Shown: positions 1 to 64,000 of the stretch, piece after piece | How the letters are laid out: the number at the start of each line of letters is the position of its first letter | Position numbering within the stretch: the stretch's first letter is position 1 | IMG/VR virus record: IMGVR_UViG_3300036792_000284 | Location: 1 to 64,000 of that record | Direction: 5' to 3' (one strand) | DNA length: 64,000 nt | DNA from: a virus | Notes under the pieces: model-generated | Database searches by the model: none | What the model saw: only the letters and a program-made list of their open reading frames with translations | What the model was told of the DNA's origin: nothing | Made by a program: the position numbers and the translations under genes

Positions 1-53
1 GTCCAAGCCTCCGCACTCCCTTGCATTCCCGTGCAATCACCTTGATTCCGCCA

Positions 54-73
54 CTGTACGGTGAACGGTACAG
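54..73. promoter_or_regulatory. Inverted repeat CTGTAC-N8-GTACAG, candidate GntR operator
   Basis: Palindrome upstream of the GntR gene; a second TGTAC-containing half-site near 124-135; TGT..ACA boxes are typical of GntR/HutC operators. Confidence 0.4.
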
Positions 74-157
74 GTTCGCAAGATGTTCCCTTGAGGCTGG
101 TCATCGTCGAAGTAAAATCGGGCTGTACGTGTACTGACCGAATAACAGGAGGCCGCA

Positions 158-898
158 ATGCCTGAGGCCCGGCGCAGCGCACCGCTGTGGAAGCAGATCG
201 CCGACCACTACAAGGGGGAGATCCTGCGCGGCGAGCTGCGACAGGGCGACGCGCTCCCGTCCATCCGCGCCATCCGCGACGAGTGGCGGGTGTCCCAGTC
301 CGTCGCCCAGCAGGCCGTCAGCCACCTGCACCTGGCCGAGCGGCTGGTGCGCACCGACGCCACCGGCACCTACGTGGACGCCCCGCGCGCCGCGCTCGGC
401 CCGCAGCAGCGGATGCACCTGGCGGCGGCGCCGGCCTCGGAGGTGGTGACGGTGACGTCGGCCGGGCTGGTGCCGGCGCCGGACTACATCGTGCCGCTGC
501 TGAACCTGCCGGCCAGCGACGCGGTGGTGCTGCGCCGCGAGGAGATCACCCGGCGGCCCGACGGGTCCCCGCACATGCTGAGCGTCACCTGGTGCCCGCC
601 GTGGTTCACCGCGGTGGTGCCGGAGCTGACGGCCGAGGTCCCGCTGCCCGACCCGAAAGGCGCGGCGCACCTCATCGCCGCCCGCGCCGGGCTCGACCTC
701 GCCCAGCTGCACGGGGACATCGCGTTCGAGGCCCGCACGGCCAAGGAGGACGGGCGCGAGCGCCCGGCGCTGGACCTGGCACCGGGCGCGTACGTGCTGG
801 CCGGGGTGAGCGGCTGGCGGCTGGCCGGGGAGATGCTGGAGTACACCGAGTTCATCCTGCCGCCCGGCCAGGTCATCGAGGCGGACATCGAGCCGTAA
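158..898 (+). CDS. GntR-family transcriptional regulator (winged HTH + UTRA-like domain)
   Basis: N-term LWKQIADHYKGEILRGELRQGDALPSIRAI..W.VS HTH; C-terminal UTRA-like region; RBS aggagg. Confidence 0.85.
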   Translation: MPEARRSAPLWKQIADHYKGEILRGELRQGDALPSIRAIRDEWRVSQSVAQQAVSHLHLAERLVRTDATGTYVDAPRAALGPQQRMHLAAAPASEVVTVTSAGLVPAPDYIVPLLNLPASDAVVLRREEITRRPDGSPHMLSVTWCPPWFTAVVPELTAEVPLPDPKGAAHLIAARAGLDLAQLHGDIAFEARTAKEDGRERPALDLAPGAYVLAGVSGWRLAGEMLEYTEFILPPGQVIEADIEP

Positions 899-932
899 GC
901 TGGAAGCGGCGCTTGACGGGGCCGCTCAGCAC

Positions 933-971
933 AAGAACCCGCACCTTTGGCGAGGTGCGGGTTCTTTATTT
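933..971. terminator. Intrinsic terminator between convergent genes
   Basis: aagaacccgcacc-tttggcga-ggtgcgggttctt hairpin followed by T-rich tract. Confidence 0.75.
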
Positions 972-984
972 TCCCAGTACCGGG

Positions 985-1260
985 TTACGCGGCGGCAGCC
1001 TCCGCTAGCCGGGCACCCAGGCCGAGCACGCGGTCTCCCCATTTCCGGGCGTAGACCGGGCAGTTGGCGCAGGTGCTCGGCTGGCCGACGTACCTGCCCC
1101 GCTGCCGCATGTGCGAGCACTCCGGAAGCCGGGTCCCCCGCCGGGCGTCCACGCTCCAGGCGGCGGAGTCGTGCGAGGCGATGTTCGGCCAGACGAACGG
1201 CAAGCCGGTCAGCTTCAGCCCGAACCAGTGCAGCGGCAAGTTCAGGCCGGCCAGGCCGGC
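985..1260 (-). pseudogene. C-terminal remnant of a DpdA/TGT-like (DUF7221-type) deazapurine DNA-modification protein
   Basis: LHWFGLKLTGL..IASHDSAAWSVDARR..LPECSH..CANCPVYARKWGDRVL matches the family C-terminus as I recall it; N-terminal ~60% absent; no good start. Confidence 0.6.
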
Positions 1261-1295
1261 GTGGCCAGGCGGCCCTTGCCGAAGGTGCGGGCTCT

Positions 1296-1574
1296 TTACT
1301 TTCCCCAGGAGGGCCTCACCAGGCCGAGCTTCTTCAGCCGCCGGGCCCGCCAGCGGTTCATGCTGCTCGCCCCGCACACGCCAGGGCCAGGGACGGCCGA
1401 GTGCACCGGGAGCACGCCGCCGGGCTTCAGCTCCAGGTAACAGCCGCAGAACGCGCAACGGTCGGCCTGGCGCGTCACCACAAGCTCTTCGCCAGCCTCC
1501 GCCAGAACACCAGCAGGGCAGTGCCGATGCCGACAAGTGCCGCACTCAGCAAGGCGATGACGAGCCATCCCCAC
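1296..1574 (-). CDS. Hypothetical Cys-rich (Zn-binding) protein
   Basis: CxxC motifs (CGTC, CAFC); overlaps upstream gene. Confidence 0.55.
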   Translation of the reverse strand: MGMARHRLAECGTCRHRHCPAGVLAEAGEELVVTRQADRCAFCGCYLELKPGGVLPVHSAVPGPGVCGASSMNRWRARRLKKLGLVRPSWGK

Positions 1575-1764
1575 CAGGGCATAACGGCTGCTCCCCCAGG
1601 TACAGCTTCAGGGCGTTGAGCGCGCGGACCGCCCGCAGCCGGCAGTCGCAGATGAGGCCGCCGCGGGGGCAGGACTGCGAGCAGTCCCCCTCCAGGGCAG
1701 CCATCGTCCGCCCCACCGCCGCCCGGGCCTCGTCGCTGTCCAGCTCGGGCATCAGCCGAGCCAT
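1546..1764 (-). CDS. Hypothetical protein
   Basis: MARLMPELD start; coupled to neighbours. Confidence 0.5.
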   Translation of the reverse strand: MARLMPELDSDEARAAVGRTMAALEGDCSQSCPRGGLICDCRLRAVRALNALKLYLGEQPLCPGGDGSSSPC

Positions 1765-2006
1765 ACAGTCACGTGTGCCTGGCCGCACCCGTCTGCGCAC
1801 GGCCACTCAACCGCGGCCACGACACCGGGAGGAAGTTCTGCGTCAGGAACCCGGGCAGCTCCCGGGCGTTTCATCATCTCGCCCACCGGCTGCTGAACCT
1901 TAGGGACCGCCGGGCACCCGGCCGCTGCGCCCCCGAGGGGAATCTCACGTGCCCGTCGCGCCTTGCGGCGCGCTGCGCTGGCCGCACGTGCGCTGCGCTG
2001 GCCCAT
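1752..2006 (-). CDS. Hypothetical protein
   Basis: ATGA overlap with stop of 2006..2518 gene. Confidence 0.4.
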   Translation of the reverse strand: MGQRSARAASAARRKARRAREIPLGGAAAGCPAVPKVQQPVGEMMKRPGAARVPDAELPPGVVAAVEWPCADGCGQAHVTVWLG

Positions 2007-2518
2007 CAGATGGTCCCGAAGCGGCCGAAGTCGGGGATCGGGTCCGCGGTCAGGCACGTCCAGATGTGCGCCACCTCGCCTATGTTCACGTGGCTGGCCG
2101 CCGGGGCCACCACCTGCACGCCGGCCAGGCCCGGGTACATCAGCCACTGCATGTCGCGCAGCGTCTCCCAGCCGGGCAGCACGTTCCCCCGGCGCGACAT
2201 GGAGAAGTGGCCCCACAGGTGGCCGTCGGTCTCGCGGCCGACGGAGTGGATCATCTTCATCCCCCGGCCCGGGTGCGCCCACCAGCCGGCCCCGTCGGTG
2301 CCCTCGGACACCTGCAGCCAGCCGCCGCGGCGCAGCCGGTCGCGCTGGCCCGGGTAGTCGCCCTTCCAGCGGGCCTGCAGCTGCCCGTCGGCCAGGGCGG
2401 CCTCGTGCACGGCGACGACCTCCGGCCGGGCCGCGGTCTGCGCGAACGCGAGCTGCGCCTTCGCCCGCTCGACGTCGGTGACTTCCCGGCGCATCTTCTT
2501 CAGCTTCGCTTGTCCCAT
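2006..2518 (-). CDS. Conserved phage hypothetical protein (DUF7694-like)
   Basis: H(F/L)SMSRR..LPGWETL..Q..APAASHVNI.EVAHIW pattern seen in phage hypotheticals. Confidence 0.6.
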   Translation of the reverse strand: MGQAKLKKMRREVTDVERAKAQLAFAQTAARPEVVAVHEAALADGQLQARWKGDYPGQRDRLRRGGWLQVSEGTDGAGWWAHPGRGMKMIHSVGRETDGHLWGHFSMSRRGNVLPGWETLRDMQWLMYPGLAGVQVVAPAASHVNIGEVAHIWTCLTADPIPDFGRFGTI

Positions 2519-2529
2519 GCCCGGTTACT

Positions 2530-2915
2530 ACGGCTCAGCCGCACCCCCGACGCCGGGCACACGGGGGCCCGAATTGCCATGCCGGGGCATGGCTCGCCCC
2601 CTACCCCACGATTCGAACAAAAATGATCCCGTTCGAATGCGAGGCGGTGGCCCGTGCCCCGGCTGTCTGTCGCCGTCCGCATGGGGAGAGCTGCCCCAAG
2701 GCTTCTCCACCAGTACCCACGCCAAACAGGTCGACGGCCTGCCCATTCAAAACGCGAAAGGCGGCGGTGTCGTTGTTTGGTTGTACGGGTACTGGTCTCG
2801 CCGCAGAGCATAGCAAAGGCCCTCGCGTTGAGACCAGTACCTGCAACCGAATGACACAGCCGCCTGAACTGACACGAGGGCCTTCACCCAAGGATAGAGC
2901 AATCTCTCCCCTGCG
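2530..2915 (+). ncRNA. Putative large structured RNA or cis-element (long hairpin plus pseudoknot)
   Basis: ~35-bp interrupted stem 2760-2864 with G-U pairs on the + strand; loop 2816-2825 complementary to 2875-2884; GNRA-capped hairpins; no credible ORF. Confidence 0.45.
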
Positions 2916-2920
2916 GCCAC

Positions 2921-3535
2921 TCATGAGAGTTCCACGACTGTCCGGAACACCCAGGCCACGCCGGGTTCCTTCAGCCCGTAGCCCTGCGGGCTGGCCTTTC
3001 GATTGACCATGACCGGCTGCTCCCCGCCGTAAGCGCCGTGCAGCGCGTGGTGCGGCGCCGGCCGCCCCGGCCCCGACGCCCAGCACCACTCGCGCCACTC
3101 GAAGCAGGCCTCCGACTCGGTGAACGTGGCCTGCCCCTCGATCGCCAGCCCGTTGGCCCGCGGGTAGCCCTGGTCCATCGGCCGGTACCAGGACCGGCCC
3201 GGCTCCTCGCCCAGGGCACGGCTCAGGTGCACGTGCTCGCGGTCGAACGGCGTGTCGTCGGACCCCACCCCGAACACCGCGCGGCCGGGCGACAGCGGGT
3301 GGCCGGTCACCTCCCCGGTCAGCACGCGGGACAGGTTCAGCAGGCCGGCCACCGTCAGCCCGTTGCCCTCGTCGTGCAGCGTCCCGTCTTCGGGCTCCGG
3401 AAAAACGTGGTGCAGCATTTCCCCGGTCAGCGGGCCGCCCAGGCGCCGCCGGAACCGTGCCACCTGGGCGACGCTGTACTTCTCAATCGCGATCCGCGGA
3501 TACCAGCGGAGCCCCTCCCGGGCGACAGCTTCCAT
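2921..3535 (-). CDS. Putative virion/tail-associated protein (paralog of 10678..11370 and 35859..36539)
   Basis: Shared N.L...G..G.G..D..L..A.F...EA.F.W.E...N.K..G.K..W pattern; leaderless CCGATCAA-N6-ATG. Confidence 0.65.
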   Translation of the reverse strand: MEAVAREGLRWYPRIAIEKYSVAQVARFRRRLGGPLTGEMLHHVFPEPEDGTLHDEGNGLTVAGLLNLSRVLTGEVTGHPLSPGRAVFGVGSDDTPFDREHVHLSRALGEEPGRSWYRPMDQGYPRANGLAIEGQATFTESEACFEWREWCWASGPGRPAPHHALHGAYGGEQPVMVNRKASPQGYGLKEPGVAWVFRTVVELS

Positions 3536-3719
3536 GCCGCCTTGATCGGTTGCCAGGCTGCGCCCGTCTCTTGCATTCAGGTAAGCACCGGGTACAGCGG
3601 GTGACCCGGTGTTAGGCTCCGCGTTATGCCCGGGTTGCGTACAACCGGGCGTAGTAAGGGGAAATCGCACACACTCGGGCGGCGGACCGTGCTGTCCCGT
3701 GTCAGGGAGGGACAGCACG

Positions 3720-4373
3720 ATGACCATGAACCGAAGTACCGAACTGCTGACCGGCGACCGCCTCACCGCGGAAGAGGCTGACAACGTCCGGTTCCCCTGG
3801 ACCCTGCGCGGCTACGGGCCCGCGAGCGTCGAGCGGTTCTGCCGCCGGGTCGCCGAGGAGCTGGAGCGGCAGGACCGGGCGCTGGCCGACCGGGCCACCG
3901 AGCAGCGGGAACTGGAAGCCGAGATCGAGCGGCTGAACGGGGAGCTGGCGGCAGCCGGAGCCTCGCTGCCGAACGAGCAGCAGGCAGTGGCCATCTTGCG
4001 AATGGCCCAGCAGAACGCGGACGCCCACGTCGCCCAGGCCCGGCAGCAGGCCGAGCGGGGCCTGGCCGAGGCACGGCACCAGCATGACCAGATCATGCAG
4101 CACGCGCACCAGCAGGCCGGCGGGATACTGACGTCCGCGAAAGAGCAGGCCGACGCCATCGTGGCCGCCGCGCGCGAGCAGGCGGCAGTCGAGCGGAAGG
4201 TCATTGTCGACGGCGCCACCGAGCAGGCCCGGCGCGAGGTCGATCACCTCATGCGGCTGGCGGCCGAGGTGCGCGAGGCGCTGCGCACCGGCACGGACAC
4301 GCTGTTCCAGCAGGTGGCGGAGTGGAGCCAGCAGGTGAACGACGGGGCCCCGAAAGAGGTCGCCGCGCCCTAG
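3720..4373 (+). CDS. DivIVA-domain coiled-coil protein
   Basis: LTAEEADNVRFPWTLRGYGPASVERFCRRVAEEL is a DivIVA N-terminal motif followed by long coiled coil; RBS gggagg. Confidence 0.8.
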   Translation: MTMNRSTELLTGDRLTAEEADNVRFPWTLRGYGPASVERFCRRVAEELERQDRALADRATEQRELEAEIERLNGELAAAGASLPNEQQAVAILRMAQQNADAHVAQARQQAERGLAEARHQHDQIMQHAHQQAGGILTSAKEQADAIVAAAREQAAVERKVIVDGATEQARREVDHLMRLAAEVREALRTGTDTLFQQVAEWSQQVNDGAPKEVAAP

Positions 4374-7300
4374 TCCAGCGGGACGAAGACGTGGAAGAAA
4401 ATCTCCTTGTTCGCCGCCTCGATGCCGATTACCTCGGCCTGCCCGGCGTTGTTGATGAACAGCCACGGGGTCGAAGGCGAGTTGGACGTCACCGGGTCGT
4501 TCCACGTGGCCGTGTAGGACGCCGACACTGACGGGATGTACCCGGACGGCAGCGTGAAGAAGAAGCTGTTGCCGGTGGCGGTGGCGTGGATGATGTCGCC
4601 CTGGATCTCGACCATCCCGCCGGCGAGCGGCAGCAGCCGGTACCGGACGCCGTTGAGGACGCCGCTGCCCGCCCAGCCGTTGATCAGCGTCGCCGTCTGC
4701 CAGTTCTCCGGCTGCGCCGGGTTCGTGTGGCTGGTGCCCGTCCCGGGGTGCGTCCCGTCGATCCGGCTGGCCTGCAGCGATACGCCCTCCGGCCCGAGGC
4801 TGAGCATGACCCACGCGACGTTGCTGGGGTCGATGAAGCGCATGTAAAGGTGCGCAGGGGTGGTCCCGCCGGCTCCGGTGAACGAGTTCAGGAGCATCTG
4901 CACCGAGTCGGTGAAGCCGGCCTGGGCCAGGGCCGGGCCGGAGATGGCCATCTGCCCGGTGCTGCTGCCGCTGGAGGCGGCGATATTCGGCGGGCCGTTG
5001 AAAAACGCGGTCGGGTACAGCGGGAACTGCAGCTCGGCCGGGGTCCCCGGGCCGCCCGCCGCCGGGACCAGCGCCACCTGCGGGGTTGACCCGGCCGAGT
5101 TGCCGACGGTGAGGCCCTCGATGAAGGCGTTGCCGAACGAGTCTGTACCCGCCGACGCGGCGAACGACATAATCAGGTTGCCCGCCGCCGGGGTGCCCGA
5201 GTAGGCGAGGAACTCCCCGCTCGTGCCGGTCGCGACGAACGTCGCGCCGGTGATGGTGGTGCCGTTGATGATGCCGGCCACCACGATGCCTGCCGCCAGC
5301 TTCGCCGCGGTGATGGTGTTGGCGGCGATCTGGGCGGCGGTGATGGTGCTGGCGGCGATCTGCGTGGCGGTGATGGTCGCCGACGCGATCTGGCTGGCGG
5401 TGATGGTGTTGGCGGCGATCTGCGCTGCCGTGATCGTGTTGGCGGCGATCTGGCCGGCGGTGATGGTGTTGGCGGCGATCTGCGCGGCGGCGACCGAGTT
5501 GGCCACCAGCAGCTGGCCGGGCACCTGCCCGGCGGCGACCGCGCCGAGCACCCAGACCGTGACGCCGGAGGCGGTCGGCCCGATGACCTGGTAGGCGCTG
5601 GTCACCCCGCCGGGGGTGGTCTGCACGGTGGTCACCGGCGTCCAGATGTTCGGCGGGACCGACACTGTGACGGTGCCGCCGGCCCAGTTGAACCCGATGG
5701 CCACGTTCACCGCGGAACCGCCCGGGTTGAAGACCCAGGCCGTCATCGCGTACGGGTCCCCGGCCGTCACCGGGAACGGCGCGGGCGAGCCGGTGATGAG
5801 GCAGTTCGCCGAGGTGGACGCGACCCGGGCGGCGAACTGCGCGGCGCCGGGCGCGCCGACGGGCGGCGCGGCGGCCGACAGCGAGCCGTTGACGACCACC
5901 CACCCGGTCAGGTCCCCGCCGTTGAAAAACGGGTTCGGGTTGAGCGCGACCCCGGCGCTGTTGCCGATGAGGCTGGCCGGCATCTGCCCGGTGAGGTCGG
6001 ACGTCGGCAGCCCGACCACGGCCACGCTCACCGCCGTGGTGGGGACCGACGCCAGGCCCGCGGTGCTGACCGCCACCAGCTTCACGTAGTAGGTGGCGCT
6101 GACGGTCAGCCCCGACACCGACAGCGTGCCCGCCGTCGCCAGCGTGCCCACCAGGGAGGCGACGCTGGGCACGAAGCTGGCCGAGGTGCCGATGAACACC
6201 TGCACGTACTGGAAGTTGGCCAGCGGCGCGCTGCCGGCCAGCAGGCCGTCCCAGGCCACCTGCAGGCCCTGCACGATGCCGATGACCGAGGGCTGGTCCG
6301 GGGTGGCGGGCGGCGTGCCGCCGCTGTCCACCGCGGTGACCGTGCCGTCGCCCTGCAGGCCGACGGTGGTGGTGGCGCCGTTGGCGGTCACCGTCACGGA
6401 GACGTCGGTGAGGGTGGCCGAGCCGTTCGGGGTCTGCACCGTGACCGGCAGCATCTTCCCGCTCACCGGGTCGGTGGTGCCGGCGTGCTGGTACTGGCCG
6501 GTGGCCGGGTTGTAGACCAGCGGCGTGCTGGCCATGGTGGACCCGGCCGAGGCCCCGGCGACGTCGGCCAGGCTGCCCAGCGTGGCGGCCGGGGTGAAGT
6601 AGGTGGGCACCTGGCCGGTGCCGTACTTGGACGGCGCGACCGGGGAGGTGCCGAGCGCGAAGACGAACTTGCCGCCCAGCTTGTTGGCCAGGTAGGTGAG
6701 TTGCTCGGCCAGCCACTGGATGTAGCTCAGGAAGGTCAGTTCGTGCGTCTCGGTGCCGGTGCTGTCGACCGACACCGCGATGCCCACCACGCGCGCCGTG
6801 TCCACGCCGGAGAAGTCCGGCCGCTCCATGCCCACCCAGTCGCCGACGTCAAAGTTATCGAAGATCGTCTTGCCGGGCAGATTGGGAACGAGGGTGAAGG
6901 TCCAGGACAGGATCTCGGTTTCGTTCTGTGCCAGCGCGGCGGCGGACGCGAACGTCATCGACTGCGGGTCGACCTGCACCGCGGCCTGGAACCAGGCCTC
7001 GCGCTGCCCCCACTCGGCGATGAACGTGGGGCTGGAGGCGGATATCTCGTGCCCGTCGGCGTTCTCCCCGCCGAGCAGGGTGGTGATCTGGTTGCGCGCC
7101 CGGACCCGCTGCCGGGACGCGACGTCATGGCCCTCGCGGAAGATCAGGTAGTTCGAGCGGTCTACGCCGAGGGCCACCTGCCCGGGGGCCGGCTGGCCCA
7201 CCCGGAGCTGGAAGCCGGGGTCCATCACGTAGTCCGCGTTGACTACCGAGACCGCCGACTGGAGGAACGAGTACAGGTCGGTGCCGTTGGTCGCCTGCAC

Positions 7301-9016
7301 GTTCTGGATGTCCGCCCAGGCCCGCCCGTAGGAGTCGGCCGCGGCGGTGACGTTGGAGGTGATGAACGGGATGGTGCCGCGGCCCTGCGCCAAGTTGAAC
7401 TGGTCGAGCCACACCCCCATCAGCGGCACGTTCAGGTAGATCGCGCCCTGGTAGCTGGGCGTGGTGACGTTGGAGTTCAGGTTGGTGATCTGGGCCGACT
7501 TGGTGAAGTCGACGTCGTAGTAGGCGTCGACCACGAACCGCATGAACGTCGCGTCCCAGGAGTGCACGTACGTCCACTGCAGGGTCCACCCCTGGCCGTC
7601 GGAGCTGGTCCAGAAGTAGAACGTGCCCGGGCCGCCGCCGCTGCCGGCCTGCTCGGTGATCATCCAGTACGCGTGGTTGGTGCTGTCGTAGGGCGGCAGC
7701 GCCTTGGTGAAGCTGCCCTCCGGCCCGCCCGCCTGCGCGTAGAAGAGGTCGCGGGACAGCGCGATCATCGCGTAGTTGTTGTCGCTGTGCAGCGACTGGA
7801 TGTAGAACTGCGTCAGCTCGGACCCGTCCAGCCCGGTGCCGTAGGGCTGCGGGCTGGAGGAGTCGGTGGTGGTGCCCGCCAGTCCGACCGGGGTCACCTG
7901 CGCGGAGATGAGCGTGTCGGTGGCGTCCCACGGGAAGCTGCCCAGGAACGTGCCGGCCGGCCGGGCCTCCAGGGTCAGCGAGCCCGACGGGAACAGGGTG
8001 CCCAGGTTGTAGCCGACCCCGCCCGGGTAGCTGTAGATGTTGGCGATCGGCGTGATGAAGATGTGGTCGGCCGGGTCGGGGTGGTTCCAGATGTTGGTGT
8101 CGAGCACCGGGTTGCCGTTGACGTCGACCTCGTCAAAGGAGTCGAGCAGCCCGTCCAGCTTCAGCACGATGTCGGGGAAGCCCTGCGGGGCGATCATCGC
8201 CCACTTGAGGGCGGCGATGGTGCCCGGCCCGGTAATAGTGACCTGGCGCTGCTCGCTAGGGTCTACTAGCTGTTCGGTTATGGTCTCGCCGAGGTACTCG
8301 AACCGGGCCACGCCGTCCTTGTAGAACTGCCACAGGCACTCCTCGTCCAGCAGCGTCGAGGTCGGCAGCCCGCCGGGCAGCGTGACCGTCGTCCACCACG
8401 GGTCGTCCAGCGACAGCACCACGGTGCCGGACCCGATGTCGTTGAGCTGGCGGACGAACTGGAAGTTCAGCAGCATGCTCTGCGGGATGACGGCCAGCAG
8501 CGTGACGTAGTCCAGCCCTGAGCGGACGACGATCTCCCAGCTGTTGCCGACCGCCGACGGGGCGACGGACGCGGCGCCGGCCGGGCCGCCCTGGTAGCCG
8601 GCCGGGTTCACCTGGGTGGCGACAAAGCTGGGCAGGGTGCCGCCGAAGCTGGGCGCCGCGCTGCCGTGGGCGGACGTCATCGCGTCGGCGGCGCCGGCGG
8701 TGTCGCGCAGGGCGACAGTGGCGGCGGGCACCGTCCGCGCGTCGGTCGCGGCGGCGGTGTCGTGCAGCGGGACGGAGACGCTGACCGTGAGGGCGTCAGC
8801 CACGCCCGCGGTGTCGGCGAAAGAGACAGGACTGCCGGACACCATCGCGTCGGCGGCGCCGGCGGTGTCGCTCAGCGGGGCGGAGACGGCAACCGACAGG
8901 GCGTCAGTCGCGCCCGCGACGTCGGCCTCTGCGACCGAGGCCGTCGTCGCTCCCAGCTGGGCCGGGCGGACGATCTTGTAGTTGCTCGCGGGCCTGCTGC
9001 GGCCTAGCCGGGACAC
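4370..9016 (-). CDS. Large minor tail / baseplate hub-tail fibre fusion protein (1548 aa)
   Basis: Siphovirus hub-like N-half, FN3-like segment, AANTITAAQI repeats, fibre-like C-terminus; downstream of the Dit gene. Confidence 0.75.
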   Translation of the reverse strand: MSRLGRSRPASNYKIVRPAQLGATTASVAEADVAGATDALSVAVSAPLSDTAGAADAMVSGSPVSFADTAGVADALTVSVSVPLHDTAAATDARTVPAATVALRDTAGAADAMTSAHGSAAPSFGGTLPSFVATQVNPAGYQGGPAGAASVAPSAVGNSWEIVVRSGLDYVTLLAVIPQSMLLNFQFVRQLNDIGSGTVVLSLDDPWWTTVTLPGGLPTSTLLDEECLWQFYKDGVARFEYLGETITEQLVDPSEQRQVTITGPGTIAALKWAMIAPQGFPDIVLKLDGLLDSFDEVDVNGNPVLDTNIWNHPDPADHIFITPIANIYSYPGGVGYNLGTLFPSGSLTLEARPAGTFLGSFPWDATDTLISAQVTPVGLAGTTTDSSSPQPYGTGLDGSELTQFYIQSLHSDNNYAMIALSRDLFYAQAGGPEGSFTKALPPYDSTNHAYWMITEQAGSGGGPGTFYFWTSSDGQGWTLQWTYVHSWDATFMRFVVDAYYDVDFTKSAQITNLNSNVTTPSYQGAIYLNVPLMGVWLDQFNLAQGRGTIPFITSNVTAAADSYGRAWADIQNVQATNGTDLYSFLQSAVSVVNADYVMDPGFQLRVGQPAPGQVALGVDRSNYLIFREGHDVASRQRVRARNQITTLLGGENADGHEISASSPTFIAEWGQREAWFQAAVQVDPQSMTFASAAALAQNETEILSWTFTLVPNLPGKTIFDNFDVGDWVGMERPDFSGVDTARVVGIAVSVDSTGTETHELTFLSYIQWLAEQLTYLANKLGGKFVFALGTSPVAPSKYGTGQVPTYFTPAATLGSLADVAGASAGSTMASTPLVYNPATGQYQHAGTTDPVSGKMLPVTVQTPNGSATLTDVSVTVTANGATTTVGLQGDGTVTAVDSGGTPPATPDQPSVIGIVQGLQVAWDGLLAGSAPLANFQYVQVFIGTSASFVPSVASLVGTLATAGTLSVSGLTVSATYYVKLVAVSTAGLASVPTTAVSVAVVGLPTSDLTGQMPASLIGNSAGVALNPNPFFNGGDLTGWVVVNGSLSAAAPPVGAPGAAQFAARVASTSANCLITGSPAPFPVTAGDPYAMTAWVFNPGGSAVNVAIGFNWAGGTVTVSVPPNIWTPVTTVQTTPGGVTSAYQVIGPTASGVTVWVLGAVAAGQVPGQLLVANSVAAAQIAANTITAGQIAANTITAAQIAANTITASQIASATITATQIAASTITAAQIAANTITAAKLAAGIVVAGIINGTTITGATFVATGTSGEFLAYSGTPAAGNLIMSFAASAGTDSFGNAFIEGLTVGNSAGSTPQVALVPAAGGPGTPAELQFPLYPTAFFNGPPNIAASSGSSTGQMAISGPALAQAGFTDSVQMLLNSFTGAGGTTPAHLYMRFIDPSNVAWVMLSLGPEGVSLQASRIDGTHPGTGTSHTNPAQPENWQTATLINGWAGSGVLNGVRYRLLPLAGGMVEIQGDIIHATATGNSFFFTLPSGYIPSVSASYTATWNDPVTSNSPSTPWLFINNAGQAEVIGIEAANKEIFFHVFVPLD
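5300..5490 (-). repeat. 30-bp coding tandem repeat (AANTITAAQI x ~6-7)
   Basis: ggtgatggtgttggcggcgatctg repeats. Confidence 0.85.
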
Positions 9017-9058
9017 TGCTCACCTCCTCACGGCACCGGGGAACTGCTAAGCGGTCGG

Positions 9059-9559
9059 TCACTCCTGCCAGAGCAAATAGCAATAAGCGTTCACCGCGGC
9101 AGCAGCGGTGACCCGGATACGCAGGAAGCGCGAGGCTGCGACGTAGAACTCGCGGCCGAGCGGCCACTGCTTCACGTACTGGTTGGTCGGGGCGATGAGC
9201 TGCAGGTCGCCGTACCGGGTGGCGGTGATGGTGCCCTCGACCGAGGAGCCGCTGTTGAACCCGGTGGCGCTCGTGCCGCCCACGCACGCCGAGGCCAGCG
9301 TTGAGTCGGGGCTGTAAAGCGACGGGGTGAGCGCGGTGAGCGACGTCGCGCCGACCGCGCCCGTGTCCACCAGCTCGCACTCGATCGGGGTGGCCGCGGC
9401 GGAGCCGTCGAAGCTGATGCCCCACTCGACCACGTGGATGTCCTGGGTGGACGGGGTAGCGACCTGCAGCAGCGTCTTGACCGACGTGCCGGTGGTCATC
9501 TTGGCCGGGGCAGCCGTCGTCGGGTAAGCCGCGTTCTGCGCGTAGTAAAGACCTGACAC
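9059..9559 (-). CDS. Putative minor tail/structural protein
   Basis: Thr/Ala-rich beta protein within tail operon. Confidence 0.6.
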   Translation of the reverse strand: MSGLYYAQNAAYPTTAAPAKMTTGTSVKTLLQVATPSTQDIHVVEWGISFDGSAAATPIECELVDTGAVGATSLTALTPSLYSPDSTLASACVGGTSATGFNSGSSVEGTITATRYGDLQLIAPTNQYVKQWPLGREFYVAASRFLRIRVTAAAAVNAYCYLLWQE

Positions 9560-9561
9560 GG

Positions 9562-9915
9562 CTAGCCCACCTCTACATGCTGGACAAGGATGACCTGCAC
9601 GGCAGTCAGGCTGTTGAGCAGCACCTGCACAAGGCCTTGTGCAGGCTGGTTGTATTCACTCCCGAACGGCCCGAACATCGTCGGGTCACCTGCTGCGACA
9701 GGCACGGGGGCGGGGGGCTCGACAGGCAGGCCGTCTACCTGCTCGCCGATGGTCACCTGCACCGTCGTCCCCGAGCCGCTTGCGAGGACGATCAGGACCT
9801 CGTTGCCGGTGTTCGAGAACTCCAGCGCTGTGTCCGTCGGCGTGACTGCCTGCTGGAACATCGCCAGTCCGGCGTAGCCGGGTATTTCCGGTACCGGCGT
9901 CAGTGTCTGAGCCAT
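9562..9915 (-). CDS. Putative structural protein
   Basis: MAQTLTPVPEIPG start with RBS aggag; tail operon. Confidence 0.6.
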   Translation of the reverse strand: MAQTLTPVPEIPGYAGLAMFQQAVTPTDTALEFSNTGNEVLIVLASGSGTTVQVTIGEQVDGLPVEPPAPVPVAAGDPTMFGPFGSEYNQPAQGLVQVLLNSLTAVQVILVQHVEVG

Positions 9916-9922
9916 GGGTCTC

Positions 9923-10597
9923 CTAGTAGTAGTTCGAGCGCTTGACGGCCTGGCGGGCCACATACGACAGCTCGGGCACCGCAGCGGCGGCCCCGGTCGC
10001 GACGGTGACGTCAATCCACCAGTTAGAGTTCTGGAAATTCGCGCCCGGGAACTGCAGAGTCCCCGCTGTACCGTCACCGGCGCTGTTGTGAACATCGCCC
10101 TGTGCCTGGGTGTTGCTGACCGAGTTCGGGCCGGGGGCGGTCAGGATTCCGTTGGCTACCCCGCTGAACCCGGGACCCCCCGAAGCGAAGTAACCGAAGG
10201 AATACGCATTCCAGAAGTTGCTAGCGCCGCTAGTCGCGTCCCCCTCAATTGCAGCGATGTACACGGTGTTGGCGGATATCGCGGTGCTGGTGATGTTGGT
10301 GGAAACCCAGCCGCTGCCCGCGGCGCCAGACCAGGTGGGACTCGTGTTGCTGTAAAGAACCGTGGCGGCAGTGTCGTAAAGAGCGACAGCGGCAGGCAGC
10401 GCGTTAATTGCCGTGAGGCCCGCTGGGCTCGTTGCCGAAGGCGGGGCGGAGTAGTACCAAATCTGGGTGACGTTGCCGGCACTGGAAGAAACAAAGGCCA
10501 CGCCGAGCGTCTGGGCGTTCGTGCCCTGGGAACCGATGGCCCCCGCGCTGCCGAACGCAGGCGGCGCTGCGGGCTGCCAGATCGACTGGGTGGTCAT
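9923..10597 (-). CDS. DUF4082-like domain minor tail protein
   Basis: TLGVAFVSSSAGNVTQIWYY..LY..W...Y.A..NWWIDV pattern; C-term RQAVKRSNYY. Confidence 0.65.
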   Translation of the reverse strand: MTTQSIWQPAAPPAFGSAGAIGSQGTNAQTLGVAFVSSSAGNVTQIWYYSAPPSATSPAGLTAINALPAAVALYDTAATVLYSNTSPTWSGAAGSGWVSTNITSTAISANTVYIAAIEGDATSGASNFWNAYSFGYFASGGPGFSGVANGILTAPGPNSVSNTQAQGDVHNSAGDGTAGTLQFPGANFQNSNWWIDVTVATGAAAAVPELSYVARQAVKRSNYY

Positions 10598-10677
10598 CGG
10601 AATCCCCCCTGCGAGCCGACGGCGGAGACGCTCACCGGGGCATCACCGCCTCGCTACGTCGTGGCAGGCGGGGCCAC

Positions 10678-11370
10678 CTAGGTGACCGAGCCCGCGCCAC
10701 TCGGGAAGCCGAAGGTGAGGGTCTCCGTTGCGGTCCAGGTCTGGCCGCTGGCCTTGGTGCCCTGCGAGCTGACGCCGTGGTTCAGGAACACACCGGAAAC
10801 CGTGCTGGAGTCGGCCGTGCCGTTGTCGGTGCCGAACTCGGCCCACGCGAAGTTGGCCGCGGCGGTGCCGAATACCGCGGTGAAGGTCAAGGTGGGCGGC
10901 GAGGAGCCGGTGGCGATGGCCGGCGCGCCGGAGACCAGCTTGTAGAGGGCGGTAGCCGCACTGCCGTCCCCGCCCAGGTGCGCGTCGGTGTACGCGGCGG
11001 CGGTGCTGACGGTGCCCGCCCCGATCCGGCCGGCGGTCGCGCTGAACTTAGTGGCGATCGACGTGCCGGCGATCGAGCCGAGGATGGCGACCCAGCCCGC
11101 CTGCGTCACCAGGTTGCAGTCGTCGTCCTGCGTCTCGGAGTACGGCGCCACGCCGAGGCGGGCGAACGTCTCCGGGCGGATGGTGACGTCCCGGCCCCTG
11201 CGGAGCCAGCCGACCGCGTCCCGGTCGATCCGGCGCAGCGCCCACTCGGTCTGCTCGGCGTCCCACCGCCGGACGTTGAACGAGGTGCTCACGCGGACGT
11301 ACTCGCGCAGCGGCGCGCCGACTGCGACAGACAGCCGCTCCGCCGCCACTGCATTGTCCCCGGACGTCAC
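10678..11370 (-). CDS. Putative tail-associated protein (paralog family)
   Basis: GTG start with RBS ggagg; NLVTQAGW..GRIGAG..AANFAWAEFG..FLNHG..GTKASGQTW. Confidence 0.7.
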   Translation of the reverse strand: MTSGDNAVAAERLSVAVGAPLREYVRVSTSFNVRRWDAEQTEWALRRIDRDAVGWLRRGRDVTIRPETFARLGVAPYSETQDDDCNLVTQAGWVAILGSIAGTSIATKFSATAGRIGAGTVSTAAAYTDAHLGGDGSAATALYKLVSGAPAIATGSSPPTLTFTAVFGTAAANFAWAEFGTDNGTADSSTVSGVFLNHGVSSQGTKASGQTWTATETLTFGFPSGAGSVT

Positions 11371-11513
11371 TGCGGCCTCCTGGCAGTCTCCGGCCACGGA
11401 GGTGGCCCTGGCGTAGCCGGGAACGGGACGAAGCGGGTGCCTCGCACGTGCAGCTCCAGCCCCTCGCTGACCCGGCATTCGTCGTTATCGGTCACCACCA
11501 CGGGTTCGCTCAC
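11367..11513 (-). CDS. Small hypothetical protein
   Basis: GTGA overlaps on both ends. Confidence 0.45.
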   Translation of the reverse strand: MSEPVVVTDNDECRVSEGLELHVRGTRFVPFPATPGPPPWPETARRPQ

Positions 11514-11743
11514 CAGTCGTCCTCTCCCAGCACGATGAGCAGGTCTGTCAGGTCGGAGCGGTCCAGGCACCCGCGCGGCCGGCCGGCGTACTCGCGCACC
11601 CGCTTGCGCAGCCGGGCGACCGCGGCGGCCCGGCGGTCGGCCCGCGCCTGCTCGGCCGCCGCGGTGCTGGCCGGCAGCTCGCCCTCGTACGGGCGGTCGG
11701 CGTACCGCTGGTTCGCCAGGTCGATGACCCGCTCGGTAGCCAT
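11510..11743 (-). CDS. Hypothetical protein
   Basis: Coupled ORF in operon. Confidence 0.55.
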   Translation of the reverse strand: MATERVIDLANQRYADRPYEGELPASTAAAEQARADRRAAAVARLRKRVREYAGRPRGCLDRSDLTDLLIVLGEDDW

Positions 11744-12669
11744 CAGCCGAGGCCGTAAAGCGTGAATTCGGAGCCGGTCAGGAAGTTGGACCCGGCCGGG
11801 GCAGTCAGCGAGACGGCGGTGACCGCGGCCTGCACCGTCGGGTTCCAGAAGCCCCAGCGCATCCGCCCGTCCACCATCGAGCTGGTGGCGTTGCCGGCCC
11901 CGCTCATGCCGTAGGCCGCCTTGTTGAACGTGGCGCTGTTGTAGTTGGGCACGTAGGCGAAGCCGCCGCCGGCGTTGACCGGGGCGCCGCCCTGGCTGGC
12001 CGCCACCCGGAACAGCGGGATGCTGCTGACCGCGAACGCGGTGGAGGCGGCCGGGCCGACCAGCGAGCCGGAGATGTTGGTGGCGGAGACGGTGAGCTGC
12101 GAGTAGTGCGCCCCGGTGTCGCCGTTGAACGTCAGCGAGATGTCGTCGGTCAGCGCGGTCGTCTCAGTCAGCCGGGCCTGCACCACGATGAGCAGGTGCT
12201 CGAACGTCTGCGGGATGGACGACCAGGTGATGACGTTGGACGTCGAGTTGGTCAGCGTCGTCTCGTTGATGGTGGCCAGCGCGTTGCCGTTCCACGCGCT
12301 GGCCGGCAGGCCGTGCACGCCGGAGCCGGAGCCCATCGCGTAGTGCAGCGCCGCGGTGGTCAGGTCCCCGGCACTCCAGGTGTGCGCGATGGCCGTGCCC
12401 GGCGCGTGCACCTTGGCTAGAGTGCCGTCGTAGGCGCGGGTCACGGTCCACGGAGTAGCCGCTGTACCCGCGCCTCCCGTAACACTGACCAGCTCGAAGT
12501 TGCTGGTGCCCGGCTCCAGGCACAGGGTGAACGGGAAGCTGGTGGGGTAGCCGACCGGCGCGCCGGACCCGGCGTACAGCGAGGTAGCCGAGGTGGACAG
12601 GCTGCCGCCGCCCGGCACCGCGAGGGTATCCGCGACCGCCGTGTTGCTGTAAAAACGCCACTGCACCAC
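11743..12669 (-). CDS. Minor tail protein
   Basis: FELVSVT..PWTVTRAYDGTLAKVH..GTAIAH motif typical of actinophage minor tail proteins. Confidence 0.7.
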   Translation of the reverse strand: MVQWRFYSNTAVADTLAVPGGGSLSTSATSLYAGSGAPVGYPTSFPFTLCLEPGTSNFELVSVTGGAGTAATPWTVTRAYDGTLAKVHAPGTAIAHTWSAGDLTTAALHYAMGSGSGVHGLPASAWNGNALATINETTLTNSTSNVITWSSIPQTFEHLLIVVQARLTETTALTDDISLTFNGDTGAHYSQLTVSATNISGSLVGPAASTAFAVSSIPLFRVAASQGGAPVNAGGGFAYVPNYNSATFNKAAYGMSGAGNATSSMVDGRMRWGFWNPTVQAAVTAVSLTAPAGSNFLTGSEFTLYGLG

Positions 12670-12723
12670 GCTGCCGGTCGCCTCCTCGGTCCTCGTCGGG
12701 ACTCTGGAGGCCTAATCGGCGGG

Positions 12724-13590
12724 TCACACGTAAGCGTCGGACCAAGTGAACAGCGCGGTCCCGGCGCTGACCGAAATGTGGTTGGAGCCGCTCACGAGAC
12801 ACATCCACATCCGGCTGCCGATGTGGCTGAGGCCGCCGACCACGTTGTTCCCGACGTTGTCGACCGCGGTGTAGCGCAGCACGTCGATCGTCACCGGCCA
12901 GGACGCTACGCCGGCGCCGTTGTGGGTGACGGACACCCCGGCCGTGTTGTTGGTGACCGTGCTGGCCTGGGAGATGGTGACGGTGAAGGCGTTGACCGCC
13001 GAGGCGAACCCTTCGCCCACCACGCCCTCGCCCGGCGCGGTAATCGTACTGCCGCTGGTGTTCACCACCTGGCTGCGCTGCGCCCCGTAGAAGTACGGGT
13101 CGGACAGCAGCAGGTCGACGGAGAACGCGGCCGAGGTGCGCCCGTTCATCGTCGGGTCCATCGAGCCGGCGATCTCGGCCATCGCGGTGGAGGTGACCAT
13201 GCCGGGGCCGCCGGAGGTCAGGTACCAGTTGCGCTGGAGCTGGCCCTGGGTGCTGCCCTGGGCCCCGCGGGTGAAGAACGCGGCGCGCAGCGCCTGCCAG
13301 TTGTCGTTGAACGCGCGGCGCGGGTCGCCGGCCGGGTAGGACTGGTTGGCCGACATCTGGCTGTCGGTCCACATGGTCAGCGTGATGGTGCGCTCGTCGG
13401 GGTACTTGGCCCGCCAGAGCTGGCCCGCCCGGTAGGGCACCGCGTAGTCCTGGCCACGGTTGGTGGGCAGGCCGAAGCGCGAGCCGCCGAAGGTCGCGAC
13501 GTTGTAGTAGCTGGTCGACAGCGGCATCCCGTTCCAGAACCAAATCTCGTTCGGCGAGTACGCGCCCACCGGAGCCGACGGCAACGGCAT
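12724..13590 (-). CDS. Distal tail (Dit)-like protein
   Basis: Immediately after tape measure; RTITLTMW..FSVDLLLSDPYFYG pattern. Confidence 0.75.
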   Translation of the reverse strand: MPLPSAPVGAYSPNEIWFWNGMPLSTSYYNVATFGGSRFGLPTNRGQDYAVPYRAGQLWRAKYPDERTITLTMWTDSQMSANQSYPAGDPRRAFNDNWQALRAAFFTRGAQGSTQGQLQRNWYLTSGGPGMVTSTAMAEIAGSMDPTMNGRTSAAFSVDLLLSDPYFYGAQRSQVVNTSGSTITAPGEGVVGEGFASAVNAFTVTISQASTVTNNTAGVSVTHNGAGVASWPVTIDVLRYTAVDNVGNNVVGGLSHIGSRMWMCLVSGSNHISVSAGTALFTWSDAYV

Positions 13591-16500
13591 CAGACCATCC
13601 CCCTTCCGCCGAGGAACGCGAGCCTGTTGGACGCCCTGGTAATCGAGTCGCTCGGCTTCTCGGCGCGGGGGTTGTTGATCGTGAGGTTGTCCACCTGCAG
13701 GCCCACCCGGTTGCCGGCGGCGTCCGACAGGGTGCGCGGCAGCTGGCCTGCGGTGGCCGCCGAGAGCTGCCGCGACAGGTTGGCCGACAGGCCCGGCACG
13801 AACAGGTTGGGCACCACCCCGCCCGCGGCCATGCCGCCGCCGAACATGGCGGCCACGTTAGACAGCCCCGCGGCCGGGACCCCGCCGCCGGAGGCGAGAC
13901 CGAAGCCCATGGAAGACGTGGGGGCGACCGGCCCGCCGCCCGCGTACCAGCCGAACTGCTGCTCGTGCGCCCAGGCGCCCTCGGGCGTCCCGTAGCGCTG
14001 GGCAATGTAGTTCAACATCGCGGTCACCTGGCCGAGCGCGGTGGTCGAGTTGCCGCCGTACTGGGCGTACTCGCCGGGACCGTTAATAAACTGCGCCAGG
14101 CCGTACGCACCCGACGTCGGGTTCTGCGCGGTCATGTTGAAGCCGGCCTCGCGGTTCTCCACGTCGTACAATGCGCTCCACTGCGCCCCGGTCCAGCCGC
14201 GCGCGGCGGCCAGGTTCTTCATCATCGCCGCGATGATGCCGCCGCCGGTCCCGGCCGAGGGGATGGCCGCGTTGGCTGCGGTCGTCTGGCCGGTCATCCA
14301 GTTGGAGATGCCGGTGTGGATGTTCTGCAGCCAGGCGGCGCCCATGTCGCCCGGCGTGCCGAGCGCCTCCAGCCCCTTCTGTGCCGGCGCCCCGGCCACG
14401 TTCCACATCGCGTTGAAGACGGCCTGCTCGCCCCACTGGGTCACGTCGCTGGCCGCGCCGGTGATCCCGTGCCAGGCCGCGCCGGCCACGCTGCCTACGT
14501 CGCCCAGCCAGTTGGTGATGTCGCCGACGATGCCGCCGCTCGCGTGCCGGCCGAAGCCGGGGCCCCGCCGCTGGCTGGCTGTGTTGCCGCGCGAACCTGA
14601 GCCCAGCCAGGTGTCGGCGTTGTTCAGGGCGTCCAGGAAGTCGGGGCCGAACGCGGCCTGCAGGGCCATCCGGGCGGGCTTGCGGAGCATGAACTCCCCG
14701 CCCATCGCGATGATGTGCGTGCCGTCTTCGTCGCCCGTCCCCGGCACCGAACCGGACACCTTGTGGACCGGGCCGCCCGCCGCCAGCGTGGGGATGGTGC
14801 CGATGTGGATGCCCACCACCGACGTCACCGAGTTGATCCAGCCGATGACGGTGTTCAGCCCGCCGATGACGTGGTCAATCCCTCCCCTGAGGGAGTTCCA
14901 CATGGCGTTCGGCAAGGTGGTGGTGAAGAAGCTCTCGATCTTCCCCAGGACCTGGCTGGCGCCGGTCCACGCGGACGACCAGAAGCTGTTCCACTTGGTG
15001 CCCAGGCTGTTCCACCAGCCCGGGATGTCGTTGACGAAGAACCTCTGCATCGGCGCCAGGATGTTGCCGTTGAACGCCTGCCACCCCTGCACCCAGTGCT
15101 GCGACCACGAGCTGGCGTAGCCGGCGAACCACCCGGGGATCGTCGTGGTGAAGAACTTGCCCATCGGCGCCAGGATGTTGCCGTTAAAGGCCTGCCAGCC
15201 CTGAATCCAGTGCTGGGACCAGGAGTTGGCGTAGCCGGTAAACCAGCCTGGCACCGTGACGGTGAAGAACTTGCCCATCGGCGTCAGGATGTTGTTGTTG
15301 AACGCCTGCCAGCCTTGGACCCAGTGCTGGGACCAGGAGTTGGCGTAGCCGGTAAACCAGCCCGGCACCGTGACGGTGAAGAACTTGCCCATCGGGGCGA
15401 AGATGTTGTTGTTGAACGCCTGCCAGCCCTGCACCCAGTGCTGCTGCCAGGAGGCGGCATAGCCGGTGAACCAGCCCGGCACGATGGACGTGAAGAACTT
15501 GCCCATCGGCGCCACGATGTTGCCGTAAAAGAACTGCCAGCCCTGCACCCAGTGCTGCTGCCACGAGGTGGCGTAGCCGGCGAACCACCCGGGGAGGGTC
15601 TTGTTGAAGAAGTTCCCGCTCTGCGCCTGGTAGGCGGGCGCGGGGACGGACGCCTGGCCGATCTCGTTGCTCAACTGCTGCAGCTTCGCCTGCAGCGGGC
15701 CCGTGTCCAGGGTCGGCTTGACGGGCGCCGGCTGGTCCTTCGCCCACAGGGCCAGCGCCTGCTTCCGGTCGATGCCCATCTGGGAGAGCGTCGCGAGGAA
15801 CTCGTCTTTCGCCTGACTCAGCCCCTGCGGGCTGGTGCCGTAGACGGCGATCAGGGCGTTGGCCACCTGCTTGGAGAGGCTGACTTCCTGCGGGGTGATG
15901 CCTTTGGCGAGGTCGGCCCGGTGGGTCAGGACGTACTGGTAGAAGTTGGCTACCGCCTTGGTCATCTGCGGCATGTTGACCAGGCCGGCGGCGATGGCCT
16001 GGTTGAGGTTGGTGTTGATGGCGCTGGCCAGGTTCTGCACGTCGGTGGTCAGGTTGGCCGAGCCGGTCTCCAGAATCCCGACCTGCTTGTTCAGGTCCGC
16101 GGTGGTGCCCTTGAGGGTCTGGTTGCCGCCCGACCACTTCAGCAGCGCGTCGTAGGTGGCCTTGCCCGTGTAGCCCATGGTCTGGGCGAGGGCGTAGGCG
16201 CCCTGCACCGATTCCGTCGTGGCGCCGCCCTGGGCGAGCAGGCTGTTGACGATGTCCCGGCCGGACGCGGCGAGCGCCGCGTTGGACTTGGCGTTGTTCC
16301 CGGCCGCCGCGTTCTGCAGCAGCAGGTTGTTGTAGAGGGTCTGGCCGGCGGTGAGGTTGGCCTCCCACGACTGGCGCAGCGTCAGGCTCACCGCGTTCAG
16401 CCCGCCCATGGAGGCCCCGGCCACCTTGGAGTTGGTGCCGACGGTGTTAATGCCGGTCGCGTAGGCCTCGAACGAGTTCTGGCCGCTGTCCACTAGCGTC

Positions 16501-19500
16501 AGGAACGAGGTGAAGTCGCCGGTCAGCGCCGTGATCTGGCTGTTCTGGACCTCGCTGGCCAGCGTCACGGCGTCGACCGCCGCGCCCAGCTGGTTCATCC
16601 CGTTCTTGAGGTTGTAGCCGGCGACCCCCATGTTCAGCCAGCCGGTCACCAGGTCTTTGACCTTGGTCTCCTGGGTGGCCAGGTCGTCGGTGACCTTGAC
16701 CCCGGCCAGGTCCATCAGCGCGAACGACTGCTGGACCGACGTGCCGTACTGCTTGGTGGTGGCCGCCGCCGTCTCCAGCGTGGTCGTCCAGTCCTTCTGC
16801 TCGGCCGTCAACTGCTTCAGCACCAGCGACGTCGAGCCCGGCTGCTGGTTGGTGCCGGTGACGGCCTCCCACAGGTCCTTGAACGCCTGCAGGTGCAGCC
16901 CGAAGCCGGACGCGTCCTTCGTCAGATTCGACCAGCCCTGCGCCATGTTGCCGACGAAGTTCCGGCTGCTGGCCGCCGACTGGGCCAGCCACTTGTTCAT
17001 CGAGGAGAGGTTGGTCTGGATCTGGGCAAAGCCCTGGCTGGCGTTGTCGTTGGCCAGCGAGGAGATCAGGCCGCCGACGTAGGCCTTGGCCTGGCTGCTG
17101 GCCTGGCCAGCGGCGTAGATCGCGTAGCCGACGGCGCCGATGGCCGCGGCGATGGCGAGGATGGTGCTGGCGGGGATGGCCGCGAAAGCGGCTTTCGTCT
17201 GGACCCCGAGCGCCTCGAAGGCGCCGCCGACCAGCGGCAGCTTGGCCAGCAGGCCGATGAAGTTCAGAGTGAGTTTCTCAACCCAGCCGACCAGGTTTAT
17301 CACCTGGGTGGCCAGCAGCCCGCCGTAGTGCACTACGGAGAAGAAAGCGATGCCGGCGGCCAGCGCGTACGGCCCGACGGCGTTGAGGGCCTTCTGCACC
17401 ACCGACAGCGCGTAGGCGATGCCCTCGAATAGCAGCTCCGAGACGTGCGTCATCTGCCCGGCCTGCAGGAACAGGCCGAGGATCTTGAGGATGGAGGTCC
17501 CGATGCCGGCCAGGATGTGCATGTCGTTGGTCGCGGTGTTGATCATCGGCCCCAGCAGGTTCGAGTGGCTCGAAACTGCCTGCTGGATCTTGATGACCAT
17601 GTCCTCGACCCAGGTGCCGGCCTTCTGCGTGATGGACTGCAGCAGGCCCATGTGCCCGGTGAGGGTGTTGATGGCGGCGCCGAAGATCGTGACCACGGTG
17701 GGCGCCATGGCGCCCTGCATGGTCCGGATGGTGACCGGCAGGCGGCTCATGGTCGCGTTGAGCGAGCCCGCCTTGGCCTGCAGCGGACCGAAGTGCGCGG
17801 TGCCCAGGTTGTCGGCCCCGGTGCCGAGCGCGTCCAGCGCGGTGTGCACCCCGGTGAGGTGCGCGATGACGTCCTTGGTCGCAGGCTCGGCGGCGACGGC
17901 GAAGGCACCGAGGGCGACGCTGGCGGCGATGACGGCAGGAACCAGGACGATGAAGAAGTCGATGAGCGTGTGCAGGGCCAGCGCCCACACACTGATGGTG
18001 CCGGCAAAGGGGATCTTGCTGAACACCCCGCCGAACAGGGTCAGGTCCCTAGTGAAGAAACCCCACAAGCCGCCGGCCCCGCGGGCAGTGTTCCCCGCCG
18101 TGTTGGCGGCAGTGCCGGCGTCCTTGGAGGCAGCGGCGGTGGCTTTCGCCTTAACCCCGGCCCGCTCCATCGCGTCTGCGAGCATGTTCCAGGCGGCAGC
18201 GTCCGCCGGGTCCGGCTCCCCTGGCGAAGCGGCCCCGGGCGGAGCCGGAGGCGGCCCGCCGCCCCCGCCGCCCGCCGCCCCGCCCCGCCCGAGCAGGGCC
18301 ATCAGGGCCTTGCCCTGCTCCTGCGCGCTGAGCATCCGGCCCTCGATCTGGTTCAGGTCGTCCAGCACCTCGGCGTCGTTCATGGTCGCGTAGAACTCGT
18401 ACTTCTTGCGGGCCGCCTCAATCAGCTTGCCGACGAAAACGTCCAGCTCGTCCTCGGCCGCGGACCCGTCCCACTCGACGCTGGTCCGGACCTCCTTCGG
18501 GACCTTCTCCTCCTCCTTGATGAACTCCTCCACGCCGGAGATGGCCCCGGTGGCGTCCACGTTGATGACGATGTCGGACTCGTCCCGGTCCAGCCGTTCC
18601 ATCGCGTCGTTGAGTGCTGCCAGCTCCGCCTCGGTCAGGTCGGCGCCCCGCAGGCCGACCTGAGGCTCCGCGTGCTCCCGGCCGAACTCGGTCAGCATCG
18701 CGGACAGCGCGTCCAGGTCGTCCTGGGCCTGGGACCAGCCCTCGATCGCGAGGTGCGGCTCGACAACCTCGCCGTCCAGCACTTCCAGCTCGTCCTGCAG
18801 GGCGTCGGCCTCCAGCCGGGCCGCCTCGACCTCCGCGAAGCTGATGCCGACGTTCAGCCGGGACCGCGTGTCCAGTTCCTTCAGCTCGGCGGCCAGCAGG
18901 GTCGCCTCGGTGACCGCCTCCGGCCCGCCCACAAGCTCGATCCTGGGATGCGCGGTCACCGTGTCCAGCGCCTTCAGCTCCGCGGCCAGGGCCCGGGCCG
19001 CGGCCGAGCTGGTCACCTCCGGGGTGATGCTGACCGGGACCTTGCCGCCGGTGAACGGGATGCCGCCCAGCCGCGTCGCCGAGGACACGATGTCGGTGGT
19101 CTCCGCGCGCGGCAGCCCCATTAGCGCCGCCCGGTACGTGGCCAACTGGGCCATCGCCTGGGAGTCGTCGAGGACCGCGCGCGTCTGTACCGTGTTCGGC
19201 AGGCCGATGAGCGCCGCGTTGTAGGCGTTGACCGTGGACAGCCCCTCGCCGAGGCTGCCCGCCGACGCGTGCGTGCCCTGCAGCGCGTTGGCGTGCGCCA
19301 GCAGCAGAGCCGTCTCGGCGCCGATCGCCGCGCTGCGGTCGCGGATGGCGGCCGACAGCGCCGCGGTCTGCATGGTCTCGCGCTGCAGAAAGCCCAGGTA
19401 CTGGTCGGCCGTCAAGTACCCCGCGAAGTGCGCCTTGTTCTCCAGCAGCGACAGTGCGTACATCTGCTGGCGGTAGGACATCGCCTGCTGGACCGAGGAG

Positions 19501-19882
19501 AACCCGAGCCACTTCTGCCGGTTGAGCAGCGTGGTGTAGTTCAGCTCCTGAGACAGGTCGCTCAGGTGCTGGGTCATGTCGTTCCGGCCGCCGAACAGCA
19601 GCTGGGTGTTGGTCTGCTTGGCGGAGTTGGCCAACTGGGACAGGGCCTGGGACTCGGCCTGGATGGCCGCGATGTCCTTCTGCCGGGCGGCGGCTGCCGC
19701 CGTCGAGCCCGCCACCTCGGCCGCGGTCTCCGCCTTGACCGCGTCCGCCATGCCCTGCAGTGCCGCCTTGGCCTGGGCGGCGTCACGCATCAGGTCACCG
19801 AAGTCGCCTGGATGTTAAACCGATCGCCTTGTAAATTACGTACCAGGCGATCTAACCAGTACTCCGGTCCCTCATAAGCCAC
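13590..19882 (-). CDS. Tape measure protein with C-terminal lytic transglycosylase-like domain; N-terminus predicted via two translational hops (ORF-track start 19790)
   Basis: 2066-aa Ala-rich ORF after tail chaperones; NREAGFNMTAQNPTSGAYGLAQF muralytic motif; upstream MAYEGPEYW/YVIYKAIG/DFGDLMRD segments separated by TTA-led 10-nt gaps. Confidence 0.9.
15020..15610 (-). repeat. 114-bp (38-aa) tandem repeat x5 in tape measure
   Basis: PGWFxGYAxSWxQHWVQGWQAFNxNIxxPMGKFFT units; aagaac anchors at 15037, 15151, 15265, 15379, 15493. Confidence 0.9.
19806..19858 (-). other. Two tandem translational bypass elements (TGG|TTAGATCGCC|TGG and GGT|TTAACATCCA|GGC)
   Basis: Matched take-off/landing codons, identical 10-nt gap length, each gap starting with the rare TTA codon; removing the gaps restores an open frame into the TMP. 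Confidence 0.75.
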
Positions 19883-20051
19883 AACTGTGGCTCAGAGGCT
19901 CAGAGTAAGGCGTCATGAGCACCACCCCCTCTCCCAGAAGGGGCCGCAGCCCGATGTAGTCAGCGAACCTGACGGCTAGGACCGGCTTCCGCACCTGCGC
20001 GGCCTCGCGCAGGCAGGCCGCGTCGCGCGCATCGTCTCGCACGATGCTCAC
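19872..20051 (-). CDS. 59-aa ORF (or 14-codon uORF from ATG 19916) ending ...GGC-TTA-TGA over the TMP start
   Basis: GTGA overlap with chaperone stop; strong SD before ATG 19916; TTA is the last sense codon. Confidence 0.4.
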   Translation of the reverse strand: MSIVRDDARDAACLREAAQVRKPVLAVRFADYIGLRPLLGEGVVLMTPYSEPLSHSCGL

Positions 20052-21084
20052 CCCCCGCCTCCGCTCAGCGCGATGTCCTCCGGCACCGGCGGCGGCGCCG
20101 CGGCACCGAACATCGCCGCGAAACCCTCGTACGAGCCGGCTGCGTTGCTCGCCTCCACCCCGGCCGCCGGGTCAGCAGCGACCCTGGCGAACCGCGCGTC
20201 GTCCTCAAGCCGGTCGGCGACCTTCGGCCCGCGGATGCGGTCCAGCTCCCGCTCTTCCGGCGACCTGGTGGCGAAGATGTCGAGGGACGCCGCCAGCTCC
20301 ACCAGCGGGTTACGCCCGCCGTGCTTCTCGGTGTCCACCATCGCCTGCGCTCCGATGAAGCTGCATATCGTCTTGACCTGCCACTCGGCCACCTTCAGGC
20401 GCGACCTGTGCTCCCGGTCGCGCCGCGCGGTGGCAGCCTCCAGGACCTGCCTCAGACGGCAGACGTAGAGGTCGAGGATGTAATCGTCGGTCCATCCGTA
20501 CTCGTGGCTGAGGACGTCGAACGCCGCCGCGAACGAGCCGGCGAGTTGAGTTCCTGCACCGACGCCTCCGGCTCCGCCGGCGCCTTGTCCTGACCCGTCT
20601 TGCGGAACATCTCGATCGTCCGCTGGAGCTTTTTTCCCAGGGCCTGCAGCTCCGGGGCCTCGTTGCGGACGATGACCTCGATCAGGTCGAAGGCGTCTTC
20701 CAGCTCCGGGTTATGCAGCTCCTCGCCGAACTGGGACCACAGCGCCTGGTTGGCCTCGCTCTCCTGCTTGGTCAACTGGGAGGCGGCCTTGTCGACGATG
20801 CCGGCCGGGCGGCACATCGACGCCAGGAAGGCGATGGCTTCCCCTTCGGCGTCGGGGATCGACATGGCGATAAGCATCAGCAGCTTCTGGCCGAACTCCG
20901 CGGGGTCGTCCTGGAAGTTGAGCTGCGTCTGGGTCAGCGCCGGGCCGGCCCCGTGGGTGAGCACGCGCAGCAGGCGGAAGAACTGGCGGGTGCGCATCCG
21001 CAGCACTTCGACCGTGAAGCCGGTCGACAGCTTGCACTCGGCTGGCTGCGGGTCGATGCGGTCCAGCTCGGAATCGTCCGGCAC
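20048..21084 (-). CDS. Tail assembly chaperone, long form (-1 frameshift product)
   Basis: -1 frame is open from slippery GGGAAAA (20638-20632) through AFDVLSHEYGWTDDYILDL to stop 20048. Confidence 0.8.
20452..21084 (-). CDS. Tail assembly chaperone, short form
   Basis: Between tail tube and TMP; GTG start with RBS gggagg. Confidence 0.8.
   Translation of the reverse strand: MPDDSELDRIDPQPAECKLSTGFTVEVLRMRTRQFFRLLRVLTHGAGPALTQTQLNFQDDPAEFGQKLLMLIAMSIPDAEGEAIAFLASMCRPAGIVDKAASQLTKQESEANQALWSQFGEELHNPELEDAFDLIEVIVRNEAPELQALGKKLQRTIEMFRKTGQDKAPAEPEASVQELNSPARSRRRSTSSATSTDGPTITSSTSTSAV
20630..20638 (-). other. Programmed -1 frameshift slippery site G GGA AAA
   Basis: Classic actinophage tail-chaperone heptamer. 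Confidence 0.8.
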
Positions 21085-21250
21085 GTGGCCCTCCCGGGGG
21101 CTCTGAGGTAGTCGCCCGGACAATCGGCGGGCAACGCAAACGGCCCGCTCCGGGTTATGTCTGGCGAACAAGTCCCCGTGGAGCGGGCCGTCTGGTCAGG
21201 CGTCGATCACTACTCTCAGCGCCTACTGTACCGCAGTCAAGCGGCCAGGG

Positions 21251-21886
21251 TTAGATGGCTAGCGACTGGAACGGCTCGGCGGTGAACGCGCCGACCTGGT
21301 TCCCCGGCCAGGAGATCAGGCGGCCGATCTGCATGCCCTGGGTGTTGAGGGTGGACAGCGTGGCGCCGACTTCGTTGGTCTGCGAGAACAGCGCGCGGCC
21401 CGCGATGCTGCAGCTCAGGCCGGTCTTGTAGCTCGGGCCGGTGAAGTTGAACGGCTGGAACTGCACACGGTAGAGGACGAAGTCCAGGGTGCGGATGCTG
21501 CCGCCGGCGTCCTTGGCGGGCACCCGGATGGCCAGCGGGCGGGTGACCTGGTTCATGCTGTTCAGGGTCCACAGCGGGATGGCGTAGTAGTCCGCCCCCG
21601 CGGCGCCGCTGGAGGTCACGGTCGTGCCGGTGATGAACGCGATCGTCGAGAAGGGGATGAAGCCCTCTTCGATGGTCACGTTCGCAAAGTTGATCCAAAA
21701 GTGCTCGGACAGGACGACGTCGTCGCCCGTGTTCTCGAAGTTCCCCTGGTCAGTGCTGATCGTCCCGTTACGGACGCCGTAGACGGTGGCCGTCTCGGCG
21801 CCAGACGTTCCGTCCAGGATGGCCGCGTGCGACAGCGAGAAGCCCTCGAACGGCGTGCCGGCGAAAGTGTTGCTGGCGGTGGGCAT
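21251..21886 (-). CDS. Major tail (tube) protein
   Basis: Position before chaperone/TMP; FEGFSLSHAAIL..VYGVR..GDD pattern; strong RBS. Confidence 0.75.
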   Translation of the reverse strand: MPTASNTFAGTPFEGFSLSHAAILDGTSGAETATVYGVRNGTISTDQGNFENTGDDVVLSEHFWINFANVTIEEGFIPFSTIAFITGTTVTSSGAAGADYYAIPLWTLNSMNQVTRPLAIRVPAKDAGGSIRTLDFVLYRVQFQPFNFTGPSYKTGLSCSIAGRALFSQTNEVGATLSTLNTQGMQIGRLISWPGNQVGAFTAEPFQSLAI

Positions 21887-21940
21887 GGTCGCGCGACCTC
21901 CTGCTAGACCGTTGGTCTTTCAGCAGGGCTAATCGGCGGG

Positions 21941-22345
21941 CTAGTTCTTGTAGAGCGCGGCGCAGTCCACCGGGGCGAACGTCTTCTGGATGTAGGCCAG
22001 GGCCTGCCGCTGCTGGGGGGTTTTCACGCCGCCGCCCAACTGGAACAGGTAGGCCCACAGCTGCTGCTCCTGCACCCGGGTCTGATTGCCGATGGAGCAG
22101 GCCGACAGCTGGGAGGCGTGTATGGTGGCGCCCTGGCTCAGCGCGCTCAGCGACAGCATGGTGACCACCACCGTGAGCACGATGTCGAGGGCGAAAGAGA
22201 CAGCCAGCCCGACAGCCAGGCGCCGAGTCTGCCGTCCGGAGATGGATACCTCCTGCAGCCGGGCAGCCACCCCGTCCAGCGCCCGGCTCAGGTTTTCCAG
22301 CCGACCCAGGACATCCGCAGGCGGCAGCCCCTCATCCGCGGTCAT
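21941..22345 (-). CDS. Membrane protein (holin/spanin-like accessory lysis protein)
   Basis: Single TM segment LAVGLAVSFALDIVLTVVVTMLSL; lysis cluster. Confidence 0.55.
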   Translation of the reverse strand: MTADEGLPPADVLGRLENLSRALDGVAARLQEVSISGRQTRRLAVGLAVSFALDIVLTVVVTMLSLSALSQGATIHASQLSACSIGNQTRVQEQQLWAYLFQLGGGVKTPQQRQALAYIQKTFAPVDCAALYKN

Positions 22346-22547
22346 CGTCGTCCCCCCCTGCAGCGGACCTGCGCAGCGAGTCCGCTGCCTGGCTGAGCGA
22401 CACCCGCAGCTCGCTCACCAGATCATCTGCCGTCTGCAGCAGGTCATCGATAACCCGATCTTTGTCCTTCAAATCGGACATGACCTTCCCGTGCTCAGCG
22501 CTGACCGGCCGGAGCTTCGAGTGGCGGCGCCACGGCAGCAGCCTCAT
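22332..22547 (-). CDS. Hypothetical coiled-coil protein
   Basis: Overlapping ORF in lysis cluster. Confidence 0.45.
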   Translation of the reverse strand: MRLLPWRRHSKLRPVSAEHGKVMSDLKDKDRVIDDLLQTADDLVSELRVSLSQAADSLRRSAAGGDDDDRG

Positions 22548-22890
22548 GCCCGCCTCCTTCCGCGGAGCGCATCTCGCGCAGCAGGCGCAGCATGTCGGCC
22601 ACCGTGTCAGCCATGCTCCGGACGGTGGTGTTGATCTCCGTCAGCGCCGGGAACACCTGGGTGGTGTAGGCATCGATGAGGCGGTCGCGCTGCTCCTCGG
22701 CCTTGGTCTTCTCCGTGAGCAGCATCTCCCGGATGGCCTGCGACTGCTGCCACAGGACGGCAGCCTCTGACGTGTCCACCTTGCCGTGCGCCGCGCGGCG
22801 CATGCTGAGGTACGAGGCGAGCCCGGTCACCGCCCCGACCCCCGCCACGGCAACCGTGGCGAGGATGGCCATGAAATCCGTGGAGGTCAT
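22495..22890 (-). CDS. Membrane protein, holin-like
   Basis: N-terminal TM (FMAILATVAVAGVGAVTGLASYL) plus coiled coil. Confidence 0.55.
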   Translation of the reverse strand: MTSTDFMAILATVAVAGVGAVTGLASYLSMRRAAHGKVDTSEAAVLWQQSQAIREMLLTEKTKAEEQRDRLIDAYTTQVFPALTEINTTVRSMADTVADMLRLLREMRSAEGGGHEAAAVAPPLEAPAGQR

Positions 22891-22923
22891 TCAGAGACTG
22901 CCGTCCGTAGGGCTGGCTGCGGG

Positions 22924-23721
22924 CTAGACGTACGCCATGTCCGCCAGGAGCTGCTGCAGGTCCAGACCCTCCACCGTGGTGCCGTTGGCCTCCAGCCAGA
23001 GGTCGGTGACCACGGCCCAGGCCTCCTCGGCCGCACCAGCCTGGAAGCCGGTCGTCGCCGGCTGCAGCGCGCCCCAGGTGACGTACTCCAGCGGCGCGCT
23101 GCCCGAGCCGAGGCGGCGCTGCAGGCAGATGGCGTGGCCGCCCTCAACCGGCTCGCCCGGCGTCCAGGTCCACGGCCGGCCCTCGGCGAACTCCGTCTGG
23201 ATGGACGCCTGGCAGTTGATGCCGACGTACACCGTGCCGAACACGTCGAGCACCTGGCCGAGCAGCGTCTCGTCGGCCGGGTTGCCGAACGCCGCGAAGC
23301 CGGCCACCTTGCGCACGTGGCCGTGGGTGTCGGTCATCCCGTGCGCCTTGAGGTCGGCGAGCACCTCGGCCATGTTGCAGCCGTTGTCGGTGTCCGGGTC
23401 GCCCGGCACGTAGCCGCCGACGCGCGAGTAGACCGTCTGAATCTGGTTGTCGGAGAACAGCACCTCGGTGCCGCGGGCGTACCGCGACCACGCCCCGAAC
23501 ATGTGGCCGACAGCGGCGATGGTGCAGTCGCCCAGCTGGTCGTTGAGGTACATAGGCCAGGAGGACACCTTGCTGGCCCGGTCCACGTCCTGCGTGAGCG
23601 GCACCGGCGGCAGGCCGTGGCGGCTGAGCTGCGACCGCGGGTCCAGGTACTTCTCCAGGGTCAGGCGCTTCTTGCTCGGATCGAAAGGCTGGCGTCCGTA
23701 CTTTCCGGCCGTGCGCGGCAT
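22924..23721 (-). CDS. Papain-like (C1-type) cysteine peptidase, possible endolysin
   Basis: NDQLGDCTIAA (Q..C), GGHAI, VTWG catalytic motifs. Confidence 0.7.
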   Translation of the reverse strand: MPRTAGKYGRQPFDPSKKRLTLEKYLDPRSQLSRHGLPPVPLTQDVDRASKVSSWPMYLNDQLGDCTIAAVGHMFGAWSRYARGTEVLFSDNQIQTVYSRVGGYVPGDPDTDNGCNMAEVLADLKAHGMTDTHGHVRKVAGFAAFGNPADETLLGQVLDVFGTVYVGINCQASIQTEFAEGRPWTWTPGEPVEGGHAICLQRRLGSGSAPLEYVTWGALQPATTGFQAGAAEEAWAVVTDLWLEANGTTVEGLDLQQLLADMAYV

Positions 23722-23794
23722 GATGCCTCCAGGAACGACGAAAGGGCGGGCCCAGGTTCCGGGTCCGCCCTTCCGATCGGAGGCTAGCCAGGGA

Positions 23795-24583
23795 TTAGCA
23801 GCGGCCCTCGTAGGCGCCGCTGGTGTAAGTGGTCCACGGTGACCAGTCGGTGCCGTCGTGCGACAGGACAACTGCGGACCGCGCGCTGCCCGACGGGCTG
23901 AGCGTGGCCAGTGCGCCGTTGGAGGCATTGATCTGCCACAGGCCGTAGTCGTCGGTGAGGCTGACGGCATTCGGGTTGCCGCCGGACTCCGCCATGGCAA
24001 TCGCAGCAGCCGTGGACGCCTCCCCCGGGCTGCCTCCGGCGCCCTCCCACAGCGCCTCCAGGGCCGCACAGCCGAACGTCCCGCTCGCCGCGGTGAGCAC
24101 CGGAGCCTGCACGGCCTGAACAGGCTGCTGGGGCGGCGAACTGGCCGGCGGGCTAGCGGGCGGGCTCACCGGCTGGCTGGCGGTCGCAGGGGGCGGGTAC
24201 GCCGCGGCGACGGCGGCTGCCGCGGCCTGGCAGGCCACCTTCAGTACCTGCCCGGCGAAGATCGCGTCCGGGTTGCGGACGCGGTTGTTGTAGGCCAGGG
24301 CCAGGTAGTCGTACGGGTCCCCGCACACGCGCCCGGCGATCTTCCACAGGGTGTCGCCCGGGCGGACCAGGTAGCGGGCCGCCTCCGCGACCCGCGCCAC
24401 GGTCACCGGGGAGGCGGCCTGCACGTGCGTGGTGTCGTGCGCGGGCTCGATGATGGTCTTGACCGTCGGAGTCCCGCCCTGCGAAGTGAGCGGGATGGCG
24501 ATGGCACTGGCGCCCAGGGCGGTTACACCGAGGGCGGCGAACGGACGGCGGCGTGACGGGCGCGCGTGGCGCGGTGCTGGCAT
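23795..24583 (-). CDS. Secreted LysM + lytic transglycosylase protein
   Basis: Signal peptide/TM; YLVRPGDTLWKIA..NPDAIFAGQVL LysM; AIAMAESGGNPNA..DYGLWQIN lysozyme-like domain. Confidence 0.85.
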   Translation of the reverse strand: MPAPRHARPSRRRPFAALGVTALGASAIAIPLTSQGGTPTVKTIIEPAHDTTHVQAASPVTVARVAEAARYLVRPGDTLWKIAGRVCGDPYDYLALAYNNRVRNPDAIFAGQVLKVACQAAAAAVAAAYPPPATASQPVSPPASPPASSPPQQPVQAVQAPVLTAASGTFGCAALEALWEGAGGSPGEASTAAAIAMAESGGNPNAVSLTDDYGLWQINASNGALATLSPSGSARSAVVLSHDGTDWSPWTTYTSGAYEGRC

Positions 24584-24712
24584 GCGGGTCTCCCAGCCAG
24601 ACGAGGATGCCCGTGCCATTCCGTACCAGCGCGCGCCTCAGGGTCAGGGAGGCGCCGGACCCTGCTGTCTGGCAGTCAGGTGCGGTTTTGGGTGACGCTA
24701 ACACTGCAATCG

Positions 24713-25318
24713 TTACGAGCGCAGGGAAACAGCGTGGTCGCCGGGGATGCGGCTCTGCAGGAGCTTGGCCAAATCACCTGGCTTTACGTACCCCTCCCAG
24801 CGCTTATCGGGGAACAATTCCACCCCGTTGAGCCGGTAGGCCGCGTCCACGTACTGGCTGCAGATCATGTGCCCGGTGCCCGCGATGAACGCACGCAGGC
24901 CCGGGGCGGGGACATGCAGGGCGTGCAGCACCAGCGCGCCGTAGTCGATGAACGCGTAGTCGATGTTCTGATGCGCCAGCGCCCAGTCGGTGATGTCCAC
25001 CCGCTGGGTGCCGGTCAGGTCGATCAGGCCGGAAGACCACAGTGAGCCCGGCAACTGGGCCGGCTGGCACGGGAGCGCGCGCTTGCCGGACCCGTTCGGG
25101 TAGGTGCTGACCGTGTAGCCGTACGGGCCGGCGTCGTCCGCCTGCCCCACGTAAATCTCGGTGTGGTCGTAGAACTGGAAGCGGTCGCCGTCCAGCCACT
25201 GGCCGACGGTGATGCCGACGCCGACCGGGCCGCTGATGGGCTTGCAGCAGAAGTCCCCGGGACGCGGCTGGGCCAGCACGACGGGGGCGGGCCAGTTGGC
25301 AGGTGAGGCGCGGTGCAC
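24713..25318 (-). CDS. Permuted papain-like amidase (YaeF/YiiX, NlpC/P60 superfamily)
   Basis: PRPGDF..DHTEIYVG..Y..MICSQYVDAAY with His before Cys. Confidence 0.7.
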   Translation of the reverse strand: MHRASPANWPAPVVLAQPRPGDFCCKPISGPVGVGITVGQWLDGDRFQFYDHTEIYVGQADDAGPYGYTVSTYPNGSGKRALPCQPAQLPGSLWSSGLIDLTGTQRVDITDWALAHQNIDYAFIDYGALVLHALHVPAPGLRAFIAGTGHMICSQYVDAAYRLNGVELFPDKRWEGYVKPGDLAKLLQSRIPGDHAVSLRS

Positions 25319-25324
25319 GCCCCC

Positions 25325-25585
25325 CTAATCGGGCGCGGCGGCGTTCTTGTGCACCTTCAGCAGCCACTCCATGCCCTCGATGTGGCCGACGATCTCCCGG
25401 CAGGGACCGCCGCCTTCAGGGAAAAAGCGGTGCTCCCGGTGCCGTCGCAGCCGCTTGGACCGGCCGATGATGACGCTGCCCTCAGCATGCGGCACGCCCA
25501 GCCAGATGACGTACCAGACGGCGGGCCGCTCTTTGCCCTGCCGTTCGCGGTGAAGCTCCGGCGGGGCGAACCGCATACCAGGCAC
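25325..25585 (-). CDS. Hypothetical protein
   Basis: ORF with RBS in operon. Confidence 0.55.
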   Translation of the reverse strand: MPGMRFAPPELHRERQGKERPAVWYVIWLGVPHAEGSVIIGRSKRLRRHREHRFFPEGGGPCREIVGHIEGMEWLLKVHKNAAAPD

Positions 25586-25594
25586 TGAGGCTCC

Positions 25595-26071
25595 CTACCC
25601 GCTGAACCGGGCGGAGTACGACCGGCGGCCGGGCTCTTCGGCCGCGCGCGGGCCGGCGGTCCGCAGCAGCGCCCGCACCTGCGGCATGCTGCGGCGGAAC
25701 CGCTCGCGCCGCAGCACGCGGCGCCCGTGGGGCAGCTCCATCGGAATCGAGTGCCATCCTCTCGGGTACAGGAGCCAGGTCCGCAGGTCGCCGTCCAGGC
25801 CGCCGTCCGGCTGGGTCTCGATGATCCGCCGCGTCGTGCACCGGGGGCACAGGTCGACCAGGAGGTAGCGCCCGCCCTCCGTCGTCTCGGCGTAAACAGT
25901 GGGCGGCACCGGCGCGCCGATCTCCCAGTCATCTAGCGCGAACTGGTGCCGGCCCGCCCGGCACACCACCTGGTCGTTGGGGATCTGGTCAAGCTCCCCC
26001 TGCAGCTCCTGCGCGTCCGACCGGCTCAAGCTCTTTGAGACCAGCCGCAGGCCACGCCTCTTTTCGTTCAT
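25595..26071 (-). CDS. Hypothetical protein (CxxxxH, CxxC)
   Basis: RBS ggaggtg; ORF track. Confidence 0.65.
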   Translation of the reverse strand: MNEKRRGLRLVSKSLSRSDAQELQGELDQIPNDQVVCRAGRHQFALDDWEIGAPVPPTVYAETTEGGRYLLVDLCPRCTTRRIIETQPDGGLDGDLRTWLLYPRGWHSIPMELPHGRRVLRRERFRRSMPQVRALLRTAGPRAAEEPGRRSYSARFSG

Positions 26072-26102
26072 TAAAAACCCACCTCCGGAGGCGAGGCTAC
26101 AT

Positions 26103-26372
26103 CTATATCACCGCGCCGTCAGTCAGTGTCTCCACGAGCGTCCCCGCCAGGTCGAAGCGGTGCAGCACCCTTTTCACGCTGACTCCGCGCTTACGCAGGC
26201 GGGTGCGGCAGTCCTCGCACGCCAGCTCGATCAGGTTGTCCGGGTAGACGTAGCTGGGGATCTCGCCGGACAGCCGCAGCTTCAGCAGCAGCTTGCCCGG
26301 GATGCAGTGGCCGCTTGGCAGCTCCGTCGGGACCGGGCAGCGGACCTCGACCTCTTCCACCACCGCGGTCAC
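26103..26372 (-). CDS. Hypothetical Zn-finger-like protein
   Basis: VRCP..H..LIELACEDC; GTG with RBS aggag. Confidence 0.6.
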   Translation of the reverse strand: MTAVVEEVEVRCPVPTELPSGHCIPGKLLLKLRLSGEIPSYVYPDNLIELACEDCRTRLRKRGVSVKRVLHRFDLAGTLVETLTDGAVI

Positions 26373-26536
26373 CGCTCCTCTGTCCAGATCCGGACGCCGG
26401 CCAGCGGGATATGACGGTTCGGCGTGCCGGTGTCGTTCGGTGACCACAGGCGCAGCTCCCCGTCCCGGATCTCCCACCGCTGGGTCCGGTAGGTCTCCTG
26501 CTTCCCGTCCATCCAGGTGACGATGACCGTGCTCAC
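26369..26536 (-). CDS. Small hypothetical protein
   Basis: GTGA-coupled to neighbours. Confidence 0.55.
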   Translation of the reverse strand: MSTVIVTWMDGKQETYRTQRWEIRDGELRLWSPNDTGTPNRHIPLAGVRIWTEER

Positions 26537-27744
26537 GGGCGCAGCAGGGCCCCGGGCCCCGGCTCGGGCTCGCGCCGGCAGGCGAACGCCTGCGCGGCCA
26601 CCTCCGGCCCCGGCCCGGTCACCTGGTCGCCGATGCGGCGGAACAGGCTCTCCACCACCACCGGCCAGTCGCACATCTTGGGAATGGTCTGGGCGGCCAG
26701 CTCGGCCTTCTGCCGGGCCTCGCCGCGGTGGGTGTAGATGTGCCAGATGACGTCCTTCAGGTGCTCCACCGACACCCGGGCGTCGTGCGCGGCCCATGGC
26801 TTGTCCTCGAATGTCGGGGTCAGGGTGTAATCCAGCGGGTAGGCGTAGTCCCCGTTCATCCACATGGTGTGGCCGCCGAAGTTGGTGCCGGCCACCACCC
26901 CGCCGGTGGTCATGAACTCCAGGGCCGGCAGGTTCTTGCCCTCGCCCCGGCTGGGCGCCAGCAGGCAGTGCGCGGAGGCGTAGAAGTCGTCCAGTGTCGG
27001 CTTGTCGAACGCCTCCACGAACACCCGGATCTTCTGCGGCTTGAACGGCTCGTTCAGCTCGGGGAACAGCTTGCCGGGGGCGCTGGTGTGCAGCGCGAGG
27101 GTGGCGCCCTCGAACTCGGCGCCCTTCTCGAACTTCAGCTCGTTGAATGCCTGGATCGCCGTCCAGGGCTGCTTGCGGTCGTTGAGGGCGCCGTGCATGA
27201 TGAACCCGAAGCGGTCGCCGAACCAGTCGCGCTCGGTGCGCTTCCACTCGCTCGCGTCGTAGCCGCCCTGCAGGATGCCGCGGTGCACCTTCGCCGGGAT
27301 GTACGGCTCCAGCGCGTCCAGCGACACCGGGTCGTAGCCCAGCACCAGGTCGAACCAGCGCAGCGTGTTCCGCAGCTTGGACCGCTGGTCACAGTGCGGC
27401 ACCAGGCCGGACACGCCCTTGCCGTCCTTGCCCGGCCCGCCGGCGAACTCCCACATGGTCCAGGCCACCGCCACCCGGCTGCACTGCCGGGCCTCCGGCG
27501 TGATGCCCAGGTGACTCGGGTCCCAGTGGTTGACCAGCAGGTCGAACGGGGCGCGCAGCTCCTTGGCGAACAGCGGCAGCATGTCCCGCGGGATAGGCAC
27601 GTCCAGCCAGAGCGGCTGCAGGTAGACGTCGCAGCCCCACTGGTGCAGCGCGCGGGCCAGCCCGAAACCGTCATTGCCGTAGCCGCTGAACTTGCTAAAT
27701 GGGGACTTGATCAGGACCCGGAGAGGGTGATCCGACGACGGCAT
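26533..27744 (-). CDS. Glycosyltransferase, GT-B fold (family 4-like)
   Basis: SGYGNDG..SRGEGKNLPALEFMTTG..TNFGG motif. Confidence 0.85.
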   Translation of the reverse strand: MPSSDHPLRVLIKSPFSKFSGYGNDGFGLARALHQWGCDVYLQPLWLDVPIPRDMLPLFAKELRAPFDLLVNHWDPSHLGITPEARQCSRVAVAWTMWEFAGGPGKDGKGVSGLVPHCDQRSKLRNTLRWFDLVLGYDPVSLDALEPYIPAKVHRGILQGGYDASEWKRTERDWFGDRFGFIMHGALNDRKQPWTAIQAFNELKFEKGAEFEGATLALHTSAPGKLFPELNEPFKPQKIRVFVEAFDKPTLDDFYASAHCLLAPSRGEGKNLPALEFMTTGGVVAGTNFGGHTMWMNGDYAYPLDYTLTPTFEDKPWAAHDARVSVEHLKDVIWHIYTHRGEARQKAELAAQTIPKMCDWPVVVESLFRRIGDQVTGPGPEVAAQAFACRREPEPGPGALLRP

Positions 27745-28291
27745 TGCTCAGCCCTCCCAGGTAGGAGAGGACTTCAGATGCGAACTGCTCGAACCAGCCG
27801 AGCGAGCCGTTGCACTTCGTGCAGAGGAGCCCTCGTACGCACTTACCGCACGAGGAATCGCCTGGGCAGCACCGCCGGTCGTGGTCCACGGCGAAGCGGG
27901 CCGTCCGCGAGTTAGCCGCCTCCTCGGGAGTCCGACGGCAGATTTTGCACCGGCCGTCCTGCTCAGCCAGCATCTGCCAGTAATCAGCGGGAGTGATGTG
28001 GAACTTTCGGCGTAGCCCGTTCTCCCAGTGCAACTGATTGTCCTGCGCCAGCCGGTCAGCATCCCAGGAATCGCGCAGGTCCTTGGCGTAGCCACGTCGG
28101 CAGACCTTGCAGGGAGACATGAGCGAGCCGCTGGACTTGCGGTAAAACTCGTCGCGCGAGCGCTCTTCCTGGCACTGGTAACACACCAGCGTGGCCGGGG
28201 TGCAATCAGGCCGGCAGTACCTCTGTGCCGGACCCTGGGGGGTGAAGCTGGTACCGCATCCCCCGCAGTCACGGTCTGGCCATCGGCCCAC
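27695..28291 (-). CDS. Endonuclease VII-like HNH homing endonuclease
   Basis: QDGRCKIC..AVDHD..CC..SCGKCVRGLLCTKCN..LG. Confidence 0.85.
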   Translation of the reverse strand: MGRWPDRDCGGCGTSFTPQGPAQRYCRPDCTPATLVCYQCQEERSRDEFYRKSSGSLMSPCKVCRRGYAKDLRDSWDADRLAQDNQLHWENGLRRKFHITPADYWQMLAEQDGRCKICRRTPEEAANSRTARFAVDHDRRCCPGDSSCGKCVRGLLCTKCNGSLGWFEQFASEVLSYLGGLSNAVVGSPSPGPDQVPI

Positions 28292-28454
28292 GTAACACCT
28301 CCATCAGCACTGTTGCTGATGTAAGGATAACGGATAGACAGTTTTCCGTTTAGCGGCTGGTCAGACTGCACCAGCACCACCCCCTGCAGGCTCCCGTGGA
28401 CTCAGGCAGTTCTCACACTGGGCAGGGCAGCGCTGATGACGCGCCCGCAGGTAA

Positions 28455-28982
28455 CTATTCGGTCGCATCCGACCAGCCGCTGTATTCGACCCCGTAATAG
28501 GCGGTGCCGCGCAGCAGCCAGTCACCGTCGGTCACCGGCAGGAACGGGCCGATGTCGGTCAGCAGCTGGCAGCCGATGGTGACCATGTCGCCCCAGAGCA
28601 CCGCGTCCGGGTCGGTGCGCTGCAGCCGGAACTGGACCGCGTTGAACACGGCCAGCCCGCGGTTGGCGGTGATGGAGGACGTCTCGGTGACGTTGGCCTG
28701 GGCGTCGCGCGCCGGGTCCACCCAGACGTCCACGCGCAGCCTGCGGAACCGGGCGGTAGCCAGCGGCGCCGGCGCCTCCCAGCCGCCGAAGTCGGAGAAC
28801 ACCAGCGCCGCGGCCGACGTGCCCTCCATGACCTTGAGCACGCCCTGGCTGTTGTCGGAGAACAGCCAGGGCCGGCCGGCGAAGCTGGGCCTGGGGTCAG
28901 AGCCGGGGTACGAGCCGAGCAGCGAGGTGACGTCGCTGAAGCCGGCCAGGTACTTTACGGCTCCACTGGCGACGTCGTCCAT
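28455..28982 (-). CDS. Tail terminator-like protein
   Basis: Last gene of neck cluster; RRLRVDVW motif. Confidence 0.55.
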   Translation of the reverse strand: MDDVASGAVKYLAGFSDVTSLLGSYPGSDPRPSFAGRPWLFSDNSQGVLKVMEGTSAAALVFSDFGGWEAPAPLATARFRRLRVDVWVDPARDAQANVTETSSITANRGLAVFNAVQFRLQRTDPDAVLWGDMVTIGCQLLTDIGPFLPVTDGDWLLRGTAYYGVEYSGWSDATE

Positions 28983-28988
28983 GCACGG

Positions 28989-29414
28989 CTAATCGCCGCC
29001 GCTCTTCCAGGGCAGCCCGCCGTCCGGGGCCACGCCGCCCTTGTAGTCAGTCACCCAGTTCCAGAACGCCTGCCGGACGCCCTTCTCGAACTCGTGCCCG
29101 CCGGGGTCGAAGAAGTAGTGGCGGCCGGGCTCGGGGTGGTACTTGGTCGGCGCGTCGCCGCGGGCCAGCTCGAAGATGCCGGGGTAGCGCGCGTAGTCGA
29201 TCTCGCCCGACCAGGTGAACTTGTCGAAGTCCGACCGCGGGTGCCCGGATTCCTTCAAAAAGCCGGTGATGACGTGCACCCGCGCCTCGGTGATGGCGTA
29301 GCCCAGCAGCAGGGCCGCCTCCATGTCGGCGATGGTGCGGCTGTCCGGGCCGCGGGCGAGGCGGTCCAGCTCCTCGCCGGCGCCGTTCAGGTAGACAACG
29401 AAGTACTCAGCCAT
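28989..29414 (-). CDS. Neck protein (HK97 gp10-like)
   Basis: VHVITGFLKESG..YGIFELARG..HYFF pattern; synteny. Confidence 0.55.
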   Translation of the reverse strand: MAEYFVVYLNGAGEELDRLARGPDSRTIADMEAALLLGYAITEARVHVITGFLKESGHPRSDFDKFTWSGEIDYARYPGIFELARGDAPTKYHPEPGRHYFFDPGGHEFEKGVRQAFWNWVTDYKGGVAPDGGLPWKSGGD

Positions 29415-29653
29415 TAGGTGCTGCCTCGCACGACCGTGGTGCCGGTCGCCTCCAGCACGCGCAGCTCCGCCTCCCAGACATTCTGCTGACCCAGCCAGTA
29501 GCCGTTGACTATCGCGACGGTACCGTGGTGCAGCCCGAGAAGGTGTTCAGGCCCCGAGGCGTACCGCCACTGTGTGCGCTGCAGGCCCTGCCGACGGGCC
29601 CACAACTCAGCCTCGCGGAACCGCGGGGCGGCGACCAGGACAGGCCCGTTCAC
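29414..29653 (-). CDS. Hypothetical protein
   Basis: Coupled ORF. Confidence 0.55.
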   Translation of the reverse strand: MNGPVLVAAPRFREAELWARRQGLQRTQWRYASGPEHLLGLHHGTVAIVNGYWLGQQNVWEAELRVLEATGTTVVRGST

Positions 29654-30147
29654 GGTGCCGTCCCGGGGAACGGCTGCGGCGAGCCCGGCTTCAGCATCTG
29701 GCTGACCTCCACCACCTGTACTTCGACGTGGTGCGCGCCGGTCAGGTCCTGCGCCACGTCGGGAATCAGGCGGATCTCGAACGTCCCGAAGATCGGGCCG
29801 GCCACGGCCTGCAGGCGGTCGCCCGCGACCACCAGCGGCACCCCGTTCACGTCGGTCGCCAGGTCAAAGAAGCAGACCCCCGCCCGGTCCGGTGCCCGCC
29901 CGGCCACGATGGGGGCGGGCTGGTCCTTGCCCGGCCGCAGGAACGTCAGGTCCAGGCGGCACTTCAGCAGGCCCGGCTGGTTGAAGATCGGGTCCACGAT
30001 GGTGGCCACCGGGTCCCAGGAGAACGTCATGCCGCCGCCCGCGCCGAGCGTGGGGTCGAGGCGGAGCACCTGGCAGGTGGAGGTGTAGAACATCCGCAGG
30101 CCGCCCTGGCCCGGGGCGAACGGGACGTAAGGCTGCGGGGTCGTCAC
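29650..30147 (-). CDS. Head closure / head-tail joining protein
   Basis: TCQVLR..GDRLQAV..HHVEVQVVE; synteny; CCGATCAC-N6-GTG. Confidence 0.6.
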   Translation of the reverse strand: MTTPQPYVPFAPGQGGLRMFYTSTCQVLRLDPTLGAGGGMTFSWDPVATIVDPIFNQPGLLKCRLDLTFLRPGKDQPAPIVAGRAPDRAGVCFFDLATDVNGVPLVVAGDRLQAVAGPIFGTFEIRLIPDVAQDLTGAHHVEVQVVEVSQMLKPGSPQPFPGTAP

Positions 30148-30150
30148 GTC

Positions 30151-30432
30151 CTAGTGATCGGAGGACGGGTCCTCAGTCCGGAACAGGGTCTTCACGGTGA
30201 GCACCGGGTCAGCGGTCAGCTTGTCCCGCACGAGCGTAACCTCCAGGACCAGCTTCCTGGTCTCGAAGACCGAAGGTGCCAGGGATATGTCGCGAAGACC
30301 CTGCACCTCGACGTCAGGCCCGAGGGCAAGCGGGAAAGACGCCTCGGCGTACAGGTCCTCGCCGTCAACCAGCACGGTGTAGCCGTCCGGGTACTGCATC
30401 ACCAGTGACAGCTTGGCGACCTTCTGCTTCAC
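30151..30432 (-). CDS. Hypothetical protein
   Basis: ORF track; codon pattern. Confidence 0.5.
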   Translation of the reverse strand: MKQKVAKLSLVMQYPDGYTVLVDGEDLYAEASFPLALGPDVEVQGLRDISLAPSVFETRKLVLEVTLVRDKLTADPVLTVKTLFRTEDPSSDH

Positions 30433-30452
30433 GCCAGGCGGCAGCGGGTCCC

Positions 30453-30590
30453 TCACCAGTTCACCCGGCCGTAGAACAGCAGGTCGCCGAGGATGAACAG
30501 CGCGGAGAAGACGCCTGCCGCAGCAGCCATGAACAGCAGGTCGCGGCCCAGTCTCCACAGCAGGCCGTGCTCTGTGGCTCCTCGGTACAT
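30453..30590 (-). CDS. Small membrane protein (45 aa)
   Basis: MYRGATEHGLLWRLGRDLLFMAAAAGVFSALFILGDLLFYGRVNW. Confidence 0.5.
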   Translation of the reverse strand: MYRGATEHGLLWRLGRDLLFMAAAAGVFSALFILGDLLFYGRVNW

Positions 30591-30739
30591 CACATCACCT
30601 GCCATCCGTAGCCGTGGAGGAAATTCCACACCTTGCCGTGCACGCCCTCAGGGAAATACCAGTCGGTAGCCCAGCCTGAGGGGGCCAGGAAGCACCACCA
30701 GTCCCGTACGGTCAGGTGCTCGCGAACCGATCTGCTCAT
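30590..30739 (-). CDS. Small Trp-rich hypothetical protein (49 aa)
   Basis: Overlaps neighbours at start and stop. Confidence 0.45.
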   Translation of the reverse strand: MSRSVREHLTVRDWWCFLAPSGWATDWYFPEGVHGKVWNFLHGYGWQVM

Positions 30740-31182
30740 ATCGCCAGGATCGGCGTGAACCTTTTGACCGGAATGCCGCAGGACTCAGCATAGCGAGCGC
30801 AGTGCCCGGTGCCGTGCGTAACGTGAAACGGCCACCCCGGGTTCGGGGCCTTGCCCCGGCAGGCCTCGCGCTCGCACGGCAGCCCGAAAGCCAGGCAGCC
30901 CCACGCGCCGAGGCGGACCATCATCTCATTGCGGCGGATGCCTGCCGTGCTGTCGTACGTCCCGCGGGGGTACCAGTCAGCCGGGTGCCGCTCGATGTCG
31001 CCGCCCAGGTACTCGGTCCAGAAGGTCTCGCACATCAGGTCGGCGCCGCGCGGGCACCCGCCGGAGACCAGCAGTATGTCTGGGTCGAAATCCCACAGCG
31101 CTTTCAACGGACGGCGGACAGCCTCCCAGTCGTCCCAGTCCTGTGAGCCGGTGACCAGCAGCCGGCGGCGTGGTTCTGTCAT
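30736..31182 (-). CDS. SLOG-family (YspA/DUF2493-like) protein
   Basis: RLLVTGSQDW..LLVSGGCPRGAD..GIRRNEMMV..HGT.HC. Confidence 0.75.
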   Translation of the reverse strand: MTEPRRRLLVTGSQDWDDWEAVRRPLKALWDFDPDILLVSGGCPRGADLMCETFWTEYLGGDIERHPADWYPRGTYDSTAGIRRNEMMVRLGAWGCLAFGLPCEREACRGKAPNPGWPFHVTHGTGHCARYAESCGIPVKRFTPILAI

Positions 31183-31727
31183 GCTCCTGCGGCCTGTGCG
31201 TCGTCTGCAGCATCGGCGGCTACTTCCGCCGTGTGCAGGTCAAAGCAGCCCTGGCACAGCTGAACCGGGTCACACGTCTTGCATATCTCGCCCGACCAGC
31301 GCGGTGCCGGGCGCTTATTGCAGCGGTCGCATATGCCGTCGAACTCGCGCTGAGCCTGCTCCACCATGTCGGCGAACTGGCGGGCCGCGTTGACGATGGC
31401 CTTGACGTCGTCGGGGCGGTCGAGGCGGAACTTGAGCACGCCCATGAAGCCGGTGGCGAAGACGGCCGGGCCGTCCTGGCTGTAAGAGGCGACCGCGTCG
31501 GCCCCGTTCCACCGTGACCGCCACTCCAGGTTCGCGAACTGGAGGCCGGGCTCTTTCGGGGCCACTGCCCGCAGAGCGCTGGCCAGCCCCTCGTTGCCCG
31601 GCAGTTCCACAACCTGGCCGAAAGCCCGCCAGAAGGCTTCCTTGGCAGTGCGCCGTTCTTGAATGGTCACCCGCTCAGGCTTCCCGCCTGAGATGGCGCT
31701 AGCCAGTTCCTTGTAGATATCAGCCAT
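31179..31727 (-). CDS. Hypothetical protein with C-terminal Zn finger
   Basis: CDRC..CKTC..LCQGCF. Confidence 0.65.
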   Translation of the reverse strand: MADIYKELASAISGGKPERVTIQERRTAKEAFWRAFGQVVELPGNEGLASALRAVAPKEPGLQFANLEWRSRWNGADAVASYSQDGPAVFATGFMGVLKFRLDRPDDVKAIVNAARQFADMVEQAQREFDGICDRCNKRPAPRWSGEICKTCDPVQLCQGCFDLHTAEVAADAADDAQAAGA

Positions 31728-31741
31728 GCTGACTGCTACGT

Positions 31742-32320
31742 CTAACCAGGGTCAGCTGGGAAGCTCTCGGCACTGATCGAGAACATGTTCGTGTCGAACT
31801 GGTCGTGGTCGGCCGGGCCGACCAGCTCCGTGCGCTGCGTGTGCTCGTCGAAGTGAATCCAGACCTCGTCGCTGCGGGCGCGCTTTTCAAAGCCGGTGAT
31901 CTGGCCGAAGAAGACGCCGGCCAGCGCCTGGCGCTTGGCGAGCCGCCGGACGGCCAGGTCGAACAGTTGGATGCCCGTCTGCTCCGCCTTGACCTCGATG
32001 GCCTGGGCGTTGCGGGCGATCTCCTGGTCCGGCTTGGCGTAGGAATAGGACCCGATCGACTCGCTTTCCAGCGGGTTGGCGAGCACCTGCTGGTAGGGGA
32101 AGCGCAGGTAGATGTAGTCGCCCATGGCCATGATGCCCATATTGGCCAGCAGCTGGAAGTCGGGTGCCATCCCGGCGTAGTCGTCAGCGCTCAGTTCGGC
32201 CATGACGGTGAACATCAGGGCGGCCTGCAGCAGCGCGGAGTTGACGTAGCTGGTGTAGCTGGCCAGCGGCCGGCCGGAGAAGTCGGCCAGCTCCGCCGCA
32301 GTCGGTACCGGCCAGGTCAC
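31742..32320 (-). CDS. Head-tail adaptor protein
   Basis: PTAAELADF..ALLQAA..ESESIGSYSYAK motif. Confidence 0.75.
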   Translation of the reverse strand: MTWPVPTAAELADFSGRPLASYTSYVNSALLQAALMFTVMAELSADDYAGMAPDFQLLANMGIMAMGDYIYLRFPYQQVLANPLESESIGSYSYAKPDQEIARNAQAIEVKAEQTGIQLFDLAVRRLAKRQALAGVFFGQITGFEKRARSDEVWIHFDEHTQRTELVGPADHDQFDTNMFSISAESFPADPG

Positions 32321-32565
32321 GACGGGCTCCGCAGCCCGGTCAGCAGCATCCGGAACTCGGGCAGGTGAGCTTTCCGGACAGCGGCGTACGCGTCTGCGCC
32401 GGCCTTGTGGCTGGTCGCCCCGGCCTGGCGTGCGTCCGCGTACGCCTGACGGCGCTCGTCCGGGTACCGCTGCGCCAGCATGGTCTGCGCCTTTACGTAG
32501 GCCCGCATGGCGGCCTGGCGCCGTTCCCTGTTCTCGGCGTACCACGCCATCGACCGGGCGCTCAC
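32317..32565 (-). CDS. Hypothetical protein
   Basis: Coupled ORF. Confidence 0.5.
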   Translation of the reverse strand: MSARSMAWYAENRERRQAAMRAYVKAQTMLAQRYPDERRQAYADARQAGATSHKAGADAYAAVRKAHLPEFRMLLTGLRSPS

Positions 32566-33293
32566 GACTGCCCCGCGAAAGCCAGCCGGGCCAGTTCGTG
32601 GCTGGCCGGCAGAATCAGTGCCTCGCCGTCTGCCCGGGCGGCCATGTGCATGGCGTGCACCGGGCTGCCCACGTTGGCCCACAGCACTTGCACCCGGCGG
32701 TCGCCGGACCCGCGCGGCGCGACCGGCACCACCGCCACCTGGTGCCCCTCGCTGTCGGTGACGAACAGGTTGAAGTCAGCCTGCTTGAACGTCTCGATCT
32801 CGACGATGGGCGACGGGTAGTGGTGCACCCCGGCGCCGCGCGGCAACACACCGGAGTGCACGTTGGCAGGCATCGGCACGCTGGCGTTGCAGATGCTGTC
32901 GGTCCACTGCGCGACCCCGGCCGCGTCGGTGACGGGGGTGTCGAGCAGATCGCGGATGCCCAGCTCGGCCACCGCGTCGGGGAAGGCGGCGTACAGCCTG
33001 CGCGCGTTCTGGCGGAGCAGGTCGACGCGCTCCGGATCGGCGCAGAACTGAGCACTCCACTCGATCCCAGCCAGGTTGCGGACGAAGAACCAACCCTGCC
33101 CGTCCTTCAGCCACAGGCCGCCGCCGTGGTGGTCCTGGATGGGCGGGGCACCGTAGTAGGTGCCACTGCCGGCCAGCTCGTGCAACCTGGCCCGCGAGGC
33201 CTTGTACTCCTCGGAGTCCGTGCGGGGCGGGTGGTCGGGGATGTTAATGTCCCACCCGTGGTCCTCGTGCTCGGTGTGCTCGCCGCCGCTCAT
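32562..33293 (-). CDS. His-motif conserved actinobacterial protein (DUF6424-like, possible His-Me nuclease fold)
   Basis: QDHHGGGLW..GIEWSAQFCADP..WTDSICNASVP..H.G..G.HHYP. Confidence 0.55.
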   Translation of the reverse strand: MSGGEHTEHEDHGWDINIPDHPPRTDSEEYKASRARLHELAGSGTYYGAPPIQDHHGGGLWLKDGQGWFFVRNLAGIEWSAQFCADPERVDLLRQNARRLYAAFPDAVAELGIRDLLDTPVTDAAGVAQWTDSICNASVPMPANVHSGVLPRGAGVHHYPSPIVEIETFKQADFNLFVTDSEGHQVAVVPVAPRGSGDRRVQVLWANVGSPVHAMHMAARADGEALILPASHELARLAFAGQS

Positions 33294-33610
33294 GCCGGTG
33301 GAATCGGCGGCGCGGCGACCTCGAAGTAGTCCGCGCCGACCACCTGCACCTCCCCGGTGCCGAGCCACTGGACGGCATAGAGCACGGTTCCCGGGCCTGC
33401 CCACCCGCTGGTGTCGATGTCGTAGTAGTAGACGCCCGTCGACTGCCGGATCACCTGCGCGGAGGCATAGGTGACCGTGGTCACGGCCCCGGCCGCGCCC
33501 GCCTGGTATTGCAGGGTGACGGCAGCGGGGTCCGCCGCCTCGCCGTTCAGGTCGAAGAAGTTGCCGGTCTCGCGGACCAGCGTCCCGGCTATGTAGGTGT
33601 TCGTGCTCAT
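33290..33610 (-). CDS. Small Ig-like virion protein
   Basis: ADPAAVTL..STGVYYYDIDT..W.GTG pattern. Confidence 0.55.
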   Translation of the reverse strand: MSTNTYIAGTLVRETGNFFDLNGEAADPAAVTLQYQAGAAGAVTTVTYASAQVIRQSTGVYYYDIDTSGWAGPGTVLYAVQWLGTGEVQVVGADYFEVAAPPIPPA

Positions 33611-35175
33611 GTGCTGTTCTCCGGTCTCACGTGCGGGGCGGCATTGGCGGGCTGCACCTGCGGCGCGGCATTGGCGGGCTGCACCTGCGGCGCGCCATTG
33701 GCGGGCTGCACCTGCGGCGCGGCATTGGCGGGCTGCGCCCGCGGGGCGGCGTTGGCGGACTGCAGGTGCGGGGCGGCGTTAGCGGACTGCAGGTGCGGGG
33801 CGGCGTTGGCTACCCCGACAGAGCCGGACTGGCCAGGGCTGTTGCCGGTGACAGCGAGAACATCCTGCGCCAGCCCGGTATCGGTCAGGGCCAGGGCCCT
33901 GACCAGGGCAAGCTCGTCGGCGGCGGCCCCGGAGTCTGCTAGCAGCAGCTGTCCGACCGTTAGCTGCTCCGCGGCGGCTCCGCTGTCAGCCAGAGTGACC
34001 AGGACGGCCAACTGGAGAGACTCCGTGCCGGCCCCAGAGTCGGGCAGCCGGACGGTCAGTCCGGCCAGGAACTGCTCAGCCGACTGGCCGGCGTCAGTCA
34101 GGGCCACGGCCACCGTGACGGCCAGATGGTCCAGCCCGGAGCCGGCATCAGCCAGAGGCGCCGCCGAAGACACCGCCAGGGTGTCCGCCCCGGACCCTGA
34201 ATCACTCAGTTGCGGGCTGCTGGTTCCCCCGACCGACAACATGTCAGTGCCGGCGCCGCCGTCAGCCAGCCCCAGGGCCTGCGCCGGAATGGCGAGAGCG
34301 TCCGTCCCGGACCCCAGGTCGGCCAGTGACACGGCCACCTGGCCGACGGCCAGGACATCGGTACCCTGGCCCGCGTCAGCGAGGCTAGTCGCCGCGACCT
34401 GCGAGGTGACCAGGACATCGGCACCCGCGCCGCTGTCGGCCAGGCCGGGCATCACCCCGAGCGCGGCGGACCCGGCCCCGGCTTCAGTGAGGCTGACCGC
34501 CGCGGTCTGGGACGTGACGAGCGTGTCTGTGCCTGTGCCGGCTTCGGCGAGACTCGGCATCACCCCGAGCGCGGCGGCCCCGGCTCCGGCTTCGGTGAGT
34601 GAGACAGGCTGCATCAGGGTCAGCGCATCCGCGCCCAAGCCACTGTCGGCCAGCCCCGGCATCACCCCGAGTGAGGCGGTGCTGGCCCCGGCTTCGGCGA
34701 GTGACACAGCCTGCAGCAGGGTCAGCGCATCCGCGCCCAAGCCGCTGTCGGTGAGCGGTACCGGCTGGGTCGCCGTGAAGGCGTCGGCCCCAGATCCCGC
34801 CTCCGTCAGGCCGGGCAGGACCCCTAGCGCGTCCGAGCCGGTGCCTGATTCGGTCAGGGGAACGGTCGTCACGCCCGTGACCGTCAGGCTGTCAGCCCCG
34901 GCCCCGGCCTCCGCCAGGCTCGGCATCACCCCGAGCGTGTCGGAGCCGGCTCCCGAGTCAGCTAGGGGCGCTGGCTGGGTAAACGCCAGGGAATCGGTTC
35001 CGGCTCCGGTATCGGTAAGCGGGATACCGACCTGTGAAACATCCAGAACATCCGCGCCCGTGCCAGTCTCGGCGAGCGGGACTCCGACCGCGGCCGAGAC
35101 TGCGGGCGGAGTTATGACCTGCTGAGTCCTCCGGTGCCGGCGCCTCCATGCCGCGCTGCCCGGCTGTGTGGCCAC
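33607..35175 (-). CDS. Low-complexity repeat (Ala/Asp/Gly/Ser/Thr) virion fibre-like protein
   Basis: >20 imperfect LADSGAGAD(A/T)LxV units plus C-terminal nonapeptide repeats. Confidence 0.7.
   Translation of the reverse strand: MATQPGSAAWRRRHRRTQQVITPPAVSAAVGVPLAETGTGADVLDVSQVGIPLTDTGAGTDSLAFTQPAPLADSGAGSDTLGVMPSLAEAGAGADSLTVTGVTTVPLTESGTGSDALGVLPGLTEAGSGADAFTATQPVPLTDSGLGADALTLLQAVSLAEAGASTASLGVMPGLADSGLGADALTLMQPVSLTEAGAGAAALGVMPSLAEAGTGTDTLVTSQTAAVSLTEAGAGSAALGVMPGLADSGAGADVLVTSQVAATSLADAGQGTDVLAVGQVAVSLADLGSGTDALAIPAQALGLADGGAGTDMLSVGGTSSPQLSDSGSGADTLAVSSAAPLADAGSGLDHLAVTVAVALTDAGQSAEQFLAGLTVRLPDSGAGTESLQLAVLVTLADSGAAAEQLTVGQLLLADSGAAADELALVRALALTDTGLAQDVLAVTGNSPGQSGSVGVANAAPHLQSANAAPHLQSANAAPRAQPANAAPQVQPANGAPQVQPANAAPQVQPANAAPHVRPENST
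33631..33810 (-). repeat. 27-bp tandem repeat (NAAPQVQPA x ~7)
   Basis: gcggcattggcgggctgcacctgcggc units. Confidence 0.9.
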
Positions 35176-35215
35176 AGCCGCACCCCCTCAGCTAGTTCTC
35201 ACCGCGAAGGGGCGG

Positions 35216-35794
35216 CTAGTTCTCTCCGTACACCTTGAACTGCTGAAGCGTGGTCGTGTTGCTTGAGCTAGCCACAGACCATGTGCCCCACAGCTCCAGG
35301 AACAGGCTGATCTCGTTGTTCAGCGCAGTAAGGGAGTTAGAGAGGATGGCCGCGTTGTAGGCGGTGCCGAAAGCATTCGCTGTCGTACCCGACACCCGCA
35401 CAGCCCCGTTGAACTGGATGGTCGTGCCGGCATTGCCGACCGCCTGGCAGGTGATGTCACCAGTCAGGTCCCAGTTGGAGGTACCTGTAGCGGGGGTGAT
35501 CGTACCCGTGGTGAACAGGGTTGCGCCGCCGACACCCCCGATCGTGCCCGCCGCCACGTCGAGCCCGCCTGCGAAGGCGAACGTTGCGGTGCCTGCCCCT
35601 CCCCCGACCGTGCCCGCCGCCATGATCTTCAGCGCCTTGCCGACCTGGCTGAAGTAGTTAGCCGGGATAATGCACCGGGGCACCGACGTGGAGGCAGCGG
35701 CGGAGATGACCGCCTGCGCTGTGTAGTTGTTCTTTATGACAGGTGCCGGGAGTTCGTACAGCAGCTCCGGCCACGTGTTCGTGTAACTCGACAT
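35216..35794 (-). CDS. Putative structural protein
   Basis: Beta-rich Thr/Gly protein in virion gene cluster. Confidence 0.6.
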   Translation of the reverse strand: MSSYTNTWPELLYELPAPVIKNNYTAQAVISAAASTSVPRCIIPANYFSQVGKALKIMAAGTVGGGAGTATFAFAGGLDVAAGTIGGVGGATLFTTGTITPATGTSNWDLTGDITCQAVGNAGTTIQFNGAVRVSGTTANAFGTAYNAAILSNSLTALNNEISLFLELWGTWSVASSSNTTTLQQFKVYGEN

Positions 35795-35858
35795 GACCGC
35801 CGCCTGTCAGATGAACGTGTAGGTGACGGGGGCGTTCCAGGTCATCATGGTGCCATCC

Positions 35859-36539
35859 TCATGTCCAGGTGTAAGTGACGGTGGCGTTCCAGGTCTGCAC
35901 CGATGTCTTCTGCCCCGCCGCGCATGCCCCGTGAGAGAAGAACGGAGCCGTCTGGATCGTCGCCAACGGGCCTGTCGCGGTTGTCCCCAGGTCCACGCCG
36001 AACTCTGTGATGCCGCTGCCAGTGGAGTCATTAGCTTCAGTGGTGGCGAACTGCGCCCCCAAGATCAGGCCCCCTGTGTGCGTGGACGACACCGTGGGGG
36101 TCGCATTAAGCGGCTTCCAGTTGCTGCCGGTGATGTTCGTGACGGAGGTGAGCCCGGTGTCCGCGTAGTTGCCCGCCGTGTACGCCCCGGAACCCAGGCC
36201 GATGCGCCCCACGCCGCTGGCGAACTTGGTCACCGCCGAACCGGCGACGCCGTTCATGAGCATCTGCCAGCCCGCGTCTTGGATGTTGTTGCAGTCCTCA
36301 GCGAGGACACTCTCGAACGGCTTGCACTTGAGCCGGGCGAAGTCGGCAGCGATCGGCTCCACGCCGGGCCGAATCAGCCGCTGGCCGTCATAGTCCTTGC
36401 GCGTGGCCCACTTGATCTGGTCGAGATCCCACTTCTCCACCAGAAAATTGGTACGGTGCCCGCCGCTTTCCGCGTGGCCTAGGCCGACGTTCAGGCCGAA
36501 GGCTTCGCGCCCGGCCCCTCGCTCCTGCGCCACTGGCAC
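35859..36539 (-). CDS. Putative virion protein (third paralog of the 2921/10678 family)
   Basis: NNIQDAGW..GRIGLG..AQF..EAN..TEFGVD..FFSHG..GQKTSVQTW. Confidence 0.7.
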   Translation of the reverse strand: MPVAQERGAGREAFGLNVGLGHAESGGHRTNFLVEKWDLDQIKWATRKDYDGQRLIRPGVEPIAADFARLKCKPFESVLAEDCNNIQDAGWQMLMNGVAGSAVTKFASGVGRIGLGSGAYTAGNYADTGLTSVTNITGSNWKPLNATPTVSSTHTGGLILGAQFATTEANDSTGSGITEFGVDLGTTATGPLATIQTAPFFSHGACAAGQKTSVQTWNATVTYTWT

Positions 36540-36599
36540 TCCTGTCGCCGGGTAGCCGGCTGCCTCTGGTTTGTCTTCGGCTACAGGCTGTGCAATCGT

Positions 36600-37322
36600 C
36601 TAGCCGAACGCCGGAGCGGGGACTGCCCGGCCGCGGCGCTGCTCGGCGAGGTCCGCCTGGCGGAGCTGCTCTTCGGACGGGCCGGCGAACGCGACCTTGT
36701 TGCCCTGCGGGTCGGTGCCCGCCAGCTGCTCGAAGCTGCCCAGTGCCTCGGTATACGAGCGGCGCCCGGGCCACGGGCCGAAGTCGAACTTCTGCACCCC
36801 CCACCGCTCGATCTGCTGCCAGCGGTTCAGGGTGATCCACGCCAGGGCCTCTGCCCAGCGCGGGTGGTTCGGCCCGATCTCCAGCTCCTGCCCCCGGTAC
36901 CACACCGCGCCGAACGCGGTCAGCCCGTCGGCCACGAAGTGGATGAGCACCGCCTCGCCCTCGGCGGGAACGTAGGACGGCGGAGCGGCCTCAAACTGCG
37001 CGGCGGCGGCCATCGCCTCGGCGTGCTGGCGGTCGCGCTCGGCCCGCTCGGCAGGGGTCAGCTCCCCGGCGGGGCGGGGACGCATCAGCTCGCCGGCCAC
37101 CGGGAGGGCGGCGCCCATCGGCAGCCCGCAGGCGGCGCAGAACCGGGAGTCGGGGTGGTTCTCGTGACCCAGTGCGCACCGGGCAATCTCCGTTGGAGCG
37201 TCAGAGGCAACTTCCAACGAACGGGCCTGTTCCGTTGGAACGTCGGCTGACCTGCTGGGGCGCAGCCGCTCGGAAGCGGCCACCACATCGACGACGACCT
37301 GCTGGCCGCTAAGTCCTGCCAT
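36600..37322 (-). CDS. Zinc-ribbon-containing hypothetical protein
   Basis: CALGHENHPDSRFCAACG; CCGATTCC-N6-ATG. Confidence 0.7.
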   Translation of the reverse strand: MAGLSGQQVVVDVVAASERLRPSRSADVPTEQARSLEVASDAPTEIARCALGHENHPDSRFCAACGLPMGAALPVAGELMRPRPAGELTPAERAERDRQHAEAMAAAAQFEAAPPSYVPAEGEAVLIHFVADGLTAFGAVWYRGQELEIGPNHPRWAEALAWITLNRWQQIERWGVQKFDFGPWPGRRSYTEALGSFEQLAGTDPQGNKVAFAGPSEEQLRQADLAEQRRGRAVPAPAFG

Positions 37323-37349
37323 GCGGGAGGAATCGGCGGCAGGGCACGC

Positions 37350-37383
37350 AAAAGGGGCCCGGTTTGCGACCCGGGCCCCTTTT
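37350..37383. terminator. Bidirectional intrinsic terminator
   Basis: aaaaggggcccgg-tttgcgac-ccgggcccctttt. Confidence 0.8.
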
Positions 37384-37401
37384 GCAGTGACTCCCCCGTG
37401 C

Positions 37402-37518
37402 TTACCTGCTCACCGGGAAGGCGCCGGCGCTGGTGATGCGCCGGTCCAGGCCGAAGCCCGCTTCGGTGTCGAGTTCGGCGGCGGGGGCGATAGCGGCACC
37501 CTGGCTGTTACTGAACAT
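37402..37518 (-). CDS. 38-aa peptide MFSNSQGAAIAPAAELDTEAGFGLDRRITSAGAFPVSR
   Basis: Strong RBS taggag; lies between a consensus promoter and a terminator. Confidence 0.5.
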   Translation of the reverse strand: MFSNSQGAAIAPAAELDTEAGFGLDRRITSAGAFPVSR

Positions 37519-37782
37519 GACTGCTCCTATGAGTTGGGTGAGAATGACCCGAAATCGGGAGGGACGACTCGCGGCCCTGCTTCGGTCCCGCAGGCTCGTA
37601 CTGGGTCGTGGCCTGGACCCGGTCTCCCGGATGGCGGCGTCCGCCCCTCCCTCATTCCCGGTGCCGGGTCCGAGGGGAAAACCCTCGTGCCGCGGCACGC
37701 TAACTACTACGTCCGAGGATGCAGCAACCTGCGTGCACGTGCATCCGGGTCGTGCAAACTTCAGGAACGTTTAAGGTACGTG

Positions 37783-37811
37783 ATCATAGGAAAGGCCCCG
37801 ATTCTTGTCAA
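37783..37811 (-). promoter_or_regulatory. Consensus housekeeping promoter TTGACA-17-TATGAT
   Basis: Read directly; overlaps the post-capsid terminator hairpin. Confidence 0.8.
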
Positions 37812-37829
37812 GAGTCAAGAATCGGGGCC
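37794..37829. terminator. Hairpin after major capsid gene
   Basis: ggccccgattcttg-N8-caagaatcggggcc. Confidence 0.7.
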
Positions 37830-37839
37830 CGCCTAAGAG

Positions 37840-39066
37840 CTAGTCGATATTGCCGCCGCCCGCAGCGTTCCCAACCGATCCAGCCCAGTAACCGGCAGGA
37901 ACGGTCGGGCTGGCGGCGTTGGCGATGATGTTGGTGGCGACCAGCATCTGCTCCGGCCGGGTCACGATCGGCAGCATGTGCCATTCGAGCAGGTACTGCC
38001 GCGCGGACGGGTCCTTCTCTTTCCACGTCTTGGCGTACTTGCCCGTGAAGCCCTCGGGCGCCTCGTCGTCGGCGGTCGGACCAATCAGCAGCTCCACCGG
38101 CCGCTGGTCGGTGTAGTTGCCCATGTAGAGCTGGCCGTCCGGCACAAAAAACGTCAGGTTGCCGAGGTCGGACTCGAAGACCTGCTCGACGGTGTTCCAG
38201 GTGAGGCCCATGAAGCCGGTCATCAGGCCGGTCGAGTAGTACTCGTCCTTCATCCGGTCGCTCAGCATGGTCGCCGGAATCGACACGGTGGACGCCTGGG
38301 TCGCGGACACCCACGCCTCCATCAGGCCGGCCATGGTGACCGAGGTGGCGAAGACTTCCTTGGCCGGCACGCGCCCGTGCACCTGCAGCAGCCGCTTCCA
38401 GGACCGGACGTCCTCCATGATCTGGACCGGCGTGGCGTAGGTGATGGTCGGGCTGGTGCCGGCATTCAGCCGGGTGTTGGCCTGGCCGAGCGTCGCACCC
38501 GTCGGGTCGTTCGGCGTGCCAGCACCGGCACCGCCGGTGGTGTAGTACTTCAGCGCGGTGTTCGTGACCCACGGCGCGGCCGGGGTGACGAAGTGGGAGG
38601 CCGGGAACTTGTAGTCGACCGTTGCCTGGACGTCCGCGTAGTTGTACTGGATACCGCCGCCCAGAGCCTGCCAGCAGCTCCACTCCGCGAAATTGTCGAA
38701 CCTCATGTTGAGGTCGTTGATCTCCCGCAGCACCGCGCGCTCGGCGTTGATGCGGGCGATCTCGCCCGGCGTCCGCAGCCAGTGCAGGGTGGTGGGCTCG
38801 AAGACCTTCTTCTCGCGCAGGTAAATGAAGCTCGCGCTTTCCTGGCTGCGGCCGAGACGGCTGATGATGTGTGCCTCGGAGTTGGGCACGTTCGGCTTGG
38901 CGACCGCGCGCGAGCCCTTCACCACGTCCCAGGTAGCGCTCGGGAACGGCCACGGCGTCTGGTCGAGGCGGTTCAGGAGCATCAGGGTCTCGGGCGTTAC
39001 GAATTTCTCCACAACGCCGCGAAGGACCACAGGCTCAAGGAGGCTGATATCAGGAATTTGGCTCAC
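37840..39066 (-). CDS. Major capsid protein (HK97 fold, Mu gpT/lambda E-like)
   Basis: PDISLLEPVVLRGVVEK..EWSCWQAL..DYKFP..YAKTWKEKDPSARQYLLEWHMLP; follows protease and decoration genes; start GTG 39066 or ATT 39057. Confidence 0.85.
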   Translation of the reverse strand: MSQIPDISLLEPVVLRGVVEKFVTPETLMLLNRLDQTPWPFPSATWDVVKGSRAVAKPNVPNSEAHIISRLGRSQESASFIYLREKKVFEPTTLHWLRTPGEIARINAERAVLREINDLNMRFDNFAEWSCWQALGGGIQYNYADVQATVDYKFPASHFVTPAAPWVTNTALKYYTTGGAGAGTPNDPTGATLGQANTRLNAGTSPTITYATPVQIMEDVRSWKRLLQVHGRVPAKEVFATSVTMAGLMEAWVSATQASTVSIPATMLSDRMKDEYYSTGLMTGFMGLTWNTVEQVFESDLGNLTFFVPDGQLYMGNYTDQRPVELLIGPTADDEAPEGFTGKYAKTWKEKDPSARQYLLEWHMLPIVTRPEQMLVATNIIANAASPTVPAGYWAGSVGNAAGGGNID

Positions 39067-39206
39067 CCCTCCGGGCGTGTCGATGACAGGTCCTCGTGTC
39101 AGCGACACCCGAACGGGTGCCCGGCCTGCGCCGCTCCTTATCACAGGAGCCACCTGGCTGGCCTGGCCGCCGTGAGGCGGTTACCCGGTCTAATCGGATA
39201 CAAGGA

Positions 39207-39259
39207 AAGCACTGAGCCCCGGAGGGCGGGCTCCGGGGCTCAGCGGGGACGGCAGGAGG
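39207..39259. repeat. ~50-bp hairpin direct repeat, copy 1
   Basis: aagcactgagccccggag..tccggggctcagcggg.acggcaggagg; copy 2 at 39635. Confidence 0.85.
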
Positions 39260-39270
39260 ACCGCCGGCAA

Positions 39271-39615
39271 CTACGGCGCGGGCGCCGGCACGATGGCCGT
39301 AACCGAGGTGACCGCCGTGTCCAGGTTCTGCTGAGTCGCCGCGAGCGAAGCAACCGCAGCGTTGAGCGCCGTGGTGTCGACGGTCGCCGGAAGGGCCGCC
39401 AGGGCGGCCCTAATGTTCGTGACGTCAGTGCCCAACTGCGTGACCTGGGTCCCCACGTCGGTCATGGTGGCCTGGATCTGGGTGACTGCCGCGTTGATGT
39501 CGTCCTGCGCCGCCATAACAGCTCCTAGTCTGCTGTCAACTTGTGACAGCCGCCGGTTAAGCCGCTGCTCCATGTCCCGGAGCGCAGCCTGAAGAGTCCT
39601 CCACGGAACCCACAC
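39271..39615 (-). CDS. Coiled-coil hypothetical protein between direct repeats
   Basis: AAQDDINAAVTQIQ..TALNAAVASLAATQQNLD heptads; CCGATAGC-N6-GTG. Confidence 0.6.
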   Translation of the reverse strand: MWVPWRTLQAALRDMEQRLNRRLSQVDSRLGAVMAAQDDINAAVTQIQATMTDVGTQVTQLGTDVTNIRAALAALPATVDTTALNAAVASLAATQQNLDTAVTSVTAIVPAPAP

Positions 39616-39634
39616 GCCCGGGCTATCGGCCCGC

Positions 39635-39685
39635 AAGCACTGAGCCCCGGAGGGGGATTCCGGGGCTCAGCGGGACGGCAGGAGG
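39635..39685. repeat. ~50-bp hairpin direct repeat, copy 2
   Basis: See copy 1 at 39207. Confidence 0.85.
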
Positions 39686-39690
39686 CGCCG

Positions 39691-40017
39691 TCAGATTCTC
39701 CCGATAAGCGTCAGCTTGGTGGTGGTCGCGTCGGCCGCCGCCTGCACCACGTTCACCCGGAAGTACGGGCTGATGATGCTGAACGGCGTGCCGCTGGTCA
39801 CCGTGTATGCCAGGTCCGCGTCCACAGTCACCCCGTCGAAGCTGCCCTGCACCGTGACCGTGGTCGTGCCGCCTGCCACGGCCCACCACAGCAGCGCCTG
39901 GCTGATGGCTTTCGAGTCCTCCACCTGGCTGGACAGCTCGAACCACGGCGAGTTAAGCGTGCCGACTGCCTGCGTAAGCGGCGGCCCGCTGTAAGCCCAC
40001 AGCAGCCCGTCAGGCAT
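39691..40017 (-). CDS. Putative head-associated structural protein
   Basis: TVTVQGSFDGVT..PYFRV beta pattern. Confidence 0.6.
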   Translation of the reverse strand: MPDGLLWAYSGPPLTQAVGTLNSPWFELSSQVEDSKAISQALLWWAVAGGTTTVTVQGSFDGVTVDADLAYTVTSGTPFSIISPYFRVNVVQAAADATTTKLTLIGRI

Positions 40018-40700
40018 CAGAAGATGAAGGCGTTCACGCCGACGCCGGTCGGCACCGTACCGTTGGCGGCCACCGGGATGCCGTCCATCGGGCCGCCGGG
40101 GAACGCCGCCGGGGTGCCAGCAACCGAGCCGCCGTAAGGCACGTACCGGGCGCCGAGCAGCTGCAGCGCCTGGCCCGCACCGGAGCCGAGGCCCTGACCG
40201 TTGATGATGTTGGTCGTGTCGGTGCCGGACACCAGGTTGCCGTTGAGCATGCCGCGAACCACCATGTTGCCCTGCGCGTCGACCGGCACCTTGCCCGCCG
40301 GGCTGGCCGGGAACACGACAGTGCCGCCGGCTAGCGTGATGCCGTCCGGGTTCACGCCGTTGACGTTGCTGTTGTAGTTGGCCAGCGAGGCGGCGCCGGG
40401 GCCGCCGGTGTCGCGGGCATCACGCAGCACGCCGACCGGCAGAGCCCGGCCGTCGGTGGCGCCGCTGTTGTAGGAGAAGTACCTGCCCGATGCGGTGTGA
40501 CGCGCGATCACGCACCCGGTCGGGAGCACGCCCTGTCCGGCCGCCAGCGTGACACCCCGCTGGGTGAAGCCGGCGTAGGACAGCAGGAGTTCCTGAACGA
40601 CTTCAGCGTGGAACTCGTCGCCGTACGGCTGGCCGTACTCGTGGGTCGGCTTGACATACCCGGGGGTGTAGTCAAACTCGGTGCTGTCGTTGGCTGGCAT
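40017..40700 (-). CDS. Head decoration protein (lambda D-like)
   Basis: RGVTLAAGQGVLPTGCVI..Y..Y...DG...GVL motif; between scaffold and MCP. Confidence 0.75.
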   Translation of the reverse strand: MPANDSTEFDYTPGYVKPTHEYGQPYGDEFHAEVVQELLLSYAGFTQRGVTLAAGQGVLPTGCVIARHTASGRYFSYNSGATDGRALPVGVLRDARDTGGPGAASLANYNSNVNGVNPDGITLAGGTVVFPASPAGKVPVDAQGNMVVRGMLNGNLVSGTDTTNIINGQGLGSGAGQALQLLGARYVPYGGSVAGTPAAFPGGPMDGIPVAANGTVPTGVGVNAFIF

Positions 40701-40730
40701 CTGCCGCGCTCCTCGTCGCTAAAAGCCCGG

Positions 40731-41852
40731 TTACTTCCGGGTACCGTTCGGCGTGAAGAACTGGCTGTGCTCCGCCGTCAGCTTGGCCACTTCGGCGTCG
40801 ATGTCCTGCTCGTGCTTCTGCTCGCCGTCGGGGCCGCCGATGCCCGTCTGGACCGAGAGCTGCACGTAAGGGCGGTCGGCGGGGGCGAGGATCGCATCCA
40901 GGCCCGCACGGTTGGACAGCGCCATCTCGATGCCGACTTCGCGGGTCTTGGGCAGCAGCCGCCCGGTGCTGATGTAGCCGTCCACCTCGGTCTCGGCAGC
41001 CGCGAGCTTCAGCTCGTCCACCGTCGAGTGCAGGCTCTTGTTGTCGGCGGCCAGCTCCACCACCGCGGCGGTGACGTCGGACAGGCTCACCTGGCCCGGG
41101 TCGGCGGACAGCTGGATCGCGCCCGAGTCCTTGAGCGCCTGCGCGACGGCGGTGGTCAGCGCGGTCATGTCCGGAGCGGGGACCACGGCAGCAGCAGAAG
41201 CCTGCAGAGCCGTAACATCGATCCCGTGCTGCTCCTTCAGCTGAGCGAGCAGCTCTTCCTTGGTAAGCGGCACGGTTTCCTCCGGCGCGGCAGTCAGTAC
41301 GACAACTTCGCCGGGATTATCGGCGGAGGCCGCGAGGACCTCCTTGTAGTCGTCCAGCCCGGTGACGTAGGGCCGGTTGGTGACCGCGACGTGCAGCAGG
41401 GTGGGGCCGGCCTTCTTGCCGGTGGAGCTGTCGGTGTAGTCCGTGCTCAGGTACGCGCTCGCGCCGAGGTAGGTCTTGCCGAACTTCTCCGCGTCCTGGC
41501 GCGCGTCGATGAGCGCGTACACCTTGTTGTCGCGCGAGCGGATGCCTACGACCTCACCGAGATTGGCGGCCGGGCCCTCAACATGCTCGTTGCGGTCGTT
41601 CGCGAGCGGGACCTGCACGATGTCGCACACGCCTTTGGCGAAGTTGTCCTGCATCTGCGACACGAAGCTGCTGTCGATGCGGATCTTCTCGCCGGTCTTC
41701 GGGTGAATGAGGTCACCCATGTTCAGGATGTGCTTCTCGTACAGCTTTCCCTGCACCCGGCGCGACCGCGCGAGAGCCACCGGGACGTCAGTCACCGGCT
41801 GGTAGGTGTCACCGCCGGGGGCCGGCACGATATAACGCAGGTCATCGCCCAT
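40731..41852 (-). CDS. Prohead protease/scaffold (Mu I-like)
   Basis: GPTLLHVAVTNRPYVTGL protease motif plus C-terminal scaffold. Confidence 0.8.
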   Translation of the reverse strand: MGDDLRYIVPAPGGDTYQPVTDVPVALARSRRVQGKLYEKHILNMGDLIHPKTGEKIRIDSSFVSQMQDNFAKGVCDIVQVPLANDRNEHVEGPAANLGEVVGIRSRDNKVYALIDARQDAEKFGKTYLGASAYLSTDYTDSSTGKKAGPTLLHVAVTNRPYVTGLDDYKEVLAASADNPGEVVVLTAAPEETVPLTKEELLAQLKEQHGIDVTALQASAAAVVPAPDMTALTTAVAQALKDSGAIQLSADPGQVSLSDVTAAVVELAADNKSLHSTVDELKLAAAETEVDGYISTGRLLPKTREVGIEMALSNRAGLDAILAPADRPYVQLSVQTGIGGPDGEQKHEQDIDAEVAKLTAEHSQFFTPNGTRK

Positions 41853-41867
41853 GGCCCCCTAATCGGA

Positions 41868-42074
41868 TTAACGGGCCTCCGGGGCGAACGCCCTCACCAA
41901 GACCGCGGCCTCCACCAGCACCCGGGAGGCCTCCTCCGGGTTCGTCTCGGCCAGAGCGCGGCCCTCCCGCACCTTCTCCTCCGCCTCGGTCAGCCCGGCG
42001 TCGTGCAGGAACTGGGCCATCCTGTCAAGCTGCGCGAGCACCTCGCCGTCGGGGCGGGGCTCCTTGCTTCTCAC
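41868..42074 (-). CDS. Hypothetical protein
   Basis: ORF track, coupled. Confidence 0.5.
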   Translation of the reverse strand: MRSKEPRPDGEVLAQLDRMAQFLHDAGLTEAEEKVREGRALAETNPEEASRVLVEAAVLVRAFAPEAR

Positions 42075-42199
42075 GGCGTGACCTCCGGCTCCGGCGCAGG
42101 CGGGGGCTCCTCAGCAGGAGGGGTCTCCGCCTCCCCCTCGCCCGGCTCGGGCACGTCGCGGAACGCCCACTCCTCGCGGGTCACCCAGTCGCTGTCCAC
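42071..42199 (-). CDS. Small acidic hypothetical protein (42 aa)
   Basis: CCGATTAG-N6-GTG; GTGA overlap. Confidence 0.5.
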   Translation of the reverse strand: MDSDWVTREEWAFRDVPEPGEGEAETPPAEEPPPAPEPEVTP

Positions 42200-42205
42200 A
42201 TGCCG

Positions 42206-42442
42206 CTAATCGGGCTGGTACTCCGCCAGGCCCGGGATGCCGGCCAGCACCCCGGCCGCGTGCGCCAGGTCCTCCTCGCTACCGGAGACGGTCAGGCCGC
42301 CGTCGGTCATCGCCTTGGTGTCCAGCGGTCCGAAGACGTAGTTGACGTGACGGTTGGCCCGCGCGTGCTCGAATAGCGCGATAGCTGCCAGTGCGTAAGA
42401 GGCGGTCGTGTCCGCGAACCACTGGCTCGTCTTGTCAGCCAC
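42206..42442 (-). CDS. Hypothetical protein
   Basis: ORF track. Confidence 0.55.
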   Translation of the reverse strand: MADKTSQWFADTTASYALAAIALFEHARANRHVNYVFGPLDTKAMTDGGLTVSGSEEDLAHAAGVLAGIPGLAEYQPD

Positions 42443-43445
42443 CGCCCCCTGCCAGCCTCTTCAGGACCTGGTCCAGTTCGTAGACAGCCGCCTGCAGGAA
42501 AGCGAGGTCGGCCTCGTACTCGTCGGCGGGCATGTCCCGGATGTCGTCCGCCGACAGGAATCCTGCAGGCACTCCGGGGTCATCCCCCGCAGGTACTTCG
42601 GCAACGGTCCCGACCCGCACGATTTCGAGTCGGCAGTGGCAGAACGGGTGCAGCAGCGGGCCCTGGAGCCTTCCCCGGTACGGCCGGGGCGGCTGCGTGT
42701 AGATGATCCTAGCCCCTGCGGGCAGGCCGTACTTCCGCGTTCCGGCCGGCGTCGCCACGCGCCGCTCGCGGGACTGCGGCATCGCCACCGCGCTGCCCAG
42801 GTAGGGGGCGAACGACTCGCGCAGCCCGATCGTTACCCCGTGCAGCCGCCGACACCAGAAGCAGCAGGTCGGGCTCTCGACGCGCGCCTTCCACCGCTTC
42901 ATCAGGCGCTCGCCGGCGGCCTCGCGGGCCAGCGCGCCCTCCAGCACCGCGGCGGTGCGCCCGGCCGCCTGCGCCGTATGCGCGGCCATCCGGGCGCGCA
43001 GCGCGGCCTGGCGCCCCCAGCCGAGCAGGGCGTCCCGCACCGCGTCGGCCCGCTCCTCGGCCGCCCGCTGCGACGGGTGCTCGCCCGGGCTGTGGACCCC
43101 GCGGATGAACTGACGCTGCGGGACCGAGGCATGCGCGTGCCGGACTAGCCCGTGCAGGTGGGGGAGGTTCTCGAAGATGCGCCCGATGTCGTCCAGCAGG
43201 TGGCGCAGCACCGCGTCGTCGCCAGCCGGGGCACCCTCGGCGGACCAGGCCTGGCGGACTACGTCCTCGGTCGCCGCGCGTGCCTGGTCCAGGCCCTGCC
43301 GCAGCACCGCGTCGGTGTCCGGCCGGGCCAGCAGTGCGTCCGCCGACCCGAGCGGGTTGGTGCGGGTGACCAGCGCGAGGTAGCCGGCCGCCTCAGCCAT
43401 CGCCTGGCGGACGGCGGCAGCCAGTTGCTGACCGAGGTCCGCCAC
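42435..43445 (-). CDS. Minor head morphogenesis protein (Mu gpF/SPP1 gp7-like)
   Basis: KRWKAR..TCCFWCRRLHG..PLLHPFCHCRL; start GTG 43445 after CCGATTGG-N6. Confidence 0.8.
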   Translation of the reverse strand: MADLGQQLAAAVRQAMAEAAGYLALVTRTNPLGSADALLARPDTDAVLRQGLDQARAATEDVVRQAWSAEGAPAGDDAVLRHLLDDIGRIFENLPHLHGLVRHAHASVPQRQFIRGVHSPGEHPSQRAAEERADAVRDALLGWGRQAALRARMAAHTAQAAGRTAAVLEGALAREAAGERLMKRWKARVESPTCCFWCRRLHGVTIGLRESFAPYLGSAVAMPQSRERRVATPAGTRKYGLPAGARIIYTQPPRPYRGRLQGPLLHPFCHCRLEIVRVGTVAEVPAGDDPGVPAGFLSADDIRDMPADEYEADLAFLQAAVYELDQVLKRLAGGGG

Positions 43446-43459
43446 TGCCCGCCAATCGG

Positions 43460-43762
43460 CTACCTGCCGAAGAGAATCCGCCGGGCTAGCCGGAGCCGGA
43501 AGCGGAAAGAGGTGCCGGCCGTGCAGACCCAGGCGATGCCGGCAGCCAGCTCGGCCTGGCCGTGCTCCGGGTGCAGCCGGGCCGCGGCCTCCAGGTAATC
43601 GCGCACCTCCCGCGCCCCTGCGTTCAGCCCCTCGTTCCTGGCATCGTCCTGTGCCAGCGCCCCGGCCAGCCACTCCGGCGACGGGCTAGGCACCGGGTGC
43701 CTGCTGTCCCGGCGGCGGAGCGAGCTGGAGGTGGGCGTAGGCCAGTCCGGAGATAGTGTCAC
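43460..43762 (-). CDS. Hypothetical protein
   Basis: ORF track. Confidence 0.45.
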   Translation of the reverse strand: MTLSPDWPTPTSSSLRRRDSRHPVPSPSPEWLAGALAQDDARNEGLNAGAREVRDYLEAAARLHPEHGQAELAAGIAWVCTAGTSFRFRLRLARRILFGR

Positions 43763-43940
43763 CCGGAAATGATGCCAGGTGCTGGCCGAGCTGCGGGTAC
43801 ACGGCGGCGGGCCCCTTCGGGGCGGGGCGGGGCGGCTGCGGGCCGGGCGTCATCCCGGCGGCCAGCTCCACGGCCATGCCGGCGGCAATCTCCTCTACCA
43901 GGTCGCGGGCGAGCGCCACCATGGCGTCATGCGCGCTCAC
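43686..43940 (-). CDS. Hypothetical protein
   Basis: GTGA overlap with portal stop. Confidence 0.5.
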   Translation of the reverse strand: MSAHDAMVALARDLVEEIAAGMAVELAAGMTPGPQPPRPAPKGPAAVYPQLGQHLASFPGDTISGLAYAHLQLAPPPGQQAPGA

Positions 43941-45491
43941 GACCCGCCCAGCCCGTTACCCTTGGTGGTCTGCCCGACGACGCTGCCGCCCGACGCCGAG
44001 GTGCCGGTGCCGGTCGGGTGAGCGGTGGTGGGGATCTTGACGGTGATGGCGGGCGGCTGGGCGCCGCCGGAGCCCCGGCCCGCGCCCTGCACCTGGGCCG
44101 GGTTCGCCGCGGCGGCCTGCGCCTGCTTCTGGGCGGCCTGCTGCATGACCTGCGCCTGCTTCTCCCGGTCGGCCTCGACCTGGTCGTAGTCGATGTCGAA
44201 CCCGAAGTTCTGAGCCATCCGCGATTCCAGGTGCAGCATGAACTCGGGGGTGACGTTCGCCTGCGGGCCGGCGGTCGCCAGCTTGTCGAACGTGTCCTGG
44301 ATGGCGGCCTTGGCCTCCTCGGTCAGCGGGCCCCACTTGAACTGCGGGTACTTGCCGGAGCCGAAATTCCAGTCGACGAACCGCGGGAAGATGTGGTCGT
44401 TGATGACCTGCGCCATCTCCTCCAGGATGCCCTCAAGCATCAGGAAGAACGTGACGTCGTCCTGCTTGCCGAAGTCGACCAGGGTGCTGTCCCCCTGGCC
44501 GCCGCCCTGCTCGTTGTCGAACCACTGCGCAAGCACCGACTTGGACATCTGGCTGTTGTGGTGGTTGATCAGGCCGAGGAAGTCAAAGCGCGACGCGGAC
44601 TCATTCAACGTCTGCACCGTCCAGTCGGCGGTGGGCAGCGCGATGTACTGGGCGAGCCCGAGCTGGCTCAGCGCCCTGACGAAGTTGTTCTTGTCCTGCG
44701 TGGGGGCGTTCGGCACCATCGTGCCCACCCGCAGGCCGACCGCGGCCCTTTGCGCAGCCAGGTGGGCGATGTAGTAGAGCTTCTCCTTCTTGTCGTAGTG
44801 GTAGAACGCCGACTCGAACATGGACACGCCGTAGAACGGCCTTTCGGCCTCCTCGTGCGCGTAGTACAGCGCGGTTTCCTTCTCGATCTTGACGTCGATG
44901 GTGCGGCCCTGGAAGAAGGTCCTCTGCCGGAAGCCGTTGAACTCGCCCTGGCCGTCGAGCAGGAACGTGAGGGTCTCGCTCGGGCGCCAGTCGATCTTGC
45001 GCAACGTGTACTTGCCCTTGTTCGGCCCGGTCTTCGGCTGCCAGTAGACCATCTCCCAGGCGCTGAACCCGTTGAACAAGGCCAGCAGCATCTGCTTGAC
45101 GAACTTGTCGAAGCTGTGGGTCATGCCGCCCTGCGACCGCGGGGCGAACAGCAGGTCCTTGCAGAACTGCGCTTCCTTGGTGCCGCCGGCCTGGCCGTCG
45201 ATGGGCACCACGTCGGCGTTCTTCATCGCGGACAGCAGCGGCTTGGTCAGCAGCCGGTACAGCGCCCGGGCCTGGCCGTCGCGCCGTCGCATGGTGACCA
45301 GCTGGCGGATGCTGACCGGGTCGTCACGGAAGACTTCCCACGAGTCGCGGTACGGGGTCGCGAACGGCAGGAAGTACGGGACACCCGTGGCAAAGCTGAG
45401 TGCTTCCGGGGGCGGCTGCGGCAGCGCCTGCTCATCCTGGAGGACGTAGCCCTCCTGGCCGTAACCCTGCGTGGTCTAAGGTGACGCCCAT
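43937..45491 (-). CDS. Portal protein (Mu gp29/DUF935-like); N-terminus predicted via a +4-nt hop at ACC-TTAG-ACC
   Basis: ALFNGFSAWEMV..RPFYGVSMFESAF..HNSQMSKSVLAQ motifs; ~60 coding-like codons upstream of ATG 45292 bounded by an in-frame TAG. Confidence 0.85.
45473..45482 (-). other. Translational bypass element ACC|TTAG|ACC
   Basis: Matched Thr codons flanking a TTA-led 4-nt gap at codon 4-5 of portal. Confidence 0.65.
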
Positions 45492-45586
45492 TCCTCCGGG
45501 CGGCTGCACGCTAGCGGTGTACGAACCTTGTCCCGAACCTGGGGTCGTCATTCGGCATCACCTCCTCGCAGACAGGAGGCGGTGCC

Positions 45587-46351
45587 TCAGAGCTGCATGA
45601 CATCTCCCGTCTGATCGGAGGCAAGTTGCGCGGCTACCGCGGCAGGCAGTTCTTCCCAGGCGTGCTCTGGACGCTTAAAGTGACACGACTCGCACAACGT
45701 CACCAGCCAGCGCAGATCGTTCACCGGCCGGAACCGGAACGGGATGATGTGGTGGACGTGCAGCTTCTGCGCCGAGAAGTCAGTTAGCCCGCAGTCCTGG
45801 CAGGTATAGCCGTCGCGTTCAAGCGCCTGGCCCCGGACCTCCAGCCAGTCGCTGCCTCGGTAGGTGGGTGCGTAGTTGCCTGCGCACCAGCGCCAGTGCT
45901 GCGCTCCGCGCTGAGCCCCGCGCACAATTCCCCGCAGCGAGGCCTCGCTGTAGACGGAACCGAGCTTCTTTCCCGTGCGCCGGGCCACTTCCACCAGCGG
46001 CAGAGACGTATCCCGCAAGAGGGCAAGCTCTTCCTCAGACCAGCCAGGACGGCGCACCACACCATGCCGGGACGCCATGGCCTTGACTGCATCCGGCGTC
46101 CTGCTCGTAGTCCGAGCCACCTCGGCAATGGACAGCGATACATCGCGCAGCAGCTCCAACTCGGCATCGGTCCACGGATTGTCGTCTCCGCGCTTCAGCC
46201 CTACTCCGACCCGAAACGAGCGATCGATGCCCAACCGGATAGCCTTGTGCTCCACCGCCACCAACGAACGCCCGGTCCGCTCGGCGACCTCGGCCAGCGT
46301 CAGTGACGTGTCCCGCAGCAGGGCCAGCTCGTCTTCAGCCCAGCGCGACAC
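45587..46351 (-). CDS. HNH endonuclease with three N-terminal Myb/HTH-like repeats
   Basis: W.E.EL.LLRD.SL...EVAR.TG x3; LERDGYTCQDCG..LHVHHI..N...LVTLCESCH. Confidence 0.85.
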   Translation of the reverse strand: MSRWAEDELALLRDTSLTLAEVAERTGRSLVAVEHKAIRLGIDRSFRVGVGLKRGDDNPWTDAELELLRDVSLSIAEVARTTSRTPDAVKAMASRHGVVRRPGWSEEELALLRDTSLPLVEVARRTGKKLGSVYSEASLRGIVRGAQRGAQHWRWCAGNYAPTYRGSDWLEVRGQALERDGYTCQDCGLTDFSAQKLHVHHIIPFRFRPVNDLRWLVTLCESCHFKRPEHAWEELPAAVAAQLASDQTGDVMQL

Positions 46352-46568
46352 GGACCAGTTCCAGCTTGCGCTCCGCCTCGCGAGCCCGCCGCTCCCAGTC
46401 CTCGCCGCCAACGGCCAGGTCCTGCTGCGCGGCAGTACTAATCAGGCCACGGAGGAAGTCCAGCGGCGGCGTTTCCCCGCGCATCCTCTCAATGGCCGCG
46501 AGCATGTCATCGCTGACCTTGAGGCCGATGAGGTTACGGTAACTACCAGGCTCCAGGTTTCTTGTCAC
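46335..46568 (-). CDS. Small DNA-binding/antitoxin-like protein (RHH-like)
   Basis: LIGLKVSDDMLAAIERMRG..DFLRGLI; leaderless from consensus promoter. Confidence 0.5.
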   Translation of the reverse strand: MTRNLEPGSYRNLIGLKVSDDMLAAIERMRGETPPLDFLRGLISTAAQQDLAVGGEDWERRAREAERKLELVRVALG

Positions 46569-46574
46569 CAGTCA

Positions 46575-46603
46575 AGTATAACGGATAACCGGAAACCTGT
46601 AAA
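46575..46603 (-). promoter_or_regulatory. Housekeeping-type promoter TTTACA-17-TATACT, 6 nt before GTG (leaderless)
   Basis: Read directly. Confidence 0.75.
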
Positions 46604-46613
46604 CCTAAAGAGG

Positions 46614-46997
46614 TTACTTCCCGGCGCGGCGCTGGGCGGCGGCCTTGTCCTGGCCCTCGCCCTTGCCGGCGTCCTCGCCCTGGCCGGGATCGAGGTCCTC
46701 GCCGGCGTCGCCCTTGCCCTGCCCGGCCCTGCCGCGGCGGGCCGACTCCACAGGCGCGTCGATCATGCCGGCCAGGTTGCCTGCGGCGACGAACAGGTGC
46801 CGCCCGTCGGGGAGCAGCAACTGCACCCCGATCAGGTTGCCAGCCTCGGCCGCGATGGTCACGTCATTGCTCGGCACGGTGACCTCGCCGACGCCGCCGA
46901 CCGGCTGCACGAGGGTGACGACGACGTCGCCCTGCTGTGCGCCGGGCGCGTTGCCAGCCGCGGCCATGAACTGGTGCCACATCCCCTGAAGGTGCAT
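46614..46997 (-). CDS. Hypothetical protein
   Basis: CCGATTGC-N6-ATG. Confidence 0.6.
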   Translation of the reverse strand: MHLQGMWHQFMAAAGNAPGAQQGDVVVTLVQPVGGVGEVTVPSNDVTIAAEAGNLIGVQLLLPDGRHLFVAAGNLAGMIDAPVESARRGRAGQGKGDAGEDLDPGQGEDAGKGEGQDKAAAQRRAGK

Positions 46998-47082
46998 GCC
47001 GGGGCAATCGGAAAAGCGCGCAGCCCCCGGCGTCACTGCCGGGGGCTGCGCAGGTGGAGCTATTCAGTTGTCACCAGGCTGG

Positions 47083-48033
47083 CTACGGGGTGGGCTGGTT
47101 GCTCACGAAGAAGACGTAGCCGGTGTGCGTGCCGATGATCTGGCGGTTGCTGCCCTGGCCGGTGACCGGCGTGTAGAGCACGGTGTAGCCGTGGTTCGGC
47201 AGCAGGCCGGAGTAGACGCCCGTGTTCTCCACGCCGCCACCCTGGCCGTGCACCCACCCCTGGTGGCCATTGATGGCACCAGGACCGACGATGACGAACT
47301 TGTCCCAAGCGGTGAGGGTCTGCTTGTAGCTGACGTTCTCGCGCGTCGCCGCGACGAAGACGGCGTGACCACCGTAGAGGACCGGCACCGGGCAGATGCG
47401 CCCGGTGATGTTCCCGTCAGCAGCCAGGTTGCCGTCGCCGTTGATGGCGCTGTCAGTCCAGCTTTCGCACGCGGTCGCGTACGTCCAGCTCCAGACCTGG
47501 TTCTCCGTCACCACGGCGAGCGCCGGGTTGGCGAAGACCTGAGCGGGCCACTGGGCCGTCGTGTTGTTGCCAGCCGGGGCAGCGAAGTTGTCGTTCTCGA
47601 CCACGGGCCCGGCCGGCGCGACCAGGTTGTCAGTGCTCGGCGCGACCACGGTGTAGGAGATGCCGCCACTCATGGTGCCCTTGACCGCGTGGGCGACCAG
47701 CGCCCCGGCCGTGACCTGGTTCGGGGTCTTGGTGCCCTGGACAGAGCTGAACCCGCCGTTGTCAACCACGGTGGCGACGTAGTCCGTCTTCCCGGCAGCA
47801 GCGTCGGCCGGATTCTGGGTGGCCGCCACAGCGACGGTCAGCGTGCGCGTGAAGCTGTCGTACGCCCACGTGCCGCCGTTCCCGCCGTCGGGGCGGTTCA
47901 CGATGTGCGTGACCTGGGTGACCGTGGTCGGGGTCGCGGCGCTGGCAGCGCTCATGGCAGCCACACCGCCGCCCAGAGCCACTGCGGATACAGCCGCGGC
48001 GGTAATAAGCCGCCTGCCAAACCTCATATGCAA
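47083..48033 (-). CDS. Secreted beta-rich protein
   Basis: Signal peptide RFGRRLITAAAVSAVALGGGVAAMSAASA; RBS aggagg. Confidence 0.75.
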   Translation of the reverse strand: MHMRFGRRLITAAAVSAVALGGGVAAMSAASAATPTTVTQVTHIVNRPDGGNGGTWAYDSFTRTLTVAVAATQNPADAAAGKTDYVATVVDNGGFSSVQGTKTPNQVTAGALVAHAVKGTMSGGISYTVVAPSTDNLVAPAGPVVENDNFAAPAGNNTTAQWPAQVFANPALAVVTENQVWSWTYATACESWTDSAINGDGNLAADGNITGRICPVPVLYGGHAVFVAATRENVSYKQTLTAWDKFVIVGPGAINGHQGWVHGQGGGVENTGVYSGLLPNHGYTVLYTPVTGQGSNRQIIGTHTGYVFFVSNQPTP

Positions 48034-48233
48034 TCCTCCTGTTACGAGCCCCTGTGCTTGTCACGAGGCAACTGACAACTATTACGTACCAGGAAGATCA
48101 GCAGGGCGGTTTTCCCCTAAAACGTGGCCGGAACGCAAAAGCCCCGCCAGTCCCGGAGGGACGGCGGGGGGTAGTAGGTCCAGCTTAGTACGAAGTTGTG
48201 CAGATATGCTGCCACAGCGTGAGCATCTTCGAG

Positions 48234-48306
48234 TGGCCTCGGCTGGACTCGAACCAGCGACCCACGCCTTAGGAGGACGCGGCTCTATCCACTGAGCTAC
48301 GGGGCC
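48234..48306 (-). tRNA. tRNA-Arg(CCT)
   Basis: Cloverleaf; loop CT-CCT-AA. Confidence 0.9.
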
Positions 48307-48307
48307 C

Positions 48308-48383
48308 TGGAGGCGGAAACCGGAATCGAACCGGTGTGCGTCGCTTTGCAGGCGACTGCATATCCAGACTCTGCCATACCGCC
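48308..48383 (-). tRNA. tRNA-Cys(GCA)
   Basis: Cloverleaf; encoded CCA. Confidence 0.9.
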
Positions 48384-48384
48384 G

Positions 48385-48461
48385 TGGTGCGCTCGGAGGG
48401 ACTCGAACCCCCGACCCCTGGTTCCGGAAACCAGTGCTCTATTCCACTGAGCTACGGGCGC
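48385..48461 (-). tRNA. tRNA-Arg(CCG)
   Basis: Cloverleaf; encoded CCA. Confidence 0.9.
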
Positions 48462-48462
48462 T

Positions 48463-48546
48463 TGGTGACGGACGCAGGAATCGAACCTGCCGTGCCGAAG
48501 CAGCCGGGTTACAGCCGGCCCCCATGCCATCTCGGGTCACTCCGCC
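48463..48546 (-). tRNA. tRNA-Tyr(GTA)
   Basis: Cloverleaf with long variable arm. Confidence 0.9.
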
Positions 48547-48547
48547 T

Positions 48548-48622
48548 TGGGGTTGGTAACGAGAATCGAACTCGTATATCTGGAGCCACAGTCCAGCGCT
48601 CTGCCGTTGAGCTATACCGACC
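48548..48622 (-). tRNA. tRNA-His(GTG)
   Basis: Cloverleaf; G-1:C73. Confidence 0.9.
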
Positions 48623-48623
48623 G

Positions 48624-48695
48624 TGGGCGATGCTGGGATCGAACCAGCGACAACTGGTGTGTGAGACCAGCGCTCTTCCGCTGAGCTAAACGCCC
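48624..48695 (-). tRNA. tRNA-Val(CAC)
   Basis: Cloverleaf. Confidence 0.9.
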
Positions 48696-48706
48696 TCGTA
48701 CTTGCG

Positions 48707-48779
48707 TGCCCCCCGGGAGACTCGAACTCCCACCCTCCTGATCCGTAGTCAGACGCGCTATCCGTTGCGCTAGAGGGGC
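48707..48779 (-). tRNA. tRNA-Arg(ACG)
   Basis: Cloverleaf. Confidence 0.9.
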
Positions 48780-48783
48780 AAAG

Positions 48784-48855
48784 TGGGCGTACCTGGGGTT
48801 GAACCAGGGTCCTCTTCCGTGTCGGGGAAGCGCGCTTCCGCTGCGCTACACGCCC
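48784..48855 (-). tRNA. tRNA-Val(GAC)
   Basis: Cloverleaf; C33. Confidence 0.85.
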
Positions 48856-48896
48856 ATCGCTAGACAGTGGTCAAGAAACAGGTACCGTTTAATCAC

Positions 48897-49031
48897 GTGG
48901 ACACTTTCATCCTGCTGGCCATCGTCTTCGCTGCCGGCGTCTGGGTCGGCATGCGGTTCGGCGGCAGGCGCGCGCTGTGGCGGCTGCACACCGGGAACTA
49001 CAAGAAGATGGTCCGTGACCTCGACCTGTGA
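48897..49031 (+). CDS. 44-aa membrane peptide antisense to tRNA array
   Basis: MDTFILLAIVFAAGVWVGMRFGGRRALWRLHTGNYKKMVRDLDL; high GC3 codon usage. Confidence 0.6.
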   Translation: MDTFILLAIVFAAGVWVGMRFGGRRALWRLHTGNYKKMVRDLDL

Positions 49032-49032
49032 G

Positions 49033-49108
49033 CGCTCCTGACGGGATTCGGACCCGCGGTCTCCACCGTGACAGGGTGGCGGGGACGGCCAGACTCCCCT
49101 ACAGGTGC
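49033..49108 (-). tRNA. tRNA-Asp(GTC), atypical
   Basis: Cloverleaf; T-loop GTCCGAA, A3:A70 mismatch. Confidence 0.75.
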
Positions 49109-49120
49109 ATGTGTACTGCG

Positions 49121-49195
49121 CTCTCGCGGCAGGATTCGAACCTGCAACCCCCCGATTAACAGTCGGGCGCTAACTGCCAGTTGAGCTACGCGAGA
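49121..49195 (-). tRNA. tRNA-Asn(GTT)
   Basis: Cloverleaf. Confidence 0.9.
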
Positions 49196-49214
49196 TCGCT
49201 TGAGAGGCCTCCGG

Positions 49215-49979
49215 TTATTTAGCCCTTATCCAGCAGGGCCAGCCACGTATTCCCCGGAGCTTACGCCGGCCGCCAGTGCCGGACCTCGGTAAACAGTAAA
49301 GGCTCCCGGCGCCAGGAGCCCTCGCTGCTCTGTTGCCAGCCTGTCGAGGTGACTGGTCAGACCGTGGCGGGGGCAGGATTCGAACCTGCGTCTTCCGGGT
49401 TATGAGCCCGGGCTGGGACCTAGCTCCAGTCACCCCGCACCGTGTGGCACCAGGATAGCCCCCCAGGTGCCCGTGCTGCCGACGGGAATCGAACCCGTGT
49501 CGCTTATCCGGTTTGAAGGACCGGCGGCCCCTATCCAGCAGAGCAACGACAGCATGTAACTTAACGTGAGCCCAGTCAATCCCGCACCTGACACGGCTGA
49601 CCGTAGCCCGGGAAACTCCAAAACGTGCAGCAGCTGCCCGGGTGGGCTCACTTGATGCCCTGATCTCACGCACCAACTGTGGAGTCAGCTTGGCCTGAAC
49701 CTGCTGCTCTCCGTGCAACTTCTCCCCGGCAGACTTCTCATCATGATGCGGCCGACAGAGCACTTGGCACTTAGCTAGCTCAAGCTCACGCCGCATGCGC
49801 GACCACGACCAGACGTTATGACTAACCTTCAAGGCAGGGTCAATATGGTCCAGTTGAAGGTCATCGGCGCTGCCGCACCGGACACACGTCTTGTCGGCGA
49901 ACCAGGATGCACGAGTAGCTGCGGCCCGCTCTCTCTGGTATCTGCGCTGCTGTTCCGGGTCCTTATAGGGCACAAACAA
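49215..49979 (-). CDS. HNH homing endonuclease (HNH + HTH, ~140 aa core) whose frame reads on through two tRNA genes
   Basis: CVRCGS.DDLQLDHIDP..ELAKCQVLCRPHH; NUMOD/HTH-like RFGVSRATVSRV. Confidence 0.8.
   Translation of the reverse strand: MFVPYKDPEQQRRYQRERAAATRASWFADKTCVRCGSADDLQLDHIDPALKVSHNVWSWSRMRRELELAKCQVLCRPHHDEKSAGEKLHGEQQVQAKLTPQLVREIRASSEPTRAAAARFGVSRATVSRVRCGIDWAHVKLHAVVALLDRGRRSFKPDKRHGFDSRRQHGHLGGYPGATRCGVTGARSQPGLITRKTQVRILPPPRSDQSPRQAGNRAARAPGAGSLYCLPRSGTGGRRKLRGIRGWPCWIRAK
49365..49439 (-). tRNA. Initiator-type tRNA-Met(CAT)
   Basis: GGG/CCC anticodon stem, 1:72 mismatch. Confidence 0.8.
49474..49553 (-). tRNA. Atypical tRNA, best fold Glu(TTC) (loop CCTTCAA, 9-nt variable region)
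   Basis: Acceptor GCTGTCG/CGGCAGC, canonical T arm. Confidence 0.6.
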
Positions 49980-49982
49980 GTG

Positions 49983-50054
49983 TAACCCCTACCGCGTATA
50001 ACCCGTGCTCTCGCCTTGAAAGGACGGCGACCTCGGCCGCTAGTCGATGGGGGC
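49983..50054 (-). pseudogene. Degenerate tRNA-Glu(TTC) with destroyed T arm
   Basis: GCCCCCATCGACTAGCGGCCGAGGTCGCCGTCCTTTCAAGGCG intact; T loop replaced by GGGTTATACGCGG. Confidence 0.65.
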
Positions 50055-50186
50055 TCAGGAGACGAGCCGAATACCTTGTCTAAGGGCTCGGCCCGCTCCA
50101 CCGTGCCTGATATGTGTGCCAAGGCCGACTTCCCTCCGGTAGACAGTCCGGAGGTACTCACACACTGGGACAGGCTTGCCCGGCCG

Positions 50187-50261
50187 TGGTCCTGGCGGGC
50201 TTCGAACCCGCGTCACCGACTTGAGGGGCCGGCGTCCTGAGCCTGACTAGACGACAGGACC
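50187..50261 (-). tRNA. tRNA-Glu(CTC)
   Basis: Cloverleaf. Confidence 0.85.
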
Positions 50262-50272
50262 ATGTTCTTGCG

Positions 50273-50346
50273 CGCGCCGTGCAGGACTCGAACCCGCGAC
50301 CGTTCGCTTAGAGGGCGACCGCTCTGTCCGACTGAGCTAACGGCGC
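50273..50346 (-). tRNA. tRNA-Arg(TCT)
   Basis: Cloverleaf. Confidence 0.85.
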
Positions 50347-50350
50347 TGGG

Positions 50351-50422
50351 TGAGCTGCCAGGGACTTGAACCCTGTTCCCTGGATTAAAAGTCCGGTGCA
50401 TAGCCGTACATGCTCGCAGCCC
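50351..50422 (-). tRNA. tRNA-Lys(TTT)
   Basis: Cloverleaf; near-identical to Lys(CTT) copy. Confidence 0.85.
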
Positions 50423-50423
50423 G

Positions 50424-50500
50424 TGGTAGCGGTAGCGGGACTTGAACCTGCGACCTCGCGAATTATGAGTTCGGCGCTCTGCCAGCTGAGCTATACCGCC
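50424..50500 (-). tRNA. tRNA-Met/Ile2(CAT), elongator type
   Basis: Cloverleaf; encoded CCA. Confidence 0.85.
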
Positions 50501-50501
50501 G

Positions 50502-50575
50502 TGGGCGAGGCAGGATTTGAACCTGCGTCCTTCTCCTTATCAGAGAGCTGCTCGAACCGACTGAGCTGCTCGCCC
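50502..50575 (-). tRNA. tRNA-Ile(GAT)
   Basis: Cloverleaf. Confidence 0.85.
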
Positions 50576-50576
50576 G

Positions 50577-50663
50577 TGGAGGAGACGGTGGGATTCGAAC
50601 CCACGGGGCCGTAGCCCGCCGGTTTTCGGGACCGGAGCCTTAATCCACTCGTGCCACGTCTCC
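50577..50663 (-). tRNA. tRNA-Ser(CGA)
   Basis: Long variable arm; CCA. Confidence 0.9.
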
Positions 50664-50664
50664 A

Positions 50665-50750
50665 TGGAGGAACGGGCGGGATTCGAACCCGCGGGGCCGT
50701 GGCCCTCCACGCTAGCAACGTGGTGCGATCGTCCGCTCTGCCACCGTTCC
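50665..50750 (-). tRNA. tRNA-Ser(GCT)
   Basis: Long variable arm; CCA. Confidence 0.9.
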
Positions 50751-50754
50751 AAAG

Positions 50755-50839
50755 TGTCCGAGGAGAGATTTGAACTCTCACGCCCCGTGTGGAGCACTAG
50801 GGCCTGAACCTAGCGTGTCTGCCGTTCCACCACCCGGAC
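50755..50839 (-). tRNA. tRNA-Leu(CAG)
   Basis: Long variable arm. Confidence 0.9.
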
Positions 50840-50840
50840 T

Positions 50841-50916
50841 TGGAGCCGACGACGGGACTCGAACCCGCGGCCTCAACCTTGGCAAGGTTGCACGCTTCCA
50901 GCTGCGCTACGTCGAC
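50841..50916 (-). tRNA. tRNA-Gly(GCC)
   Basis: Cloverleaf; CCA. Confidence 0.9.
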
Positions 50917-50928
50917 ATGCTTACTGCG

Positions 50929-51001
50929 AGCCCGGAAACGGATTTGAACCGATGGCCTCTTCCGTACCGAGGAAGCGCTCTGCCTACTGAGCTATCCGGG
51001 C
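50929..51001 (-). tRNA. tRNA-Thr(GGT)
   Basis: Cloverleaf. Confidence 0.85.
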
Positions 51002-51032
51002 ATACTGGTCTCCGACAAGCGGAGGTAGCTAC

Positions 51033-51149
51033 ATGAACAAGGGCGCCAGCATCGCTAACGGGCCGATGCCGCACCAAGTGCCACAAGAAGTCCTCGACGC
51101 GAAAGCCGTCTCCACGACCTCCTGGGACCTAATCGAGCCGGGCATTTAG
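51033..51149 (+). CDS. 38-aa peptide antisense to tRNA array
   Basis: RBS ggaggtag; MNKGASIANGPMPHQVPQEVLDAKAVSTTSWDLIEPGI. Confidence 0.45.
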   Translation: MNKGASIANGPMPHQVPQEVLDAKAVSTTSWDLIEPGI

Positions 51150-51245
51150 AGAGGGCGTTCTTTAGGCCAGGGTTGTTGGCATCTTGAACTAACGGAAGCC
51201 CTGGCCCCCGCCCGGCCCCGCCGTAGGTACCGGATCTCCCTCAGG

Positions 51246-51331
51246 TGTCCGAAGCGGGACTCGAACCCGCACGCCCCTTGCGGGACACCCGCACCTCAAG
51301 CGGGTCAGTCTACCAATTGCAGCATTCGGAC
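51246..51331 (-). tRNA. tRNA-Leu(GAG)
   Basis: Long variable arm. Confidence 0.9.
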
Positions 51332-51341
51332 TTGATTTACA

Positions 51342-51462
51342 GGAGAACCCGAAGACCGGACCCCGGCGTGCACACCGAGGCGGCTGCCCTCACTCCGACT
51401 AGTTGCGGCCTGCGCACGACCGACTGGCACGGCGAGTCTTCTGGGGATGTTGCACGTTCTCC
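51342..51462 (-). ncRNA. Putative structured spacer RNA
   Basis: Closing stem GGAGAAC/GTTCTCC plus inner GAAGAC/GTCTTC. Confidence 0.35.
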
Positions 51463-51464
51463 CG

Positions 51465-51537
51465 AGCCCCGAACCGGCATCGAACCGATGACCTCCCCAT
51501 TACGAGTGGGGCGCTCTGCCATCTGAGCTACCGGGGC
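51465..51537 (-). tRNA. tRNA-Thr(CGT)
   Basis: Cloverleaf. Confidence 0.9.
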
Positions 51538-51548
51538 ATTGTTACCAG

Positions 51549-51619
51549 CTGGAGTACCTGGACTCGAACCAAGACCGACGGGTTCAGGGCCCGTCACGCT
51601 GCCATTACGCCATACTCCA
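51549..51619 (-). tRNA. tRNA-Gln(CTG)
   Basis: Cloverleaf. Confidence 0.85.
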
Positions 51620-51716
51620 CCGTCGCCGGGGCCCTTTGCTCGCCCCGGAGTGACGACCTTGTTCCTCCCCAGGGAGGGGCCGGGCAAGGATTCGCAGGAC
51701 GGCCTTGCCAGCCGTG

Positions 51717-51791
51717 TGGGCGAGGCGGGATTCGAACCCGCACGTTCCGCTGTTTGAGAGCGGCGAGTCTGCCGAGTTGCCCCACTCGCCC
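51717..51791 (-). tRNA. tRNA-Leu(CAA) with short (class I) variable arm
   Basis: Loop CT-CAA-AC; 5-nt variable region. Confidence 0.75.
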
Positions 51792-51826
51792 TGAGGACCC
51801 GGCGAGCATCGCTCCCCGGGCCCAAG

Positions 51827-51898
51827 TGCGCCGCCAGGGACTTGAACCCCGTTCCCTGGATTAAGAGTCCGGTGCATAGCCGTACATGCTCGCGGCGC
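51827..51898 (-). tRNA. tRNA-Lys(CTT)
   Basis: Cloverleaf. Confidence 0.85.
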
Positions 51899-51992
51899 GT
51901 AACCCGGACCTATTCTGGCCTCACAGCACTTATGCGAGGCGCTGTAGTCTATTTGGCCAGGTGGTTTCCGGGGGCGGTATGCATCCCGCCAG

Positions 51993-52065
51993 AGGGGATG
52001 ACGGGAATCGAACCCGCATCTGCTGATTGGAAGTCAGTCATCCTGAGCCATTGGACGACATCCCC
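51993..52065 (-). tRNA. tRNA-Gly(TCC)
   Basis: Cloverleaf. Confidence 0.85.
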
Positions 52066-52079
52066 GTTGTGTTACTGCG

Positions 52080-52152
52080 TAGGACCTGGAGATTCCGAGA
52101 CTCCGACCTGCAGGGTTTCAATCTGCCGCTCTGCCATCTGAGCTAAGGCCCC
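52080..52152 (-). tRNA. tRNA-Phe(GAA), atypical T loop
   Basis: D and anticodon arms canonical; T arm GGAG-TCTCGGAAT-CTCC. Confidence 0.65.
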
Positions 52153-52155
52153 ATA

Positions 52156-52270
52156 GTGACAGCTCACTCAGGAAACCACGGGAACCCGGTACCCGAGCCT
52201 CTCCTGGGATGGACGTCTCCACTTCCGCTGACTACCGCTTAAAGGCGGCTCCTGCGTCGGAGCTGTCAAG
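52156..52270 (-). ncRNA. Novel ~115-nt structured RNA, copy A
   Basis: TGACAGCTC/GAGCTGTCA closing stem; shares CGA.GCAGGAGCC and GGGTACCGGGTTCCC with copy B. Confidence 0.65.
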
Positions 52271-52342
52271 TCGGGACACAGGGACTCGGACCCCGTCTGC
52301 CTGCTCCCAAAGCAGGCGCGCTAACCCTTACGCGATATCCCG
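52271..52342 (-). tRNA. tRNA-Pro(TGG)
   Basis: Cloverleaf; T loop variant GTCCGAG. Confidence 0.8.
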
Positions 52343-52347
52343 TAGAC

Positions 52348-52479
52348 GGGCGGAGTGCTGCCGTTACACCACAGCCCTCAGCTCCTCGGGGCGGCCTACC
52401 CCGGCGTCCCTGGTGGCCACCAGGTCGGCGCGGAACCTTCGCGAGAGCTGCCGGGGACTTGAACCCCGGACTGCCGCCC
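52348..52479 (-). ncRNA. Circularly permuted tRNA-like RNA 1 (YrlA-like architecture)
   Basis: Order T arm - acceptor stem with ~65-nt insert - D arm, closed by GGGCGG/CCGCCC. Confidence 0.75.
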
Positions 52480-52558
52480 TGGTCGGGGTGGTGAGATTTG
52501 AACTCACGACCTCTTCGTCCCGAACGAAGCGCGCTCGACCAAGCTGCGCTACACCCCG
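52480..52558 (-). tRNA. tRNA-Pro(CGG)
   Basis: Cloverleaf; CCA. Confidence 0.9.
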
Positions 52559-52561
52559 AAG

Positions 52562-52677
52562 GTGACGGTGCACCCAGTCCGCCCGGGGAACCCGGTACCC
52601 CGGCGCAGGCTCAGGCCATGCGTCCATGCTTCGGCCGACCACCTCTTTGCGGAGGCTCCTGCTTCGGCACCGTCAAG
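52562..52677 (-). ncRNA. Novel ~115-nt structured RNA, copy B
   Basis: TGACGGTGC/GCACCGTCA closing stem covarying with copy A. Confidence 0.65.
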
Positions 52678-52688
52678 TCGAACTAAGT

Positions 52689-52802
52689 TCACGGCATGAC
52701 CGTCCAGCTGTTGGTCTGCTCGTGCAACTGGATCTCACTGTGGCGAACCCAAGACGGCTCGCCGGGCCCGCCGGTGCAAGCGACGTTTCCCTTGTCTCCC
52801 AT
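52689..52802 (-). CDS. 37-aa peptide inside tRNA array
   Basis: RBS gggaggt; MGDKGNVACTGGPGEPSWVRHSEIQLHEQTNSWTVMP. Confidence 0.45.
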   Translation of the reverse strand: MGDKGNVACTGGPGEPSWVRHSEIQLHEQTNSWTVMP

Positions 52803-52853
52803 GAGGATTACCTCCCCTCAGCAGTCGGCATGTTTTCCACACCAGCTACTACG

Positions 52854-52926
52854 TGGAGCCTGCGGGATTCGAACCCGCGACCTTTTCCGTGCGAGGGAAC
52901 TGCGCTACCAGTTGCGCCAAGGCCCC
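52854..52926 (-). tRNA. tRNA-Ala(CGC)
   Basis: Cloverleaf; G3:U70. Confidence 0.9.
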
Positions 52927-52930
52927 AGAT

Positions 52931-53060
52931 GCGGCACTCTGCCAATTGAGCTACCGGCCAGCGACAGCCAGACTGACCCCGGCTTTCCGCTAAGCGTACT
53001 GACCTGGTGCTGACTGCCTCGCATGTGACCGGGCAGGACTCGAACCTGCAACCCGCCGCC
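52931..53060 (-). ncRNA. Circularly permuted tRNA-like RNA 2
   Basis: GCGGC..GCAGG-TTCGAGT-CCTGC-CCGGTCA-[~65 nt]-TGGCCGG-TA-GCTC-AATTGGCA-GAGT-GCCGC. Confidence 0.75.
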
Positions 53061-53061
53061 G

Positions 53062-53134
53062 TGGAACCTGCCGGATTCGAACCGGCGACCTCCTGCATGC
53101 CATGCAGGCGCGCTACCAGCTGCGCCAAGGCCCC
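53062..53134 (-). tRNA. tRNA-Ala(GGC)
   Basis: Cloverleaf. Confidence 0.9.
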
Positions 53135-53349
53135 AGAGTGCGGCAGGCCGGACCGCGGTGTGAACACGGCCCCGCCCGCCACGTCTGAACAGGCAGCTCT
53201 TGTATCCGCTTCTTTCGCTGCCTGCAACCGGGACATAATCAACGGCCCCGGCTGCGGCGGGATGGCGCCCGCCGCTGATGCTCACGCTGTGGAGTTAGCA
53301 AGTTACGGTGACATGCGCCTGCGCGGGCTCTCGCCGTTGCTGACGGTCG

Positions 53350-53421
53350 CAGGGACGGGGGGAGTCGAACCCTCATTCCGCTGGTTTTGGAGACCAGCCG
53401 CCGAGCCGCTGGCTCGTCCCT
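53350..53421 (-). tRNA. tRNA-Trp(CCA)
   Basis: Cloverleaf. Confidence 0.85.
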
Positions 53422-53812
53422 AAGTTGACTTACTTGTGAGTCTGTGGTTCCGGTTGTACTCGGACTTCCTGGCTCTGCATGGACCACACGGGCAGTTCCT
53501 CTTGCCAGAGACTCCGCCTCCGTGGTCTACGCCTACCTCGCTCCGAGTCTTCTCCAGGTGATGCTCCCGGCAGAGAAGCTGGCACTTCGCTAGTTCTGCC
53601 TGTAGCTCAGCCGGGCTCCGGTTCCACCTGTCCGTGATGGCGAACTCTTTCAGCTCACGCTCAACATGATCGAACTGCAGGTCTTCCGAAGAACCGCACC
53701 GAACACATTTCCCGCCCAGCAACTCGATGAGCTTTGCCTTCGCGGCTTGGTAGCGGGCCTGGTCGTAATCCGACCGATCCCACTCTGCAGCCCACCACTC
53801 TCTGTCTGGCAT
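53420..53812 (-). CDS. HNH homing endonuclease
   Basis: LGGKCVRCGSSEDLQFDHV..ELAKCQLLCREHH..CPCGPC; stop overlaps tRNA-Trp 5' end. Confidence 0.85.
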   Translation of the reverse strand: MPDREWWAAEWDRSDYDQARYQAAKAKLIELLGGKCVRCGSSEDLQFDHVERELKEFAITDRWNRSPAELQAELAKCQLLCREHHLEKTRSEVGVDHGGGVSGKRNCPCGPCRARKSEYNRNHRLTSKST

Positions 53813-53854
53813 ACCTGGTACTACGTGCGAGTTTGTCTCTGTTGAGTTGTCCCA

Positions 53855-53902
53855 CTAAAAAACCGCCTCGCCGGATTCTCTCCGGGGGCGGCTCCTGCAG
53901 GT
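53855..53902 (-). terminator. Intrinsic terminator upstream of tRNA array
   Basis: gccgcccccggagagaatccggcgaggcgg-tttttt on minus strand. Confidence 0.6.
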
Positions 53903-54108
53903 CAGGATTTGGCCTTAGCCAGGAACCACCTCGCCGGGGATGTAATTGTCTTCGGGCAGCATGCAGGCTGCGAAGGGCTCGTGCCCTCGCTGCCACTGCT
54001 TGCTCGATGACCTGCTCACCATGACTCCTAGCCTAGCCAGACGCTCGTTCAGCGCCACCCGTTTTATCGGATGCTTCTACCGTACTACCCTGCTTGACTC
54101 GTGTCAAC

Positions 54109-54384
54109 CTACATTTCGGAGAACAAGTTGGCGGCCAGACCGCTGGCCACCCCCGCCTGGTCGTCCAGCAGGACCTGCCGGACTAGCGGGTCCCCAGCGG
54201 CGCGGATGTCGGCCGGGCCGATGTAGGTGCGCTCGCCCCGCATCACCCGGACCGCGGTGATGGCGTCCATCAGGCGCTCGGGCTTCTCCCCCAGCGGCCC
54301 GGCCAGCTCGCCCATGGTCTTCTCGCGGTCCGCCTCGCCGAGCCCGGCCGCGTACTCCATCAGCTTCTCGAACGGCATCTGCAT
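54109..54384 (-). CDS. Hypothetical protein
   Basis: RBS ggag; ORF track. Confidence 0.6.
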   Translation of the reverse strand: MQMPFEKLMEYAAGLGEADREKTMGELAGPLGEKPERLMDAITAVRVMRGERTYIGPADIRAAGDPLVRQVLLDDQAGVASGLAANLFSEM

Positions 54385-54416
54385 GCGTTTCTCCGTCTAG
54401 CCCTCTATAGCCCTGT

Positions 54417-56381
54417 CTACTGCAGGTAGTCTCCGCTAACCGAGCCCCAGTCGTCCAGGTAACTGCTGCCGTACTCCATGCCGGGCCGGTCGCTCGGCAT
54501 GAACTCATCCGGCCCCAGCACCGTCAGCGACATCGGCATTCCCGCCGGCGAGGGGATCTCCGCCGTCGGGCCGTAGAACTCGACCTGGCCGAGGTAGGCG
54601 CGCTTGCCCGCCGGGTCCTCCTGGCCGCCGACCTCCAGCGCGCCGGACACCGCGCCGGCCAGGGAGTCGGCCTCGTCCTTGGAGCTGTCGCCCAGGTGGT
54701 CGATCCGGCCGTTCGGCAGCCGGGACAGGCCGAGCAGCTCGATGATGGTCAGCTCGCGGGCCGGGGCCTCCATCCGGCCCTCGTACATGACGTCGCGCAG
54801 CGTCCGCCAGCCCTCTTCGGACACGTCGGTGGAGAAGCGGTCGGTCTCGATGCCGTGGCTTTCGAGGATCTGCATCGAATCCTTGGACTGCCACTGGTCG
54901 AAGGTGAAGCGGACGATCGGGAAGCCCATCCGGCGCAACTCCAGGCACAGCATGCGCGCCCACCGAATCTGGATCTCCATCGGCGGGACCGCGCCGGCGT
55001 CGGACTCGTAGCTGATGGTGAAGTCGACCTTCACCACCGGCCGCCGCTCGGCCACCTGGATCTCGATGCCGTCCTCGTCGTGGCCGACCAGCGCGTGGTC
55101 CTGCCAGCGCTTGACGTGCGCCATGGACACGCCGGCCCGGTCGCCGGTGGCCGCCAGGTCGGCGTGCATCGCGTACAGGGCGCCCTTGACCGGGAAGAAG
55201 TCCGGGCTGAAGGTGTAGAGCGGCTTCCAGGTGGCGCCCTCGCGCACGTACGCCACGCTCACCGGCGGCTGGGTGACCTCGGTGAAGCACTCCCGGACCG
55301 CCTGCTCGTTGGCGAAGTACGGGTTGATCGCGCGCCGCGGCTTGCACTCGTATTTCGCCTCGGCCAGCGCCGGGTCCTTCTCGTAGTCCTCCGCGAACGC
55401 CTCTTTCCCGCTGATGCGGGGATTGGCCTCCCACGTCGCCAAAGGACCGCTGACGTAGTACCGGCTGTTCTCGCCCTTGGCCGCGTTGTCCGCCTTGCCC
55501 TTGGCCACCAGCTGCTGGATGGTGCTGCCCAGGTAGCGCGGGTAGGAGATGTGCACGTTCTTGAACGTGCCGGGGAACCGGGTGGTCGCCGAGGTGCGGA
55601 GCATGTCGAGGATCGCCTCGGCCGAAGACGACGACTCGCGCTGCCGGGCGCCGGCGTTGCGGGCCAGCTCGGCCGCCGAGCGGAACGCGTCGATCTCGTC
55701 GGCGATGCCGAGCACCAGGTTGAGGCCCTCCTGGCTGTCGGCATCAGAGTGACCGCTGACGGCCTCGATGTTGTGCTCGAAACGGATCGTGTCCAGCAGC
55801 GCGGTGGTGCGCTCGCCGCTGCTGCGCCGCTGCCGCTCAGCCGCGTCGAGGATGTCGATCCCGCCGACCCGCTGGAACCAGCAGCCCGGCCGCTGCACCG
55901 CGCGGCGCATCGGGGCGAAGAACGCGCGCTGGGCCTGCTTGGACGACGACGCCACGTTCAGCACGTGGATCGAGTCCTGCTCGGGCATCTGGAAGTAGAC
56001 CTGCGGGGACTTCAGGCACAGCAGCAGGTAGCAGACCCGCATGGCGATCATCCGGCAGGTGTGGTCCTTGCCGCCGCCTTTGCCCCACTCCAGTTCCAGG
56101 AAGTTGACCATCCGGCACGGCTGGCTCCAGTAGTCGCGGACCCGCTTGTCCGCGCTGCCGGCCAGCAGCTCGTAGGTCTCCGGGTAGTAGACGCGCTCGG
56201 CGTGCCGGACCGCCTCGTACTGGACCTCGCTCAGCGGCGGGTTGGCCAGGTACCCGCGGTCCTGCACGAACACGCTGAGCGGGACCGGCTCCTCCTCGAA
56301 GATGCCCAGCCCGCGCGCTGACGTGCCCGTGCCGCCCGCCCGACCGAGCAGGGCCGCGGCGGCTGCCCCCGCGGAAGCCAC
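54417..56381 (-). CDS. terL: Terminase large subunit
   Basis: Walker A-like WGKGGGKD, Walker B GIADEIDAF, nuclease DLAATGD..FDQWQS..KDEADSLAGAV. Confidence 0.9.
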   Translation of the reverse strand: MASAGAAAAALLGRAGGTGTSARGLGIFEEEPVPLSVFVQDRGYLANPPLSEVQYEAVRHAERVYYPETYELLAGSADKRVRDYWSQPCRMVNFLELEWGKGGGKDHTCRMIAMRVCYLLLCLKSPQVYFQMPEQDSIHVLNVASSSKQAQRAFFAPMRRAVQRPGCWFQRVGGIDILDAAERQRRSSGERTTALLDTIRFEHNIEAVSGHSDADSQEGLNLVLGIADEIDAFRSAAELARNAGARQRESSSSAEAILDMLRTSATTRFPGTFKNVHISYPRYLGSTIQQLVAKGKADNAAKGENSRYYVSGPLATWEANPRISGKEAFAEDYEKDPALAEAKYECKPRRAINPYFANEQAVRECFTEVTQPPVSVAYVREGATWKPLYTFSPDFFPVKGALYAMHADLAATGDRAGVSMAHVKRWQDHALVGHDEDGIEIQVAERRPVVKVDFTISYESDAGAVPPMEIQIRWARMLCLELRRMGFPIVRFTFDQWQSKDSMQILESHGIETDRFSTDVSEEGWRTLRDVMYEGRMEAPARELTIIELLGLSRLPNGRIDHLGDSSKDEADSLAGAVSGALEVGGQEDPAGKRAYLGQVEFYGPTAEIPSPAGMPMSLTVLGPDEFMPSDRPGMEYGSSYLDDWGSVSGDYLQ

Positions 56382-56546
56382 CTACGGATGCCGCCAGGGG
56401 TACCACGCCCAGGCGGCGTGCAGCGCCAGGCACACCAGGGCGAGGATCACGAAGCCCGTCGGCGTCCAGGGCACGTTGGTGCTGGCCTTGGCCGCGAACA
56501 GGATGAACGCGATAGCGGAGAACAGCGCCGAGAGCCAGGCGAACAC
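56382..56546 (-). CDS. Small two-TM membrane protein
   Basis: MFAWLSALFSAIAFILFAA..GFVILALVCLALHAAW. Confidence 0.55.
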   Translation of the reverse strand: MFAWLSALFSAIAFILFAAKASTNVPWTPTGFVILALVCLALHAAWAWYPWRHP

Positions 56547-56548
56547 GG

Positions 56549-57355
56549 CTACCAGCCCCGCTTCGGCGTCGACCCGGGCCGGTGCAGCGGGCCGCCATCG
56601 TGGCTGCTGTCGTTGACGTGCTGGTGCGGGTGGTTGTGCGCCGCGGACATGAAGTGGTTGTGCGAGTGCACCCCGTTGTGCGGCGCGTGGTTCATCGCCA
56701 CCCCGCCGTCCCCGACCACCTTGGCGGCCAGCGCGACCATCGACGCGGCGGCCTTCTCCCCGTCCTCGTCCTTCTGCCCGAAGCCCGGCAGGGTGCTGAC
56801 GTCCACGCCCAGCTCGCGGGCCCGCTTGCGGATCAGGGCCTTGGCCGCGGCGGCGTCGCCGTGGCCGGAGGCGGCCAGCACTGCGGCCGAGTGCAGGTGC
56901 TTCTTGTCCTCGATCGGGTAACTGCCGCCGGGAAGCGCGTGGCCGGCGGCAGCGGCCTTCTTGCGCCCCTCCGCGGTCTCGCTCGCCGGCGCGGCCAGCG
57001 TCACCAGGCTGATGTCGATGCCGGGGCGGCCGGACAGCAGGACCGCCAGCGACTGCGCCAGCTGGGTCGCCTTCACGTTCTTGTCCGACTTGGCACACAT
57101 CGACGCGGCCCGCTTGGCCGGGATGTTCCGCTTCACCAGCGCCTTGAAGGTGGCGTGGCCGGAGTGCTCGCCGCCGCCCTCGTCGCTGTCGTCGTCCTTG
57201 CCGCCCTTGCCCTTGTCGTCGTCCTCGTCATCGTCGGCGGCCAGCAGCAGGGCCAGCTCGCCGCTGGCAATCTGGGCGGCGAGCAGCATCTCGGCGTCCA
57301 GGTCCGGAGCCTCGGGTACGGCACCAGCCAGGGCAAGCAGCTTATCCAGTGACAT
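56549..57355 (-). CDS. Hypothetical protein with GSYPI helical motif (DUF6582-like) and His-rich tail
   Basis: ALPGGSYPIEDKKHLHSAAVLAASGHG..IRKRARELG. Confidence 0.65.
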   Translation of the reverse strand: MSLDKLLALAGAVPEAPDLDAEMLLAAQIASGELALLLAADDDEDDDKGKGGKDDDSDEGGGEHSGHATFKALVKRNIPAKRAASMCAKSDKNVKATQLAQSLAVLLSGRPGIDISLVTLAAPASETAEGRKKAAAAGHALPGGSYPIEDKKHLHSAAVLAASGHGDAAAAKALIRKRARELGVDVSTLPGFGQKDEDGEKAAASMVALAAKVVGDGGVAMNHAPHNGVHSHNHFMSAAHNHPHQHVNDSSHDGGPLHRPGSTPKRGW

Positions 57356-57397
57356 CGGGCCTCCCGGGCACGAACGGCAGTGCCCAGGTAATCGGAA

Positions 57398-59281
57398 CTA
57401 CGCGGGCTTCCGGGCGGGCGCGCTCGCGGGGTGCGGGCCGGGCGCCGTGCTGCTCTTCGGCTTGGGGGTCGTAGAGTGCGAGGCCGGGTGGGTAGCCACG
57501 TGCGCCATGTGCTCGACATGCAGATGGTGCAGGTGCTCCAGGTGGGCGACATGCTCGGTGTGGAGCTTGTGCAGGTGCGCCAGGTGCTCGACGTGGAGCT
57601 GGTGCGCGTCCGGGTGGCCCGCGGGGGCGGCCGGGGCCGCGCTGCGCGGAGCCCGGCCGGCGCTTGAGCCTGCCGTCTTCCCGGCGCTCGACCCGGCCCC
57701 GGCTGCGGCCAGCAGGACGTCCACCGCTGTCAGCCGCGCGGGCCCGTTCGGGTTGTCAGTGCCGGCCTGCAGGCGGTTCTGCGGGCTGACGGTCTTGCCA
57801 CCGGCCTGCATCTGGGCTGCCACTTCGGCCTGGTGCGTCATGTTGCCCATGTCGGCCAGCGCCTGCACGTGGTGCTTGATGTGCCGGGCCAGGTCGTGAG
57901 CGCCGGACTCGCGCGCGATCATGCCGGCGCGCAGCGCGGACTGGGCGGCGCCGGCCGGGTTGGTGGCCAGCATGCCCCGCGCCCGGTCCAGGTAGGCGTT
58001 CACCCGGGCCTTGTCCACCGCGGGCAGCGCGGCCAGCTGCCGCGCAGCGTCCGCATCGGTGATGTTCAGCAGGTCCTCGGGCGGCTGGATGAGCGGCGCC
58101 GCGCCGGACGTGTCCGACTGCGACGGCTCCGAGACGTCCTTGCCGGTGACGACAGCCAGCGCGAGCCGGTCCAGAGCGGTCATGTCACTGTCCTCCGTAA
58201 GCCGTGCCTGCTGGCTGGGCCCGTTGAAAACACCATGGAAGTACCTCTTGCGGATGCGGTCGCTCAGCGCGCCCAGCGCCTGCTCCGCCTTGCGCCAGGC
58301 CAGCACCCTGTCGTGGCTCTGCTTCATCGCCGCGGTGGCCGACGACTGCCCGGCCGGCGGGATGCGGGTGAACACGTTGGCGGTGTAGGCGCTCGGCAGC
58401 AGGCTGCCCATGTCGGCCTTGTGCGCGGCGTACAGCGCCGTCTGCGCGCTGCGCATCACCGCCAGGGCCTCCAGCGGGTTGTCCTTGCTCAGCTTGTAGG
58501 CGGCCTGCTCCAGGAACTTGCGGGCGGTCGCTGACAGGCTGGCGTCGCTGCAGTCGGGCACCAGCGGGATAACGGCGCGGACCTCGGCCGCGGTCGGCAG
58601 CGCGACCAGCGGCGGCAACGGCGGGCTCGGCGAGATCGACTGCACCGGGTTCTGGTACAGCCCGTACTGGCTGTAGTGCCCGCCGTTGGGCGGGTCGACG
58701 AACGGGCGGGCACCCGGCGCGGTGGACACCGCAGGCTTGGCCAGTTCCAGCCCTTCAACTTCACCCGCCGACGCCTTCGCGTGCTCGTGCGCCTCCGCCT
58801 TTTCCTGCTCCCACTGAGCCACGTTCCTGGCCGCGGCGGCCCGCACGTCCGGGTGGGTGCGCTTGCCCTTGCCGGACTTGGTGTCCCAGCCGCCCGGGTT
58901 GACGCCGGCCGCCCATTTCTTGACGATGCCGACGGCAACCCCGTACGCGGCGTGCTTGCCGTACCGGGCCACCAGGTGCGGGTACAGGTGCTCGATGTAC
59001 GGCGGCAGGTGGTGGCCTTTCATGTGGAACAGGCCGGGCCCGCCGGGCGGCACCGTCGGCTTGACGACGGTCGACGCCTCGGGCGTGTGCGGGGTGAACT
59101 TAACCAGCGCACCGCCGCCGTGCAGCCCGGTGCTCTCGCCTGCTGCGGGCCTGCAGTGCAGGTCAGGGTGATCCCGGCCGCCTTTGCCGACATGCTGGTA
59201 CCACGGGCACTCGCGCATGAGGTGCGCGTGCGCCTCGCGCTCTTCGTGCGCCGCTTCCAGCAGCTCCAGGGCACCGGCCAT
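57398..59281 (-). CDS. Large hypothetical protein with His-rich C-terminus
   Basis: Long ORF; HQLHVEHLAHLHKLHTEHVAHLEHLHHLHVEH. Confidence 0.75.
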   Translation of the reverse strand: MAGALELLEAAHEEREAHAHLMRECPWYQHVGKGGRDHPDLHCRPAAGESTGLHGGGALVKFTPHTPEASTVVKPTVPPGGPGLFHMKGHHLPPYIEHLYPHLVARYGKHAAYGVAVGIVKKWAAGVNPGGWDTKSGKGKRTHPDVRAAAARNVAQWEQEKAEAHEHAKASAGEVEGLELAKPAVSTAPGARPFVDPPNGGHYSQYGLYQNPVQSISPSPPLPPLVALPTAAEVRAVIPLVPDCSDASLSATARKFLEQAAYKLSKDNPLEALAVMRSAQTALYAAHKADMGSLLPSAYTANVFTRIPPAGQSSATAAMKQSHDRVLAWRKAEQALGALSDRIRKRYFHGVFNGPSQQARLTEDSDMTALDRLALAVVTGKDVSEPSQSDTSGAAPLIQPPEDLLNITDADAARQLAALPAVDKARVNAYLDRARGMLATNPAGAAQSALRAGMIARESGAHDLARHIKHHVQALADMGNMTHQAEVAAQMQAGGKTVSPQNRLQAGTDNPNGPARLTAVDVLLAAAGAGSSAGKTAGSSAGRAPRSAAPAAPAGHPDAHQLHVEHLAHLHKLHTEHVAHLEHLHHLHVEHMAHVATHPASHSTTPKPKSSTAPGPHPASAPARKPA

Positions 59282-59282
59282 G

Positions 59283-59726
59283 TCAGGCCGTCGCCAGGAC
59301 CTCGACGAGCTTGTCCTGCAGCAGGGCGCGCAGGCCCCCGTCCGGCACCTCGCCGAGCACCGCCAGGAACACGTCGCGGACCTTCTCCGGGGAGAGGCCG
59401 CCGGCATCGCGGGCCTTGCTCTTGAGCCGCACGTCATCCCAGGTCTTGGCGATCTGCTCCCAGGCCAGCAGCGCGTCCTTCTCCTGGCCGGGGTGCTGGT
59501 AGCCGTCGTCGGTGCCGTAGCCCCGGCGGCTGGTCTGCTGGTGCTTGAAGAACCAGTTCAGCATCGCGGACGTCCGCATGATCTGCGCGGCGGACATGTC
59601 CAGACCGTCGCACTCGCGGCGCACCGTGGCGTAGAACTCCTCGTACCCGCGACGCAGGTCCTGGTCCTCTACGCTCGTGGGGCAGGAGAACAGGCCGTCG
59701 AACTTGTCCCAGTTAGCACTCGCCAT
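59283..59726 (-). CDS. Hypothetical helical protein, possible terminase small subunit
   Basis: Helical 147 aa; first gene after a CCGATTAG box upstream of terL. Confidence 0.45.
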   Translation of the reverse strand: MASANWDKFDGLFSCPTSVEDQDLRRGYEEFYATVRRECDGLDMSAAQIMRTSAMLNWFFKHQQTSRRGYGTDDGYQHPGQEKDALLAWEQIAKTWDDVRLKSKARDAGGLSPEKVRDVFLAVLGEVPDGGLRALLQDKLVEVLATA

Positions 59727-59781
59727 GACCTGCTAATCGGGCGGTCGCTCCCAGCGGTCCGCCGGGTTATCCCAGCCCACG

Positions 59782-59964
59782 CTAGAGCCCCGTCACGGTG
59801 CACAGCGGCAGCGGCTTCTCCAGGCTCTGCTGAAGCATGTCCCGCGAGTACCGCGCGAACAGCATCGCCGTGCCGGGGCTGTGCCCGTAATCCGCCTGCA
59901 GGCGGGCAGCTTCCTCCAGCATCCGGTTGTCCAGGCTCCGGCGCTCTTCCTCACTCAGGTCCAT
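59782..59964 (-). CDS. Hypothetical protein
   Basis: ORF track. Confidence 0.5.
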   Translation of the reverse strand: MDLSEEERRSLDNRMLEEAARLQADYGHSPGTAMLFARYSRDMLQQSLEKPLPLCTVTGL

Positions 59965-60742
59965 CAGTCACCAGCCTGTACCTCACCGGGCGCTCGCGGT
60001 ACTCGCGGAACGACTGCGCCTGCTGCAGCGGGAAGATGCCCGGCGTCGAGTACACCCCGGCCAGTTCGCCGATCGTCTGGCTGCGCGCGGCGTCCGGCAC
60101 CAGGTTCCGCCACGGCCCGACCGCCGACAGCCGCTGCATCTGCCAGTCGTACCCGGAGTCGTTCGGGCCACCCCCGTTGCAGTCCCAGTCCCAGACCGGG
60201 CGCACCACTGTCCTCCACTTTTCCCCACTGACGCACCATACCCACGGGTTGAAGTACGCCAGCCGCTGCACAGCCTGCTGGTCAGCGTCCTGGTCGGTCC
60301 GCGGGGCGCTCAGGCCGTCCCAGCCGGCCCCGCCGCGGTTGTGCGCGCAGATGCACAGCGTGTTCTCGTCGTACCGCTCCTGGGCCCACGCCGTGTAGGC
60401 CAGGACGTCGTCGGAGACGATGACGTCCTCCTCGCCGCACAGCACGAACCCGGGGCGGAAGTTGTCGAACAGCGTGTCGATCCCCTCGCCGAGCGCGCGG
60501 TGCATGCCGGGGCTGCCGTGGGCGGCGTCGCTGTCGAGGATGACGACGATGTTCCGCTCCAGCTTCTCCTCCGCCTCCCGGATGACGTCCATCTGGTCGT
60601 CGTACCGGTGCGACCGGCCGAGCGCGACGGCGATCATCCGCAGGTCCCCGATCTCGGGCACGGCGGCCCAGGAGGACAGCACCCGGCTCAGGTACTCAGG
60701 ACGGCGGCACGCGGTGATGAGCAGGGCCGTGTCGGTCAGCAT
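59951..60742 (-). CDS. Glycosyltransferase, GT-A fold
   Basis: LLITACRRPEYL..GEEDVIVSDD. Confidence 0.7.
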   Translation of the reverse strand: MLTDTALLITACRRPEYLSRVLSSWAAVPEIGDLRMIAVALGRSHRYDDQMDVIREAEEKLERNIVVILDSDAAHGSPGMHRALGEGIDTLFDNFRPGFVLCGEEDVIVSDDVLAYTAWAQERYDENTLCICAHNRGGAGWDGLSAPRTDQDADQQAVQRLAYFNPWVWCVSGEKWRTVVRPVWDWDCNGGGPNDSGYDWQMQRLSAVGPWRNLVPDAARSQTIGELAGVYSTPGIFPLQQAQSFREYRERPVRYRLVTDGPE

Positions 60743-61551
60743 GCGTTCTCCCTCGGACGGAACCAGATGGCGGGCGCCGGGCCTTCCGGGCGCCGGCAGC
60801 GGTTAACCGGGTCCCAGGACTCCCAGATCCACTTCGGCCAGGTCTCGTCCGGGTCCACGTCGGTGGTGCCCGGGTACACCTCGCCGCCGGGGTTCACCCA
60901 GCCGTGCGCCCACATCTCGTACGCAATGCCCGGCTGAGTGCCGTCGCCGCAAATCTTCGGCACAGCCTCGGTATGGCTGAACGACCGGACCTTGCGCCTA
61001 ATCACGTCCGGGCCGCCGAGCCAACTGAGATGCCACCCGGCATGCTCGATCCGGGGGTAGCGCTCCCGAAGCTCGCGCACCGCGTTGAGGGAATGGACGG
61101 CGCCGCGGCGGGCCAGGGACGCCATCACCTGCCGGTTGCCGAGCCGGTCGACCGCGCCGTACAGCAGCTGCAGGTTGCACCCGAGAAACGGCTCCGGCTG
61201 GGCTTTCAGGGTCTCGTGGAAGAGCAGCTCGTCCACGTCGGCGACGATGACGACGTCATCCGGCGCCGAGCCCTCAAGCGCGCGCATGGCGAAGTCCCGC
61301 TGGTGGCGCTCCCGCACCCAGGGGTCGTTCGTCTCCGGCGGCTCGTTGTCCACCAGGTGGACGATGCGGTCGGCCCACGGCGCGAACCGCTCCTTGTTCT
61401 CCGCGTAGTACAGGGGCTTCGGCTGGCCGGTGAACGTCAGCGGGGCCTCCACCAGGATGTGCCGGTAGATGTCCGTGTCCTCGTACTCCCGCAGGTGGCA
61501 CTCAAGGATGTCCAGCTCGTCGCGGATCATGAAGGTGTCCCACAGCTTCAC
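60736..61551 (-). CDS. GT17-like (MGAT3 / beta-1,4-GlcNAc transferase) glycosyltransferase
   Basis: ELDILECHL..VEAPLTFTGQPKPLY..ERHQRD..VADVDE..GWHLSWLGG..KVRSFSHTE. Confidence 0.8.
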   Translation of the reverse strand: MKLWDTFMIRDELDILECHLREYEDTDIYRHILVEAPLTFTGQPKPLYYAENKERFAPWADRIVHLVDNEPPETNDPWVRERHQRDFAMRALEGSAPDDVVIVADVDELLFHETLKAQPEPFLGCNLQLLYGAVDRLGNRQVMASLARRGAVHSLNAVRELRERYPRIEHAGWHLSWLGGPDVIRRKVRSFSHTEAVPKICGDGTQPGIAYEMWAHGWVNPGGEVYPGTTDVDPDETWPKWIWESWDPVNRCRRPEGPAPAIWFRPRENAC

Positions 61552-62096
61552 AGGACGACCCACCACAGCTTGTTGAACTGGACGTTGATCCGGTCGTCGG
61601 TGAACTGCTCTCGGACCCCGGCCGCCACCGTCGGGAAGTCCCAGTCGTCGCCGGCGAAGATGGCGCCGGGCACCGCGCGCGGCAGCAGCGCGGCGAGGTT
61701 GTCCGACACCTCCTGCGTGGTGTGCGCGGCGTCCAGGTGCAGGAACCGGATCGGCTTGTCCCACAGCTCGGCGAACTTCCGCCAGCCCATCTTCCAGGTG
61801 ATGACGTTGCCGGCAGTGCCCTCGGCGATGTTGGCCTGGAAGATCCCGTAGTTGTCCCGCTTGACCAGCTCGGGGTTGATGCCGATACCGGCCGCGGCCG
61901 ACTCCGGGCCGTCGCCCTCCCAGTGGTCGACCACGTGCAGGAACGCCGGCACGATGGCGTTGGCGAGGGGGACGGCCGACCAGCCCTGCCAGGTGCCGAC
62001 CTCCACGACCTCGCCGGGCAGGTGGCTGGTGGACTGAGCCAGCCCGGCCAGAACAGCGATCTGGGCCGGGCTCATCCACTGCTCGTCGAAATGCAC
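61548..62096 (-). CDS. Class I SAM-dependent methyltransferase (Methyltransf_24-like)
   Basis: VVEVGTWQGWS..VDHW..FLHLDAAH..GDDW. Confidence 0.85.
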   Translation of the reverse strand: MHFDEQWMSPAQIAVLAGLAQSTSHLPGEVVEVGTWQGWSAVPLANAIVPAFLHVVDHWEGDGPESAAAGIGINPELVKRDNYGIFQANIAEGTAGNVITWKMGWRKFAELWDKPIRFLHLDAAHTTQEVSDNLAALLPRAVPGAIFAGDDWDFPTVAAGVREQFTDDRINVQFNKLWWVVL

Positions 62097-62098
62097 GA

Positions 62099-62332
62099 CT
62101 ACCCGGCGTCCGCGAGGGCCTGGCGGACCAGGGCGTCCTTGGCGTCGACCAGCCGCTGCAGCCCGATGGTCAGCTGCGGCCCGTCGCCGAGGATTTCGAG
62201 CAGCTCGTCCCGCAGGTCGCGGAACATGTAGGCCACCGCAGCGGGCGCACCGGCCGGAAGGTTGGGGTTCGGCTCAAGCCACAGGGCCTTCTCCTGCGTG
62301 GCCCCGTGACGGCCGGTCAGGTCGGTACTCAT
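62099..62332 (-). CDS. Hypothetical protein
   Basis: ATGA overlap with dnaX stop. Confidence 0.55.
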   Translation of the reverse strand: MSTDLTGRHGATQEKALWLEPNPNLPAGAPAAVAYMFRDLRDELLEILGDGPQLTIGLQRLVDAKDALVRQALADAG

Positions 62333-63480
62333 GCGTGCTCCATGATGCTTTTCATCTCGGCGAGGGAGGCCGGGCCGGCCTGCTCCGGAGCGATCGGTGC
62401 CGGAGGTGGGCACAGACGGCGGCCGACCTCGGATATGGCCAGCGACAGGGCCGTCTCGCGGTCGTCCACCCGCACCTTGGTCTGCAGGTCCCACAGCACG
62501 TGCATCGCCGCCGACACCCGCCCCGCCCCGAGACGGCCGATAAGCTCCTGGCGGGCGGCGAGCGCCTGCCCCTGCGCGGCGACGTCTCCCCCGCAGGCCA
62601 GCACCAGCAGGTCCCGCAGGCACCGGACCAGCTCGCGGGTGACGTGCCCGGGGTCGCCGTGGGCCGACAGCGCCTCGTCCACCGCGGCGTACATGGCAGT
62701 GGCGTTGCCGTCGGCGGCGGCGGTCAGCAGCGCGGGTGCGAAGTCGGTCTCCCCGGTCAGCTCGCGCCACATCTCCAGGGAGCCGATGCCGACGCTGGCC
62801 ACCTGGTCGAGCCGCACCACGGCGTCGCGCATCGCCCCGCCGCTCGCCTCGGCGATGGCGGTCAGCAGCGCGGGCTCGGTCGAGAATCCCTCGGCCTGGC
62901 AGATGTGCGCCAGCCGGTCGCGGATGACGGGCACCGTCAACGGGTCGAACCGGAACGGGCTGCAGCGGCTGCGCACCGGCCTCGGCACCTTCTCGAACTG
63001 CGTGGTGACCAGGATGAACACCACGCCCGGCGGCGGCTCCTCAAGGACCTTCAGGATGGACTCGAACGCGGCGTCGGACAGGCCGTGCGCCTCATCGATG
63101 ATGTAGACCTTGTACTTCCCGCCAACCGAGCCGTAGTAGGCCCGCTCGCGGATAGCGCGGATCTCCGCCACCGTGCCGTTGCTGGCCGCGTCCAGCTCCT
63201 CCACGTCCAGGCTGGTGCCGTCGTCCACCGCCCGGCAGCTCGTGCACGCGCAGCACGGCCACTCGGCCGCCTTGCCCGGCGGGGTCTCGCAGTTGAGTGC
63301 CTTGGCCACGATGCGAGCCATGGTCGTCTTGCCCGACCCCCACTTGCCGTAGAACAGCATCCCGCCGGGCACGGTCTGACGCTTGCACATCAGGTACAGC
63401 AGCGCCACCGCCGGCCGCTGCCCGGCGACGTCGCCGAACATGGCCGGGCGGTACTTCTGGGCCAGTGCGCCCTCGCTCAT
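62329..63480 (-). CDS. dnaX: DNA polymerase III gamma/tau-like clamp-loader ATPase
   Basis: LAQKYRP..GKWGSGKTT..C.C.SC..ELDAASN..YIIDEAH..LKVLEEPP..SRC..GAMRDA. Confidence 0.9.
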   Translation of the reverse strand: MSEGALAQKYRPAMFGDVAGQRPAVALLYLMCKRQTVPGGMLFYGKWGSGKTTMARIVAKALNCETPPGKAAEWPCCACTSCRAVDDGTSLDVEELDAASNGTVAEIRAIRERAYYGSVGGKYKVYIIDEAHGLSDAAFESILKVLEEPPPGVVFILVTTQFEKVPRPVRSRCSPFRFDPLTVPVIRDRLAHICQAEGFSTEPALLTAIAEASGGAMRDAVVRLDQVASVGIGSLEMWRELTGETDFAPALLTAAADGNATAMYAAVDEALSAHGDPGHVTRELVRCLRDLLVLACGGDVAAQGQALAARQELIGRLGAGRVSAAMHVLWDLQTKVRVDDRETALSLAISEVGRRLCPPPAPIAPEQAGPASLAEMKSIMEHA

Positions 63481-63734
63481 TCAGGCCTCCTCGTGATGGT
63501 GGTGCCGAGAAACACCGGGGCCGCGGCGGCAGGCTCCCGGACTTCGACAGGCAGACCGGCCGCGCAGACCGGACCCGGCTGCACCGCGCGGCGGTGCCCG
63601 AACTCGGCGCCGCAGTCCTCATCGCTACAGGCGAAATAGACGACGTCGCCGTCCTGCTCGGGCTCTGCCACCCCGCCGCACTGCGGGCAGCTGGCGCTCT
63701 TCTCGAAAAACGCGGGCTCAGGCGGCCTGGTCAA
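63477..63734 (-). CDS. Zn-ribbon hypothetical protein
   Basis: CPQCGG..CSDEDCG. Confidence 0.55.
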   Translation of the reverse strand: MTRPPEPAFFEKSASCPQCGGVAEPEQDGDVVYFACSDEDCGAEFGHRRAVQPGPVCAAGLPVEVREPAAAAPVFLGTTITRRPE

Positions 63735-64000
63735 CGGCCTGCTCTGGCTCCAGCTCGGCGGGCGCGGGGACCCGGGTGAATCCAGGTCCCGCCCAGTTGT
63801 CGGTGTCGTCTGGCGCAGTCCCGAAAGGCTGGCCGTACTGGTGGGTCATTGTGCAGCCTGGGATATCCACAGGTCCCTCCACAGGGTGTGAAGATCGGGT
63901 ACCTGTAATACGCCGACCCCCGCGAGCGCCGCGATTACCTTCCCTTCGGCTTCGTCAGCGCACCGCGGGCAGAACTGCCCGGGCCAGGGGACGTCCAGCA

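Follow-up and report, generated by a model that had tools for sequence, protein, structure and literature searches.

Few cases of translational bypassing are known from viruses of bacteria; as far as the literature was accessible, they are gene 60 of T4 with its homologs and the still unproven case of the phiHau3 terminase. For the large terminase of phiHau3, a Streptomyces phage, bypassing of two 10-nt inserts led by UUA was proposed by Smith et al. (2013, cited in PMC10732093). A first-pass annotation of the DNA analysed here, made from the sequence alone, knew of no described tandem example; the phiHau3 gene with its two inserts is one. The junction peptide of phiHau3 was obtained in E. coli with UAA replacing UUA (PMC10732093). 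In the prophages StrepC.1 and S. catenulae, the inserts of the terminase genes measure 7 nt (Antonov et al., 2023, RNA Biol, PMC10732093, who review the proposal of 2013 and test it in part), and only 3 of 100 terminase genes carried inserts according to the accessible part of that paper.

The 50-nt bypass of T4 gene 60 belongs to a MobA (HNH) element (Manning and Atkins, bioRxiv 10.1101/2022.08.31.505936, citing Bonocora et al., 2011). There, the gap blocks self-cleavage by MobA, and it often persists after decay of the endonuclease (bioRxiv 10.1101/2022.08.31.505936, accessible part). Two further systems are cited in PMC10732093: the byps of Magnusiomyces capitatus mitochondria (Lang et al., 2014) and the low-level bypassing that E. 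coli shows at hungry or unassigned codons (work of Gallant, Lindsley, Weiss and Atkins). The accessible part of PMC10732093 contains no occurrence of 'tape measure', and a full-text literature search yielded no paper in which UUA-led bypass inserts are described for a portal or a tape-measure gene. A UUA in the primase of Bxb1 is discussed in a 2025 paper, but only speculatively.

The split leader of the tape-measure gene

The window, that is the whole stretch of DNA analysed, comprises the first 64 kb of an IMG/VR record of an uncultured, soil-derived virus (124,279 bp, 69% GC, 82% complete according to CheckV). A siphovirus-type virion module is encoded on the minus strand: terminase, an array of 33 tRNA genes, portal, protease, capsid, chaperone and tape-measure protein. 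Among 50,697 GenBank phage records, the capsid and portal proteins reach only Microbacterium phage Magritte, at ~50% identity; the nearest isolate thus infects Microbacterium. The tape-measure locus had no match in the same records by distant-mode DNA and protein searches, and its protein had none in PHROG or Pfam. No prophage relative was found in a scan of one genome per prokaryote species. The features of the tape-measure region and the tRNA array are as follows.

48233..53421 (minus strand): array of 33 tRNA genes
20452..21084 (minus strand): tail assembly chaperone G
20635-20629 (minus strand): -1 slippery heptamer A_AAA_AAG within the chaperone gene
19872..20051 (minus strand): 59-codon ORF, remnant of an Endonuclease VII-type homing endonuclease with its catalytic part lost
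19856..19882 (minus strand): leader exon 1, GTG start and eight codons, corresponding to codons 1-9 of gap-free relatives
19858-19856 (minus strand): take-off codon 1, TGG, at the end of exon 1
19843..19855 (minus strand): insert 1, consisting of a 10-nt gap (19855-19846) and the landing codon TGG (19845-19843)
19822..19852 (minus strand): stem-loop, with 5' arm 19852-19845 and 3' arm 19829-19822
19819..19842 (minus strand): leader exon 2, eight codons; take-off codon 2 is GGT (19821-19819)
19806..19818 (minus strand): insert 2, consisting of a 10-nt gap (19818-19809) and the landing codon GGC (19808-19806)
13590..19805 (minus strand): exon 3 (five codons) and tape-measure body, with the Met codon at 19790 and the stop at 13590

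The chaperone gene matches PHROG tail assembly chaperones at 6e-14. High GC3 moves into the -1 frame just 3' of its heptamer, and the shifted G-T frame terminates at TGA 20050-20048.

The first-pass annotation had proposed two TTA-led gaps flanked by matched codons, across which a leader with its start at GTG 19882 connects to the tape-measure ORF. Its coordinates and letters are exact to the base on the minus strand, and gap-free relatives agree with the joined product. Both gaps open with an in-frame TTA. The take-off and landing codons are TGG/TGG and GGT/GGC; a single tRNA-Gly(GCC), encoded by the phage itself, reads both GGT and GGC. Reading of the first TTA as Leu leads to TGA 19792-19790 after 20 more codons and reading of the second to a TGA after six more, the early stops that had been foreseen. 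The body ORF from ATG 19790 extends over 2066 codons and is free of in-frame TTA, again as proposed. Over 19800-19880, GC is down to about 50%. GTG 19882 lacks a Shine-Dalgarno sequence, and initiation there would depend on coupling to the 59-codon ORF, which ends 8 nt downstream; this we counted against a hop.

The read-through frame from the first UUA terminates exactly on ATG 19790. Reading of UUA followed by termination and re-initiation at ATG 19790 would fit the window, where this stop overlaps the Met codon, but misfits four of the related loci (L002, L003, L006 and L023), and we rejected it as a general design. A scan of the whole 124-kb record for hop candidates yielded only the two tape-measure sites and a site in the portal gene; the remaining hits were out-of-frame TTAs within continuous ORFs.

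UUA is rare in this genome: it occurs 7 times, versus 1,595 CUG, in the 26,297 codons of a rough set of 104 ORFs, and the rare in-frame UUAs are mostly found at overlaps with the start of the next gene. ARAGORN was run on the window and on the whole genome. The array it detected includes tRNAs for Trp(CCA), Gly(GCC), Thr(GGU) and Leu(CAG, GAG, CAA), so that the phage encodes the Trp, Gly(GCC) and Thr(GGU) tRNAs proposed as hopping peptidyl-tRNAs, while its Leu tRNAs cover CUG, CUC/CUU and UUG. No tRNA-Leu(UAA) was found in the array or in the rest of the genome, and it is absent from the arrays of relatives, which hold up to 37 tRNAs.

Scanning of the tape-measure N-terminus against IMG/VR and JGI metagenomes gave 25 loci (12 from IMG/VR, 13 from metagenomes), of which about 20 are distinct. 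Eight of the latter have no gap, and their first 22 codons equal the three exons of the window joined in frame with the body. Gap-free relatives carrying the joined leader had been predicted from the window, and the WYVIYKAIG segment, on whose presence in homologs that prediction hung, is there. In the gap-free loci the start codon is preceded by a strong Shine-Dalgarno sequence and lies 66 nt from the Met codon, versus 70, 76, 92 or 93 nt where inserts are present. Inserts occupy six positions of the 22-codon leader in twelve distinct loci; they total 4, 10, 26 or 27 nt per locus among the insert-bearing loci measured. Nine further TTA-led insert sequences are present in the same 22 leader codons among relatives. 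Insert 1 is missing from the eight gap-free relatives; the homologous inserts of 14 nt (L002, L004) and 16 nt (L028) retain the TGG landing codon. The two inserts of the window recur in independent metagenome assemblies (L002, L004/L005/L018, L028). On these comparative grounds, rather than from the window alone, the inserts are beyond chance.

When the inserts are excised, the conserved leader is translated in all 12 insert-bearing loci. Codons 2-22 of these leaders have a pS of 0.71 and a pN of 0.07 (pN/pS 0.098); pN/pS is 0.095 within the two-insert lineage of the window and 0.18 in gap-free loci. The insert-bearing leaders are under strong purifying selection with synonymous sites near saturation, and a dead leader would therefore have decayed.

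The 121-nt leader region folds at -50.7 kcal/mol (z = -3.7). The 8-bp inverted repeat noticed in the first-pass annotation is real, 19852-19845 pairing with 19829-19822. Its 5' arm lies in gap 1 and reaches into the landing codon by one base, and its 3' arm is located in the codons for Lys, Ala and Ile in exon 2. Two compensated changes preserve the stem across four lineages, one from G-C to A-U and one from C-G through U.G to U-A; each involves a synonymous codon change that is answered by a change in the gap. The stem-loop also places the landing codon within the helix, at the top of the 5' arm, which we counted against a hop.

Inserts in the portal gene and in related phages

A further TTA-led gap of the same design interrupts the 5' part of the portal gene.

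45473..45551 (minus strand): portal 5' end, with ATG 45551, take-off codon ACC (45482-45480) and landing codon ACC (45475-45473)
45479-45476 (minus strand): 4-nt portal gap opening with TTA, after which the portal frame runs to 43937

The TTA is met at codon 25, straight after ACC; the take-off/landing pair is ACC/ACC. The portal ORF has 513 codons and offers no alternative start for about 60 conserved codons. The majority of 64 related portal loci are gap-free, with 25 distinct gap-free relatives, and the portal 5' part of Magritte is uninterrupted. Seven other portal lineages carry one to three TTA-led inserts apiece.

We catalogued the inserts of the tape-measure leader and the portal 5' part by program from the collected loci. 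The catalogue lists 28 distinct inserts at about 15 sites: 12 interrupt the tape-measure leader and 16 the portal 5' part. Every one of them opens with an in-frame TTA, directly after the last codon common to uninterrupted homologs. The P-site shifts over the 28 inserts are 4, 7, 10, 13, 14, 15, 16 and 30 nt. In 21 of the 28, the last triplet is cognate to the codon that precedes the insert (identical, or read by the same tRNA); when the test triplet was slid by -6 to +6 nt as a control, 0 to 1 cognate matches in 28 were obtained. The remaining seven landing triplets agree with the take-off codon at two of three bases, and these we counted against a hop. Bases 2 to 4 of the insert are TAG or TAA in 22 of 28, and the shift length is 1 modulo 3 in 25 of 28. 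A 15-nt insert (L150) holds an in-frame TAG, a 30-nt insert (L136) an in-frame TGA; the latter is the only insert with a hairpin right after UUA. When UUA is read as Leu, a stop follows after a median of a few codons, and a few relatives continue much further.

Homing-endonuclease genes beside the inserts

The short ORF that ends over the tape-measure start had been described in the first-pass annotation as a uORF from ATG 19916. That ATG exists and has a purine-rich sequence upstream, but it lies within the longer 59-codon ORF, of which the uORF forms the last 14 codons and whose stop overlaps the tape-measure start by 11 nt. The last 34 residues of the 59-codon ORF are 79% identical to the C-terminal tail of a 253-aa ORF in L002 (PF02945) and 82% identical to that of the L009 ORF. 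Because only the C-terminal tail of Endonuclease VII-type proteins is matched, we regard the ORF as a stump; on its own it has no PHROG or Pfam match. In five relatives (L002, L004, L009, L021 and L028) an Endonuclease VII-type ORF likewise ends 11 nt inside the tape-measure start, and in L008 an HNH protein takes this position upstream of the tape-measure gene. A third hop, from the GGC of the final GGC-TTA-TGA of the stump to GGA, had also been suggested and found no independent support; these letters are dictated by the spelling of the first tape-measure codons.

Upstream of the portal gene the endonuclease gene is intact.

45587..46441 (minus strand): homing-endonuclease gene of HNH type that contains helix-turn-helix repeats and immediately precedes the portal gene

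It matches PF01844 at 30.9 bits (cut-off 21.4), the only HNH match in the genome. Of the seven other portal lineages with inserts, five have a homolog or another HNH gene there, and HNH genes are absent from this position in 25 of 25 gap-free lineages. Endonuclease genes upstream of portal and tape-measure genes were identified by tblastn and Pfam. Cross-tabulation of endonuclease and insert gave counts of 6, 1, 2 and 25 for the portal (Fisher p = 1.4e-4) and of 8, 0, 4 and 9 for the tape-measure gene (Fisher p = 0.005); both p values are optimistic, as the loci share ancestry. The inserts are not randomly placed in late genes; they concentrate at distances of up to about 250 nt from endonuclease genes. 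Leader GC3 is 0.61 where an endonuclease gene adjoins, versus 0.82 in gap-free loci; the lower value is suggestive, and would fit synonymous recoding of the target or arrival with the element. There are exceptions: L135 has an endonuclease without an insert, inserts without an endonuclease are found in L003, L006, L023/L025, L111 and L151, and no insert adjoins the Endonuclease VII gene of the window that is intact (about 27.7-28.3 kb).

Most likely, the inserts are marks left by homing endonucleases. They would probably destroy the target of the neighbouring endonuclease while the protein stays unchanged, by analogy with the protection of T4 gene 60 from MobA. In the window, the endonuclease beside the tape-measure gene has decayed to the 59-codon stump, and the one beside the portal gene is intact.

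Predicted bypassing, other explanations and known systems

In our judgement, the best reading of the inserts is short translational bypassing at a starved UUA codon, with the inserts derived from homing endonucleases; we hold it to be probable on the comparative evidence, by which the hop itself is well supported as a predicted bypass. The tape-measure protein would be made from GTG 19882. After nine codons the ribosome would pause, its P site occupied by peptidyl-tRNA-Trp on TGG and its A site by the almost unused codon UUA. With the UUA decoder scarce and none supplied by the phage, the peptidyl-tRNA would release, the mRNA would slide by 13 nt, and pairing would be resumed at the next TGG. 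A second hop, from GGT to GGC, would follow eight codons on, and the product would be a tape-measure protein with the conserved 22-residue leader. Ribosomes that read UUA as Leu would terminate within 7 to 21 codons. The comparisons establish the anatomy and its conservation, that the leader is under selection and that the inserts go with endonuclease genes; the hop, its efficiency, a scarcity of the UUA decoder in the host and the protection from cleavage are what we infer. Hopping would account for 28 of 28 inserts; the excess of lengths of 1 modulo 3 is unexplained by a pure hop, counts against it, and may reflect either some +1 component or a bias in the way the inserts originate. Two serial hops would multiply any inefficiency.

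Several other explanations were weighed against bypassing. That the inserts are assembly or sequencing artefacts, a doubt already raised in the first-pass annotation, is practically impossible, since the same two inserts, with diverged flanks, stand in independent assemblies. Very unlikely, too, is a dead leader, in which the inserts inactivated a dispensable N-terminal extension and translation starts at ATG 19790 without recoding. It draws on the position of that ATG as the first start of the long ORF, on a GGTGA motif 4 nt upstream, on the GC of about 50% over the leader, and on the conservation of the Met codon in nearly all relatives. The ratio pN/pS of 0.098 in insert-bearing loci speaks against it. 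So does L028, which carries both inserts and has Lys in place of Met at the supposed internal start, and thus no internal start to fall back on, contrary to the start at ATG 19790 that had been named as one alternative. The GGTGA motif is not conserved in L002 or L004. Moreover, random inactivation would not give an in-frame TTA and a cognate end each time, and the portal gene shows the same design where about 60 conserved codons hold no alternative start. A frameshift of +1, by which the ribosome decodes UUA as Leu, skips a single base and translates the remainder of the insert, adding 1 to 5 residues, would explain why 25 of 28 shifts are 1 modulo 3 (4, 7, 10, 13 or 16 nt); these inserts are stop-free in that reading, and the fourth base is a purine in 22 of all 28 inserts. 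We nevertheless consider it improbable. The inserts of 14, 15 and 30 nt are not repaired by it, and the 14-nt lineage keeps its leader under selection. The cognate landing triplet in 21 of 28 inserts is left without a reason, and the residues added at one site would vary between relatives. In phiHau3, a stop in the +1 frame did not lower recoding, and the junction peptide was without insert residues (PMC10732093, accessible part). A plain +1 slip at the take-off codon would run into the TAG or TAA that 22 of 28 inserts have at bases 2-4.

Other explanations accept the hop and differ on its purpose. The first-pass annotation had inferred a developmental AND-gate dependent on bldA. More generally, the inserts may be a regulatory gate, by which the synthesis of virion proteins is confined to times of UUA-decoder scarcity and the endonuclease neighbours are incidental. 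Such a model is published for phiHau3 (PMC10732093, accessible part), and it gains from inserts that outlast the loss of the endonuclease (the stump of the window; L003, L006 and L023), from their presence in two virion genes of one genome and from a UUA decoder that the phage never carries. But many close relatives are gap-free in both genes, so that the gate is not needed, and the clustering within about 250 nt of endonuclease genes would be left as coincidence. We therefore think a gate rather doubtful as the main explanation, although it is compatible with a hop over inserts of endonuclease origin; the link to homing endonucleases is the better-supported explanation of the inserts compared with a bldA developmental gate. 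A variant, which we rate as a long shot, makes UUA a clock of the phage: depletion of the host tRNA pool would let portal and tape-measure proteins be completed only late in infection. If it were true, the phage and not host development would control the timing, through endonuclease-born gaps recruited as a switch.

Bypassing over endonuclease-derived inserts would have consequences beyond this phage. The 28 natural alleles would amount to a mutagenesis table for hopping at a starved codon, in which gap length, landing codon and structure vary. A general route is suggested by which homing endonucleases erase their target within a conserved gene and leave the protein unaltered. Gene callers truncate or split such genes: the tape-measure gene is called from ATG 19790, and the portal loses its first 60+ codons.

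Among known systems, the phiHau3 terminase resembles the present genes in a UUA-led, frame-breaking insert after the last conserved codon with contiguous flanks in relatives, in an early stop if UUA is read, in more than one insert per gene and in local RNA structure, as far as it is described in the accessible part of its literature. It differs in the gene concerned, a terminase there and the tape-measure leader and portal 5' part here. The present lineage is a 124-kb tRNA-rich phage with shifts of 4 to 30 nt and 28 alleles at about 15 sites, compared with four sites in three genes of the phiHau3 type. In addition, the inserts here adjoin homing-endonuclease genes, of which no mention was found for phiHau3 in the accessible part of PMC10732093. 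The byps of Magnusiomyces capitatus likewise are many short untranslated inserts per gene, skipped between matching codons, but belong to a eukaryotic organelle and are longer; we compare them from the citation alone. At hungry codons in E. coli, starvation at the A site allows peptidyl-tRNA to shift onto a cognate codon that lies a few bases further 3', as is proposed here. There, bypassing is spontaneous, inefficient and seen in laboratory constructs according to the part of the literature accessible, whereas the present inserts are fixed and conserved in essential virion genes.

With T4 gene 60, to the extent that its description was accessible, the present genes share matched take-off and landing codons, a gap in the first codons directly downstream of an HNH-type endonuclease gene, an ORF start that overlaps the endonuclease ORF out of frame, close relatives lacking both, and an endonuclease that decays while the gap persists. 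They differ in the A-site codon (UAG there, the rare sense codon UUA here) and in gap size, 1 to 27 nt here versus 50 nt in the T4 gene 60 type (20 nt in one clade). Here no gene is split in two, several gaps occur per gene, and the endonuclease families are Endonuclease VII and two HNH types. The signature of the T4 cassette, a stop after the take-off codon, a take-off hairpin and a 50-nt gap, does not describe the present inserts, and the nascent-peptide signal belongs to the T4 cassette, with none known here. By analogy, the inserts thus appear to work like the T4 system without being homologous to its cassette. The present case would unite a trigger of the phiHau3 kind with a genomic setting of the T4 MobA kind, and in this combination the link to endonucleases is new.

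The portal gene and nuclease-type genes

As in the tape-measure leader, the reading frame of the portal gene would require a putative hop, here from ACC over a 4-nt TTA-led gap to a second ACC. Relatives carry up to three TTA-led inserts (gap plus landing codon) each within the first 70 portal codons. An intact homing-endonuclease gene lies directly upstream of the portal gene, and a second intact nuclease-like gene is found elsewhere in the window:

45473–45551, minus strand: portal 5' end with the gap (ACC, 4 nt beginning with TTA, ACC)
45587–46441, minus strand: HNH homing-endonuclease gene
about 27750–28360, minus strand: Endonuclease VII-type gene (PF02945, 63.5 bits)

The glycosyltransferase-like gene directly downstream of the Endonuclease VII-type gene contains no TTA-led insert in the window. 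The insert-bearing loci L023 and L025 have neither an HNH nor an Endonuclease VII gene upstream of the tape-measure start; the ORF in that place carries a DGYHR motif that recalls ParB-like nucleases:

L023, 60–480 (also in L025): DGYHR-motif ORF upstream of the tape-measure start

Shift lengths in the insert catalogue

The P-site shift equals 1 modulo 3 in 25 of the 28 catalogued inserts, and the fourth insert base is never T (0/28). Pure hopping predicts neither the excess of such shifts nor the lack of T.

tRNA genes, remaining TTA codons and the chaperone slippery site

The tRNA array identified by ARAGORN serves 19 amino acids and includes no tRNA for Tyr. A decoder of UUA, tRNA-Leu(UAA), is absent from this array and from those of relatives, which comprise up to 37 tRNAs. 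The few in-frame TTA codons outside gaps, located in the whole 124,279-bp virus record (G000), are overlapped by the ATG of the next gene, 5 to 16 codons ahead of the stop of the upstream ORF. A −1 slippery heptamer of textbook form connects frames G and G-T of the tail-assembly chaperone; just past it, high GC3 moves to the other frame.

48233–53421: array of 33 tRNA genes
G000 1584, 90189 and 91454, minus strand: in-frame TTA codons
20629–20635, minus strand: heptamer A_AAA_AAG

A long portal insert in a relative

The portal 5' part of another relative, L136, contains a longer in-frame insert:

L136, 2255–2284: TTA-led insert of 30 nt

TTC serves as both take-off and landing codon. Directly after the TTA comes a 4-bp hairpin whose loop is of the GNRA type, and an in-frame TGA lies beyond it. 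Among all alleles, this insert is the nearest in form to the gap of T4 gene 60.

Follow-up and report, generated by a model that had tools for sequence, protein, structure and literature searches.

The portal gene carried by the 64,000-nt window analysed here, taken from the metagenomic record of an uncultured virus (ca. 150 kb, 69% G+C), is closed by a stop codon shortly after its start, which raises the question of how a complete portal protein might be made from it. The gene lies on the minus strand and reads, from ATG 45491, GGC GTC ACC TTA G ACC ACG CAG GGT TAC. A sequence-only reading of this stretch had proposed that ribosomes skip TTAG between the two ACC codons. All of its statements on the letters themselves held when re-read: the TAG is present in the portal frame, the ca. 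60 start-less codons that it reported are 61 codons lacking ATG, GTG and TTG between this TAG and ATG 45292, and a TGA occurs at codon 20 of frame 0 when counted from ATG 45491 (Table 1). The interrupted copy is the only portal gene of the whole record. Its identity is given by a match to Portal_Mu (PF06074; E = 2.5e-33, 116.3 bits for a gathering cut-off of 23.9) and to phrog_113 (portal). As argued below, the gene most probably contains a 7-nt insertion, composed of a TTAG gap and a duplicated ACC, with full-length portal being produced by translational bypassing.

Table 1. Position of the features of the interrupted portal locus and its surroundings in the window; take-off and landing sites are those of the proposed hop.
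Feature	Coordinates	Strand	Remarks
Portal segment 1, frame 0	45480..45551	-	ATG 45551 to putative take-off ACC 45482-45480; 24 codons; MTTPGSGQGSYTASVQPPGGMGVT
Coding gap TTAG	45476..45479	-	TTA 45479-45477, predicted A-site codon at take-off, followed by G 45476
TAG closing the portal frame	45478-45476	-	Overlaps TTA in the +1 frame
Putative landing codon ACC	45473..45475	-	Same triplet as take-off ACC 45482-45480
Portal segment 2, portal frame	43937..45472	-	Predicted resume codon ACG 45472-45470 to stop; Portal_Mu domain inside
TGA closing frame 0	45432..45434	-	UUA read as Leu would give a 39-aa product from ATG 45551
SD-like GGAGGA	45492..45497	-	Gly-Gly codons of PPGGM; end 9 nt 5' of take-off codon
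"Second TTA", frame 0	45462..45464	-	From portal-frame GGT TAC; judged incidental
HNH endonuclease gene with HTH repeats	45587..46411	-	PF01844; phrog_8446
Phage tRNA array, 33 genes	48233..53421	-	ARAGORN on whole record

A MAFFT alignment of 54 portal genes delimits the insert as exactly 7 nt, TTAGACC. This heptanucleotide is missing from about 40 insert-free relatives, which read GTC ACC/AGC ACG/TCG CAG across the site, and it is because most close homologs run uninterrupted from GTC ACC to ACG/TCG CAG that the difference is attributed to an insertion in the window. The start codon had been placed at ATG 45491. Most homologs begin MTTPG(G/S)GQGSY..PPGGMGVT, and frame 0 of the window is open from ATG 45551 with GAGGAGG located 9 nt upstream; ATG 45551 is therefore the likelier start, and the proposed take-off codon is codon 24 rather than codon 4.

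Both sides of the insert behave as coding sequence, each in its own frame. When the 24 codons of segment 1 were compared with those of 53 relatives, 65% of the differences proved synonymous when read in frame 0, compared with 5-8% in either of the remaining frames, while in the 61 codons preceding Met 45292 the corresponding values were 65% in the portal frame versus 5-10% in the others. Relative to L017, a portal gene interrupted at the same site, 3 synonymous and no non-synonymous differences were counted upstream of the insert, and 22 and 8, respectively, downstream. Frame 0 before the insert and the portal frame after it are thus both coding, and a recoding event would be needed to join them, as had been proposed for ACC-TTAG-ACC. 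The N-terminal peptide predicted at the time for the joined product, (M)GVTTQGYGQEGY..., is what intact homologs encode: P0002, which is 92% identical, reads MGVTTQGYGQEGY, the sequence expected from the hop.

A simpler possibility, that no recoding takes place and that the portal is translated from ATG 45292 (451 aa) or from a non-canonical codon located after the TAG, would turn the 85 upstream codons into a dispensable leader in which a mutation has been tolerated. The gene caller's product, P0005, indeed begins at Met 45292, and the Portal_Mu match starts at residue 62 of the extended translation, which is this same Met, so that a truncated portal would still contain the whole Pfam domain. 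We nevertheless regard it as very unlikely, given that purifying selection acts, in the respective frames, on the 24 codons ahead of the insert and on the 61 ahead of Met 45292, and that the VPYFLPFATPYRDSWEVFRDDP motif shows hardly any variation across about 90 homologs and is partly kept in Microbacterium phage Magritte, as far as which the portal N-terminal region is conserved. The residues upstream of Met 45292, whose lack of conservation had been named beforehand among the conditions that would refute the hop, are therefore conserved and under purifying selection. Moreover, indels and stops would be expected to accumulate at random in a decaying leader, rather than as TTA-led inserts with matched codons only. 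Some database portal proteins (P0050, P0053) carry two-residue "LR" inserts.

The second TTA, previously put forward as a backup route through GGG TTA C GGC, does not hold up: it arises when the conserved Gly-Tyr codons GGT TAC are read out of frame. Insert-free relatives have the same CAGGGTTACGGC at this place, other relatives having GGC TAC or GGG TTC, and a hop taken there would also replace the conserved TQGY residues.

In the mechanism that we propose, translation would start at ATG 45551 and reach codon 24 with peptidyl-tRNA-Thr on ACC and UUA, a very rare codon, in the A site. Decoding of UUA being slow or failing, the peptidyl-tRNA would let go of the message, the mRNA would slide, and the tRNA would re-pair with the identical ACC located 4 nt downstream; decoding would restart at ACG and yield ...GGMGVT-TQGYGQEGY..., as found in uninterrupted homologs. 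Ribosomes reading UUA as Leu would instead stop at the TGA that, under standard decoding, comes 16 codons further on. What is inferred here is the hop, how efficient it would be and how it would depend on a host UUA-decoding tRNA.

Codon usage is in line with such a role for UUA. No TTA occurs among the 18,690 codons of uninterrupted portal genes, and only two were counted among the 13,349 codons of long ORFs in the window genome. The phage tRNA genes include a Thr(GGU), which reads ACC, and Leu tRNAs with CAG, GAG and CAA anticodons, but ARAGORN detected no Leu(UAA) or other UUA decoder among the 33 found in the whole record. From G+C content and codon usage, a UUA decoder is presumably rare in the host as well; a scan of genome contigs returned one distant MAG only and no clue to the host.

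Local signals that might assist the hop are less evident. The SD-like GGAGGA located 5' of the site is a possible stimulator, yet it encodes the conserved PPGG and occurs in insert-free relatives too. The RNA around the hop site was predicted to fold no better than shuffled sequence (z = -0.13), and no stimulator peculiar to the interrupted genes was found.

The window is not an isolated case, since 16 further portal inserts were detected in relatives, at 9 sites within the first ca. 100 portal codons. In all 16, and in both gaps of a tape-measure gene (see below), TTA directly follows the take-off codon. The landing codon of the related portal inserts is identical to the take-off codon in 12 cases, a synonymous Gly codon in two, and differs at the first position in the last two (ACC to GCC and ATG to CTG); over portal and tape-measure genes together, take-off and landing codons are the same in 15 of 19 inserts. 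Gap lengths range from 1 to 27 nt and include a 12-nt in-frame gap and, in L051, an in-frame insert of 15 nt with a TAG inside. At a given site the gap may vary with the landing codon being kept, as for site H (9 versus 10 nt) and for the tape-measure gene (10 versus 11 nt). All frame-breaking indels in the conserved part of the portal alignment are TTA-led, which, with the exact 7-nt difference of the window and the lack of TTA in intact portals, goes beyond chance. A second scan of viral contigs brought no new contigs.

These properties bear on whether UUA is decoded and followed by a +1 shift (giving GVT-L-TTQGY), or whether a tRNA binds out of frame. It is well established that +1 shifting is favoured at hungry codons, and the net change needed in the window is indeed +1. 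A frameshift nonetheless appears highly improbable here: the codon overlapping UUA in the +1 frame is the stop UAG, tRNA-Thr could not re-pair from ACC to CCU, and homologs have no extra residue at the junction. The features of a programmed +1 frameshift of the prfB/RF2 type are likewise lacking, with a P-site ACC devoid of +1 re-pairing and UAG as the +1 codon. No single shift rule would fit the in-frame gaps of 15 nt (with a stop) and 12 nt together with the 10 versus 11 and 9 versus 10 nt pairs. A hop is preferred to a +1 frameshift because the inserts are TTA-led, have matched landing codons and span 1 to 27 nt, and because one of them is in frame and contains a stop.

An assembly or sequencing error, or a dead genome, would be another way to account for the interruption, and the exact insert of the window was seen in one assembly only, an exact-pattern scan having revealed no further contigs. 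A structured 7-nt insertion is, however, untypical of sequencing errors; a sister insert, TTAAGCC, was recovered at the same site from two independent metagenomes, and further inserts are repeated in as many as seven. Identical inserts were found across independent metagenomes for L017/L018, L025/L026 and L032-38, and a relative rated 100% complete (G002) has an interrupted portal only. Purifying selection has been kept up since the split between the window and L017, and error or decay is the least probable of the explanations that we considered.

Other bypass sites were sought in the same genome. The tape-measure gene has two TTA-led gaps, which are kept in two complete relatives (G0, G1 and G2 all have them), so that one head gene and one tail gene share the device, as the sequence-only reading had anticipated. 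Whole-genome blastn against two complete relatives gave a single clean TTA-led insertion peculiar to the genome of the window, that of the portal, and this genome therefore has few bypass sites rather than a massive number. Composition and codon-score scans for more TTA-plus-repeat sites, run on the genome and on the loci, returned mostly ordinary gene junctions; these scans were insensitive and overlooked even the portal sites already known, since codon usage near the N-terminus is atypical and the stretches left open are short. Three candidates were discarded or revised. In the first case (91454, GCC-TTATG-GCC), a normal stop/start overlap is involved, the upstream gene of relatives ending there. 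The second, L048 6321, is an ordinary junction too. In the third case (19818), a GGT...GGT reading with a 19-nt gap was dropped for an earlier 10-nt one from GGT to GGC, based on the comparison with G1 and G2.

The sharing of the device by head and tail had suggested a regulatory gate, compatible with the hop, in which portal and tape-measure proteins would be made only while the host UUA tRNA (bldA in Streptomyces) is absent or uncharged, and which would couple virion assembly to the growth stage of the host. This is the model put forward for the phiHau3 terminase (PMC10732093). The need for UUA-led hops in two virion genes of one genome, the 33 phage tRNAs without a UUA reader and the retention of the tape-measure gaps in G0, G1 and G2 speak for it. 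As an account of the inserts we find such a gate rather unlikely: bldA-type control is documented for Streptomyces only, most close relatives have uninterrupted portals, and the sites vary by lineage, unlike what is expected of a conserved regulatory device. The association with an HNH gene further suggests another cause.

This HNH gene has the same orientation as the portal and stops 35 nt short of its start. Among relatives it occurs sporadically and in association with portal inserts: the portal is preceded by an HNH gene, at a distance of no more than 400 nt, in 6 of the 7 insert lineages (window, L017/18, L025/26, L051, L137 and L047), of which L137 turned up afterwards in a metagenome scan and L047 has an HNH of an unrelated family. 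None was found upstream of the portal in the insert-free loci having at least 900 nt of upstream sequence (28 viral contigs and several new metagenome contigs). Lineages with inserts and HNH are scattered on the tree of portal bodies, which forces at least 6 changes. From -34 to +110 relative to the portal start, the window is 88-92% identical to L017 and only 60-70% identical to its nearest relatives by portal body; judged by these identities, this stretch is a mosaic patch.

We tentatively suggest that the insert serves as immunity mark for a homing cassette, a reading also compatible with the hop: the HNH enzyme would cut insert-free portal 5' regions of competing phages, the insert would break its recognition site, and only inserts that can be hopped (TTA plus matched codon) would survive in an essential gene. 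The adjacency of HNH and inserts, the scatter of the lineages and the mosaic patch common to the window and L017 all favour a cassette. So does the position of the inserts, which are confined to the ca. 285 nt nearest the HNH gene, with none in the remaining ca. 1,200 nt of the conserved portal body or in three downstream genes. There is also a precedent in T4, in which an insert blocks nicking by MobA. Several observations fit less well. Cleavage by the HNH is a prediction; the HNH proteins are just 43-56% identical to each other when portals are 80-90% identical; in L032-38, a lineage with three inserts, no HNH could be recognised; the TTA gaps of the tape-measure gene are kept in three genomes; and the lineages are small in number and not entirely independent of one another. 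That inserts are polymorphic and track the HNH points to a selfish or immunity origin at least as much as to regulation. With somewhat greater reserve, the same may be said of this ca. 150-kb actinophage lineage as a whole, in which UUA-led inserts could represent the immunity half of free-standing HNH homing cassettes, and an arms race would have generated the natural series of at least 17 bypass elements.

Bypassing of this kind is already known. In phiHau3 and two prophages, StrepC.1 and that of S. catenulae, UUA-led inserts of 10 nt and 7 nt occur in the large terminase gene, and a junction peptide was obtained by MS in E. coli (Smith et al. 2013; Antonov et al. 2023, PMC10732093). As in phiHau3, the window has a short frame-breaking insert in an essential virion gene of a high-GC actinophage, with TTA right after the last sense codon, flanks that are contiguous in relatives, an early frame-0 stop, a total insert of 7 or 10 nt, a landing codon and an SD-like sequence located 5', for which a role has been proposed in phiHau3 (PMC10732093). 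It differs in that the host gene is a portal rather than a terminase, with the site near the N-terminus, in an unrelated uncultured lineage of ca. 150 kb that has 33 tRNAs. Relatives are polymorphic, with 9 sites and gaps of 1-27 nt, and no strong flanking RNA structure was found. Finally, HNH adjoins the portal in the window, whereas the phiHau3 HNH (gp1) is about 1.4 kb from the terminase, so that an HNH link is not evident in the type case.

The other comparison is with gene 60 of T4, in which a 50-nt bypass accompanies the cassette of the homing endonuclease MobA (Bonocora et al. 2011; Manning & Atkins, bioRxiv 10.1101/2022.08.31.505936). Matched take-off and landing codons, a stop triplet at take-off (here overlapping UUA in the +1 frame), an HNH-family gene beside the interrupted gene and a sporadic distribution among relatives are common to both. 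The gap is of 4 nt instead of 50, several different inserts affect the same gene here, and the trigger would be a rare sense codon, whereas T4 uses a stop, a nascent-peptide signal and a take-off stem-loop. The "Byp" elements, bypassed inserts in mitochondrial genes of the yeast Magnusiomyces capitatus (cited in PMC10732093), are similar in being numerous, variously positioned in conserved genes, and marked by an unused or rare A-site codon at take-off; they are mobile, 27-55 nt long and belong to an AT-rich mitochondrial genome, whereas the present inserts measure 1-27 nt and cluster near the beginning of two genes. In E. coli, the hopping that occurs spontaneously at "hungry" codons (Weiss et al. 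1987; Gallant and Lindsley; refs 47-52 of PMC10732093) would share with the proposed hop a slow A-site codon and re-pairing of the peptidyl-tRNA at a nearby downstream cognate codon, but corresponds to low-level laboratory events, while here the hop would be required for an essential protein.

What is new is the portal as host gene, the polymorphism at multiple sites and the close link between inserts and a neighbouring HNH gene. Until now, UUA-triggered bypassing had been described at four sites in three terminase genes; some 19 additional natural variants are supplied by the portal, by its relatives and by the tape-measure gene. Their common rule, TTA in the A site and a landing codon cognate to that of take-off with a gap of variable length, makes them comparative material for working out what a short hop requires. 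For annotation, it should be noted that gene callers cut interrupted portals back to an internal Met, about 25 of the best 120 database homologs beginning at MRR(R/Q)DG. If the link with HNH is true, it would provide an evolutionary, non-regulatory reason for gaps in essential phage genes and a second, independent case of the T4 mobA/gene 60 logic. The homing cassette, if correct, would join UUA bypassing of the phiHau3 type with the mobA/gene 60 system, so far known separately, and would explain why such inserts exist.

Comparative evidence supports well, and makes probable, the hop over TTAG from one ACC codon (45482-45480) to the next that the sequence-only reading had proposed in the portal gene, and the letters it gave, ATG(45491) GGC GTC ACC TTA G ACC ACG CAG GGT TAC, are exactly those of the minus strand. 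The portal frame is closed by TAG at 45478-45476, followed by 61 open codons without ATG, GTG or TTG as far as ATG 45292, while frame 0, the reading upstream of the insert, is open from a further-upstream ATG at 45551 (GAGGAGG lies 9 nt 5' of it) and terminates at TGA 45434-45432. The 24 codons from ATG 45551 encode MTTPGSGQGSYTASVQPPGGMGVT, which is the N-terminus of most full-length homologs. Homologs, alignment and codon changes all indicate that the stretch upstream of Met 45292, whose conservation had been proposed as a check, is genuine portal. About 90 of the best 120 database homologs (65-92% identical) run uninterrupted through PPGGMGVT(T/S)QG(Y/F)GQEGY...VPYFLPFATPYRDSWEVFRDDP...MRRRDG; P0002 (92% identical) starts MGVTTQGYGQEGY, the exact product of ACC 45482-45480 joined to ACG 45472-45470, and the alignment with the portal of Microbacterium phage Magritte (50% identical) begins at residue 20 of the extension.

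Alignment of 54 portal genes shows that the window is exactly 7 nt longer at the junction than its insert-free relatives, an insertion also seen by whole-genome blastn against the complete relative G001. Codon differences between the window and its relatives are 65% synonymous both upstream in frame 0 and downstream in the portal frame, versus just 5-10% in the wrong frames. When compared to L017/L018, portal loci carrying a sister insert at the window's site (ACC-TTAA-GCC), there are 3 synonymous and no non-synonymous differences upstream, and 22 and 8, respectively, downstream. Both halves have therefore been kept protein-coding in two different frames, and only recoding where they meet can join them. 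Identical inserts recur across different metagenomes (L017/L018, L025/L026 and seven contigs of the L032-38 type), and the sole portal of the complete genome G002 is an interrupted one; the record containing the window has a single portal locus, and its exact insert was found in one assembly only.

A peptidyl-tRNA that re-pairs at a downstream cognate codon would accommodate in-frame gaps and gaps of variable length; in the window it would move from ACC to ACC with UUA in the A site. A +1 shift there would meet UAG, the codon that overlaps UUA, and would need the tRNA on ACC to pair with CCU, which it cannot do; this hop is therefore the mechanistically natural route. The backup hop suggested at a second TTA is rejected for want of support: GGG TTA C GGC (45467-45458) arises when the conserved Gly-Tyr codons GGT TAC are read in frame 0, insert-free relatives have the same twelve letters, with GGC TAC or GGG TTC in others, and such a hop would depend on re-pairing from GGG to GGC and displace the conserved TQGY.

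The DNA of relatives contains 16 further inserts at nine sites, all within the first ca. 100 portal codons.

Inserts in the portal genes of relatives, by site and portal locus
Site	Locus	Take-off codon	Gap	Landing codon
A	L025/26	ATG	TTAG	CTG
B	L017/18	ACC	TTAA	GCC
C	L025/26	GGT	TTACCCT	GGT
C	L032-38	GGT	TTAG	GGT
C	L047	GGT	TTAG	GGC
D	L017/18	GGC	TTAACCT	GGT
D	L051	GGT	TTAGTTGCTTAG	GGT
E	L032-38	TTC	TTAGCGA	TTC
E	L047	TTC	TTAAGCG	TTC
F	L051	TAC	T	TAC
G	L032-38	TCC	TTAA	TCC
H	L045	CGA	TTAATCAAAT	CGA
H	L051	CGA	TTAATTAAAT	CGA
H	L137	CGA	TTACCAAAT	CGA
H'	L047	TTC	27 nt	TTC
I	L137	GAA	TTAC	GAA

In all of them, TTA occupies the A site right after the last sense codon (at site F it is made of the lone gap base and the landing codon), and the ortholog sequence picks up exactly after the landing codon. 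When these inserts are taken together with that of the window and two tape-measure gaps described below (19 gaps), take-off and landing codons are identical in 15; the landing codon is a synonymous Gly codon in two (three if the GGC landing codon of the second tape-measure gap in the window is included) and is mismatched at the first base in two. In 15 of the 19, TTA is followed by a purine as the fourth base (TTAG or TTAA), so that the +1 frame meets a stop; Antonov et al. report that adding such a stop at UUA doubled recoding (PMC10732093). A fixed +1 frameshift fails on the 15-nt insert of L051 at site D, which is in frame yet contains TAG, and on site H, where the insert measures 12 nt (in frame) in L137 versus 13 nt in L045 and L051. 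No other frame-breaking indel was detected in the conserved body of the portal alignment, and none of the 18,690 codons of uninterrupted portals is TTA.

Other peculiarities were observed in the family. The N-terminal regions of the database homologs P0050 and P0053 have two-residue LR insertions (PYR-LR-DSW and FR-LR-DDP) that would fit in-frame CGN-TTA-CGN hop sites read literally by the gene caller. Seven close homologs of 820-890 aa (P0015, P0048, P0050, P0059, P0060, P0069 and P0113) contain an intein domain (PF14890), which adds another type of selfish insertion to the portal family. The otherwise intact portal at L006:1702-3297 has an in-frame TAG, not TTA-related, at codon 462 (ADRE*LQKQ), where a low-complexity C-terminal tail starts.

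The window makes up the first 64 kb of an IMG/VR record of 124,279 bases (CheckV completeness 82%; G+C 69%), in which the minus strand carries all long coding ORFs; its relatives are metagenomic viral contigs of 142-152 kb, one with terminal repeats and rated 100% complete.

Features around the portal gene, in the direction of transcription
Feature	Position	Strand	Remarks
Large terminase	54420-56381	minus	
33 tRNA genes	53421-48233	minus	array covering most amino acids
316-aa protein		minus	between tRNA array and HNH gene
HNH endonuclease with HTH repeats	46411-45587	minus	PF01844; phrog_8446
Portal		minus	after HNH gene, before head protease; ORF from 45292 is Portal_Mu PF06074, E = 2.5e-33; phrog_113
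Head protease	41858-40734	minus	
Major head protein	39180-37843	minus	

Thr(GGU) and Thr(CGU), readers of the portal take-off/landing codon and of the resume codon, are encoded in the tRNA array, as are Leu(CAG, GAG, CAA); the 33 tRNAs include no reader of UUA, and both Leu(UAA) and Leu(UAG) are absent. TTA accounts for 2 of 13,349 codons in the long ORFs of the genome.

The HNH gene lies directly upstream of the portal and ends 35 nt before its ATG. Homologs occupy the same position at L017/18, L025/26, L051 and L137 (an interrupted locus from the metagenome scan), and L047 has a different HNH there (HVDH...N...CN motif), L032-38 being the only insert-bearing lineage without a recognisable one; no HNH was found next to insert-free portals among loci with at least 900 nt of upstream sequence. 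Such patchy occurrence speaks against an essential packaging HNH. The insert/HNH lineages do not group together in the portal-body tree, where well-supported branches force at least six changes. The nearest relatives of the window's portal body are the insert-free L048 and L011, to which positions -34 to +110 of the portal start are only 60-70% identical versus 88-92% to L017; this stretch is, on these identities, a mosaic patch. Portal inserts are confined to the ca. 285 nt nearest the HNH gene, with none in the remaining portal or in three downstream genes. In T4, the gap in gene 60 and MobA, a nuclease of the HNH family, together make up a mobile cassette in which the gap prevents self-nicking (bioRxiv 10.1101/2022.08.31.505936), and the window's HNH gene beside a gapped gene matches that arrangement. 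The co-occurrence seen here tentatively suggests that HNH and portal inserts may constitute a comparable mobile cassette, against which stands the divergence of the HNH proteins (43-56% identical). As a side observation, the HNH homolog beside the L017/L018 portal (L017:1494-2117) has lost zinc-binding cysteines (CQDGG and CVSHH versus CQDCG and CESCH in the window), and this gene may be decaying.

Two TTA-led gaps were found at the tape-measure start (19790-19882, minus), which reads GTG(19882)...TAC TGG-TTAGATCGCC-TGG TAC GTA ATT TAC AAG GCG ATC GGT-TTAACATCCA-GGC GAC TTC. Both are kept in the complete relatives G001 and G002, the first measuring 11 nt there versus 10 in the window, and every substitution in their flanks is synonymous in the hop frames. 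The portal gap brings the total of UUA-led gaps in this genome to at least three, the head gene having one and the tail gene two; coordinated UUA (bldA) control of head and tail assembly, as the sequence-only reading proposed, is a possibility that competes with a homing-cassette origin. Beyond the portal, whole-genome comparison identified no clean TTA-led insertion peculiar to this genome, in which bypassing is therefore an occasional rather than a massive phenomenon.

Other TTA sites were noted. GGC GTA TTA CAG GTA (63897-63914, minus), common to the genome and both complete relatives, lies ca. 20 codons from the end of an ORF of ca. 1,040 codons, and in-frame conservation among the three is absent downstream; it could be an in-frame GTA-TTACAG-GTA hop site or a pause site before the SD and GTG start of the next gene. 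Three of the few in-frame TTAs of the genome occur as TTATG (91454 and 90189 of the whole record, and 1584 of the window, minus), with an ATG that starts the overlapping next gene; on checking, 91454 proved to be an ordinary gene junction rather than a hop site, and the recurrence may reflect pausing-assisted coupling, or chance.

Finally, the published cases for which UUA-mediated bypassing was proposed are the terminase of phiHau3, with two TTA-led inserts of 10 nt, and those of two prophages (7 nt); the mechanism has reporter and mass-spectrometry support and was reported in just three of 100 terminase genes, portal genes being unmentioned (PMC10732093). The window's site shares the sequence features of that class, namely an insert absent from orthologs, TTA first, a cognate landing codon and an early frame-0 stop, and would as such belong to a known, still rare class; the multi-site polymorphism among the portal genes, the range of gap lengths and the HNH link go further than the published cases.

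What the first reader, a model, noticed from the sequence alone, without database searches (positions are those of the whole stretch)
52156..52677. Two-copy ~115-nt structured RNA motif with covarying stems inside the tRNA array
Seen: copy A (52156-52270) and copy B (52562-52677) align. Closing stems are TGACAGCTC/GAGCTGTCA and TGACGGTGC/GCACCGTCA (compensatory changes). Both have conserved CGA(C/A)GCAGGAG, then a hairpin CCGC/GCGG versus CCTC/GAGG, then conserved GTC(A/G)GC(G/C)GAAG, a GACG-tetraloop hairpin (TGGA/TCCA versus CATG/CATG) and invariant GGGTACCGGGTTCCC. Both are preceded by CGACT and end 3-4 nt before a tRNA. It does not match tRNA, SRP, tmRNA or ribozyme cores that I recognise. 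Inference: an undescribed small RNA or processing ribozyme family.
Basis: seen in the sequence. Interest (0 to 1): 0.75.

Follow-up and report, generated by a model that had tools for sequence, protein, structure and literature searches.

The report
New folded RNA in phage tRNA array
Two copies of a roughly 115-base, cloverleaf-shaped non-coding RNA sit flush between tRNA genes of an uncultured high-GC phage; four related phages carry it too, compensating mutations keep its fold, it matches no catalogued RNA family, and its job is still unknown.

Summary
Both copies lie on the minus strand, the strand of all 33 tRNA genes. Copy A is 52270->52156 and copy B is 52677->52562. With covariance models I found four more copies in four related contigs: three IMG/VR phages of 146-162 kb and one metagenome contig. 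Across the six copies, 95.6% of cells pair, against about 40% in slid controls. Of 42 pairs, 21 show compensatory changes, and G-U outnumbers A-C 21 to 3.

The fold is a four-way junction. A 9-bp terminal stem P1 closes three arms. The linkers CGA, GAA and U are conserved, P3 has a GACG loop, and P4 is a long arm.

Rfam 15 gives no match even at E<=10. The RNA is not a tRNA, a YrlA or a known ribozyme.

The RNA always lies in the tRNA-Pro cluster. P1 starts 2-3 nt after a tRNA 3' end and ends 4-5 nt before the next tRNA. It has no promoter or terminator of its own.

Its distribution is patchy. It is absent from 32 related phage records, including one whose flanking tRNA-Pro is 99% identical.

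My best reading is a stable small RNA cut out of the tRNA precursor by tRNA-processing enzymes and acting in trans. The ribozyme idea is neither supported nor excluded.

An overlapping window of this scan noted the same stretch. It was not noted on other DNA.

The parts
52156..52270 (-). Copy A of the RNA (115 nt), between tRNA-Pro(tgg) (52270/52271-52342) and tRNA-Phe (52079-52152)
   Evidence: R1 gives 136.5 bits and R2 gives 119 bits. Flanks are shown.
52260..52268 (-). Copy A, P1 5' strand UGACAGCUC
   Evidence: Pairs with 52157-52165. All 9 pairs of P1 are paired in all 6 copies, and 5 of them show compensatory changes.
52226..52256 (-). Copy A, P2 arm. It has a 3-bp base, an AG/R internal loop, 2 further pairs (5'-GA/UC-3'), an RG bulge, an apical stem and a 6-nt loop ending in AA
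   Evidence: RNAalifold. Helix 2 has 10 pairs, 4 of them with compensatory change.
52209..52222 (-). Copy A, P3 hairpin (5 bp) with the invariant GACG loop. The invariant GAA linker lies just before it (52223-52225)
   Evidence: 4 of 5 pairs show compensatory changes. The loop is invariant in all 6 copies.
52167..52208 (-). Copy A, long imperfect P4 arm. Its apex is GGG-UACCGGGUU-CCC (52180-52194)
   Evidence: Helix 4 has 18 pairs, 8 with compensatory change. The 15-mer is located.
52157..52165 (-). Copy A, P1 3' strand GAGCUGUCA. It is followed by C + UAU and then tRNA-Phe
52562..52677 (-). Copy B of the RNA (116 nt), ending 3 nt upstream of tRNA-Pro(cgg) (52480-52558). It is preceded by UUCGACU but not by an intact tRNA
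   Evidence: R1 gives 137.4 bits and R2 gives 112.6 bits. Flanks are shown.
52667..52675 (-). Copy B, P1 5' strand UGACGGUGC
   Evidence: Pairs with 52563-52571.
52633..52663 (-). Copy B, P2 arm
52616..52629 (-). Copy B, P3 hairpin CAUG-GACG-CAUG plus the closing G.G position
52573..52615 (-). Copy B, P4 arm with the apex 15-mer at 52586-52600
52563..52571 (-). Copy B, P1 3' strand GCACCGUCA

Best explanation
This is a gene for a small, compactly folded non-coding RNA of 109-117 nt. It belongs to a previously uncatalogued family carried by a lineage of large (about 125-160 kb), 69-71% GC phages whose nearest isolate infects an actinobacterium.

It is transcribed as part of the long tRNA precursor, on the same strand and without a promoter or terminator of its own. 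Its 5' and 3' ends pair in a 9-bp stem (P1). P1 begins 2-3 nt after the discriminator base of an upstream tRNA-Pro (in one copy its first base is the A of an encoded CCA) and ends 4-5 nt before nucleotide +1 of the next tRNA. RNase P cutting the downstream tRNA, together with an endonucleolytic cut at the upstream tRNA 3' end, would therefore release it as a discrete RNA with both ends protected in a helix.

Its arms follow the same order around a four-way junction as in a tRNA cloverleaf, but none has tRNA loop signatures. The conserved unpaired bases are the linkers CGA, GAA and U, the AG/R internal loop of P2, the GACG loop of P3 and the AA at the 3' side of the P2 loop. These most likely build a tertiary core or a binding surface for a host protein or a protein common to all these phages.

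Shown: the sequence family, the fold, the strand, the flush placement and the patchy distribution. Inferred: excision by the tRNA-processing enzymes, stability, and action in trans. The molecular target is unknown.
For: - Fold: RNAalifold on an independent MAFFT alignment of 5 copies gives 42 pairs. 93.3% of cells pair, against 39-44% in slid controls. 19 pairs are compensatory, and 0 of 500 shuffles reach this. With the sixth copy the figures are 95.6% and 21 pairs.
- Strand: 21 G-U pairs against 3 A-C.
- Homologues: L002 at 117.6 bits and L005 at 95.8 bits, L093 at 87.6 bits, L257 at 76.6 bits.
- Placement: always inside the syntenic block Trp-Ala-Ala-Pro...Phe, flush with tRNAs on both sides.
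- Transcription signals: no promoter-like site in 47800-54400. The only terminator-like site that lies outside a tRNA gene and downstream of the array start follows the last tRNA.
- Not coding: copy lengths are 109/115/115/116/116/117 nt with internal indels that are not multiples of 3.
- No partner gene: no phage protein gene co-occurs with the RNA in all three full genomes that carry it. This points to a host partner or a universal phage partner, if there is one.
Against:
- The RNA is dispensable. It is absent from 32 related records, 10 of them at least 90% complete. One of these is G008, whose tRNA-Pro(tgg) is 99% identical to this phage's yet is followed by a 10-nt spacer.
- The family is very small: 6 copies in 5 contigs.
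- No partner or target has been identified.
- The tight abutment to an encoded CCA in L093 and L257 is not easily handled by 3' exonucleases. RNase Z is commonly inhibited by an encoded CCA (background knowledge), so the 5' cut remains unexplained.
Confidence: 0.55

Rival explanations
1. It is a self-cleaving ribozyme of a new class. It cuts just 5' of P1 and so frees the 3' end of the upstream tRNA-Pro, as the HDV-like 'theta' ribozymes behind phage tRNAs are proposed to do.
For: - P1 starts 2-3 nt after the discriminator of the upstream tRNA. In L093 it follows an encoded CCA directly, and in L257 the A of CCA is the first base of P1. An endonucleolytic cut exactly there would be useful.
- The size, the multi-helix junction and the strictly conserved unpaired bases are typical of small ribozymes.
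Against: - No Rfam ribozyme family (hammerhead, twister, twister-sister, pistol, hatchet, HDV-like, hairpin) matches, even at E<=10.
- The hammerhead-like CUGAGUGA of copy A reads CUGGGUG or AUGGGUG in the other copies.
- The 5' and 3' ends pair with each other, unlike the HDV fold.
- Dozens of other tRNAs in the same arrays are 0-13 nt apart without any such element.
- Copy B has no intact tRNA upstream.
- The two bases before P1 are not conserved: CU, CA or CC.
Confidence: 0.12
2. It is a cis-acting structural spacer of the tRNA precursor. It would act as a folding insulator or a processing platform, for example an RNase P or RNase Z guide, with no function once excised.
For: - It sits flush between tRNAs and only inside arrays.
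- The arrays of this phage lineage hold many other conserved non-tRNA spacers.
- Its cloverleaf-like arm order could let RNase P cut 5' of P1.
- It is dispensable in close relatives.
Against: - Purifying selection acts on unpaired bases and loops (GACG, GAA, CGA, the AG loop and a 15-mer identical in 5 of 6 copies). That is more than a mere spacer hairpin needs.
- The flanking tRNAs differ between copies (Pro/Phe, Pro/Pro, none/Pro), so it does not serve one particular tRNA.
Confidence: 0.12
3. It is a Y-RNA-type module that binds the host Ro60 orthologue (Rsr). On this reading it supplies the Ro-binding part to the anticodon-less tRNA mimics (YrlA-like 'heads') encoded next to it in the same array.
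For: - The bacterial Rsr-binding motif GNCGAAN0-1G (Chen et al. 2014, PMC4201824) occurs as GCCGAAG in 4 of 6 copies (copy B, L002, L093, L257), in the most conserved stretch.
- Neighbouring spacers give weak hits: YrlA at 19.9 bits (52958-53074) and a tRNA-like hit at 18.7 bits (52445-52479).
- Earlier notes of this scan describe Y RNAs as common in phage tRNA arrays. These are unchecked leads.
Against: - RF02553 gives no hit on the RNA at E<=10.
- The motif lies at an internal junction (P2 base, J2/3, first base of P3), not in the 5' strand of the terminal stem.
- Its C is G in copies A and L005, and this base covaries with a pairing partner. It therefore behaves as a helix position, not as a recognition base.
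- There is no T-arm or D-arm.
- No TROVE/Ro60 gene is present in G000, G001, G002, G003 or G008, while the control genomes did give a hit.
Confidence: 0.07
4. It is a mimic or decoy related to tRNA-Pro. The P4 apex ACCGGGU would imitate an anticodon loop (C33, CGG, G37), or present a CCG codon to tRNA-Pro. It would then titrate an anticodon nuclease, ProRS or TrmD, or pair with tRNA-Pro.
For: - It is always inside the tRNA-Pro cluster.
- Among the syntenic arrays it co-occurs with tRNA-Pro(ggg). G001, G002, L093 and G035 have both; G003, G004, G007 and G008 have neither.
- The apex 15-mer is identical in 5 copies that are otherwise 56-81% identical.
Against: - L257 lacks the CCGGGUU part of the loop altogether and has a GUAC tetraloop, while the rest of the RNA is kept.
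- A32/U38 and a U.U closing pair are unusual for an anticodon loop.
- The linkage to the Pro cluster can be explained by one ancestral insertion followed by recombination between paralogous tRNA-Pro genes.
- G019 has a tRNA-Pro(ggg) but no such RNA.
Confidence: 0.07

Closest known systems
Phage T4 small stable RNAs of the tRNA gene cluster (RNA C / RNA D, 'species 1 and 2'). This comparison rests on my background knowledge; no paper was retrieved.
   Same: A non-tRNA RNA of about 115-140 nt, encoded inside a phage tRNA cluster on the tRNA strand. It is co-transcribed with the tRNAs, its ends are defined by tRNA processing, and its function is unknown.
   Different: No sequence similarity was found. 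A blastn search of the phage collection, which should include T4-like phages, matched only the tRNA parts of the query. The fold is different, the phage lineage is unrelated (high-GC, actinophage-like), and accumulation in vivo has not been shown here.
YrlA / bacterial Y RNAs (Rfam RF02553; Chen et al. 2014, PMC4201824)
   Same: A small RNA whose 5' and 3' ends form a terminal stem. It is found in phage tRNA arrays, and a GNCGAAG-like string is present in 4 of 6 copies. Weakly YrlA-like tRNA mimics lie in neighbouring spacers.
   Different: There is no match to the YrlA model, there are no T- or D-arm look-alikes, the motif sits at an internal junction, and the phages have no Ro60 gene.
tRNA (RF00005)
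   Same: A four-way junction with the same arm order. The linkers are short (3, 3, 0 and 1 nt) and the terminal stem is formed by the two ends. It lies in a tRNA array and could be an RNase P substrate.
   Different: The terminal stem has 9 bp. There is no 7-nt anticodon loop (P3 has a 4-nt GACG loop), no T-loop or D-loop consensus and no CCA or discriminator. It is 109-117 nt long. Neither ARAGORN nor RF00005 detects it.
HDV-like 'theta' ribozymes behind phage tRNAs, and other small self-cleaving ribozymes (from my background knowledge)
   Same: It sits directly 3' of a phage tRNA, it is small, and it has conserved junction bases.
   Different: It lacks the nested double pseudoknot, since its ends pair with each other. 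No Rfam ribozyme model matches. Cleavage is untested.

Membership tests
Any Rfam 15 family (4227 models) | Score at or above the family's gathering threshold, or at least a match at E<=10 | tested here: not met
   No hit overlaps 52156-52270. Within 52562-52677 there are only two partial chance-level hits: Flavivirus_SLIV at 16.7 bits (E=5) and flavi_FSE at 12.5 bits (E=6.7).
tRNA | Cloverleaf with a 7-bp acceptor stem, a 7-nt anticodon loop and T-loop/D-loop consensus | tested here: not met
   ARAGORN and RF00005 find the 33 neighbouring tRNAs but not this RNA. P3 has a 4-nt loop and P1 has 9 bp.
tRNA | It would fill a gap in the phage's decoding set (tRNA-Tyr appeared to be missing) | tested here: not met
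   Relatives have Tyr(gta) between His and Arg(ccg). The window has an 86-nt gap at that position (48462-48547) with a 30.2-bit tRNA-clan hit, so tRNA-Tyr lies there.
YrlA / Y RNA (RF02553) | Match to the covariance model, with the T-arm- and D-arm-like tRNA domain | tested here: not met
   No RF02553 hit on either copy at E<=10. No GGUUCGA-type loop is present.
YrlA / Y RNA (RF02553) | GNCGAAN0-1G motif in the 5' strand of the terminal stem (PMC4201824) | tested here: inconclusive
   GCCGAAG is present in 4 of 6 copies and GCGGAAG in the other 2. The string is internal (P2 base, J2/3, P3), and the variable base covaries with its pairing partner.
YrlA / Y RNA (RF02553) | Encoded next to a Ro60 (TROVE) gene | tested here: not met
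   PF05731 is absent from G000, G001, G002, G003 and G008. The control genomes gave hits.
Hammerhead, twister, twister-sister, pistol, hatchet and hairpin ribozymes | Family covariance model or catalytic-core consensus (for example CUGANGA...GAAA) | tested here: not met
   No model matches. The CUGAGUGA of copy A is not conserved in the other copies.
HDV-like / theta ribozymes | Nested double pseudoknot in which the 5'-terminal P1 strand pairs with an internal strand | tested here: not met
   The 5'-terminal strand pairs with the 3' terminus: 9 of 9 pairs in all copies, 5 of them compensatory. No Rfam HDV family matches.
Any self-cleaving ribozyme | Site-specific self-cleavage | not testable with these tools
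   This needs in vitro transcription or RNA end mapping.
Stable small RNAs of phage tRNA clusters (T4 RNA C / RNA D kind) | Non-tRNA gene inside the tRNA cluster, on the same strand, flush with tRNAs and without its own promoter or terminator | tested here: met
Stable small RNAs of phage tRNA clusters (T4 RNA C / RNA D kind) | Accumulates as a discrete processed RNA in infected cells | not testable with these tools
   No expression data were obtainable.
Stable small RNAs of phage tRNA clusters (T4 RNA C / RNA D kind) | Sequence homology to the T4 RNAs | tested here: not met
   A blastn search against 50,697 phage records matches only the tRNA parts of the query.

The most novel reading that the evidence does not exclude
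The RNA is a new class of self-cleaving ribozyme, or a new RNase P-dependent tRNA-shaped processing module. It would generate the 3' end of the abutting tRNA-Pro. This includes tRNAs whose encoded CCA runs straight into a stable helix, where exonucleases and RNase Z would be expected to fail.
Probability: 0.12. Interest if true: 0.85.

Novelty: new variant of a known kind. Interest (0 to 1): 0.5.

Why it matters
Phage tRNA arrays are turning out to hold other small RNAs besides tRNAs, including Y-RNA-like tRNA mimics, the T4 RNA C and RNA D species, and large ornate RNAs. Almost none of these has a known function.

This family is small but unusually well defined. It has a complete secondary structure with compensatory changes in every helix, exact boundaries set by neighbouring tRNAs, and clear presence/absence contrasts between near-identical arrays. 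That makes it a tractable test case in two ways. One is how non-tRNA RNAs exploit the tRNA-processing machinery for their own biogenesis. The other is what such RNAs do during infection: act as decoys for host tRNA-targeting defences, as protein scaffolds, or as catalysts.

If it proved to be a ribozyme, it would add a new class linked to tRNA 3'-end formation.

Tried and rejected
- **Rfam.** Searches at gathering and at E<=10 thresholds gave nothing.
- **tRNA-Tyr replacement.** Rejected. Tyr lies in the His-Arg(ccg) gap, and relatives that carry the RNA have a normal Tyr(gta).
- **5S rRNA, SRP/4.5S, tmRNA, permuted tRNA.** Considered by eye. The arm number and order do not fit, and no model matches.
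- **CAG/CUG helix.** I first placed a helix between J1/2 and the 3' region in model R1. I dropped it because L093 breaks it and RNAalifold pairs those bases within P2 and P4 instead.
- **Looser DNA patterns in IMG/VR.** 60 loci gave no further members. The genome-contig scan (GTDB species genomes) gave 8 chance hits and no member. Plasmids gave no hit. Blastn against phage isolates matched tRNAs only.
- **Nearest isolate.** Microbacterium phage Magritte (major capsid protein 49% identical) gave only a 15.9-bit chance hit inside coding sequence.
- **Related IMG/VR records.** 32 records gave no hit at E<=0.1. Filter-off searches of four syntenic arrays and of G019 gave only weak hits (at most 15.8 bits) in non-homologous places.
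- **Co-occurring protein gene.** None is shared by G000, G001 and G002 and absent from G003, G007, G008 and G010.
- **Target-site duplication or clean insertion scar.** None was seen when G000 was compared with G008.
- **Anticodon- or codon-mimic reading of the P4 loop.** Weakened by L257.
- **Coding potential.** One antisense frame is open in all copies, but this is expected at 70% GC, and the indels break any common frame.
- **Fremin and Bhatt catalogue of viral structured RNAs (PMC10690425).** No supplement is held, so overlap could not be checked.

Full report
**Context.** The window is the first 64 kb of a 124,279-bp IMG/VR virus record that is 82% complete. Its GC content is 69%. Its major capsid protein is 49% identical to that of Microbacterium phage Magritte, the only close isolate, and 53-90% identical to the 80 best of 173 uncultured viral contigs that encode a relative. 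Positions 48233-53421 hold 33 tRNA genes, all on the minus strand. The finding lies inside this array.

**The observation.** The 15-mer GGGUACCGGGUUCCC occurs exactly twice in the whole record. The two copies share 76 of 116 aligned positions. They are diverged paralogues, not a fresh duplication, and copy B is nearer to copies in other phages (78-79%) than to copy A (65%).

**Homologues.** A covariance model of the two copies (R1) was run over loci fetched with short DNA patterns.
- It found full-length matches in IMGVR_UViG_3300036831_000148 (L002, 117.6 bits) and IMGVR_UViG_3300035704_000001 (L005, 95.8 bits).
- It found one in metagenome contig Ga0210389_10002355 (L093, 87.6 bits).
- A five-sequence model (R2) and a pattern taken from the P2/P3 region then found a sixth copy in IMGVR_UViG_3300031823_000001 (L257, 76.6 bits).

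Nothing turned up in 60 further IMG/VR loci, in the genome-contig scan, in plasmids or in isolate phages.

**Structure.** RNAalifold on a plain MAFFT alignment of five copies predicts a four-way junction.
- P1 is a 9-bp stem formed by the two ends.
- The linker CGA follows.
- P2 is a long arm: a 3-bp base, an AG/R internal loop, 2 further pairs (5'-GA/UC-3'), a 2-nt bulge, then an apical stem. Its variable 6-7-nt loop always ends in AA.
- The linker GAA follows.
- P3 has 5 bp and an invariant GACG loop.
- There is no linker between P3 and P4.
- P4 is a long imperfect arm of 15-20 pairs.
- A single U then leads into the 3' strand of P1.

On that alignment 93.3% of cells pair, against 39-44% when the partners are slid by 1-3 columns. 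19 of 42 pairs show a change on both sides, and none of 500 shuffles reaches the observed values. With six copies aligned to the model (an alignment that leans towards the structure) the figures are 95.6% and 21 pairs, and every helix has compensatory changes. The pairs include 21 G-U but only 3 A-C. The RNA is therefore read from the minus strand, like the tRNAs. Copy lengths are 109, 115, 115, 116, 116 and 117 nt, with internal indels that are not multiples of three, so the region is not protein-coding.

**What is conserved.** Apart from the helices, the conserved bases are the junction linkers, the AG/R loop, the string G-G-U-N-N-N-C-R-G-C-S-G-A-A-G, the GACG loop, and the base of P4 (CC...GG followed by UG). 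The P4 apex GGG-UACCGGGUU-CCC is identical in five copies. In L257 it is replaced by GCGGG-GUAC-CCCGC. The nine-base loop is therefore not essential to the family.

**Placement.** All five contigs share the array order Trp, Ala(ggc), Ala(cgc), the Pro genes, Phe, Gly(tcc), Lys(ctt), Leu(caa), Gln(ctg) and so on. The RNA is always within the Pro cluster, but at different places.
- In L093 it lies after Pro(cgg).
- In G002 and G035 it lies after Pro(ggg).
- In G001 and in copy A it lies after Pro(tgg).
- Copy B lies before Pro(cgg).

The Pro isoacceptors themselves are orthologous between genomes. In five of six copies, P1 starts 2-3 nt after the discriminator A of a tRNA-Pro. In L093 P1 follows an encoded CCA directly, and in L257 the A of CCA is the first base of P1. 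Copy B has the same CGACU in front of it but no intact tRNA. P1 ends 4-5 nt before the next tRNA. The window shows no promoter-like site between 47800 and 54400. The only terminator-like site outside a tRNA gene and downstream of the array start follows the last tRNA.

**Distribution.** R2 finds nothing at E<=0.1 in 32 related IMG/VR records, 10 of which are at least 90% complete. Four of these (G003, G004, G007, G008) have the same syntenic array with other spacers at that position. G008 has a tRNA-Pro(tgg) 99% identical to the window's, yet only 10 nt separate it from tRNA-Phe.

Among the syntenic arrays the RNA goes together with tRNA-Pro(ggg). G001, G002, L093 and G035 have both, and G003, G004, G007 and G008 have neither. 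G000 has two copies of the RNA and a tRNA-like remnant where Pro(ggg) would be. A distant phage with a differently ordered array (G019) has a Pro(ggg) but not the RNA.

No protein gene is shared by the three full genomes that carry the RNA and absent from four that lack it.

**What it is not.**
- Rfam 15 gives no meaningful match at E<=10.
- It is not a tRNA: the loop signatures are wrong and neither ARAGORN nor RF00005 detects it.
- It does not stand in for the apparently missing tRNA-Tyr. That tRNA lies in the 86-nt His-Arg(ccg) gap.
- It is not a YrlA-type Y RNA. Earlier notes of this scan suggested that lead, so I tested it. The Rsr-binding motif GNCGAAN0-1G of Chen et al. (PMC4201824) does occur as GCCGAAG in four copies. 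However, it sits at an internal junction, its C behaves as a covarying helix base, the YrlA model does not match, and none of five phage genomes has a TROVE gene.
- Known ribozyme cores are absent.

**Most likely mechanism.** The paired termini, the flush placement between tRNAs, the shared strand and the lack of own signals point to a small RNA that is co-transcribed with the tRNAs. It would be released when RNase P cuts the downstream tRNA and an endonuclease cuts between the upstream tRNA and P1. The arm order around the junction is that of a tRNA cloverleaf, so RNase P itself might make the 5' cut; this step is inferred. The conserved unpaired bases argue for a specific tertiary core or binding surface. 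That fits a trans-acting RNA with a host partner or a universal phage partner better than a passive spacer. I give this reading 0.55.

The ribozyme reading (0.12) gains some plausibility from the CCA-abutting copies but has no positive evidence. The cis-spacer reading (0.12), the Y-RNA-type reading (0.07) and the tRNA-Pro mimic reading (0.07) are the other rivals.

**Novelty and verdict.** This is a real, well-supported and apparently undescribed structured RNA family. It belongs to a known general kind, the non-tRNA small RNAs embedded in phage tRNA arrays, but has a fold of its own. Its function is unknown and its distribution is narrow. An overlapping window of this scan noted the same stretch (e1-5975300). 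I found no note of it on other DNA.

Noticed in passing
window 52343-52479 (minus strand): The 137-nt spacer between tRNA-Pro(cgg) and tRNA-Pro(tgg) contains a perfect T-arm plus acceptor-like 3' strand (GGCAGUCCGGGGUUCAAGUCCCCGGCAGCUC; mascRNA-type hit, 18.7 bits). No tRNA is called there. Four relatives (G001, G002, L093, G035) carry tRNA-Pro(ggg) in the Pro cluster. Other first-reader notes call it a circularly permuted tRNA mimic.
   Followed up: partly
window 52927-53060 (minus strand): The spacer between the two tRNA-Ala genes gives a weak full-length YrlA (RF02553) hit at 52958-53074, which runs into tRNA-Ala(ggc): 19.9 bits against a gathering score of 69. The hit includes a good T-arm look-alike. 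A similar spacer is present in G001.
   Followed up: partly
window 51620-51715 (minus strand): The 96-nt spacer between tRNA-Leu(caa) and tRNA-Gln(ctg) is conserved in length (96-103 nt) and sequence in all six full genomes compared. It folds into three hairpins and has no Rfam hit. It is probably another uncatalogued array RNA, and it is more widespread than the one studied here.
   Followed up: partly
window 53135-53348 and 48856-49031 (minus strand): The Trp-Ala(ggc) spacer is conserved in 6 of 6 genomes by blastn clustering, and the Asp-Val(gac) spacer in 5 of 6. Their nature was not examined.
   Followed up: no
window 48462-48547 (minus strand): ARAGORN misses a tRNA here. The 86-nt gap between tRNA-His and tRNA-Arg(ccg) is where relatives have tRNA-Tyr(gta), and the Rfam tRNA clan gives 30.2 bits at 48467-48546. 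The array therefore probably covers all 20 amino acids.
   Followed up: partly
window 52689-52802 (minus strand): A 37-codon ORF (MGDKGNVACTGGPGEPSWVRHSEIQLHEQTNSWTVMP), preceded by GAGGGGAGG, lies in the roughly 175-nt stretch upstream of copy B inside the tRNA array. That stretch had no blastn counterpart among the array spacers of the other five genomes. Whether it is a real gene is unknown.
   Followed up: no
L244:783-861 (G019, a distant relative): A 79-nt element flush before tRNA-Asn gives a weak R2 hit (12.5 bits, E=0.055 in 6 kb). It has a P1-like stem UUGGCAGGC/GCCGCCAA and a CCGAG-GACG-CUCGG hairpin but no P4 arm. It could be a chance match or a distant P4-less relative.
   Followed up: partly
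L191:1354-1501 (G003) and L193:2127-2337 (G004): Where the window has copy A, these relatives carry other inserts after tRNA-Pro(tgg). These include tRNA-like remnants with good T-arms (for example CAGGGUUCGAGUCCCUG) followed by unrelated hairpins. The Pro-Phe junction appears to be a hot spot for array-embedded RNAs.
   Followed up: no
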